Positions 1-64,000 of a stretch of 64,000 nucleotides of DNA are shown here, in pieces (positions within the stretch are counted from its first letter, which is position 1; each line of letters begins with the position of its first letter). Source of the stretch: Chrysomallon squamiferum (taxonomy: Eukaryota; Animalia; Mollusca). Below the pieces are notes generated by a model. It had not been told where the DNA came from and made no database searches. It saw only the letters and a program-made list of their open reading frames with translations. The translations under genes and the position numbers were made by a program. Location of the stretch: the NCBI GenBank assembly GCA_012295275.1, contig CM022678.1, positions 6,324,001 to 6,388,000 on the forward strand, read 5' to 3'.

Positions 1-197
1 TGTAGTCAAGAAATGATTTTCATTCAATAAATTGTATATTTGTTTTTGGTGAATTTACATAAAAATATCAAATATAGTTGCTAAATCTGATTATACCATT
101 TATTATATTGATTGGGATTGACTGGGATGTTTTTTTTACAATTTTTACATTTCATATAATTATATTTATAGTGACAAATTTTATTTTATATTTTTAG

Positions 198-1486
198 GTT
201 CTACTGGAGCAACAGGTAAATGATTAAACGTAAAAAGCAATAAAAATACAAAAATAAGATATTAAATAACCTTTTCTTTGAGTCGTTTTATTTTTGCCTA
301 TTTCTACTAAAATATGTTTAATATTCCTCAACTGAACTGTTTTTTTATATTTTTTTGTGTTTTTTTCTTTTTGATAGGAAAATGTGGTTAGTTGTCTTCC
401 AGTAAACACATAAACAATTTTTATTAGTTTTTAATCAAAGAAATTTTTCTTTTGCTTATTTTTAATAAAATATATTTAATATTCCTCAATTTGATTCATA
501 ATTTCATTTTATGTTTATTCTACTATTAGTGTCTTTTTGTGTACCATCTTCCAGAAAATGTTTAAATAATGTTTACTGTATTGAAATTATATATAAATCT
601 AAAACACAAACAAATTCTAAAAAGTAATATTATTTATACCTCTCTTCTTTTTAACACTTTTACATTTCATATGACTATATTTATTGTTATTTTACATTTT
701 TCAGGTTCATCTCCAACATCATGTAAGTTATTAGATAAAAAATAAAATAAAATAAAAATAAAAATAAATAAATAAGAAATACAAAAATAGATATACGTAT
801 CTTAATAATCCTTTCTAAGAAACGAGCTATTTTTTAAACTGTTTTTACATTTCATATAATAATATTTACACTAAATAAATGTATTACTGTTGTTGCTGTT
901 GTTGTTATTATTATTATTATTCTTATTATATACATGTCTGTATTTTCTGAATAAATAATAAATACATTTATTTTATGATTAAATCCTTTTTTAAATCCTT
1001 TTTTTTTTTTTTTTTTTTTTTTTTAGTTTCGTCAGGGTCAACAGGTATATTATTATTTATTATTATTATTATTATACAAGCGATAAAAAGACTACAGATA
1101 GACAGATAGATAGAGAGATAGACAGATATATTAATTGATATATAGATAAGTAACCTATTCTCAGAAAGGTTTTGTAATTGCTTTGTTCTAATAAAATATC
1201 TTTAATATTCGTCAAGTTGATTAATAACTTTAGAATTTCATATTCTATTGCGGTCACTTCCAAATAGCATTATTTCATTAAAGAATTAAATAAAGTTTAA
1301 AATCTGCAAATTATATAAAAATCTAAAACACAATAAAATGACATGATTAAGTAAGATATGCGTTTCAAAATAAATTACTTATACTTCTCTTCTTTAAAGT
1401 ATATAATTTATAGTTTTCATGCAGTTATATTTATTTTATTATTATTTCTTTTTTAAAGGTTCATCAGGAACATCAGGTACATTATG

Positions 1487-1536
<50 letters not shown>

Positions 1537-2424
1537 CATGAATATCAACAGGTTAATTATTACATATATAAAGCAGCAAAGAATACAAGTTAGATACATC
1601 TGTTCTGTGAATGATTTCGTTATAACTCCTTTCTGAAACAATATGTTTAATATTCCTCAGTTTGAGTAATAATTTTATTCTATTTGTATTTTGTTGCAGC
1701 ATCTTCTGGCACTTCCGGCACTTCCGGTAAGTATTTAAAACAAATTCAATGTCTTTATATTATTTATATATAAAACTCTAAAACATTAAAATTCATAATT
1801 AATTAAATGAAGCATACTTATTAAAAAGAAGATTAAAAAAAAAAAAACGTCAAAAGCCCCCCCCAAAACACCCAAAAAGAACAAAAAAACCCACCACGTT
1901 ATGTTAGTTTTAAGAAAATATTTTTATTTTTTTCCAGCATTTACAAATATTAAAACAATTTATGTAGTCTTGAAATTATATAAAAATCTAAAACAACATT
2001 AATATTTTATAATTAATTAAGAAAAAACAAAGTATTTAACTTTATTCAGATTTGTTTGGAACAAGATGTAAATTATTAGATATAAAAAGTATCATAGAAT
2101 ACAAATACAAATATATCTTTTTATTGAAACTTTTCTTTTGTTTATTTATACTAATAAAATATATTTAATATTCCTATATTAATAATTTCATTCTATTTTT
2201 ATTCTACTATTAGTGTCCTTCTTGTGTGCGATCTTCGAGCAAATGCTTAAACATTTTTTTATTGTGTTGAAATTATTTAATATAAATCTAAAACACAAAC
2301 AAATTCTATAAAGTAATATTATTTATGTCTTTGTTATTTTTAACAATTTCTATGTTTCATATGTCTATATTTGTGGTTATTTTATCTTTTCAGGTACATC
2401 CGGAACAACAGGTAACTCATTATA

Positions 2425-2507
<83 letters not shown>

Positions 2508-4447
2508 ACAAGAAGATTGGAATAGTATTTATTAAATACAAATTTCAGCCAAAACATATTTTCAAGCTTCTAGAGGAACAACAGATCAAAATAAATTTTC
2601 AATTACTACATTTCTCATTTTTATAAATTTTAAATCGTTCATTAATTTTATATCAGAATTACGATTGGAAATAAAAGTATATGAAACGTTGAATGATCTT
2701 ATAACTTAAGAACAGTTTCTTAGAATAATGCAGTTTAAAATAGAATCATTTAAACGTTGGTTTTTATAACACTTTTTACATTTTATAGTGAATTGTCCTT
2801 TTTCTTAGAATGTGTTTAATAATGTCCTTTTTCCTAGAATGGCTTTGAATGTGTTTAATAATGTCCTTTTTCTTAGAATGGCTTTGAATGTGTTTAATAA
2901 TGTCCTTTTTCTTAAAATGGCTTTGAATGTGTTTAATATTCTTGAGTTTGATTAATAATTTTATTCTATTTGTATTTTTTTATTATTTTGTTGTAGGATC
3001 CTCCGGCACTACGTTTTCCAGTAAGTACTGAAACAATTTTAACGTTATGAACTTATTTATATTTATTTATACATATATAAAACATACTAAAATTTCATAA
3101 TCAGTTAAATAATGCAGTATATAAAATAATCATTAACTAGAAGTTTGAGCAGAAACATTTTACATCAGTTCTAACAAAGATTCACAAAAGTGGTGTTCCA
3201 CTATTCCTTTTTTTAAAAATTCTGGAGAAGTAACAGTTGAAACAGAATTATTTAATTAATTTTGTGCCATGATAAAATGCGTTAATTTTTCTCTTTTTTA
3301 TGAACACGGAATGCTATAAAATTCAGCGTCTATTTTATTTAGTTAATTATTTATTGAACAAAAAGTGGAAACACAAAATGAATTTAACGAAATATATATT
3401 TTTTTCAAAAATTATTTTATTTTATTTCACTATATTTACTATTAAAATTTCAAATAAATCGATAAATATATATATATATATATTTGTTTTCATCCAGAGA
3501 GACGTTATCGTAACATCAGAATATCAGTTACAAAATAAATAAACGCAAACTCATATTAAAGAAGTATAAAATTGGCTTTAAATGACCAGGCTTCATTGAA
3601 AAGCACACTCACTCAGACACATATATTAAGATTACTAAACAGAATTACTTGTTATCATTTTATCAAAGTTGCTCGGTGTCTCTGTATCACTGTTTCAAAC
3701 TAAATGATACGAATACATTTATTGGCAGTAAATTTGATCACTGTATTACAAAGGAAAGCAAAAGTTTATGAAACGCTGAGTGATCTTACGATTTAGGAAA
3801 TGTTTCTTAGAATATGGAATTTAAAATAGCATTATTTAAAGGATGTTACCAACAGCAGTTTTTATGTTTCATATAGTAATATTTTAACATATAAAATGTT
3901 AATTATTAGATATATAAAGCAGCAAAGAATACAAACTTAGATACGCCTGTTTAGTGAAATATCCATTTTCTTAGAATGATTTTGAATATGATTATTATTC
4001 CTCAATTTCGTTAATAATTTTATTCTATTTGTATTTCTCAGCATATTTTCCCGGTAAGTATTGAAACATTTTTAGTGTCTTCAGACTTTTTTTCACCATT
4101 AATTTTATATCATAATAAAATACAGTGAATATATATATATATATGTTAGAAATGAATCATATAAAATTTAACAGCTATCTGTAATGATATCACAATGGAA
4201 TGAATTAATCTGAAGAAATACAAATGTCAGATATCCATGCATTTTTTTTCTGAAAGTAATTTTTTTTTGTTTTATTTCTTTTTTGTATTGTGTTTGGTTT
4301 CTTTTTCTTTCTTTCTTTCTTTCTTTCTTACTATTATTTATTATTTATTTATTTATTTATTTTGTTATGGTACATCAAAACTTATTATTATTTTTTTTTT
4401 TATAAATATTAATTAATTATTTTATCCGTTTTACAGGAGCACCTTAA
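198..4447 (+). CDS. Micro-exon gene A (5' part outside window): Ser/Gly/Thr-rich low-complexity protein, probably secreted
   Basis: Phase-1 exons, each with a pyrimidine tract+AG and a GT donor: 198-215, 705-722, 1027-1044, 1459-1476 (18 nt), 1700-1726 (27), 2394-2411 (18), 2997-3020 (24), 4042-4053 (12), 4437-4454 (stop TAA 4445-4447). Spliced: xSTGAT-GSSPTS-FSSGST-GSSGTS-ASSGTSGTS-GTSGTT-GSSGTTFS-TYFP-GAP*. Near-identical to gene B on the opposite strand. Confidence 0.75.
2794..2938. repeat. Short 39-bp tandem repeat (~3.5 copies) in an intron of gene A
   Basis: Unit aatgtcctttttc(c/t)tagaatggctttgaatgtgtttaat starting at 2821 and 2860, with further copies on each side. Confidence 0.8.
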
Positions 4448-5155
4448 TTTTGCTGTAAGTATATTTTGTATTGGTAATTTATTTTTCTATTTGTATTTTA
4501 ATGTGTTTGTAGAAAACAAAACAGACTTGACGTTGCCTGTCATAACGGTATAAATAATTTTAAAAAAATCAACACCGAAAAAAAAAAAAAAAAAAAAAAA
4601 AAAATGAAAGAAAAAAAACTAACTAGACACTGTTTTAGTAAGAGTAATAGTGTTACTAGGAGTAGTAGTAAGAGTAGCTGAAGTAGCAGCAGTACCTCTA
4701 GTAGTAGTGGTAGTATTAGTAGTACTAGTACTAATCGTATTATTAGTAATACTACTAATCTTTGTCCATTAAAGGACGTTATGAGGAAATCCTAATTTTC
4801 TTGTCATTGGACTAACAGTAGTGACATTATCGTAACATCAGTAAATCAATTTAAAAATAAACTCAAACTGACATTCAAATAATATAACATTTGTTACAAT
4901 ATTTGCTCATTACTAATACTAGTAATCTTTAAATTAATCTTTGTCCACTAAAGGACGTTACTGGGAAATCCTAATTCTTTTGTCATTGGACTAACATAGC
5001 TGAACAGGTAGTTATTTATTTACATTTGTAAGAATTAATTAGATAAAATCATTTGATGTTGTTCTTAGCTATTGTTAAAGAAAAAAGTATTAAAACTGTC
5101 ATTTTTACTTTAAAATTAGCTTTTTACTTTTTCACTTACTTATTTATTTTTGCAG

Positions 5156-5290
5156 TCGAGTTGAAACCTGCCAAAACACGGAAATGACCAAATCTGCTGA
5201 AGACAACAACAACAACAACAACTGGAGCTCTAGAAATCTATGCATAATTAAAAAAATTATTCTTGAATAAAACAACATATTCCTTTATTC
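5156..5290 (+). other. Terminal non-coding (3'UTR) exon of micro-exon gene A with polyA signal
   Basis: Acceptor tttttgcag ends at 5155; AATAAA at 5266-5271 followed by a T-rich tract; homologous to the terminal exons of genes B and C. Confidence 0.65.
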
Positions 5291-5910
5291 TTTGAGTTCT
5301 GTTTTGTCTTTTACACAATTTTTTTTTTAATTTAAAATATTTATTTAATTATTTTTTATCAGTAAGAAATTTTATGTATTACAAGATGTATGTCATTAGA
5401 ATTACTGATGCAGTTATTAAAAAGTATTAATCAAAGAAGTGATATCATGAAATACGAGCATAAATATGCTCATCTTGGTTAACTTAATCAGTGGGTATTA
5501 CTTGTTTATTAAATGCAAAACTGGTTAATATTCTTTATTTATTTATTTGTTTGTCTGTTTGTTTATTTATTTATTATGATAATTATAAAATAAATAAGTA
5601 ACTAACTAAATGACTAAATAAATAATACGTATATGATAATCAACAGTGAATAAATCTGTCTATTAAACAATATAACTCAATCGTATTAGAATGCAGCCCT
5701 GTTTTAAAATGAATAAAATACTACTACTGCTGCTGCTACTACTACTACTACTACTACTAATAATAATAATAATAATTTTAAAAGCGTTCAGACAGTATAC
5801 AATAGATCAAACCATGATTGTTATTATTATTATTACCGTGTCCCCAGTAGGCAATTAGTCAGTTTGAGTTCGGCCACTTCGTTTTGTCGTCTGCAACAAT
5901 CTTTCCCAAA

Positions 5911-6023
<113 letters not shown>

Positions 6024-6765
6024 TTTTCGTGTTATCTGCCTTTATTAATTTAGCAGCACAACAACAAATGGACAAAACTTCTGGTAAAATGGTTTAACAC
6101 ATATTGTGTTGTAGGCAAAAAAAAATTTTAAAAAAAAATAATAATAATAAAAAAAATAATAATAATAAAAATAAAAAATAAATAAAAATAAAATACAGGA
6201 AAAGTAGGATCCATGTTGACTAGAAGGATGCACTTTACTTTACTGTTATACTAAAATGTAACACACCTAGTTTTTTTACACAATCCAGGTCAACCGGTCA
6301 TATATGTTAGATTCGTAAATTAATTCGCCACCATAATTTCATTTTTCTAAATTAATTATTAAATGAATAGACCATTATCAGTTCACTTATTGAATTAACA
6401 AACTGATAAATGGGAGGAATTGATTATATTTAATCACCAAAGATCTATAATTAATTTGATGTAAAGTATGACCCGAAACATTTTGCTTCGTAAAAATTTA
6501 ATTTTTGTTTGCTTTTCATATTTTTTTCTGGGAGCTTTAGGCTTCGACGGAAATGCTATCTGTTCCACCTGTTGTCGTTAGGCTCGTAATAATAAATATA
6601 AAATTAATTTCTGCGATTTTGCTTGAACAGTGTACAAAAATAAATGCATAAACATACAGCTTTTTCAAAAATAATTATCATTACACCTACGTATTAATTA
6701 ATCTATCACATAAAAATGCTCAGTTTATAATGGTCCAAATTACAATCCCGACAAATAGGCAATTA

Positions 6766-7044
6766 TTACGTCATATAATGGCTGGGTGACGTCATAAACG
6801 CTGCTTCCATTTGAAACCCCCCAAAAGACTGGATATCGATAAGAAGAGATTAAAAAATATATATATTTTATTTGAACGTAATGCATAAATATTATTTAGC
6901 ACAGTGTAATATTTATAATAGCAAAATACATTTATGAAAATGTATTTTTCTTGTTTTCATGGTGAGCGAAAGTCTGCTGAAATATTTCACGTATCTACGC
7001 GCCATTGAAAACTACTCACGCCATCTTGGTTTCTAATTACGTCA
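6766..7044 (+). promoter_or_regulatory. Candidate proximal promoter of the OATP gene with CRE/ATF-like and YY1-like motifs
   Basis: TTACGTCA 6766-6773, TGACGTCA 6787-6794, TTACGTCA 7037-7044, CGCCATCTT 7019-7027; locally CpG-richer than the flanks; 130-400 bp upstream of the ATG. Confidence 0.35.
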
Positions 7045-7170
7045 TTTTGAAGTGCAAAAAAAAAAAACAGAAGTTACAGTACTGTAAATTTCTTATTTCA
7101 AGTAGATAATATGTGTTCGTCGTCTTCTTCTCCTTCTTTTACATTTTCTTGTTGATTACGTGATTAAGCT

Positions 7171-16542
<9,372 letters not shown>

Positions 16543-17579
16543 ACGCGATCTGCGACTGGTCAGGGTATGAAGGAGTGACCAGTGGTCGTGGATATCGGAC
16601 ACACACACACACACACACAAAAAATGGGAATGTGTTTTGCAGTTAATCTCTGGTCCCTGTGGAAATGTATCATATTTAAACAGTTTCGATTTTTTATTTT
16701 TTTTTATTTTGTGCGTTTGTTTGTGTCAGAATGTGCGAGTGCGTGCGTATGTTTTTGTTTTTTTATGAGTGTGTGTGAGTGCGTGTGTGTGTGTGCGTGT
16801 GTTTTAATATGAGAGCGTATGAGTGCACGTGTGCGTGGGTAGAACTGTGAATGTGTGTGCATGCGTTTACCTTTTGAACGTTTTTGTGTAAAAATAATTA
16901 AATTCACGAACAAGCAACATATGTGAATATACTTGTCAAGCATATGTATCGGTAGGTTAGAATGAAATAATGATGACGAAAACAAATGGTAAGGAATGTT
17001 TAGAAACAACAACGGGTTAATGCAGGCAATCTGAATGAAATATCACCAGCAAAAAAAAAAAAAATGGAAGAGTAAGGCGAACAGAATCATTCTAATCAAA
17101 CAAGTAAATTACAAAAATAGCGTAGATTGTCTCAACGTTTTAAGCCAAGACATAATTATCAAGGTAACACCCCAGAAAAACAACACTAACACATAAACAA
17201 CACAAGCCGATGAACACATACGTAAACAATTCTCTAGAAAATAGAAGCTAATAAAAACACGAGTAAACAATTAGTAGAATATATAAGCCAATAAAAAAAA
17301 CAACAACGAGTAAACAGTTATCCAAAGAACACAAGCCAATGAACACATACGCAAAACAATTCTCTAGAAAATAGAAGCTAATAATAAAGGTATAAATAAT
17401 TACCAAAATAACACAAGCCAAAAAATAACAAAAAAAAACAACAATATAACAGTGAAATTATCCAGACAACACAAGACACTGAACTTACGAGTAAACAACA
17501 ATCACAGAAATAAACAGTTATCTAAACCACAAAAGCTAATAAATACAACTCATTGAAACATAAACAACTTTCAAAACAA

Positions 17580-19690
17580 TACAAGCCAATAAATACATGA
17601 GTAAACATTTGTCCAGTTGGTAGAACACAATAAATACATGAGTAAACCCTTGTCCAGACAGAAGAACACAATAAATACACGAGTAAACACTTGTCCAGAC
17701 AGCAGAACACAATAAATACAGGAGTAAACACTTGTCCAGACAGAAGAACACAATAAATACATGAGTAAACATTTGTCCAGTTGGTAGAACACAATAAATA
17801 CATGAGTAAACCCTTGTCCAGACAGCAGAACACAATAAATACACGAGTAAACACTTGTCCAGACAGCAGAACACAATAAATACAGGAGTAAACACTTGTC
17901 CAGACAGAAGAACACAATAAATCACAGAAACACTTGTCCAGACAGAAGAACACAATAAATACATGAGTAAACACTTGTCCAGACAACAGAACACAATAAA
18001 TACACGAGTAAACACTTGTACAGACAGAAGAACACAATACATACAGGAGTAAACACTTGTCCAGACAACAGAACACAATAAATATACGAGTAAACCCTTG
18101 TCCAGACAGCAGAACCCAATAAATACATGAGTAAACACTTGTCAAGACAGCAGAACACAATAAATACACGAGTAAACACTTGTCCAGACAGCAGAACACA
18201 ATAAATACACGAGTAAACACTTGTCAAGACAGCAAAACACAATAAATACACGAGTAAACACTTGTCCAGACAACAGAACACAATAAATACACGAGTAAAC
18301 CCTTGTCCAGACAGCAGAACCCAATAAATACATGAGTAAACCCTTGTCCAGACAGCAAATCACAATAAATACACGAGTAAACACTTGTCAAGATAGCAGA
18401 ACACAATAAATACACGAGTAAACCCTTGTCCAGACAGCAAATCACAATAAATACACGAGTAAACCCTTGTCCAGACAGCAAATCACAATAAATACACGAA
18501 TAAACCCTTGTCCGGACAACAGAACCCAATACATACACGAGAAAACACTTGTCAAGACAGAAGAACACAATAAATACACGAGTAAACACTTGTCCAGACA
18601 GAAGAACACAATAAATACACGAGTAAACACTTGTCCAGACAGAAGAACACAATAAATACACGAGTAAACACTTGTCCAGACAGAAGAACACAATAAATAC
18701 ATGAGTAAACACTTGTCCAGACAGAAGAACACAATAAATACAGGAGTAAACACTTGTCCAGACAGAAGAACACAATAAATACACGAGTAAACACTTGTCC
18801 AGACAGAAGAACACAATAAATACATGAGTAAACACTTGTCCAGACAACAGAACACAATAAATACACGAGTAAACACTTGTACAGACAGAAGAACACAATA
18901 CATACAGGAGTAAACACTTGTCCAGACAACAGAACACAATAAATATACGAGTAAACCCTTGTCCAGACAGCAGAACCCAATAAATACATGAGTAAACACT
19001 TGTCAAGACAGCAGAACACAATAAATACACGAGTAAACACTTGTCCAGACAGCAGAACACAATAAATACACGAGTAAACACTTGTCAAGACAGCAAAACA
19101 CAATAAATACACGAGTAAACACTTGTCCAGACAACAGAACACAATAAATACACGAGTAAACCCTTGTCCAGACAGCAGAACCCAATAAATACATGAGTAA
19201 ACCCTTGTCCAGACAGCAAATCACAATAAATACACGAGTAAACACTTGTCAAGATAGCAGAACACAATAAATACACGAGTAAACCCTTGTCCAGACAGCA
19301 GAACACAATAAATACACGAGTAAACACTTGTCAAGACAGCAGAACACAATAAATACACGAGTAAACACTTGTCCAGATAGCAGAACACAATAAATACACG
19401 AGTAAACCCTTGTACAGACAGCAGAACACAATAAATACACGAGTAAACACTTGTCAAGACAGCAGAACACAATAAATACACGAATAAACCCTTGTCCGGA
19501 CAACAGAACACAATAAATACACGAGTAAACCCTTGTCCAGACAACAGAACACAATAAATACACGAATAAACCCTTGTCCAGACAGCAGAACACAATACAT
19601 ACACGAGTAAACCCTTGTCCGGACAACAGAACACAATACATACACGAGAAAACACTTGTCAAGACAGCAGAACACAATAAATAGAGGAGT
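17580..19690. repeat. 41-bp minisatellite, ~50 copies, with degenerate flanks (~17150-17580 and ~19690-20150)
   Basis: Consensus acacaataaatacacgagtaaacacttgtccagacagcaga; internal 861-bp (21-unit) re-duplication. Confidence 0.95.
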
Positions 19691-20221
19691 AAGCAACTCT
19701 CAGTATAACGCAAGCCAATACACATATGACTAAAATGTTACACAGGCAACATAAGCTAACAATGAAACCAGTGAACAACTATCTAAACAGCTAAAATCGA
19801 ATAAACACACTTATCAAATATCCACGACAACACAAACCAGTGAATATAGAAGTAAACTGTTATCCAAATAACATAAAACACTAGAAGCACAACTATCTAA
19901 CACAAAACGCAAATAAATTATACGAGTAGAAAGTTACCCAGACATCACACGCTAATAAAGACAATTACTAAGCACTATTGCTAAGATGACTTAAAACACC
20001 AAAACCAGACACGTACAACTGTCACAGTAACCAAACTGTATCTATAAGTAACGAGTGACCTAATCAAAAATACAACTAAACAGTTGTTCATCTAATTAGA
20101 ACCAAAGTAAATATTTATCAAGATAACCTCAATAAACACCACAAACAGTTCCGAAGATAACTAAACAGGATGGGGCCTGTATAGCTCCCTTACAGGTATC
20201 AAGTAAATATAACCAAATAAA

Positions 20222-20334
<113 letters not shown>

Positions 20335-21092
20335 TTAATTATTAAATTTTTGTCACATACAACCCGTAACCTATACCATTCATAATAATATTTCATATAA
20401 ATGTTTTTAATATGACTGGTAAACATCTAACAGTTTTTTTATCTGTCAGAAAAAAACCGTAAATATGCACTCCGTGATCTCGTTATAAATAATTCTTATC
20501 ACGTAATAAACGACTTAATATTCATATCTGATACAAACATTTATGTATAGTTATTACAGAATGCTTTCAGAATATTTAAATGTGACTTTTTACAAGATAT
20601 TGACACAGGTGCTAAAATTGTGTAGACCTAGCTTATATTAGTCAATAATTAAATAAATTTGTAATAAATAAATAAATAAATAAAATAAAATAAAATAAAG
20701 TAAAATAATGGAAAAAAAATAATCAATAAAATTTAAGTAAATAAAGACAGAAAAATAAAGAAACAAAGAAATGAACAATTATGATAAAAAAAAATAATAA
20801 TAAAGAAAGAAAATATATAAATAAAATAAATATCAATAAAACAAGAAACAAACACAAACAAAAACAAAAACAAACATGCAGTCAAAAAAAAACAAATGAA
20901 TAAATAAATAAATAAGTAAATTTTAGAACAATACTGTGATGACTGCTATTAACGGCTGTTCAGTTTAAAACAAAATAAAATAAAATCTTACACGAGCAAG
21001 TAAATTTATTTTAGATTTTAAAGTAAGTTTATTTGGTAAAGTCAAAGTTCGTTGCATTCATGGCTTCTGTAAGGAAATACTGCAGACATCAT

Positions 21093-21163
21093 CTATGAAT
21101 CTGGAATAATATTGATATTTTTGTTGTTATTGTAACTGCACACTCATTTATCAATTCATCAGT

Positions 21164-21203
<40 letters not shown>

Positions 21204-23350
21204 ATATGTTGTTTGAATGTGTGTATATATACACTCAGAAAACACACACATTCAAAAATACATAGACACATACATACATGCACATATGCACGCATACATA
21301 CCCAGACACATATATATATACAAACATACATGTATACATACGTACATATACAAACACATATACATACGTACGTACATTGATTCACTACTACATACCTACT
21401 ACATACATATACAAATGCACAGACATATATACCTATGAACATACATACATACACACACACATACATTCACTCATACGTGCAACATACCTACTTACATATA
21501 TACACATACATACACACATACATTCACTCATACGTACATGCCTACTTACATACATGCACATCACATACATACACACATATGTACATACACACACATACAT
21601 ACACACATACAAACAAAAACAAACAAACATAACGTAACGTAAACAGGTGGGTGTAAAAAGATGATACCTGGACACTTTCTTTTCACCACGCACAGTTTCA
21701 CCTGGTAGTCGAAGACGCTCTGGTAGCAGCCTTCGTTCGACTGACAGTCTGGTATGCGGTGTCTCTCGCGCTGTCCCAGGCCGCAGGTTCGAGAGCACTT
21801 GCTGAACGAAGACCATTCGCCCCAGTGTATATCTATATCTGCTTTATAATGATAATTGATAATGATAATGATGATGATAATAATGATAATGATAATTGAT
21901 AATGATAATAATGACAATGATAATAATGATAATAATGATGATAATAATAATGATAATAATAATAATAATGATGATTATAATGATAATGATAATAATAATG
22001 ATAATGATAATTGATAATGATAATTGATAATGATAATGATAATGATAATGATGATAATAATAATAGTAATAATAATAATAACGATGATAATAATAATAGT
22101 AATAATAATGATGATGATAATAATATAGTAATAATAATGATAATGATAATGATAATAATGATTATGATGATAATAATAATGATAATAATGGTAGTAATAA
22201 TAATAATGATGATGATAGTAACGATAGCAATAATAATAATAATAATAATATAGTAATAATAATGATAACGATAATGATAATAATGATAATGATAATAATA
22301 ATAATGATAATGTAATAATAATAATGATGATGAATGATAATAATAATAATAATAATAAAATAATACTGATATTATAATAATATCAGCATAGAAACAGTCT
22401 ATAATAACAACAGCAGTCCGATAGTATTAAATAGCAATAATAGCAGCAGTAATAGTAATAATTGAGATCTGTTTTATAATATAATAATAATAATGACAAG
22501 AACAACAACAGCATAATAATAACAACAACAACAACTAAAATAACAGGTAGAAGCACAAGTTATAATAATAAGTAATGATGATGATTTTAGTAACGATAGT
22601 AATAATAATAATAATAATAATATAGTAATAATTGTATGATAACGATACTGGTGGTGGTGGTAATGTATCATAATATTTGCAGACAATGGTTATAGCAGAA
22701 TAAAATGCCTAATAATAACAATAATAATAATAATAATAATAATAACAACAATAATAATAATAATAATAATAACAACAACAACTAAAATAACAAAATAGCA
22801 GTAGTATTAGAAGTGATAACTGCATTAGGTTTGTGTGCGTAGTTGGTCTTCCATACTTTGTCTATGCGCATTTGACTAGTCAAGCAACTATCAAACTACG
22901 TGCATTAATAATATCTACTTTTCTCACCTGAATAATTTTGAATTAACTTACGGAAGATTATTAGTTCCAAACATTGTCGACGTAACGTGTGATATAATTA
23001 TAACTACTCTCTCTCTCTCTGCTACTTCTTATTTAACTCCATTCATGAAGAACAGAAAGGGGAAAAAAAAAAAAAAAAAAAAGAAATCATTAACTATAAT
23101 GATACCAACGTGATTTTTCATAGCGCTCTTTCCCATTTTTGTACTCCTCATATTCGTCCTCTTCCGTTACTAAATCGTTCGGATCGTCAAATTGAAAATC
23201 TTCGGCTTCGTCCGTGGATTCTTCTTCGGATGTTTCCGATGATTCGTCGTCGGAGACCACCGAAGCATTATCGTCGTTGTTGTCCTCCGTCAGCTGGTAG
23301 GCAGTTCCAAGAACGCAGAGCAATAGAATTACTTTTGTGAGGAAAGCCAT
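21093..23350 (-). CDS. Small secreted protein: signal peptide + Asp/Glu-rich region + single thrombospondin type-1 (TSP1) domain
   Basis: Exon 23350-~23106: MAFLTKVILLLCVLGTAYQ, then EDNNDD..DDESSETSEEESTDEAED; an AG lies directly before the ATG, so there is an upstream 5'UTR exon. Exon 21838-21668 (phase 1-1): HWGEWSSFSKCSRTCGLGQRERHR..C..C..C..C. Exon from 21100: D-S-stop (TAG 21095-21093); AATAAA at 21033-21028. The junction between the first two coding exons is unresolved (weak phase-1 donor, or a missing small exon). Confidence 0.8.
21850..22790. repeat. (AAT/GAT)n trinucleotide low-complexity tract in the TSP1-gene intron
   Basis: About 900 bp of mixed aat/gat/aac repeats. Confidence 0.85.
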
Positions 23351-23753
23351 CTACAAAATAAGAAAATAAAATAAAATAAAAATAAAAATAAATAAATAAA
23401 TAAATAATGATATTAACGAGCAGTCGATGAAACAGAAATACTTGCATTCAAAACTGAAAGGAACTGTGTAAATGTATTATCATTAAAATAGAAATATATT
23501 ACTGCTATTACTCTAATTATTGTTATTAATATGATTATCATCATCATCATCATCATTATTATTATTATTATTGTTGTTGTTGTTATATTATTATTATTAC
23601 TATTACTGCTTCTGCTAACGCTCCTACTACTACTGCTACTACGACTACTGCTGTTACTGCTGTCGTTGTTTCAGCATCAACAGAACCCACAGTAGAAATA
23701 TTCATTTTTTCCTTTTATATTTTATTTTAATATATTTTGTTAATAATAATCGT

Positions 23754-23851
<98 letters not shown>

Positions 23852-24729
23852 GGGGAGGCAGTCAGACAGATGCATGGATATATGGATAAAATAAAGTTGT
23901 CTCTTACAGTTTATACCATTGATCGCACAATAACAAAAACACACTGAATATCCAATTTATATTATGCATAGTTGACGTAACAACTCGACTGGGCTGAAAA
24001 CAAAGGGCGGATCGACAATATCAAATAAAACAACAAAAAAAAAAAAAAAATAAAACAAACAACAAAACAACAAATAAACTAGAAAAATATACATTTTTTT
24101 TATTTAAAAATAAACAAATAAATAAATAAATAGAATTAAAAAATAGAATTAAAAAATAATAATAATAAAATTAATAAAATTTGTTAAAAAATAGTCATAG
24201 TGTTGATGATATTAATTACTACAATTTGGTTTAACACAACAACAATGACAACCATAACAACGACGACAATTTTAATTCAATTAAACAAATAACAATAAAC
24301 AAATAATACATAAAATTAAATAATAATAATAATAATAATAATAAATAACAATAAAAACAATAAAATAAATTAAAACTGAGATCCTGAAAGAATTTATCGA
24401 ATAAAATCGTCTTTCTAGGTCAATCCTTAATCTTTACCTTGGTTGTTTCTATTTTTTAAATTGTTATTTATCTCCCCCTTGTTGGTAATTTTTTGAACAT
24501 AATATCGATTAAAAATAAAAATATTCAGCTTACTTCATAAAGAAAAAAATAAAAATAAAGAAAAATAAAAATTATTCTAATTTTTTTTTTTAATGTGTAT
24601 TTCACGATAATAATTTCAATGAAAGGTAGCTAAGAAATAATTAATTAATCCATCGTTTACTTTGGGAAAGTTTGTTGCAGACGACTAAACGAAATAGCCG
24701 AACTTGACTAATTGCCTGCTGTACATACG

Positions 24730-24769
<40 letters not shown>

Positions 24770-24816
24770 CAACAATCATGGTTTGATCGATTTTATATTG
24801 TCTGAACTCTTTTAAA

Positions 24817-24851
<35 letters not shown>

Positions 24852-25164
24852 CATCATCATCATCATCAAACAAACAAACAAACACACAATAAACAAACAA
24901 ATAAATAATATTAACCCAGTTATGCACTTAATGAATAAGTAATGGCCACTGATTAAGTTAACCGAGATGAGTACATTAATAATGTTGTTTCATGAAGAGA
25001 CGTCATTTGTTAAATTCTTTCATCATTTCTTTGTCATTCTAATGACATATCAAATAAAGAACACCAACTTATACATAAAAATTATCACTCATACAAAAAT
25101 AACTAAATAAATATTTAAAAGAGTAAAAGTTATTCGAAAGACAAAACAGACTTCAAAGAAGAAA

Positions 25165-25298
25165 GGAAGATATTGTTTTATTCATGAACAATTTTCTTTA
25201 ATTATGCACAGATTTCTTGAGCTCAAGTCTTAGATTTTTTTCTTCTTTTTTTTTCTGCAGATTTGGTCAATTCCCTGTTTTCATAGGTTTCGATCCGA
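25165..25298 (-). other. Terminal 3'UTR exon of micro-exon gene B
   Basis: Acceptor tttttacag ends at 25299; AATAAA at 25182-25177; homologous to 5156-5290. Confidence 0.65.
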
Positions 25299-25597
25299 CT
25301 GTAAAAACAAATAAGTAAGTAAGTAAACAAATAATAATAACAATAATAATAATAAATTAAAATAAATAAAAACAATAAATTAAAGTAAAAGATACAGTCT
25401 TAATACTGTTATCTTTAACGATACCTAAAAAACCCACGTCAAATGATTTTTATCTAATTAATTCTTACAAATTAATTAAATAATTAATTATTAAACTATG
25501 TTAGTCCAATGACAAGAGAATTAGGATTTTCCCATAATGATCTTTAATGGACAACGATTTTTCTAACTATTACTAGTATTACTACTGACACTACTGT

Positions 25598-25653
<56 letters not shown>

Positions 25654-25925
25654 ATAATAATAATAATAATAATACTGGTACTGCTGCTGTTTCAGCTACT
25701 CTTACTAATATTTCTGGTAACTCGATTACTGCTAGTAAAACAGTGTCCAGTTTCTTAAGGTAGCTTGTTGTTTTTTGTGTGTGTTTTTTTTTTTTTTTTT
25801 TTTTTTTTTTTGTTGTTATTATTTTTTATTATTTATACTGTTATTATAGGCAACATCAAGTCTGTTTTGTTTTCATTAAAAAAACTGAAAAGTAAATTAA
25901 CAGTGCAAAATATACTTACAGCAAA

Positions 25926-25984
25926 TTAACGTTTTGCTATAAAAGAGATCGTATAATTAATTAATATTTTTACAAAATAAAATA

Positions 25985-26020
<36 letters not shown>

Positions 26021-26083
26021 TTAGTAATAATAATAAAAGATCAATAAATCAGTAAATAAATAATAAAGAATGAAAGAAAGAAA

Positions 26084-26143
<60 letters not shown>

Positions 26144-28401
26144 TTCTATATACATATTACTTTCTCTTTTTCCTACTTTGCATAACAAAAAAACAAATAA
26201 TAATAATAATAATAAAATATATAAAATGATATATATATATATATATAAGCATTATAAATATTGCTGTAGGAAACCTAAAAATTGTTATAAATAACATACT
26301 TTATATAATGTTATTTTAAATTCTATAATTCTTAGAAACTTTTCTCAAACTGTTTGAACATTCAGCACTTCGGACCCTTTTGCCGTCCTTTATATTACGA
26401 TTTCAAATTTACTATCAGCAAACGTGTAAATGTCATTTAGTTCATTGGGAACTTTGATCCAGCCATAACGAGTCATTCTGCTTATTAATCTTAATTAATA
26501 TATATAAATATCCATACTGACATGATCTTAATGTCAGTAAATCAGTTAGAAAATAAAATAACACGAGCTGATATTTAAGAATATATATATATATATATAT
26601 ATTCTTAAATGTCAGTTCGTGTTTCTTTATTTTTAACTTATTTACTGATATATATATATATTCTTAAATATCAGTTCGTGTTTCTTTATTTTTAACTTAT
26701 TTACTGATATATATATATATATATATATATTCTTAAATAACCGATCGACTGATATTAAGATAATATCAGTATGGATATTAATAGTAAATAAAATAAAATA
26801 AAGTAAATAATTAATGAAAAATTGTTTTTCGGTAAGATTTATTTTGTTACCATTTATCGTTTAGTAAATAAAATAGTTCCTAAATTATATTCAGTGCTTA
26901 TATATATATAAAAAAAAAAATGAAAATAAAAAAGTTTTATTATCGTATAAAATTAATGAAATAATTCTGTTTTTTTTTTTTAGTTATTTGGCTAGAACCT
27001 TAAAGACAAGATAAGCGGAACATTACTTTTGTGACTTGGAAAAAATTAATCGAATTTTCTTAGAACTAAGTTAAGACGTTTTACTTCAAACTTCTACATA
27101 ATAAATCTGTTATATACTGCATTATTTAATTGCTTATGAAATTTTAAAATGTTCCAGAGTTTTGTATATAAACAATTTCAAAACATTAAAATGGTTAAAA
27201 ATACTTACCCATAGTCGTGGAATAAGTACTTGCTACAAAAATACACATGTAGAATAAAATTATTAATCAGGTTAACAAAAACATTCAGAACCATTATACT
27301 AAAAAGAATATTTCACAAAATAGATGTAATTAACTTTCTAATTTTCCTGCATTATATATCAAATTATAACAAATGTCGATACAGCAGAATCTTAATAAAA
27401 TTATTCGTTATTAATATTACTATATGGAATGTAAGAAATGTTACAAGTAACATGTTTTAAAGAATATAATTTTAAATTCCATATTCTAAGAAACATTTCT
27501 TAAAACTGTAAGATTATTCAGCGTCTTGTATATATTACGATATCACATAAACGTTTTCATGTGATTTATTTTGGAAATTTATTTTATTGCCATATATAAC
27601 TTCCAGTTAATGAACGTGATGTGTACTGCATTATTTAACTGATTATGAAATTTTAATATATATTATATATATAAATAATTTCATAAGATTAAAATTGTTT
27701 AAATACTTACTTGGATACGAAGTTGCAGAAGATGCTGCAAGAAAATACAAATAGAATAATATTATTAATCAAACTGAGAAATATTAGACATATTGTTTCA
27801 GAAATGAGCTATAACAAAACCATTCACAAAATAGGAGTATCTAAATTTATTTGCTGCTTTATATATCTAATAATTAATCTATTTATCCACATGTATATAC
27901 TACTACTACTACTACTAATACTAATACTAATAATAATCTACCTGATGTTCCTGATGAACCCCAAAAAGTAATAATAATAAAGTAAATACATTTGGCATAA
28001 ATGCAATTACATGAAAAGTAAAAACTGATAAAAATAACACACTTTAAAATGTCCACCACAGAAACCAGTGAGCATACAAGCAACAGTTATCCAAATTGCA
28101 TATCCCTAATTAATCATGTAATTTTATTGTGCATTACTTTGTTTTGTATAATTTCAAGCCTATAAATTTCATTTGATTATTTACTGAAATAGTACTATCT
28201 AGAAGTTACTACGATAAAATATGAAATTATAAAACGACTGACCAACTTGACGAATATTAGATATTTTCTTAGAATTAAGCAACAACAAAACCTTTCTAAG
28301 AAACGGTCAGTTATCTATATATCAATCAATATGTCTGTCTATCTCTCTGTCTGTCTGTCCATTTATATTTGTAGTCTTTATTGTTTCGCACGCAGACATG
28401 C

Positions 28402-28499
<98 letters not shown>

Positions 28500-31400
28500 T
28501 ACCTGTTGACCATGAGGAAACTGAATAAAAAAAAAAATAAAAAAAATGATAAACATTAATTATGGCTGGCTAATAATAATAATAATAAAAAATTTATTTA
28601 GTAAATATTATAATATCAAATGTAAATATTGTTAAAGCAAATAGTACTCTTCAAAGAAGAGGAGTGTAAGTAATAATCACTTCAATTATATATGTTAATA
28701 AATCATGTAATTTATTGTAAATTTCTATGCAACTTCAAGACAATGCAAATAATTTAATGGCTGACTAAAAATTACTATCAAAGAAATAGAAAAAATAATA
28801 TTATTAATGAAACAGGAATACTAATCATATTATGTTAGAAATCAGCAACAATAAATCGGTTATTAAACTATCTTTGTATATATATATATTTTTTTTCTTC
28901 TTCTTCTTTTTATAACTATAACTTACATGATGTTCTAGATGAACCTGAAAAGATAAAATAACAATAAATATAATCAGATGAAATATAAAAATTGTTTAAA
29001 AAGTATTAAATATAAATATATTTATATGAAGAAAAAATTAGAAAAAAAAAGAGAAAGGATTAAACTTCAGAGATGAGAGGTGTAAGAAATGTTTATTGTT
29101 TTTGTTTTGATTTCCCTATCTTAATTTAATCAGGTAATTTTATTGTGTATTTAGATTTTTATGTAATTTCGATAATATAAACTTTGTTTAATTCAACATA
29201 ATTTTTTTTTTTTTTATTTTTTTTTTTTTTTTAAAGTATTATTCAACTTTACGAATATTTAAGATATTTTGTTAGAACTAAGCAACAAAACAACAACCAC
29301 GACGACAACAACAACAAATAAATAAATTAAACTTACCTGTTGTTCCTGACGAAACAAAAATAAATAAATAAATAAAATTAAAAAAATATTACTTTAAAAT
29401 AAGCTGATTCACTATCAGTATAATAAATTTGATGAACATTTTTAAGAAAAATACCTGATGGTTATTAGTAACTTTATTTTCAATTCTATATCTTAATGTA
29501 TATTAATGTATCTTATTATATTTTAGACTTTTATATAATTTCAAGACTATAAGCATTAATTATTTACTGAAATAAGGCTTTCAAGAAGTTATTACAATAG
29601 AATAAGAAATAATAAAATTATTAATAAACATGACGGATATTAAAGATATTTTATTAGAACCAAGCAAGAACAAAACCATTTTAAGGAAATACTATCTATC
29701 TATCTTTCTATCTATCTATCTCTCTCTATCTATCTATCTATATTTGTTGTCGTTATTGCTTGAAGCATATATACACACACATACACACATGTTTAAAATA
29801 ATAATAATATAAATAATTATGATTTACTTGTTGTTGGCGATGAACCTGGGGAAAACAAAAATAGTTGCAAAATAAATTCATTCAGGATAAATATAATTAC
29901 ATGAAAAGTAAAAACTGTTAAAATAATTTATTTAATTTGATAAAAAGTAGTTTAATATTTTTATTTTTAATTGCATTTCTTATTTAATCATGTAATTGTA
30001 TTGTGCTTTAGAGTTTTATATAATTTAAAGATTATAAAATTTGATTAATTATTTATTGGAATCATTTGTTTAGAGGTTACCATAACAGAATAAGAAATAA
30101 TAAAATTATTAATCAACGTCGAATATTAAACATCTTTCATTAGAACTAAGCAACAACAAAATAAGCCAGTATAAACAAACAGTAACATTCAGAAAACAAA
30201 TGCATGCATATCTGATATTTAGTTCCTTTGTAATATCATCACAGAGAGGTGCTGAATTTTATATCATTCATTGTTTATAAAATTCACCGTATTTTATTAT
30301 GAAAAAATTCTAAAGATATTAAAAAAATGTTTAAATGCTTACTCAGAGGCGAACTACCAGTAGTTGCTACAAGAAAATAAAAACAGAATAAAATTATCAA
30401 TAAACTGATGAATATTAAGCATATTCAAAACGATTCAAAGAGAAAATTGGTGATTAGACAACATAGGTTCATCTAATTTTGTATTCTTTTCCACTTTATA
30501 TATCTAATGAACCTGTTGATCTAGTAGAAGGAAAATATAAATATCTAATAAAAGTATTCACTATAAATATATATTAATATAAAAAGAAAAATTTAAAACA
30601 AAATTGTAAATGACATGCCTTAAATAATTTTACTTTAAAATCCATATTCAGAGAAACATACTTAAATTTTATTATTGTATAAGCCACAACAAAATGAATC
30701 TAAGCAATGCAAGAAAATGTAGAAACTAACAACAGAAAATAAAAACGGTAACTTTCATACAGTGATAACGAGTAATTCTGTTTAATAACGTTAATTATCA
30801 ATAGAAGCATGGTCATTTATATCAGTATGATCGAGAACAAAATGTGAATGAGTGATTTATTTTAAAGTACTAATAAATAAAATAAAATAAAATAAATACT
30901 TATTGAAAACATATATCTGTCGAAATTTATTTTGTTGTCATTTATCGTTGAATAAATAAGTAAAATAGCTGCCAAACCATATGTCATTCAGTGTTTATAT
31001 AAAATTTTTTTTACCATATTATCGTATGTAATTAATGAAAGAATTCTATTTTATCAGTTATTTCACTGAAACCTTAAAAATGAAGAAAAGGGAAGCTTCA
31101 TTTTTGTGGATGCTGGAAAAAATATAAAGATTTTCTTAAAACTAACATAATGGGGGTTTTTGGAGTTTTTTTTTTTTTTTTTTTGGAGTTTTATATATAA
31201 ATAATATGACATAACATTGTTTAAATATTTACCGGAAATACCGGAAGATGCTACAATAAAATACAAATAGAATAAAATTATTACTCAAACTGAGGAATAT
31301 TAAACATATTAAATTTCAGAAAGGAGTTATAAGGAAATCATTTACATAACAGATGTATCTAACTTGTATTCTTTGCTGCTTTATTTCTTGTATGATGATG

Positions 31401-32091
31401 ATGATGATGATGATGATAATAATGACATACCTGTTGATCCTGACGAAACTAAAAAAAAAGAAGAAAAAAAGATTTTAAGTATTAATCATAAATACATTTA
31501 TTCATTTGTTATTCAGAAAATACACATACATGTATAATAAAAACAACAACAACAATAACAGCAATACAGTTAATTAAATATTATCATATGAGATGTTAAA
31601 ATAATTTTTTTTTAAATTACTCGATTCTTAATAAGGATTATTAAGACACATATATCTATCTTTGTATTTTTTATTTATTTTATTATTATTATTATTTCTT
31701 TTTATTTTTATATTTAATAACTTACATGATGTTGGAGATGAACCTGAAAAAGGAAAAATAACAATAAATATAGTCATATGAAATGTAAAAAGTATTAAAA
31801 ATTTGAATTTTTCTTTCTTTCTAACAAAAAATAAAATAAAAATTGAAACAGATAAAGAAGAGATGTATAAACAATATTACTTTATAGAATGTGTTTGTAT
31901 TTTAGATTTATAAATATATATTTAGAATAAAATTATTACTCAAACTGAGGAATATTAAACATATTAAATTTCAGAAAGGAGTTATAACGAAATCATTCAC
32001 AGAACAGATGTATCTTACTTGTATTCTTTGCTGCTTTATATATGTAATAATTAACCTGTTGATATTCATGTATGTAATAATAATAATAATA

Positions 32092-32123
<32 letters not shown>

Positions 32124-32650
32124 AATAATAATAATAATAATGATGATGATGATGATAATAATAATAAAATAATAATAATAATAATGATGATGATGATGAT
32201 GATGATGATGATAATAATAATAATAATGATAATAATAATTATCATAATGTACCTGATATTCTCGATGAACGTTAAAAAAATAAATAATAATAAAATAAAT
32301 ATAACTGCATGAAAACTAAAAATTATATACTTTAAAGAAGAGAAGTATAAGTAATTTATTTTGAAACGCATATCTTAATTAATCATGTCATTTTATTGTG
32401 TTTTAGATTTTTATATAATTTCCAGACTTTAAACATTATTTAATTCTTTAGTGAAATAATGCTGTCTGGAAGTGACCACAATAGAATATGAAATTCTAAA
32501 GTTATTAATCAACTTGACGAATATTAAAGATATTTGATTAGAACAAAGCAATTACAAAACCTTTCTGACAACAGGTTACTTATCTATATATCAATTAATA
32601 TATCTGTCTGTCTCTCTATCTATCTGTCTATCTGTAGTCTTTATCGCTTG

Positions 32651-32710
<60 letters not shown>

Positions 32711-35700
32711 CATAATAAAATAATAAAAATAATAACAAAAAATAATAATATACCCTTTGTCCCTGTCGAATCTAAAAAAAGAAAAAAGAAAAAAAAAAGG
32801 ATTTAAAAAAGGATTTAATAATAAAATAAATGTATTTGTTATTTATTCAGAAAATACAGACATGTATATAATAATAATAATAATAATAACAACAGCAGCA
32901 ACAACAGTAATACATTTATTTAGTGTAAATATTATTATATGAAATGTAAAAACAGTTTAAAAAATAGCTCGTTTCTTAGAAAGGATTATTAAGATACGTA
33001 TATCTATTTTTATATTTCTTATTTTTTTTATCATTATTATTATTTTTAAATATCTAATAACTTACATGATGTTGGAGATGAACCTGAAAAAGGTAAAATA
33101 ACAATAAATATAGTCATATGAAATGTAAAAGTGTTACAAAGAAGAGAGGTATAAATAATATTACTTTTTAGAATTTCTTTGTGTTTTAGATTTATATATA
33201 ATTTCAATACAGTAAACATTATTTAAACATTTTCTGGAAGATGGTACACAACAAGACACTAATGGTATAACAAACATAAAATGAAATTATGAATCAAACT
33301 GAGGAATATTAAAGATATTTTATTAGAACAAAGCATTACAAAACCTTTCTGAGAATAGGTTACTTATCTATATATCAATCAATATATCTGTCTATCTGTC
33401 TATTAATATCTGTAGTCTTTATCGCTTGTATAATAATAATAATAATAAATAATAATATACCTGTTGACCCTGTCGAAACTGAAACGAAAGAAAAAAGAAA
33501 AAAAAAAGATTTAAAAAAGGATTTAATCATAAAATAAATGTATTTATTATTTATTCAGAAAATACAGACATGTATAATAATAATAATAATAATAATAACA
33601 ACAACAACAGCAACAACAGTAATACATTTATTTAGTGTATATATTATTATATGAAATGTAAAAACAGTTTAAAAAATAGCTCGTTTCTTAGAAAGGATTA
33701 TTAAGATACGTATATCTATTTTTATATTTCTTATTTGTTTTATTTTTTTTTTAACATTATTATTATTTTTAAATATCTAATAACTTACATGATGTTGGAG
33801 ATGAACCTGAAAAAGGTAAAATAACAATAAATATAGTCATATGAAATGTAAAAGTGTTAAAAAGATGAGAGGTATAAATAATATTACTTTTTAGAATTTC
33901 TTTGTGTTTTAGATTTATATATAATTTCAATACAGTAAACATTATTTAAACATTTTCTGGAAGATGGTACACAACAAGACACTAATGGTATAACAAACAT
34001 AAAATGAAATTATGAATCAAATTGAGGAATATTAAAGATATTTTATTAGAACAAAGCATTACAAAACCTTTCTGAGAATAGGTTCCTTATCTATATATCA
34101 ATCAATATATCTGTCTATCTGTCTATTAATATCTGTAGTCTTTATCGCTGGTATAATAATAATAATAATATACCTGTTGACCCTGTCGAAACTAAAACGA
34201 AAAAAAAAAAAAAAAATTTAAAAAAGGATTTAATCATAAAATAAATTTATTTATTATTTATTCAGAAAATACAGACATGTATATAATAATAATAATAATA
34301 ATAATAACAACAACAAACAACAGTAATACATTTATTTAGTGTATATAATATTATATGAAATGTAAAAACCGTTTAAAAAATAGCTCGTTTCTTAGAAAGG
34401 ATTATTAAGATACGTATATCTATTTTTACGTATTTCTTATTTGTTTTATTTTTTTAATTATTATTATTACTTTTATATATCTAATAACTTACATGATGTT
34501 GGAGATGAACCTGAAAAAGGTAAAATAACAATAAATATAGTCATATGAAATGTAAAAGTGTTACAAAGAAGAGAGGTATAAATAATATTACTTTTTAGAA
34601 TTTCTTTGTGTTTTAGATTTATATATAATTTCAATACAGTAAAAATTATTTAAACATTTTCTGGAAGATGGTACACAACAAGACACTAATAGTATAACAA
34701 ACATAAAATGAAATTATGAATCAAATTGAGGAATATTAAATATATTTTATTATAAATAAGCAAAAAAAATGTCTTTGATAAAAACTAATAAAAATTGTTT
34801 ATGTATTTACTGGACGACAACTAACCACATTTTCCTATCAAAAGAAAAAAAAAAAAAAAAAAAAAAAAAACAGTTCAGTTGAGGAATATTAAACATATTT
34901 TAGTAGAAATAGGCAAAAATAAAACGACTCAAAGAAAAGGTTATTCAATATCTTATTTTTGTATTTTTATTGCTTTTTACGTTTAATCATTTACCTGTTG
35001 CTCCAGTAGAACCTAAAAATATAAAATAAAATTTGTCACTATAAATATAATTATATGAAATGTAAAAATTGTAAAAAAAACAACCCAGTAAACTTTGAGG
35101 AAGAAAATCATAATTAATATTTTATTTTGAATTGAATATATAAGAAACGCTTCATAAGTTTTAAGGTCAATCTGTTATTTCATAGCTTATTATTCTGTAT
35201 CTCTGTGTCACTGTATGTGTCTTTGTGTGGAAATTTGCTTGAAATTCGAAAACTTTAAAGACAATAAAATAAAAATAAAATAAAAAGTTCTTTTTTCATT
35301 TTTTTCTTCTTTTTTTCTTACACCAATGAATATAATAAATGGTATAATCAGATTTAGCAACTATATTTGATATTTTTATGTAAATTCACCAAAAAAAAAA
35401 TACAGTTTATTGAATGAATATCATTTCTTGACTACAGTTATAAAATATATCGATTTTTACTTTCCGAATTTTTGTTTCGGAAGATTTTAAATTTTTTGCC
35501 ATCACTGATATAAAGTATTAAAGTTTTCTTTAGACTAAGATCCATAAAATGTTATGACAGAAATAAACCAAAATGAAACTTTCTATTTTAGCTAAATGCA
35601 TTTTACATTTACTAGAACAATACGAAATGCTGGCACTAAGTTCTAACATCATCAAGAACAGTGTTTAAAGTCTACCATACCAGTCACTGACTTTAGAATG

Positions 35701-36415
35701 ACCGAAACTTGATTTAGAGCTAATCAGACCAACATATCATTATGCAGATACAGTTATGCAGATTTTGAACGCAGTCATATCAGTATAATTATAATCTATT
35801 ATTATTCTAAAAAGCAGGCACGCCATTAAAAAACATTTGTATGATTTCCATTGATTTCTGGCATTACTAAAACATTTAGAATCTTGCAAGTGATTTTAGT
35901 AAACATTACAGGTAAGATTCAAGGAAGAAGAAAGAAATCTGTGTAACAATTCTAACACTTCCAACTATCAAGAGTTTGAAACAGTGATTTTGAAATACTT
36001 ACTGCTTGAGAAAGCAGAACCTGAAAAACAAACAAATAAATAAATAAATAAATAAATGAATAAAAATAAATAAAACCTTAATTTAGAGTCTTGATTCTGT
36101 AATACCATTTTGTAAATGTACTGATATATATATATATATATATATCTTTTGTATATTTTTCGCTGTTAATTAGAAGAAATTGTTTTTGTTATATATTCAT
36201 GATTAAAGTGTTGTGTGTGTCAATAAAAATTGTCAGTTATTAATGATCAGTATCAGTACTACAATCTATCATTATTTATCTTTACAATCATACATTTCCA
36301 CTCAGTTTTAAGTAATTATTTTAAACACTACTCTTTTACGATCACATACATTTCAAAGATTTTATTTTATATATATTTCTATTTTGTACTTAATATAAAA
36401 CAAGTGAATATTTCA

Positions 36416-36466
<51 letters not shown>

Positions 36467-36647
36467 TATAATAATAATAATAATAATAATAGTAATAGTA
36501 ATAATAAACAGGCAACAGATTCAATAGTTTATTAGCAAAATGGATTTTGTTGCGATCTCATAATGTTTTAATTTTAGTTTATTTTTAAAAGCTTACTTGT
36601 TGCGAAGGTCATTGTGACAAGAAGGGCGACAACTAAAACAGCTTCAT
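25926..36647 (-). CDS. Micro-exon gene B: secreted Ser/Thr/Gly-rich protein with a 1-nt frameshift in the signal-peptide exon (assembly error or pseudogene)
   Basis: Signal exon 36652-36597 (ATG at 36647). Phase-1 micro-exons: 36020-36003, 35012-34995, 34510-34493, 34191-34174, 33806-33789, 33478-33461, 33083-33066, 32771-32754, 31743-31726, 31448-31431, 31250-31233, 30366-30343, 29845-29828, 28944-28927, 28520-28503, 27734-27711, 27232-27209. Stop exon 25936-25920. Spliced: MKxxLVVALLVTMTFAT-SSAFSS-SSTGAT-GSSPTS-FSTGST-GSSPTS-FSTGST-GSSPTS-YSTGTK-GSSPTS-FSSGST-ASSGIS-ATTGSSPL-SSSPTT-SSSRTS-FSSWST-ASSATSYP-TSTYSTTM-AKR*. Confidence 0.75.
26509..26777. repeat. Imperfect palindrome centred on an (AT)n tract, with a duplicated right arm
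   Basis: tcagtaaatcagttagaaaataaaataacacgagctgatatttaagaa-(AT)n-ttcttaaatgtcagttcgtgtttctttatttttaacttatttactga; outer arms tatccatactga / tcagtatggata. Confidence 0.7.
32500..34740 (-). repeat. Three tandem ~710-bp copies of a two-micro-exon unit in gene B
   Basis: The GSSPTS exon recurs at 33066, 33789 and 34493 with near-identical flanking introns. Confidence 0.9.
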
Positions 36648-36677
36648 GCTTGCTATTTGTTATCTTTCTTTCTGAAA

Positions 36678-36715
<38 letters not shown>

Positions 36716-36741
<26 letters not shown>

Positions 36742-36840
36742 TAAAAGTGCTATCAGCAATAATTGGTTTGAACAAAACTGTTTATATTTTAATGTTATTG
36801 TTTTATTTTTCAAAGATGAAAATAACCATTCAAACACACC

Positions 36841-36900
<60 letters not shown>

Positions 36901-36965
36901 TATACATATATACATTAAAATATAAACAATTTTGTTCAAACCAATTACTGCTGATAGCACTTTTA

Positions 36966-36988
<23 letters not shown>
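36716..36988. repeat. Inverted repeat (~75-80-bp arms, ~115-bp loop containing a CA microsatellite) in intron 1 of gene B
   Basis: ataaaagtgctatcagcaataattggtttgaacaaaactgtttatattttaatgt (ending at 36795) versus its reverse complement starting at 36912, with 2 mismatches. Confidence 0.9.
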
Positions 36989-36996
<8 letters not shown>

Positions 36997-37108
36997 TATA
37001 CGCATATACATGCATTGATAGTTATACACACAGACACATATAAATACACGTACACACGTACATATGTACATACACAGGGATACAAACAAAGAAGAAATTT
37101 TCACTTAC

Positions 37109-37177
37109 CAAGTAATGTTACTCTTTAAATTCTGTCTTCACAATCTGTTTAACCCTGCAGTTTACATCACATTTATA
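37109..37177 (-). promoter_or_regulatory. TATA box and short non-coding first exon of gene B
   Basis: TATAAAT at 37177-37171 on -; an ATG-free stretch from ~30 nt downstream ends at a perfect TTG|GTAAGT donor at 37109; the next acceptor (aaatag) precedes the signal-peptide exon. Confidence 0.6.
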
Positions 37178-39020
37178 ACATTCAGATTCGTGTCGGATTT
37201 AATTAAGTGCTTGTTGGAAGAGAATAATTAATAATTGTCTTATTTCAGATCGAGGCAATATTTGTTTGTTTTCTTTGTTTCTTTTTAATATAGCACGACC
37301 ATTATTATTATTATTATTAATTTTTCAATTGGCCGCAGATAATTGTTATCGGTTGTCAACAGGTGGAAAAGATAGTATTTCCATCGAAGCCCGAAGCTGT
37401 CAGAAAAAATATGAAAAGCAAACGAAAATTAATATTTTTCGAAGCAAAACGTTTCAGGTCCTTTTTTTTTACATCAAATTAATTATGGATAGTTGGTGAT
37501 TAAATATAATCAGTTCGTCTCATTTATCAGTTTATTAATGTAGTAAGTAAAATTATGAATGAAACTGAGGAATATTAATTATATTATATCAGCAATGAGC
37601 AACAGCAAATCGATTCTTGGAAAGTATTAGTTCATAAATGTTCATATCTGTCTTTATATATTTATTTTTATTATTATATTATTTAATTTCTTATTTTTAT
37701 ATCGAATAAGATACCTGTCGATCCAGATGAATCTTAAATGACAAAATAACCATAAACATAATCATATAAAATGTAAAAAACGGTAAAAAAAACAGCGTTT
37801 TCGTTCTTTCTTTTCTTTCATTTTTTTTATTTTATTTTTTAATATTTTTTAATATTTTTGTTTTTAAAACGAGACATGTACATAATATTACTTTACAGAA
37901 TTTGTTTGTGTTTTTAACTTATATATAATTTCAAGACAGTAAAATTTGTTTTGAAGTAGTTACTGCAGGAAGGCACATAAGAAGAAACTAATAAAAAAAA
38001 AAAAACAATAAACGAACATAGACTATAATGAAGTACAACGCTTCAGGCCATGTTTTAAATGAAGTTAATTGTAGATCATTGGTGATTAGATATAACCAGT
38101 TTCACTCACGTATCAGTTTGTTAGTTTAATAAGTGAACTGATAATGGTCTAGTAATTGAATAAATAAAACTATATAGTCGCAGTAATTTAGAAAATAAAA
38201 TTATGGTGGTGACTTAATTTAGAAATTTAACTTATATTACCGGTTGTCAGCCTTCATTTTATTAGAAAAAAAAAACTAGGTGTGTTACATTGTACTGCTT
38301 CTTCAGAATTGCATTACTTTAAACTTTTTTAAAATTAATAAACCAGATTCAAATGAAGCAAAACAATCATAATAAGTAAACAAATAATGTAAAATAAAGT
38401 AAAATAAATAAGTAAATAAATAAGTAATATACGAAGTTAAAAACAGCGAATACATCGATCGATTAAACAATACAAATTTATTGTATGTCAGTCCAGGCTT
38501 GTTTTGAAATTACTTATGATGATGATGATGATGATGATTAATAATAATAAAAAAAAAATACTGTGTATATTTTTTCATAAAACATGCTTTGAAGTTGTAG
38601 TATGCATTATCATTCACATGGCAGATATATTATTAATTTGTGTAATTTATTATATAAGTGTTGAGGTGAATAAAAAATTGTATATAAAACACACACACAG
38701 ATACATACATCCATACATCCATACATATATATATATATATTTTTTTTACCAAAGAAAATATACTTTCTATGACAACCCTTAACCTTGACCTTGGGTTTTT
38801 CTTATTTCTAATTTCAAACAAAATATTGATTAAAATAATAGCATCCAAAGAAGTCTTTTATTTATAACTTACAATGATAATTTCATTGAATGATAGGTAA
38901 GAAAGTAGTAGTAGTAGTAGTAGTAGTGGTAGTAGTAGAGTAGTAGTAGTATTTTATTCTAATACGATTAAGTTTTATTGTTTAGAACAGATTTATTCAG
39001 TGTTGATTAACATATATGTT

Positions 39021-39059
<39 letters not shown>

Positions 39060-39379
39060 CGTATTTATTTTAAAATTTTAATAATATATAAATAAATAAA
39101 CAAACAAACAGACAAACAGGCAAACAAATAAAGAAATGAATGAATCAATAAATAAATAAATAAACAATGAATAAACAAATAAGCAATATTAAGTTAACCA
39201 AGATGAGCATATTTATGCTGTTATTTCATGATATCACTTCTTTGATTAATATCTTTTATAATTTCATCAGCAATTCTAATGACACACATCTTGTAATACG
39301 TAAATATTTTTACTAACAGAAAATAACTAAATAAATATTTTAAATTGTTCGAAAGACAAAACAGGACTCAAATAACAAA

Positions 39380-39486
39380 AGGTATATATTGTTTTATTCA
39401 TGAATAATTTACTTTAATTATGCATAGACTTCTTGAGCTCAAGTCTTAGTTTAGTCATCTCCGTGCTTTGACAGCTTTCGATTCCA
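39380..39486 (-). other. Terminal 3'UTR exon of micro-exon gene C
   Basis: Acceptor tttttgcag ends at 39487; AATAAA at 39398-39393; homologous to the terminal exons of genes A and B. Confidence 0.65.
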
Positions 39487-40636
39487 CTGCAAAAATAAAT
39501 AAATAAGTAAATAAGTAAAAAGTTAATTTTAAAGTAAAAATGACAGTTTTAATACTTATTTTCTTTAACGATAGCCAAAAACAACGTCAAATGATTTTAT
39601 CTAATTAATTCTTACAAATGTAATTAAATAATTAATTGTTAAGCTATGTTAGTCCAATGGCATGGAAATAAGGATTTTCCCCGTAACGTCCGTTAATGGA
39701 CAAAGATTAATTTAAAGATTACTAGTATTAGTAATGAGCAAATATTGTAACAAATGTTATATTATTTGAATGTCAGTTTGAGTTTATTTTTAAATTGATT
39801 TACTGATGTTACGATAATGTCACTACTGAATGAAACATTTTTTTATAATTATTTATTGATTTATTTAAAATTTTAATAGTAAATAAAATAAAATAAAGTA
39901 AATAAAATAAAATATAATAAATAATTATTCAAAAACTACATTTCGTTAACTTTATCGTTCAGTAAATAATTAACTATATAAAATAGATGGTAAATTTTAT
40001 ATCATGCATTGTTCATGAAAAAAAAAAATATATATATATATATATAACGCATTTTATCATGGCATTAAATTAATGGGAAAAAAAAAGAAACGAAAAGAAG
40101 AAAAAACAAACACGAAACAAGTTCCGTGAATGTTACAAAAATTACACTGCTTTTATTACATCCAAACAAATATTTTTTTTTATTAATATCAGATTAATAA
40201 ATATATTATATATTAGATAAATTAATTAATTATGCAGTGTTCAGTCTTTTAGATTTATATAACGAGAATGAAAAAAAATAGAATTATCAATAAAATTGAA
40301 ATTGCTAAACATATTTTACTTCAAATAATCAATAACAAAACCATTCTAAGAAAAGGTTAGTTCATAAATTAGATGTCTCTATTTATAATATTTTTTATGA
40401 ATCTAACAATTCAGCTGTTGATACGAACCTAAACAATACTTTAAAAATGTATTCAGTATAAATAAAATTAAATGAAAGGTAAAAATGTAAAAAATAACAT
40501 TATTTAAAGAACAATATGAAAAATAGTAATTAATCATTTTAATTTTATCTGTTGTTCGTCTAGAATCTTAAAATATGCTTTTCTTCCATTTACAAAATAT
40601 GATTTAAACTACTATTACTAAAAATTTACCTGTTGT

Positions 40637-41026
40637 TCACCAATCACCTAAAAATAAAAGAAATAAATGTAATAAATATTAATTAATAATAAATGTATTC
40701 AGTATAAACATAATTACAAGTAAAGTGAAAATTATTTTTTTACATAATATGATATACTTATATAAAGAAAACTATTATCAGTAAAAGAAATATTGAATTC
40801 AATATCTTATTACTCAGGTAATTTTACTGTGTTTTAGATTCTGATATAATGTCAACTATATACACTTTGTTTAATTGTCTACTGTGGAATGCTAACTTGA
40901 AATTATTGCAATACAATAGATATTTTATTAGAACTAACCAGTAAAAAAACCATATATTTATCTATCTATCTATCTATATATAGCCTTTCTTGATTCAAAC
41001 ACACAAACACACACGTAGATAATAAA

Positions 41027-41105
<79 letters not shown>

Positions 41106-41801
41106 GCAGTAGTAAATTAAAATACCATAAAGATATTAGTAATAAAATACATTTACTCATTTTATTTATTTACTAAAATAAACCTATCTTGAAGTTACTA
41201 CAATATCTGTCCGTCTGTCTATATGTTATGTATGTATGTATCTATCTATCTATCTCAATATTCCATATATATACATATATAAATTAATAATTTAATTTTA
41301 CAATAGGAATATACTTTAGCGTTTTCTTATCGAATAAAGCTAATGAAAGAATTATATTTCATCAGTTATTTCACTAGAATTTTAAAAACAAGACACAGGG
41401 AACATCACTTTTATGAATCTGGAAAAATTAAAAAGATTTGTTCAGAACTAAGGTAAGATAAAATTTTGTCCAAGCTCATAGTTAAGAAGGTTGCTGTATC
41501 CTCCATTACTGAATTGATTATGAAATTTTAGTATGTTTCAGAGTTATATATATAAATATTTTCAAAACATTAAAACTGTTTCAATACTTACAGACTGCAG
41601 CAGGTGTTGCTAGAAAATAAATATAGAATAAAATTATAAATCACATTCAGAAATATCAAACATATTCAAAACAATTGTACGAAAAACATATTTGACAAAA
41701 GTGGTTAATGTAACTCCGAACTGTTTCCCGATTTATGTATCATAGAACTTAACTGTTCATACAGCAGAACCCTAGCATACATACATACATATATATGTGT
41801 A

Positions 41802-41845
<44 letters not shown>

Positions 41846-42239
41846 ATAAAAAAATAATTAATAATTTAATATTAGTTTACAGATACACTTTAAGAAGAGG
41901 AGTTTATAATTATGTCAGCATTTTCTTATCCAATAAATTTAATAAAAGAACTATTTTTCATCAACATACGGTTATACTTTAAAGACAGAAGTGAAATATT
42001 TATGTGAGCATTTTGTTGTCGAGTAACGCCAAGGAAATAGTATTTCATCATTTATTTCACTAGAACCTTAAAAACTACAAAAGGCGAACATCACCTTTGG
42101 GAACCTGGAAAAGTTAGTAAAACTTTCTTATAAATAAGGTAAAATGATTTCGTTCAAATTGATGGTTAATAAACATGAAACCTAGTATACATACATACAT
42201 ATATACATATATATACTCACACACACAAACATGTATCTA

Positions 42240-42271
<32 letters not shown>

Positions 42272-45200
42272 CTCACACACACAAACATACGTATATATAT
42301 CTATATCAATATCACTAATAAAATCATTAATAATAAAATTTTAGTATACAGATATATTTTAAAAAGAGGGGAAAAAAATTATTTCAGCATTTTCTTATCG
42401 AATAAAGTTAATGAAAGAATTATATTTCATCAGTTATTTAACTAGAACTTTAAAAACAAGAAAAGGGGAATATCACCTTTCTGAAAGTGGAAAAATCAAA
42501 AAGATATTTTTCAGAACTAAGGTAAAATTATTTTGTTCAAACTCATAGTTAATAAATATGCTGTATCCTCTATTACTTAACTGATTATAAAATTTTAATA
42601 TCTTAAAGTCATATACATAAATATTTTAAAAACATAGGTGTTGCTACAATTAAATGGAATTAATAATTAATGACATTGACGAATATTAAACATAATCAAA
42701 ACAATTCTAGGAAAAAGATCGTTTCACAAACTTGGTTCATGAAGTTTTGTCCTCTTTCCCAATTGATATATTTTATAACGGAACTGTTCGTACACAAGAA
42801 CCCAAGTATATACATATATATAACAAAATAATAAATAATTTAGTTTTACTAGAGGCATATACTTTAAAAAGATGGATGTAATAATTATTTCAGCATTTTG
42901 TTATCGAATAAAGTTAATGAAAGAATTATATTTCTTCAGTTATTATACTAGAATTTTAAAAAGAAGAAAAGAAAGTACCATTTCTGAATGTGCAAAAAAA
43001 TGAAAAACACTTTATCAGAACTATGGTAACATTATTTTTTTCAAACCCATAGCTAATAAATACGCTGTACCCTACCTTAATTGATTAAAAATCTTAATAT
43101 ATTTTAGAGTTATATATATAAATATTTTCAGAACATTAAAATTATTTCCATACTTACTGGTTCTTCTAGGTGTTGCTGCAAAATAAATATGAAATTATAT
43201 ATATAAATATCCAACAAAAAATTAATAATGAGAATCTAGACGAAATACTAAGATTTTCTTCGACCGAAGATAAAATTACTTCGTTCAAATTTATGGTTAA
43301 TAAACATGCTACATACTGATTTATTTAACTGATCATGAAATTGGAATACCCTTAAGACTTATATAAACATATAGAAAACATTAAAACTGTTTCATTACTT
43401 ACTGGTAGTAGTAGGTGTTGCTACAAGAAAAAATGGAATGAAATAATTAATGACTTTGACGAATATTAAACATACTCAAAAAAATTCTAGGAAAAAGATC
43501 GTTTCACAAAGTTAGTTAATGTAACTTTGTCCTCTTTCCCAATCGATATATTTTATAACGGAACTGTTGGTACAGAATAAAGTTAATGAACTAATTATAT
43601 TTCATCAGTTATGTCATTAGAACTTTAAGATGAAGAAAACTTGATCATCACCTTTCTGAATGTGGAAAAACGAAAAAGACTTTTTTCAGAACTAAGGAAA
43701 CATTATTTTGTTCAAACTCATAGTTAATAAGTACGGTTTATCCTCCATTACTTAATTGATTATGAAATTTTAATGTCTTTTAGAGTTAAATACATAAATA
43801 TTTTCAAAATATTAAAATTGTTTCCATACTTACTGGTTGTAGTAGTTGTCGCTACAAAGTAAATATTGAATATATATAATTATCCAATAAAAAAATTAAT
43901 AATGTGAATCTGGAGAAATTACTAAGATTTCCTTAGAACTAAGGTAAAATTATTTCTTTCAAATTGATACTTAATAAACTTGATACATAACGCATTATTT
44001 AACTGATGATGAAATAGTAATATCTTTTAGACTTATATAAACATTTTCAAAACATTAAAACTGCTTCATTACTTACTGGTAGTAGTAGGTGTTGCTACAA
44101 AAAATGGAATAAAATAATTAATGACATTGGCGAATATCAAACAAACTCAAAACAATTCTAGGAAAAAGATTGTTTCACAAAGTTGGTTAATGTAACTTTG
44201 TCCTCTTTCCCAATCAATGTATTTGATAATGGAACTGTTTGTACAGAATAAAGTTAATGAAAGGATTATATTTCATCAGTTATTTCATTACAACTTTAAG
44301 GAAAAGAATAGGGGAACATCACCTTTCTGAATGTGGAAAAATGAAAAAGATTTTTTTCAGAACTAAGGTTCAAACTCATAGTTAATAAATATGCTGTATC
44401 CTCCATTACTGAATTGATTATGAAATTTTAATATCTTTTAGAGTTACATACATACACATTTTCAAAATATTAAAATTGTTTCCATACTTACTGGTTGTAG
44501 TAGGTGTCGCTACAAAATAAATATTAAATATATATATTTATATATAATTAGCCAATAAAAAAAAAATAATGAGAATCTGGAAAAAATACTAAGATTTTCT
44601 TAGACCTAAGATAAAATTACTTCCTTGAAATTTATGGTTAATAAACATGTTACATACTGCATTATTTAACTGATTATGAAATTGGAATACCCTTAAGAAT
44701 TATATAAACATATTGAAAACATTAAAACTGTTTCATTACTTACTGGTAGTAGTAGGTGTTGCTACAAGAAAAAAATGGAATGAAATAATTAATGACTTTG
44801 ACGAATATTAAACATACTCAAAACAATTCTAGGAAAAAGATCGTTTCACAAAGTTGGTTCATGAAACTTTGCTGTCTTTCTCAATTGATATATTTTTAAA
44901 AGGAACTGTTCGTACAGAAGAACCCCAGTAAATATATATATGTAGATATTTAAAACTGTTTCAGTACTTACTGGTAGTAGTAGGTGTTGCTACAAAACAA
45001 TGGAATAAAATAATTAATGACACTAAGGAATATTAAACATACTCAAAACAATTCTAGGAAAAAGATTGTTTCACAAAGCTGGTTAATGTAACTTTGTCCT
45101 CTTTCCCAATCGATATATTTTATAACGGAACTGTTGGTTGAGAATAAAGGTAATGAAAGAATTATATTTCATCAGTTATTTCACTAAAACATTAAGAACA

Positions 45201-46221
45201 AGAAAATGGGAAAAACACCAATCTGAATGCGGAAAAATGGAAGTCTTTTTTTCAGAACTAAGGAAACATTATTTTGTTCAAACTCGTAGTTAATAAGTAC
45301 GGTTTATCCTCCATTACTTAATTGATTATGAAATTTTAATGTCTTTTAGAGTTAAATACATAAATATTTTCAAAATATTAAAATTGTTTCCATACTTACT
45401 GGTTGTAGTAGGTGTCGCTACAAAATAAATATTGAATATATAGATATATATATATATAATTATCCAATAAAAATATTAATAATGTGAATCTGGAGAAATT
45501 AGTAAGATTTCCTTAGAACTAATGTAAAATTATTTCGTTCAAATTGATGCTTAATAAACAAGCTACATACTGCATTATTTAACTGATGATGAAGAAGTAA
45601 TATCCTTTAGACATATAAATATTTTAAAAACTTTAAAACTGTTTCATTACTTACTGGTAGTAGTAGGTGTTGCTACAAAAAATGGATTAAAATAATTAAT
45701 GACACTGACGAATATTAAACATATCCAAACAATTCTAGGAAAAAGATCGTTTCACAAACTTGGTTCATGAAGCTTTGTCCTCTTTCCCAATTGATATATT
45801 TGATAACGGAACTGTTCGTACACAAGAACCCAAGTATATACATATGTATAACAAAAAAATAAGTAATTTAGTTATACTATAGACATATACTTTAAAAAGA
45901 GGGATGTAATAATTATTTCAGCATTTTGTTATCGAATAAAGTTAATGAAAGAATTATATTTCTTCAGTTATTATACTAGAATTTTAAATAGAAGAAAAGA
46001 TAATCACCTTTCTGAATGTGCAAAAAATGAAAAACACTTTATCAGAACTATGGTAACATTATTTTTTCAAACCCATATCTAATAAATACGCTGTACCTTC
46101 CGATACTTAATTGATTAGAAATTTTAATATATTTTAGAGTTATATATATAAATATTTTCAGAACATTAAAATTATTTATATACTTACTGGTTGTTCTAGG
46201 TGTTGCTGCAAAATAAATATG

Positions 46222-46264
<43 letters not shown>

Positions 46265-48606
46265 AACAAAAAAATTAATAATGAGAATCTGGAAAAAATA
46301 CTAAGATTTTCTTAGACCTAAGATAAAATTACTTCGTTCAAATTTATGGTTAATAAACATGTTACATACTGCTTTATTTAACTGATTATTAAATTGGAAT
46401 ACCCTTAAGACTTATATAAACATATTGAAAACATTAAAACTGTTTCATTACTTACTGGTAGTAGTAGGTGTTGCTACAAAAAAAAAATGGAATGAAATAA
46501 TTAATGACTTTGACGAATATTAAACATACTCAAAACAATTCTAGGAAAAAGATCGTTTCACAAAGTTGGTTCATGAAACTTTGTTCTCTTTCCCAATTGA
46601 TATATTTTAAAAACGAACTGTTCCTACAGAAGAACCCCAGTAAATATAGATATGTAGATATTTAAAACTGTTTCAATTCTTACTGGTAGTAGTAGGTGTT
46701 GCTACAAAACAATGGAATAAAATAATTAATGACACTAACGAATATTAAACATATTCAAAACAATTCTAGGAAAAAGATTGTTTCACAAATTAGATCCATG
46801 CAACTGTGTCCTCGTTCCCAATCGATATATTTTATAACAGAACTTTTGGTACAGAATAAAGTTAATGAAAGAATTATATTTCATCAGTTATGTCATTAGA
46901 ACTTTAAGAACAAGAAAATGGGAAAAACACCTTTCTGTATGTGGAAAAACGAAAAAGACTTTTTTCAGAAGTAAGGAAACATTATTTTGTTCAAACTCAT
47001 GGTTAATAAGTACGGTTTATCCTCCATAACTTAATTGATTATGAAATTTTGATATCATTTAGAGTTACAAACATAAATGTTTTCAAAATATTAAAATTGT
47101 TTCCATACTTACTGGTTGTAGTAGGTGTCGCTACAAAATAAAGAATGAATGTATATATAATTATCCAATAAAGAAATTAATAATGTGAATCTGGAGAAAT
47201 TAGTAAGATTTCCTAAGAACTAAGATAAAATTATTTCTTTCAAATTGATGCTTAATAAACATGCTACATTCTGCATTATATAACTAATGATCAAATTGTA
47301 ATATCCTTTAGACTTATATAAACATTTCCAAAACATTAAAACTGTTTCGTTACTGGTAGTAGTAGGTGTTGCTACAAAAAAATGGAATAAAATAATTAAT
47401 GACATTGACGAATATTAAACATATTCAAAACAATTCTAGGAAAAAGATTGTTTCACAAATTAGATCCATGCAACTGTGTCCTCTTTCCCAACTGATATAT
47501 TTTATAACAGAACTTTTGGTACAGAATAAAGTTAATGAAAGAATTATATTTCATCAGTTATGTCATTAGAACTTTAAGATGAAGAAAACTTGATCATCAC
47601 CTTTCTGAATGTGGAAAAACGAAAAAGACTTTTTTCAGAACTAAGGAAACATTATTTTGTTCAAACTCGTAGTTAATAAGTACGGTTTATCCTCCATTAC
47701 TTAATTGATTATGAAATTTTAATGTCTTTTAGAGTTAAATACATAAATATTTTCAAAATATTAAAATTGTTTCCATACTTACTGGTTGTAGTAGGTGTCG
47801 CTACAAAATAAATATTGAATATATAGATATATATATATATAATTATCCAATAAAAATATTAATAATGTGAATCTGGAGAAATTAGTAAGATTTCCTTAGA
47901 ACTAATGTAAAATTATTTCGTTCAAATTGATGCTTAATAAACAAGCTACATACTGCATTATTTAACTGATGATGAAGAAGTAATATCCTTTAGACATATA
48001 AATATTTTCAAAACATTAAAACTGTTTCATTACTTACTGGTAGTAGTAGGTGTTGCTACAAAAAAAATGGAATAAAATAATTAATGACACTGACGAATAT
48101 TAAACATATCCAAACAATTCTAGGAAAAAGATCGTTTCACAAACTTGGTTCATGAAGCTTTGTCCTCTTTCCCAATTGATATATTTGATAACGGAACTGT
48201 TCATTAATGGAACCCCAGTATATATATATATATAACAAAAAATAAGTAATTTAGTTATACTATAGACATATACTTTAAAAAGAGGGATGTAATAATTATT
48301 TCAGCATTTTGTTATCGAATAAAGTTAATGAAAGAATTATATTTCTTCAGTTATTATACTAGAATTTTAAATAGAAGAAAAGATAATCACCTTTCTGAAT
48401 GTGCAAAAAATGAAAAACACTTTATCAGAACTATGGTAACATTATTTTTTCAAACCCATATCTAATAAATACGTTGTACCCTCCATTACTTAATTGATTA
48501 GAAATTTTAATATATTTTAGAGTTATATATATAAATATTTTCAGAACATTAAAATTATTTATATATACTTACTGGTTGTTCTAGGTGTTGCTGCAAAATA
48601 AATATG

Positions 48607-48667
<61 letters not shown>

Positions 48668-50356
48668 AACAAAAAAATTAATAATGAGAATCTGGAAAAA
48701 ATACTAAGATTTTCTTAGACCTAAGATAAAATTACTTCGTTCAAATTTATGGTTAATAAACATGTTACATACTGCTTTATTTAACTGATTATTAAATTGG
48801 AATACCCTTAAGACTTATATAAACATATTGAAAACATTAAAACTGTTTCATTACTTACTGGTAGTAGTAGGTGTTGCTACAAAAAAAAAATGGAATGAAA
48901 TAATTAATGACTTTGACGAATATTAAACAGACTCAAAACAATTCTAGGAAAAAGATCGTTTCACAAAGTTGGTTCATGAAACTTTGTTCTCTTTCCCAAT
49001 TGATATATTTTAAAAACGAGCTGTTCCTACAGAAGAACCCCAGTAAATATAGATATATGTAGATATTTAAAACTGTTTCAATTCTTACTGGTAGTAGTAG
49101 GTGTTGCTACAAAACAATGGAATAAAATAATTAATGACACTAAGGAATATTAAACATATTCAAAACAATTCTAGGAAAAAGATTGTTTCACAAAGACTGG
49201 TTAATACAACTTTGTCCTCGTTCCCAATCGATATATTTTATAACAGAACTTTTGGTACAGAATAAAGTTAATGAAAGAATTATATTTCATCAGTTATGTC
49301 ATTAGAACTTTAAGATGAAGAAAATGGGAACATCACCTTTCTGAATGTGGAAAAATGGAAAATACTTTTTTCAGAACTAAGGAAACATTATTTCGTTCAA
49401 ACTCATGGTTAATAAGTACGGTTTATCCTCCATTACTTAATTGATTATGAAATTTTGATATCTTTTAGAGTTACAAACATAAATATTTTCAAAATATTGA
49501 AATTGTTTCCATACTTACTGACTGTAGTAGGTATCGCTACAAAATGAATATTGAATATATATATACATAATTATCCAATAAAAAAATTAATAATCTGAAA
49601 CTGGAGAAATAAGTAAGATTTCCTTAGAACTAAGATAAAATTATTTCTTTCAAATTGATGCTTAATAAACATGCTACATTCTGCACTATATAACTAATGA
49701 TCAAATTGTAATATCCTTTAGACTTATATAAACATTTCCAAAACATTAAAACAATTTCGTTACTGGTAGTAGTAGGTGTTGCTACAAAAAAATGGAATAA
49801 AATAATCAATGACATTGGCGAATATTGAACATATTCAAAACAATTCTAGGAAAAAAATTGTTTCACAATGTTGGTTTATGTAACTGTGTCCTCTTTCCTA
49901 ATTGATATATTATAAAACGGAACTGTTCGTACAAAAGAACCCCAGTATATATATAAATATATATATATATAGGTAATCGAATATTTAATAATTTAATTTT
50001 AGTATGGTGATATACTTTAAAAAGAGTCCTCTGATAATTAGTTCGGCTCTATTTTAATCGATGAAAGATAATGTAACAACTATATTTCATCAGTTATTTC
50101 ACTAGAACTTTTAAAACAAGAAAAGGGTAACATCACCTTCCTGAATGTGGAAAAATGATAAAGATTTTTAGAAAACTAAGGTAAAATTATTTTGTTCAAC
50201 CTCATAGTTAATAAATATATTGTGTCCTCCATTACTGAATTGATTATGAAATTTGAATATCTTTCAGAGTTATATACATAAATATTTTACAAACATTAAA
50301 ATTGTTTCCATACTTACTGGTTGTAGTAGGTGTCACTACAAAATAAATAAAGAATG

Positions 50357-50403
<47 letters not shown>

Positions 50404-51842
50404 CACATATCCAATAACAAAATTAAGAATGTTAATAGGTAAAATTATCTCGTTGGAATTGATGTTTAATAAACCTGATACATAACGCATTATTTAACTG
50501 ATGATGAAATTGTAATATCTTTTAGACTTATATAAACATTTTCAAAGCATTAAGACTGTTTCAATACTTACTGGTATCAGTAGGTGTTGCTACAAAAAAT
50601 TGAATAAAATAGTTAATGAAATTGAGGAATATTAAAGATACTCAAAACAATTCTAGGAAAAAGATTTTTTCACAAAGCTGGTTAATGTAACTTCCTCCTC
50701 TTTCCCAACTGATATATTTTATAACAGAACTTTTGGTACAGAATAAAGTTAATGAAAGAATTATATTTCATCAGTTATGTCATTAGAACTTTAAGATGAA
50801 GAAAAAGGGAACATCACCTTTCTGAATGTGCAAAAAAACGAAAAAGACTTTTTTCAGAACTAAGGAAACATTATTTTGTTCAAACTCATAGTTAGTAAGT
50901 ACCGTTTTTCCTCCATTACTTAATTGAGTATGAAATTTTAAAGTCTTTTAGATTTACATACATAAATATTTTCAAAATATTAAAATTGTTTCCATACTTA
51001 CTGATTGTAGTAGGTATCGCTACAAAATAAATATTGAATATATATATATATAATTATCGAATAAAAAAGTTAATCATCTGAATCTGGAGAAATTAGTAAG
51101 ATTTCCTTAGAAGTAACGTAAAATTATTTCTTTCAAATTGATACTTGAAAAACATACTACATACTGCATTATTTAACTGATGATGAAATAGTAATATCCT
51201 TTAGACTTATATAAACATTTTCAAAACATTAAAACTGTTTCATTAGTTACTGGTAGTAGTAGGTGTTCCTACAAGAAAAAATGGAATAAAATAATTAATG
51301 ACTTTGAGGAATATTAAACATATTCAAACGAATTGTAGGAAAAAGATCGTTTCACAATGTTGGTTCATGTAACTGTTTCCTCCTTCCTAATTGATATATT
51401 TTAAAACGGAACTGTTCGTACAAAAAAACCCCAGTATATATATAAATATATATATATATAGGTAATCGAATAATTAATAATTTAATTTTAGTATGGTGAT
51501 ATACTTTAAAAAGAGGGCTCTGATAATTAGTTCAGCTTTTTTTCTATCAAAGAAATATAATGTAACAATCATATTTCATCAGTTATTTCACTAGAACTTT
51601 AAAAACAAAAAAAGGGTAACATCACCTTTCTGAATGTGGAAAAATGGAAAAGATTTTTAGAAAACTAAGGTAAAATTATTTTGTTCAACCTCATAGTTAA
51701 TAAATATATTGTGTCCTCCATTACTGAATTGATTATGAAATTTGAATATCTTTCAGAGTTATATACATAAATATTTTCCAAACATTAAAATTGTTTCCAT
51801 ACTTACTGGTTGTAGTAGGTGTCACTACAAAATAAATAAAGA

Positions 51843-51899
<57 letters not shown>

Positions 51900-53330
51900 G
51901 ATATCCAATAAAAAAATTAAGAATGTTAATAGGTAAAATTATTTCGTTGGAATTGATGGTTAATAATCTTGATACATAACGCATTATTTAACTGATGATG
52001 AAATTGTAATATCTTTTAGACTTATATAAACATTTTCAAAGCATTAAGACTGTTTCAATACTTACTGGTATCAGTAGGTGTTGCTACAAAAAATGGAATA
52101 AAATAGTTAATGAAATTGAGGAATATTAAAGATACTGAAAACAATTCTCGGAAAAAGATTTTTTCACAAAGGTGGTTAATGTAACTTCGTCCTCTTTCCC
52201 AATCGATATATTTTATAACAGAACTTTTGGTACAGAATAAAGTTAATGAAAGAATTATATTTCATCAGTTATTTCATTAGAACTTTAAGTTGAAGAAAAC
52301 TGGATCATCACCTTTCTGAATGTGGAAAAAAGAAAAAGACTTTTTTCAGAACTAAGGAAACATTATTTTGTTCAAACTCATAGTTAGTAAGTACCGTTTT
52401 TCCTCCATTACTTAATTGAGTATGAAATTTTAAAGTCTTTTAGATTTACATACATAAATATTTTCAAAATATTAAAATTGTTTCCATACTTACTGATTGT
52501 TGTAGGTATCGCTACAGAATAAATATTGAATATATATATATAATTATCGAATAAAAAAGTTAATCATGTGAATCTGGAGAAATTAGTAAGATTTGCTTAG
52601 AACTAAGGTAAAATTATTTCTTTCAAATTGATACTTGATAAACACGCTACATACTGCATTATTTAACTGATGATGAAATAGTAATATCCTTTAGACTTAT
52701 ATAAACATTTTCAAAACAATAGAACTGTTTCATTAGTTACTGCTAGTAGTAGGTGTTCCTACAAGATAAAATGGAATAAAATAATTAATGACTTTGAGGA
52801 ATATTTAACATATTCAAACCAGTTGTAGGAAAAAGATCGTTTCACAATGTTGGTTCATGTATCTGTTTCCTCTTTCCTAATTGATATATTTTAAAACGGA
52901 ACTGTTCATGCAAAAGGACCCCAGTATATATATAAATATATATATATAGGTAATCGAATATTTAATAATTTAATTTTAGTATAGTGATATACTTTAAAAA
53001 GAGGGCTCTGATAATTAGTTCAGCTTTCTTTTTATCAAAGAAATATAATGTAACAATTATATTTCATCAGTTATTTCACTAGAACTTTAAAAACAAGAAA
53101 AGGGTAACATCACCTTTCTGAATGTGGAAAAATGGAAAAGATTTTTAGAAAACTATGCTAAAATTATTTTGTTCAACCTCATAGTTAATAAATATATTGT
53201 GTCCTCCATTACTGAATTGATTATAAAATTTGAATATCTTTCAGAGTTATATACATAAATATTTTCCAAACATTAAAATTGTTTCCATACTTACTGGTTG
53301 TAGTAGGTGTCACTACAAAATAAATAAAGA

Positions 53331-53387
<57 letters not shown>

Positions 53388-54424
53388 TACATCCAGATAA
53401 AAAAAAAGAAAATAAGAATGTTAATAGGTAAAATTATTTCGTTGGAATTGATGGTTAATAATCTTGATACATAATGCATTATTTAACTGATGATGAAATT
53501 GTAATATCTTTTAGACTTATATAAACATTTTCAAAGCATTAAGACTGTTTCAATACTTACTGGTATCAGTAGGTGTTGCTAAAAAAAATGGAATAAAATA
53601 GTTAATGAAATTGAGGAATATTAAAGACACTGAAAACAATTCTAGGAAAAAGATTTTTTCACAAAGCTGGTTAATGTAAGTTCGTCCTCTTTCCCAATCG
53701 ATATATTTTATAACGGAACTTTTGGTACAGAATAAAGTTAATGAAAGAATTATATTTCATCAGTTATCTCATTAGAACTTTAAGATGAAGAAAAAGGGAA
53801 CATCACCTTTCTGATTGTGCAAAAAAACGAAAAAGACTTTTTTCAGAACTAAGGAAACATTATTTTGTTCAAACTCATAGTTAGTAAGTACCGTTTTTCC
53901 TCCATTACTTAATTGAGTATGAAATTTTAAAGTCTTTTATATTTACATACATAAATATTTTCAAAATATTAAAATTGTTTCCATACTTACTGATTGTAGT
54001 AGGTATCGCTACAAAATAAATATTGAATATATATATATATATAATTATCGAATAAAAAAGTTAATAATGTGAATCTGGAGAAATTAGTAAGATTTCCTTA
54101 GAACTAAGGTAAAATTATTTCTTTCAAATTGATACTTGATAAACATGCTACATATTGCATTATTTAACTGATGATGAAATAGTAATATCCTTTAGACTTA
54201 TATAAACATTTTCAAAACATTAAAACTGTTTCATTAGTTACTGGTAGTAGTAGGTGTTCCTACAAGAAAAATGGAATAAAATAATTAATGACTTTGAGGA
54301 ATATTAAACATATTCAAACCAATTATTGGAAAAAGATTGTTTCACAAAGTTGGTTTATGTAACTGTGTCCTCTTTCCTAATTGATATATTTTAAAACGGA
54401 ACTGTTTGTACACAAGAACCCAAG

Positions 54425-54458
<34 letters not shown>

Positions 54459-54840
54459 GGTAATCAAATATTTAATAATTTAATTTTAGTATGGTGATAT
54501 ACTTTAAAAAGAGGGCTCTGATAATTAGTTCAGCTTTTTTTCTATCAAAGAAATATAATGTAACAATTATATTTCATCAGTTATTTCACTAGAACTTTAA
54601 AAACAAAAAAAGGGTAACATCACCTTTCTGAATGTGGAAAAATGGAAAAGATTTTTAGAAAACTAAGGTAAAATTATTTTGTTCAACCTCATAGTTAATA
54701 AATATATTGTGTCCTCCATTACTGAATTGATTATGAAATTTGAATATCTTTCAGAGTTATATACATAAATATTTTCCAAACATTAAAATTGTTTCCATAC
54801 TTACTGGCTGTAGTAGGTGTCACTACAAAATAAATAAAGA

Positions 54841-54893
<53 letters not shown>

Positions 54894-56328
54894 TCAATAT
54901 CAAAAAAAAAATTAAGAATGTTAATAGGTAAAATTATTTCGTTGGAATTGATGGTTAATAATCTTGATACATAATGCATTATTTAACTGATGATGAAATT
55001 GTAATATCTTTTAGACTTATATAAACATTTTCAAAGCATTAAGACTGTTTCAATACTTACTGGTATCAGTAGGTGTTGCTACAAAAAATGGAATAAAATA
55101 GTTAATGAAATTGAGGAATATTAAAGATACTCAAAACAATTCTAGGAAAAAGATTTTTTCACAAAGCTGGTTAATGTAACTTCGTCCTCTTTCCCAATCG
55201 ATATATTTTATAACAGAACTTTTGGTACAGAATAAAGTTAATGAAAGAATTATATTTCATCAGTTATGTCATTAGAACTTTAAGATGAAGAAAAAGGGAA
55301 CATCAGCTTTCTGAATGTGGAAAAACGAAAAAGACTTTTTTCAGAACTAAGGAAACATTATTTTGTTCAAACTCATAGTTAGTAAGTACCGTTTTTCCTC
55401 CATTACTTAATTGAGTATGAAATTTTAAAGTCTTTTAGATTTACATACATAAATATTTTCAAAATATTAAAATTGTTTCCATACTTACTGATTGTAGTAG
55501 GTATCGCTACAAAATAAATATTGAATATATATATATAATTATCGAATAAAAAAATTAATAATGTTAATCTGGAGAAATTAGTAAGATTTGCTTAGAACTA
55601 AGGTAAAATTATTTCTTTCAAATTGATACTTTATAAACATGCTACATACTGCATTATTTAACTGACGATGAAATTGGACTATCCGTTAGACTTATATAAA
55701 CATTTTCAAAACATTAAAACTGTTTCGTTAGTTTCTGGTAGTAGTAGGTGTTCCTACAAGAAGAAATGGAATAAAATAGTTAATGACTTTGAGGAATATT
55801 AAACATATTCAAACCAATTATAGGAAAAAGATTGTTTCACAAAGTTGGTTCATGTAACTGTGTCCTCTTTCCTAATTGATATATTTTAAAACGGAACTGT
55901 TCGTACACAAGAACCCCAGTATATATATAAATATATATATATAGGTAATCGAATATTTAATAATTTAATTTTAGTATAGTGATATACTTTAAAAAGAGGG
56001 CTCTGATAATTAGTTCAGCTTTTTTTTTATCAAAGAAATATAATGTAACAATTATATTTCATCAGTTATTTCACTAGAACTTTAAAAACAAAAAAAGGGT
56101 AACATCACCTTTCTGAATGTGGAAAAATGGAAAAGATTTTTAGAAAACTATGCTAAAATTATTTTGTTCAACCTCATAGTTAATAAATATATTGTGTCCT
56201 CCATTACTGAATTGATTATGAAATTTGAATATCTTTCAGAGTTATATACATAAATATTTTCCAAACATTAAAATTGTTTCCATACTTACTGGTTGTAGTA
56301 GGTGTCACTACAAAATAAATAAAGAATG

Positions 56329-56392
<64 letters not shown>

Positions 56393-59300
56393 GATATCCA
56401 ATAAAAAAATTAAGAATGTTAATAGGTAAAATTATTTCGTTGGAATTGATGGTTAATAAACTTGATACATAATGCATTATTTAACTGATGATGAAATTGT
56501 AATATCTTTTAGACTTATATAAACATTTTCAAAGCATTAAGACTGTTTCAATACTTACTGGTATCAGTAGGTGTTGCTACAAAAAATGGAATAAAATAGT
56601 TAATGAAATTGAGGAATATTAAAGATACTCAAAACAATTCTAGGAAAAAAATTTTTTCACAAAGGTTGGTTAATGTAACTTCGTCCTCTTTCCCAATCGA
56701 TATATTTTATAACAGAACTTTTGGTACAGAATAAAGTTAATGAAAGAATTATATTTCATCAGTTATGTCATTAGAACTTTAAGATGAAGAAAAAGGGAAC
56801 ATCAGCTTTCTGAATGTGCTAAAAAACGAAAAAGACTTTTTCAGAACTAAGGAAACATTATTTTGTTCAAACTCATAGTTAATAAGTACGGTTTATTCTC
56901 CATACTTCATAAACATGATACATAATCCTTTATTTAACTGATGATCAAATTGTAACATCTTTTAGACTTATATAAAAATTTTGAAAACATTAAAACTGTT
57001 TCATTACTTACTGGTAGTAGTAGGTGTTGCTACAAAAAAAAAAATGGAAAAAAATAGTTAATGAAATTGGCTAATATTAAACATACTCAAAGCAATTCTA
57101 AGAAAAAGATTTTTTCACAAAGTTGGTTAATGTAAGTTTGTCCTCTTTCCCAATCGATATATTTGATAATGGAACTGATTGAACAGAATAAAGTTAATGA
57201 CAGGATTACATTTCATCAGTTATTTCATTAGAACTTTAAGAAGAAGAATAGTGGAACATCATCTTTCTGAATGTGGAAAAATGAAGAAGATTTTTTTCAC
57301 AACTAAGGTAACATTATGTTGTTCAAACTCTTAGTTAATAAATATCCTGTATCCTCCATTACTGAATTGATTGTGAAATTTTAATATCTTTTAGAGTTAC
57401 ATACATAAATATCTTCAAAATATTAAAATTGTTTCCATACTTACTGGTTGTACCAGGTGTCGCTACAAAATAAATATTAAATATATATATTTATATATAA
57501 TTATCCAATAAAAAAATTAATAATGTGAATCTGGAGAAATTAGTAAGATTTCGTTAGAACTAATGTAAAATTATTTCGTTCAAACTGATGCTTCATAAAC
57601 GTGCTACATACTGCATTATTTAACTGATGATGAAGAAGTAATATCGTTTTGACATATAAATATTTTAAAAACTTTAAAACTGTTTCATTACTTACTGGTA
57701 GTAGTAGGTGGTGCTACAAAAAATGGAATTAAATAATTAATGACATTGACGAATATTAAACATACTCAAAACAATTGTAGGAAAAAGATTGTTTCAGAAA
57801 GTTGGTCCATGCAACTTTGTCCTCTTTCCCAATTGATATATTTTATAACGGAACTGTTCGTACACAAGAACCCAAGTGTATACATATGTATAACAAAAAA
57901 ATAAATAATTTAGTTATACTGTAGACATATATTTTAAAAAGAGGGATGTAATAATTATTTCAGCATTTTGTTATGGAATAAAGTTAATGAAAGAATTATA
58001 TTTCTTCAGTTATTATACTAGAATTTTAAAAAGAAGAAAAGAAAGTCACCTTTCTGAATGTGCAAAAAATGAAAAACACTTTATCAGAACTATGGTAACA
58101 TTATTTTTTCAAACCCATAGCTAATAAATACTCTGTACCTTCCGTTACTTAATTGATTCGAAATTTTAAAATATTTTAGAGTTATATATATAAATATTTT
58201 CAGAACATTAAAATTATTTCCATACTTACTGGTTGTTGTAGGTGTTGCTGCAAAATAAATATGAAATTATATATATATATATATCCAACAAAAAAATTTC
58301 AATGAGAATCTGGAAAAAATACTAAGATTTTCTTAGACCTAAGATAAAATTACTTCATTCAAATTTATGGTTAATAAACATGTTACATACTGTTTTATTT
58401 AAATGATTATGAAATTGGAATATCCTTTAGACTCATATAAACATTTTCAAAACATTAAAACTGTTTCATTACTTACTGGTAGTAGTAGGTGTTCCTACAA
58501 AAAAAAAATGGAATAAAATAATTAATGACTTTGACGAATATTAAACATATTCAAACCAATTGTAGGAAAAAGATTTTTTCAAAAAGTTGGTTCATGTAAC
58601 TTCGTCCTCTTTCCCAATCGATATAATTTATAACAGAACTTTTGGTACAGAATAAAGTTAATGAAAGAATTATATTTCATCAGTTATGTCATTAGAACTT
58701 TAAGATGAAGAAAAGGGGAACATCACCTTTCTGAATATGGAAAAATGAAAAAGGCTTTTTTCAGAACTAAGGAAACATTATTTTGTTCAAACTCATGGTT
58801 AATAAGTACGGTTTATCCTCCATTACTTAATTGATTATGAAATTTTAAACTCTTTTAGAGTTACACACATAAATATTTTCAAAATATTAAAATTGTTTCC
58901 ATACTTACTGCTTCTAGTAAGTATCGCTACAAAATAAATATTGAATATAAATATATAATTATCGAATAAAAAAATTAATAAGGTGAATCTGGAGAAATTA
59001 GTAAGATTTCCTTAGAACTAAGATAAAATTATTTCTTTCAAATTGATACTTGATAAACATGCTACATACTGCATTATTTAACTGATGACGAAATACTAAT
59101 ATCCTTTAGACTTATATAAACATTTTCAAAACATTAAAACTGTTTCATTAGTTACTGGTAGTAGTAGGTGTTCCTACAAGAAAAAATGGAATAAAATAGT
59201 TAATGACTTTCAGGAATATTAAACATATTCAAACCAATTCTAAGAAAAAGATTGTTTTACAAAGTTGGTCCATGCAACTGTGTCCTCTTTCCTAATTGAT

Positions 59301-59746
59301 ATATTTTAAAACGGAACTGTTTGTACAAAAGAACCCCAGTATATATATAAATGTATATATATATAGGTAATCGAATATTCAATAATTTAATTTTAGTATG
59401 GTGATATACTTTAAAAAGAGGGCTCTGATAATTAGTTCAGCTTTTTTTTATCGAAGAAATATAATGTAACAATTATATTTCATCAGTTATTTCACTAGAA
59501 CTTTAAAAACAAGAAAAGGGTAACATCACCTTTCTGAACGTGGAAAAATGGAAAAGATTTTTAGAAAACTAAGGTAAAATTATTTTGTGCAAACTCTTAG
59601 TTAATAAATATGTTGTATCCTCCATTACTGAATTGATTATGAAATTTTAATATGTTTCAGAGTTACATACATAAATATTTTCCAAACATTAAAATTGTTT
59701 CCATACTTACGGGTTGTAGTAGGTGTCGCTACAAAATAAATAAAGA

Positions 59747-59793
<47 letters not shown>

Positions 59794-61915
59794 AACACAC
59801 ATATCCAATAAAAAAAATTAAGAATGTTAATAGGTAAAATTATTTCGTTGGAATTGATGGTTAATAATCTTGATACATAACGCATTATTTAACTGATGAT
59901 GAAATTGTAATATCTTTTAGACTTATATAAACATTTTCAAAGCATTGAGACTGTTTCAATACTTACTGGTATCAGTAGGTGTTGCTACAAAAAATGGAAT
60001 AAAATAGTTAATGAAATTGAGGAATATTAAAGATACTCAAAACAATTCTAGGAAAAAGATTTTTTCACAAAGCTGGTTAATGTAACTTCGTCCTCTTTCC
60101 CAATCGGTATATTTTATAACGGAACTTTTGGTACAGAATAAAGTTAACGAAAGAATTATATTTCTTCAGTTATTATACTAGAATTTTAAAAAGAAGGAAA
60201 GAAAATCACCTTTCTGAATGTGCAAAAAATGAAAAACACTTTCTCAGAACTATGCTAACATTATTTTTTCAAACCCATATCTAATAAATACTCTGTACCT
60301 TCCGTTACTTAATTGATTCGAAATTTTAAAATATTTTTTAGAGTTATATATATAAATATTTTCAGAACATTAAAATTATTTATATACTTACTGGTTGTTC
60401 TAGGTGTGTCTGCAAAATAAATATGAAATTATATATATATATATATCCAACAAAAAAATTTCAATGAGAATCTGGAAAAAATACTAAGATTTTCTTAGAC
60501 CTAAGATAAAATTACTTCGTTCAAATTTATTGTTAATAAACATGTTACATACTGTTTTATTTAAATGATTATGAAATTGGAATATCCTTTAGACTCATAT
60601 AAACATTTTCAAAACATTAGAACTGTTTCATTACTTACTGGTAGTAGTAGGTGTTCCTACAAAAAAAAAAATGGAATAAAATAATTAATGACTTTGACGA
60701 ATATTAAACATATTCAAACCAATTGTAGGAAAAAGATTTTTTCAAAAAGTTGGTTAATGTAACTTCGTCCTCTTTCCCAATCGATATAATTTATAACAGA
60801 ACTTTTGGTACAGAATAAAGTTAATGAAAGAATTATATTTCATCAGTTATGTCATTAGAACTTTAAGATGAAGAAAAGGGGAACATCACCTTTCTGAATA
60901 TGGAAAAATGAAAAAGGCTTTTTTCAGAACTAAGCAAACATTATTTTGTTCAAACTCATGGTTAATAAGTATGCTGTATCCTCCATTACTGAATTGATTA
61001 TGAAATTTTAAACTCTTTTAGAGTTACATACATAAATATTTTCAAAATATTAAAATTGTTTCCATACTTACTGCTTCTAGTAATTATCGCTACAAAATAA
61101 ATATTGAATATAAATATATAATTATCGAATAAAACAATTAATCATGTGAATCTGGAGAAATTAGTAAGATTTCCTTAGAACTAAGATAAAATTATTTCTT
61201 TCAAATTGATACTTGATAAACATGCTACATACTGCATTATTTAACTGATGACGAAATACTAATATCCTTTAAACTTATATAAACATTTTGGAAACATTAA
61301 AACTGTTTCATTAGTTACTGGTAGTAGTAGGTGTTGCTACAAGAAAAAATGGAATAAAATAATTAATGACTTTCAGGAATATTAAACATATTCAAACCAA
61401 TTGTAAGAAAAAGATTGTTTCACAAAGTTGGTCCATGCAACTGTGTCCTCTTTCCTAATTGATATATTTTAAAACGGAACTGTTCGTACAAAAGAACCCC
61501 AGTATATCTATAAATGTATATATATATAGGTAATCGAATATTCAATAATTTAATTTTAGTATGGTGATATACTTTAAAAAGAGGGCTCTGATAATTAGTT
61601 CATCTTTTTTTATTTCTAAGAAATATAATGAAAGAATTATATTTCATCATTTATGTCATTAGAACTTTAAAAACAAGAAAAGGGTAACATCACCTTTCTG
61701 AACGTGGAAAAATGGAAAAGATTTTTAGAAAACTAAGGTAAAATTATTTTGTTCAAACTCTTAGTTAATAAATATGTTGTATATCCTCCATTACTGAATT
61801 GATTATGAAATTTTAATATCTTTCAGAGTTACATACATAAATATTTTCCAAACATTAAAATTGTTTCCATACTTACGGGTTGTAGTAGGTGTCACTACAA
61901 AATAAATAAAGAATG

Positions 61916-61964
<49 letters not shown>

Positions 61965-63713
61965 CCAATGAAAAAATTAAGAATGTTAATAGGTAAAATT
62001 ATTTCGTTGGAATTGATGGTTAATAATCTTGATACATAATGCATTATTTAACTGATGATGAAATTGTAATATCTTTTAGACTTATATAAACATTTTCAAA
62101 GCATTGAGACTGTTTCAATACTTACTGGTATCAGTAGGTGTTGCTACAAAAAATGGAATAAAATAGTTAATGAAATTGAGGAATATTAAAGATACTCAAA
62201 ACAATTCTAGGAAAAACATTTTTTTCACAAACCTGGTTAATGTAACTTCGTCCTCTTTCCCAATCGATATATTTTATAACAGAACTTTTGGTACAGAATA
62301 AAGTTAATGAAGGAATTATATTTCATCAGTTATGTCATTACAACTTTAAGATGAAGAAAAGGGGAACATCACCTTTCTGAATGTGGAAAAACGAAAAAGA
62401 CTTTTTTCAGAACTAAGGAAACATTATTTTGTTCAAACTCATAGTTAATAAGTATGCTGTATCCTCCATTACTGAATTGATTATGAAATTTTAAAGTCTT
62501 TTAGATTTACATACATAAATATTTTCAAAATATTAAAATTGTTTCCATACTTACTGGTTGTAGTAGGTATCGCTACAAAATAAATATTGAATATATATAT
62601 ATATAATTATCGAATAAAAAAATTAATAATGTGAATCTGGAGAAATTAGTAAGATTTCCTTAGAAGTAACGTAAAATTATTTCTTTCAAATTGATACTGG
62701 ATAAGCATGGTAGATACTTCATTATTTAACTGATGATGAAATAGTAATATCCTTTAGACTTATATAAACATTTTCAAAACATTAAAACTGTTTCATTAGT
62801 TACTGGTAGTAGTAGGTGTTCCTACAAGAAAAAATGGAATAAAATAGTTAATGACTTTCAGGAATATTAAACATATTCAAACGAATTGTAGGAAAAAGAT
62901 TGTTTCACAAAGTTGGTCCATGCAACTGTGTCCTCCTTCCTAATTGATATATTTTAAAACGGAACTGTTTGTACACAAGAACCCCAGTATATATATAAAT
63001 GTATATATATATAGGTAATCGAATATTTAATAATTTAATTTTAGTATTGTGATATACTTTAAAAAGAGGGCTCTGATAATTAGTTCACCTTTTTTTAATC
63101 AAAGAAATATAATGTAAGAATTATATTTCATCAGTGATTTCAGTAGAACTTTAAAAACAAGAAAAGGGGAACATCACTTTTCTGAATCTGGAAAAATGAA
63201 AACTGTTTTATCTGAAGTTTTAATTGACCAGTTTGTGTAATTTCAAGACCATATAAATTGTTCTAATATTTACTGGAAGACGACGTCTAGAAGTAACAGA
63301 ATAAAATAAAATAAAATAAAATAAAAACATTGTTAATCAACCTGACATACATAAACGATATTTTATTAGAATTAAAGAACAGTAAACCATTCTAAGAAAA
63401 ATGTATTTCAGAAAATAATGAAGCAATATGATTTTATCTGATTCTTGAAAAGATGGAAAAGACTGACTATACTGGGATTACTAACACCCTTTACTGGTCC
63501 TAAGCAAACATGTTCAGATTCCAACTTCTGCTTTATAAATATATTATATACAGTATTATTTAATTATAAAAATAGTGAAAAAAAAATGGCTCGATTCTTA
63601 GAAAGGATTATTAAGATACGTGTATCTATCTTTGTACTTTTTCTTTATTTTATTATTTGTTTTATTTTTATTTCTTTTTATATATAATAACTTACCTGTT
63701 GTTCGAGATGAAC
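40637..63713 (-). CDS. Micro-exon gene C (5' part beyond the window): Thr/Pro-rich mucin-like protein encoded by ~58 18-nt exons
   Basis: Repeated tttt(g)YAG|CAACACCTACTACTACCA|GTAAGT-type exons every ~230-560 bp, e.g. 62821-62804, 62572-62555, 62143-62126, 61894-61877 ... 43420-43403, 43175-43158, 41609-41592; upstream exon 63713-63696; stop exon 40647-40630. Hexapeptides TTPTTT, RTPTTT, TIPTTI, TTPTDT, MTPTTT, TTPRTT; ends TTPRRT-TTPAAV-CDW*. No stop codon in any exon before the last. Confidence 0.8.
42350..63200. repeat. Complex tandem array of exon+intron units with higher-order periods of ~1.49, ~2.16 and ~2.39 kb
   Basis: MTPTTT-type exon at 50318, 51807, 53295, 54805, 56290; block pairs 45400/47783, 46188/48573, 58230/60392, 59711/61877. 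Confidence 0.92.
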
Positions 63714-64000
63714 CTGAAAAAGGTAAAATAACAATAAATATAATCATATGAAATATAAAAAGTATTAATAATTTGATTTTTATTTCTTTTTAAAATAAAA
63801 TAAACAAAAATATAAAGATAAGAGGTATAAATACTATTACTTTATAGAATTCGTTTGTGTTTTAGATTTATAAATAATTTCAACACAATAAAAAAATTGT
63901 TTAAGCATTTGCTCGAAGATGGCACACAAGATAACACTAATATTAGAATAAAAATAGAATGAAATTATTAATATAGGAACATTAAATATATTTTATTAGA

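Follow-up and report, generated by a model that had tools for sequence, protein, structure and literature searches.

A satellite-like array in a Chrysomallon squamiferum contig as the probable repeat-coding part of a micro-exon mucin-like gene

We analysed a window of 64,000 nucleotides from the mollusc Chrysomallon squamiferum (GCA_012295275.1, contig CM022678.1, positions 6,324,001 to 6,388,000). The minus strand at 40630-63713 holds 58 intact AG-18 nt-GT units, found by a splice-signal scan, which read as TTPTTT-like repeats. This array probably encodes the repeats in the middle of an expressed gene, here gene 1, for a predicted secreted Thr-rich mucin-like protein. The 18-nt pieces are very likely real exons of such a gene: the adjoining paralog (gene 2) carries a signal-type exon along with exons like these, and an RNA contig shows two of them spliced in the same phase. 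Gene 1 is one of at least three predicted paralogous micro-exon genes in the window, which share their introns, the 3' exon and the poly(A) signal (Table 1).

Table 1. Predicted parts of the three micro-exon genes, by position in the window
Feature	Position	Strand	Remark
Gene 3, nine exons of 12, 18, 24 or 27 nt, TAA in last	198..4454	+	5' part outside window
Gene 3, 3' terminal exon with AATAAA	5156..5273	+	
Gene 2, 3' terminal exon with AATAAA	25175..25298	-	
Gene 2, 17-nt exon with TAA stop	25920..25936	-	Counterpart of gene-3 exon 4437 by BLAST
Gene 2, 16 more Ser/Thr/Gly-rich exons of 9, 18 or 24 nt	27209..34510	-	
Gene 2, second 18-nt exon	34995..35012	-	First 14 bases spliced to preceding 18-nt exon in RNA contig
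Gene 2, first 18-nt exon	36003..36020	-	Spliced in RNA contig
Gene 2, signal-type exon, ATG 36647, hydrophobic leader, phase-1 donor	36597..36671	-	Leader judged by eye
Gene 2, end of non-coding 5' exon, donor after 37109	37109..37145	-	RNA contig loose end, one difference
Gene 1, 3' terminal exon, acceptor 39486, AATAAA 39398-39393	39391..39486	-	Aligned with 3' exons of genes 2 and 3
Gene 1, 18-nt candidate stop exon, in-frame TGA 40639-40637	40630..40647	-	Stop use putative
Gene 1, final repeat exon, diverged, 18 nt	41592..41609	-	
Gene 1, unit truncated after 9 bases by deletion, no donor	42635..42643	-	
Gene 1, core array: 56 Thr-repeat units, 30 type A and 26 type B, mostly alternating	43158..62821	-	
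Gene 1, unit with donor lost (GA for GT)	55736..55753	-	Likely skipped
Gene 1, 13-nt AG..GT piece	63274..63286	-	Likely decayed exon
Gene 1, first exon within window, 18 nt, Ser-type, no Thr repeat	63696..63713	-	AG/GT; counterpart of gene-2 exon 34510

The pattern YAG-18nt-GTR, scanned over both strands of 40600-63800, matches 63 times on the minus strand and twice on the plus strand. Five minus-strand matches (63499, 61507, 42300, 40881 and 40611) were discarded as chance for their weak acceptors and unrelated sequence, and the 58 kept agree with the number of separate exons first proposed from the letters alone. Other piece lengths in the array also score high (50 for 22 nt, 29 and 42 for 58 nt), so raw counts inside a repeat are no independent test against chance. 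A search by exon-likeness, with splice sites ignored, found 57 core 18-mers, with AG before all 57 and GT after 56. GC content is 0.45 in the exons vs 0.25 in the array. When joined by the predicted splice, the gene-1 exons give 347 codons, with 234 Thr and 55 Pro, and the coding share of the array is 4.5% (1044 of 23084 bases). These values are close to the roughly 350 mostly Thr residues and 5% coding share stated in the sequence-only reading. The three frames of the joined exons hold 7, 15 and 1 stops, this single one being at the end. As for the array being one contiguous coding stretch, this is ruled out, the longest stop-free run in 40600-64000 being 84-88 codons.

The introns measure 210-545 nt. 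Regular unit spacing is 228-563 bp, in line with the 230-560 bp first reported, except for four longer gaps of 801, 892, 962 and 1566 bp. All array exons are in phase 1 with a length divisible by three (58 of 58 gene-1 exons symmetric), so that copies can come, go or be skipped with no frameshift. No exon junction in the array can create a stop either, since T ends only the last repeat exon. AG/GT is intact in 55 of the 56 core-array units, which form higher-order blocks of 4, 5, 6 and 7 exons (1.5, 1.7, 2.16 and 2.4 kb). The claim that exon length never changes does not strictly hold: the 42643 unit is cut after 9 bases and the 55753 unit has GA for GT, making two broken Thr units in 58.

The start of gene 1 lies beyond the window end. 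At this side, its flanks (63998-63539) share 75% identity with gene 2 (34752-34334). If used as an exon, the piece at 63286 would throw off the frame, and its counterparts by position in gene 2 (34834) and gene 3 (378) contain an in-frame stop. At the other side, the frame runs to 40639, or for 10 further codons into exon 39486. The 3' exons of the three genes have a mean column identity of 82%, with acceptor and AATAAA common to all. The 3' end of gene 1 looks rearranged, with the family stop exon apparently deleted and a donor-less exon remnant at 40428. The earlier reading had missed both paralogs, the terminal 3' exon (39486) and the pair of broken units.

Gene 2 is whole within the window and has a leader and micro-exons only. 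Two of its exon copies have lost the acceptor (32270 and 27959). In the gene-3 region, the stretch 118-1339 shares 90% identity with gene 2. Paralog micro-exons are symmetric at 9, 12, 18, 24 and 27 nt, and the sole 17-nt exon carries the stop. With alternative donors counted, 40 of 48 AG..GT candidates in the paralogs are divisible by three, compared with 3 of 7 for the opposite strands. An SLCO4A1-like exon is found nearby; all 20 named sequences among its best 25 matches are from molluscs.

The signal-type exon of gene 2 is one base short in the window. The extra base is present in both X1 contigs there and in the X3 contig, leaving the frame open. This likely base error or allele difference, at least one in the window, together with some array blocks that are 98-100% alike, could hint at an assembly artefact built from duplicated reads. 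We consider this very improbable, as the copies differ block by block in substitutions and microsatellite lengths, following nested periods, and the window has no N. Copy number could be misassembled, but not the array structure.

In terms of RNA evidence, a 346-nt contig (run X3) joins the gene-2 5' exon, the signal-type exon and exons 36020 and 35012 at the predicted sites, with three introns gone. Both 18-nt exons are present in genomic order (30 letters examined per loose end). The contig has a depth of 4.2, comes from one of three RNA runs and shows 3 differing letters and 1 gap in 78 bases. With these differences it does not represent gene 1 but gene 2, an allele or a further paralog, and the evidence covers gene 2 or a close copy. 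A contig matching gene 2 is spliced at the predicted sites, and therefore the micro-exon family is spliced so. Runs X2 and X4 have no contig on the gene-2 signal exon, which carries no weight either way. With the gene-1 3' exon (39170-39500) as query, no RNA run appeared among the matches listed, which has no bearing on expression; one run, of a kind not stated, contains 0.78 of the 32 words of this query. The mucin-like gene of the sequence-only reading is supported in part: its exons are very likely real, by the signal-type exon and contig splicing of the paralog.

Selection inside the array is weak, with AG/GT conserved and exon bases not clearly more so than introns. Variants were counted as distinct alleles on 53 of the 56 units, leaving out three with unrelated downstream introns; these units and conversion had inflated an earlier parsimony count. 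AG/GT changed once vs 5.0 expected from introns (P=0.04). For type A, variants per site are 0.28 in exons vs 0.69 in introns (Fisher P=0.08), and for type B, 0.83 vs 0.55 (P=0.13). Exon variants had been said to change codons but never to a stop. Of the 20 distinct exon variants, 17 are non-synonymous, and the frame has no stop until its end. This lack of stops is nearly uninformative, because just 7 of 3024 possible single changes in the gene-1 frame create one. The introns are rich in indels, as first described: the flanks (480 nt) contain 42 gap segments and the 56 aligned exons none, a contrast that is weak because many gaps sit in microsatellites and the cut unit is outside the alignment.

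A weak signal in the exons would also be expected if gene 1 were a dead or dying paralog, whose exon-intron unit spread as a neutral satellite with splice signals inherited, not maintained. The copies are young (nearest-copy identity 0.89-1.00), two units are broken and the family stop exon is apparently lost. However, likeness between types A and B is just 77%, and the introns have accumulated variants at 0.55-0.69 per site, yet AG/GT shows the single change given above. The frame also stays open as far as a stop that lies 7 nt ahead of the last junction, beyond which acceptor and AATAAA are intact, and the aligned exons have no indels, with the microsatellite gaps as the weak point. We therefore regard a dead paralog as unlikely.

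An expressed gene 1 may also serve diversity, its exons being skipped in many combinations to give glycopeptides varying in length and charge. Full exon symmetry would allow this, but exon duplication alone demands the same symmetry. The array holds 23 distinct 18-mers, and its type-B exons vary at least like introns, mostly non-synonymously and with Arg, Ile, Met and Asp introduced, although this excess is not significant. Donors are uneven in strength (C at +5 in 9 of 57), dead copies are tolerated, and there is precedent in what was proposed for schistosome SmPoMucs (PMC2576457) and MEGs (PMC4671649). On the other hand, the one contig, from X3, includes both exons in genomic order in the 30 letters examined, and no isoforms were observed. 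We hold this possibility as a doubtful one, somewhat above a dead paralog. Equally tentative is the broader idea that a mollusc independently evolved a schistosome-style micro-exon system: secreted Ser/Thr glycopeptides from symmetric exons that arise, die, are amplified satellite-like and are skipped in combinations, giving a variable surface coat against microbes or parasites. If true, micro-exon diversification would be no parasite speciality, and such genes would be hidden under repeat masks in many animal genomes.

Returning to the repeat-coding middle of a mucin-like gene, every 18-base piece would act as a separate exon in splicing and contribute six residues. An ancestral family exon was probably duplicated, along with its introns, into an A-B pair, and unequal crossing-over of the observed 4-, 5-, 6- and 7-exon blocks likely expanded the array to 58 units. 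The product would have a short leader and about 345 residues, 69% of them Thr and Ser. From its composition and from PTS domains in general, it is expected to be disordered and densely O-glycosylated, a stiff hydrated rod. Its role would likely be as a mucus or surface-coat component, with length set mainly by genomic copy number.

A PTS domain is defined as repetitive, with at least 40% Thr and Ser and often more than 5% Pro (PMC4948705). On the predicted splice, gene 1 has 68.9% Thr and Ser and 16% Pro over 344 residues. As for a secretory leader, the hydrophobic exon of gene 2 was recognised by eye. The gene-1 part in the window is without a gel-forming or membrane domain. The VWD-C8-TIL units and Cys-rich ends of gel-forming mucins (MUC2/5/6/19 type) were not found, with at most one Cys in this part, a verdict from the stop-free stretches (no longer than 84-88 codons in 40600-64000) and the whole of gene 2, the gene-1 N-terminus being outside the window. 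Neither was the SEA domain and transmembrane segment that follow the PTS domain in membrane mucins (Muc13 type), the frame ending at 40639 or 10 codons on.

Gene 1 offers a clear example of a protein-coding gene resembling a satellite. Gene finders and repeat maskers would likely lose it, so that mollusc mucus proteomes may be undercounted. The three adjoining paralogs display steps from a plain micro-exon gene (gene 2), through local exon duplication and death, to runaway exon-pair amplification (gene 1), and mucin-domain growth becomes traceable block by block. Literature searches of open-licence PubMed Central and bioRxiv gave no molluscan micro-exon mucin among the entries listed, and there was no match in metagenome contigs scanned with the 3'-exon motif and a signal-exon stretch.

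Repeats in separate exons are known from the Xenopus integumentary mucins FIM-B.1 and FIM-C.1. These are gel-forming skin mucins with Cys-rich modules, and no such modules are seen in the gene-1 part. FIM-C.1 is described as highly polymorphic through alternative splicing (PMC7177656). The one-exon-per-repeat design is already known from chicken Muc13, SmPoMuc and MEGs, and the novelty implied for it earlier was overstated: one exon per repeat has been published for the first (PMC1552070), and genomic tandem repeats of exon plus intron for the second (PMC2576457). In chicken Muc13 the PTS domain has one exon per repeat with EST support and at least 12 repeats of 20 residues; the protein also has a SEA domain, membrane anchor and tail, and length control by splicing was proposed in 2006 (PMC1552070). 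Gene 1, likewise with a predicted exon for each PTS repeat, could serve to test that proposal, but has six-residue repeats and no SEA domain, membrane anchor or tail seen.

The MEG reports (10.1101/2023.06.21.545858; PMC4671649) describe Schistosomatidae-specific genes of 10-20 exons, with longer flanking exons, a 5' signal-peptide exon and symmetric micro-exons below 36 bp in the middle. The products, of about 10 kDa, are Thr/Ser/Pro-rich, disordered and predicted to be O-glycosylated. Gene 2 matches this plan closely, and all three genes have a coding middle mostly of micro-exons below 36 bp, mostly symmetric. Unlike MEGs, the host is a mollusc, outside Schistosomatidae, and one member (gene 1) is amplified to satellite scale.

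Finally, SmPoMuc of Schistosoma mansoni (PMC2576457) has a signal peptide followed by tandem repeats, each a 27-bp exon repeated with its flanking introns, in a clustered multigene family with likely pseudogenes and microsatellites in the repeat unit. In gene 1 the repeat exon and flanking introns are also tandemly repeated in the genome, and its family is clustered, with a signal-type leader in gene 2, then small repeat exons, and microsatellites in the unit. Gene 1 differs in its exons of 18 nt (27 bp in SmPoMuc), 58 units (about 20), introns of 210-545 nt (about 1 kb), a two-exon unit in higher-order blocks and its occurrence in a mollusc. The SmPoMuc C-terminal region, 234 residues long (exons 3-15), is absent in gene 1, where the frame closes no more than two exons past the array. 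An Rfam scan of 36000-64000 gave no matches at gathering score, and therefore no SmPoMuc-type intronic hammerhead ribozyme is present here. The likeness to SmPoMuc is likely convergent.

Scanning 40600-63800 for 18 nt between YAG and GTR gave 63 matches on the minus strand versus 2 on the plus strand, and 58 were kept after discarding five of the 63 with weak acceptors and unrelated sequence. Raw motif counts are inflated, with a repeat counting one motif many times and other exon lengths reaching 50 and 42. We therefore searched a second time by exon likeness alone, ignoring splice sites, and found 57 core 18-mers, all preceded by AG and 56 followed by GT, flanked by a T-rich tract and GTAAGT-like donors. 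With exons 63713 and 40647 (exons are named by their upstream end), the intact set of gene 1, the minus-strand gene with the Thr-repeat array, comprises 58 exons (1044 of 23084 bases). Their splice holds 7, 15 and 1 stops in the three frames. The open frame predicts 344 residues, with 68.9% Thr plus Ser, 16% Pro, one Cys and no N-glycan sequon. This is the picture of separate 18-nt exons drawn by the sequence-only reading. Its statement that variants never alter the length is true of nearly all units, but 42643 is truncated after 9 bases; a second broken unit, 55753, has lost its donor. No variant creates a stop, as also stated, yet this carries no weight because only 7 of 3024 possible single changes in the array exons would create one. 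The array is a real feature, and an assembly artefact is extremely improbable.

In terms of architecture, the units fall into two mostly alternating types (30 A, 26 B; between-type likeness 77%). Nearest copies lie 6 exons away in 62143-58247 (2.16 kb), 4, 8 or 12 away in 56576-50335 (1.5-kb period) and 7 or 5 away in 49781-43175 (2.4, 1.7 kb), with identity of 0.89-1.00 between them across the array. These nested block periods suggest repeated unequal crossing-over, for which such a pattern is expected.

Signs of selection inside the array are modest. AG/GT positions hold 1 variant where intron columns predict 5.0 (P=0.04; computed on 53 of 56 units, omitting three followed by an unrelated intron). 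At exon bases, variants per site number 0.28 in type A, versus 0.69 in introns (P=0.08), and 0.83 in type B, versus 0.55 (P=0.13); 17 of the 20 distinct exon variants change a residue. Gap segments number 42 in 480 nt of flanks, many within microsatellites, versus 0 in the 56 aligned exons, the cut unit lying outside this alignment. The array by itself would not prove a gene; its surroundings are more telling.

Two paralogs lie in the window (Table).

Table. Paralogous genes and neighbouring features of the window
Feature	Position	Strand	Remarks
Gene 2	37145-25175	minus, as gene 1	downstream of gene 1
Gene 3	198-5273	plus	at window start
SLCO4A1-like organic anion transporter gene	7172-16560	plus	further exon-like pieces near 7172-7344, 15604, 16308-16560
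SLCO4A1-like exon	about 7973-8426	plus	all 20 named of best 25 matches are molluscs; highest identity among them 70%, Gigantopelta aegis (gastropod); host assigned on this basis to Mollusca, likely Gastropoda, at no finer level
Tandem repeat	17587-19692		41 bp, 51.4 copies, 91% matches
GC-richer stretch	23090-23350	minus	follows good acceptor 23350; Asp/Glu-rich frame by eye, TAA near 23090; likely last exon of another gene
Direct repeat in gene-2 intron	26540-26730		59-bp unit, 2.2 copies; apparent inverted copy alongside, by eye
Isolated family-like micro-exons	37964-37987 (24 nt), 37715-37732 (18 nt)	minus	between gene-1 end and gene-2 5' exon; perhaps remnants of a further paralog
Exon copies with lost acceptor or donor	32253-32270, 27942-27959, 40411-40428	minus	gene-3 exon 1459, counterpart of the first two, intact

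Pairwise matches reveal intron sequence common to the three genes, and their 3' exons align (mean column identity 82%), acceptor and AATAAA included. The exons of genes 2 and 3 have diverged into Ser/Gly/Thr repeats, yet 40 of their 48 candidate AG..GT pieces have a length that is a multiple of three, versus 3 of the 7 opposite-strand pieces. The copies with lost splice sites represent exon death within the family.

The first coding exon of gene 2 has an ATG, a second half reading as a hydrophobic leader, and a phase 1 end. In the window this signal exon (36597..36671) is one base short at 36635-36636. The extra base is present in both contigs of run X1 covering it and in the RNA contig of run X3; X1 is possibly the source of the window and is not independent, and one of its two contigs is from a further paralog. 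An error in the assembly, or else an allelic difference, likely accounts for the missing base. At 36617 a loose end in X1 shows a signal-type exon of a paralog. It shares the phase-1 donor but differs in its second half, and could derive from gene 1, gene 3 or a different family member.

Contigs of four runs, three of them RNA, were compared with this exon. The X3 contig (346 nt, depth 4.2) spans 36595-36672 with 3 other letters and 1 gap. One loose end holds the remainder of exon 36020 and, directly after it, 14 bases from the start of exon 35012; the other, with a single difference, holds the end of the upstream exon at 37109. Three introns are thus missing at predicted GT-AG sites. Its 18-nt exons are spliced in phase 1, as required for the Thr frame of gene 1, and the second is identical in gene 3. 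The contig is not from gene 1; its source may be gene 2, an allele of it or a different paralog. Splicing is seen in one contig, from one of three RNA runs of one study, so that RNA support is at family level only. The 58-unit array is most likely a real gene, and its being a dead one, despite two broken units and modest selection, is quite unlikely.

Genes 2 and 3 both carry their stop in the last micro-exon, ahead of a non-coding 3' exon. This micro-exon seems to have been lost from gene 1, where two separate gene-3 stretches, 3255-3573 and 4816-5762, have their matches side by side (40074-39753 and 39828-38906). Gene 1 has two candidate stops: the TGA of exon 40647, which precedes the last junction by 7 nt, and one reached after ten codons of the terminal exon.

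Gene 1 would be transcribed from a start past the window end, some 2 kb away if genes 1 and 2 are colinear, and its exons would be joined across introns of 210-545 nt. PTS domains form O-glycosylated bottle-brush rods (PMC4948705), and by likeness the product would be a secreted, disordered rod of this kind. The visible part contains no VWD, SEA or membrane segment, so a free mucus or coat component is suggested, rather than a disulfide-linked gel former. Exon symmetry would let the array expand, contract and tolerate dead units harmlessly. Since a terminal T occurs in the last repeat exon only, stops cannot arise at any junction within the array. Combinatorial exon skipping as the function of gene 1 is possible but rather doubtful. 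Beside the anatomy, exon symmetry, paralogy and family-member splicing observed here, the whole reading of a transcribed, spliced, secreted and O-glycosylated mucin-like gene is reasonably probable.

Known systems work similarly. In chicken Muc13 each PTS repeat has an exon of its own, and length control by splicing was raised there (PMC1552070). SmPoMucs form a clustered family whose 27-bp repeat exon recurs, introns included, in genomic units of 1 kb (PMC2576457), and FIM-C.1 is termed polymorphic through splicing (PMC7177656). Schistosome MEGs, described as Schistosomatidae-specific, combine a signal in a longer 5' exon with symmetric micro-exons and Thr/Ser/Pro-rich products (10.1101/2023.06.21.545858, PMC4671649), the same plan as gene 2. 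A literature search covering open-licence PubMed Central and bioRxiv found no molluscan case. Gene 1 works like all four, yet lies outside each named family by domain content or host; it is a known design in a new form, domain-less, with six-residue exons, satellite-scale amplification and a mollusc host.
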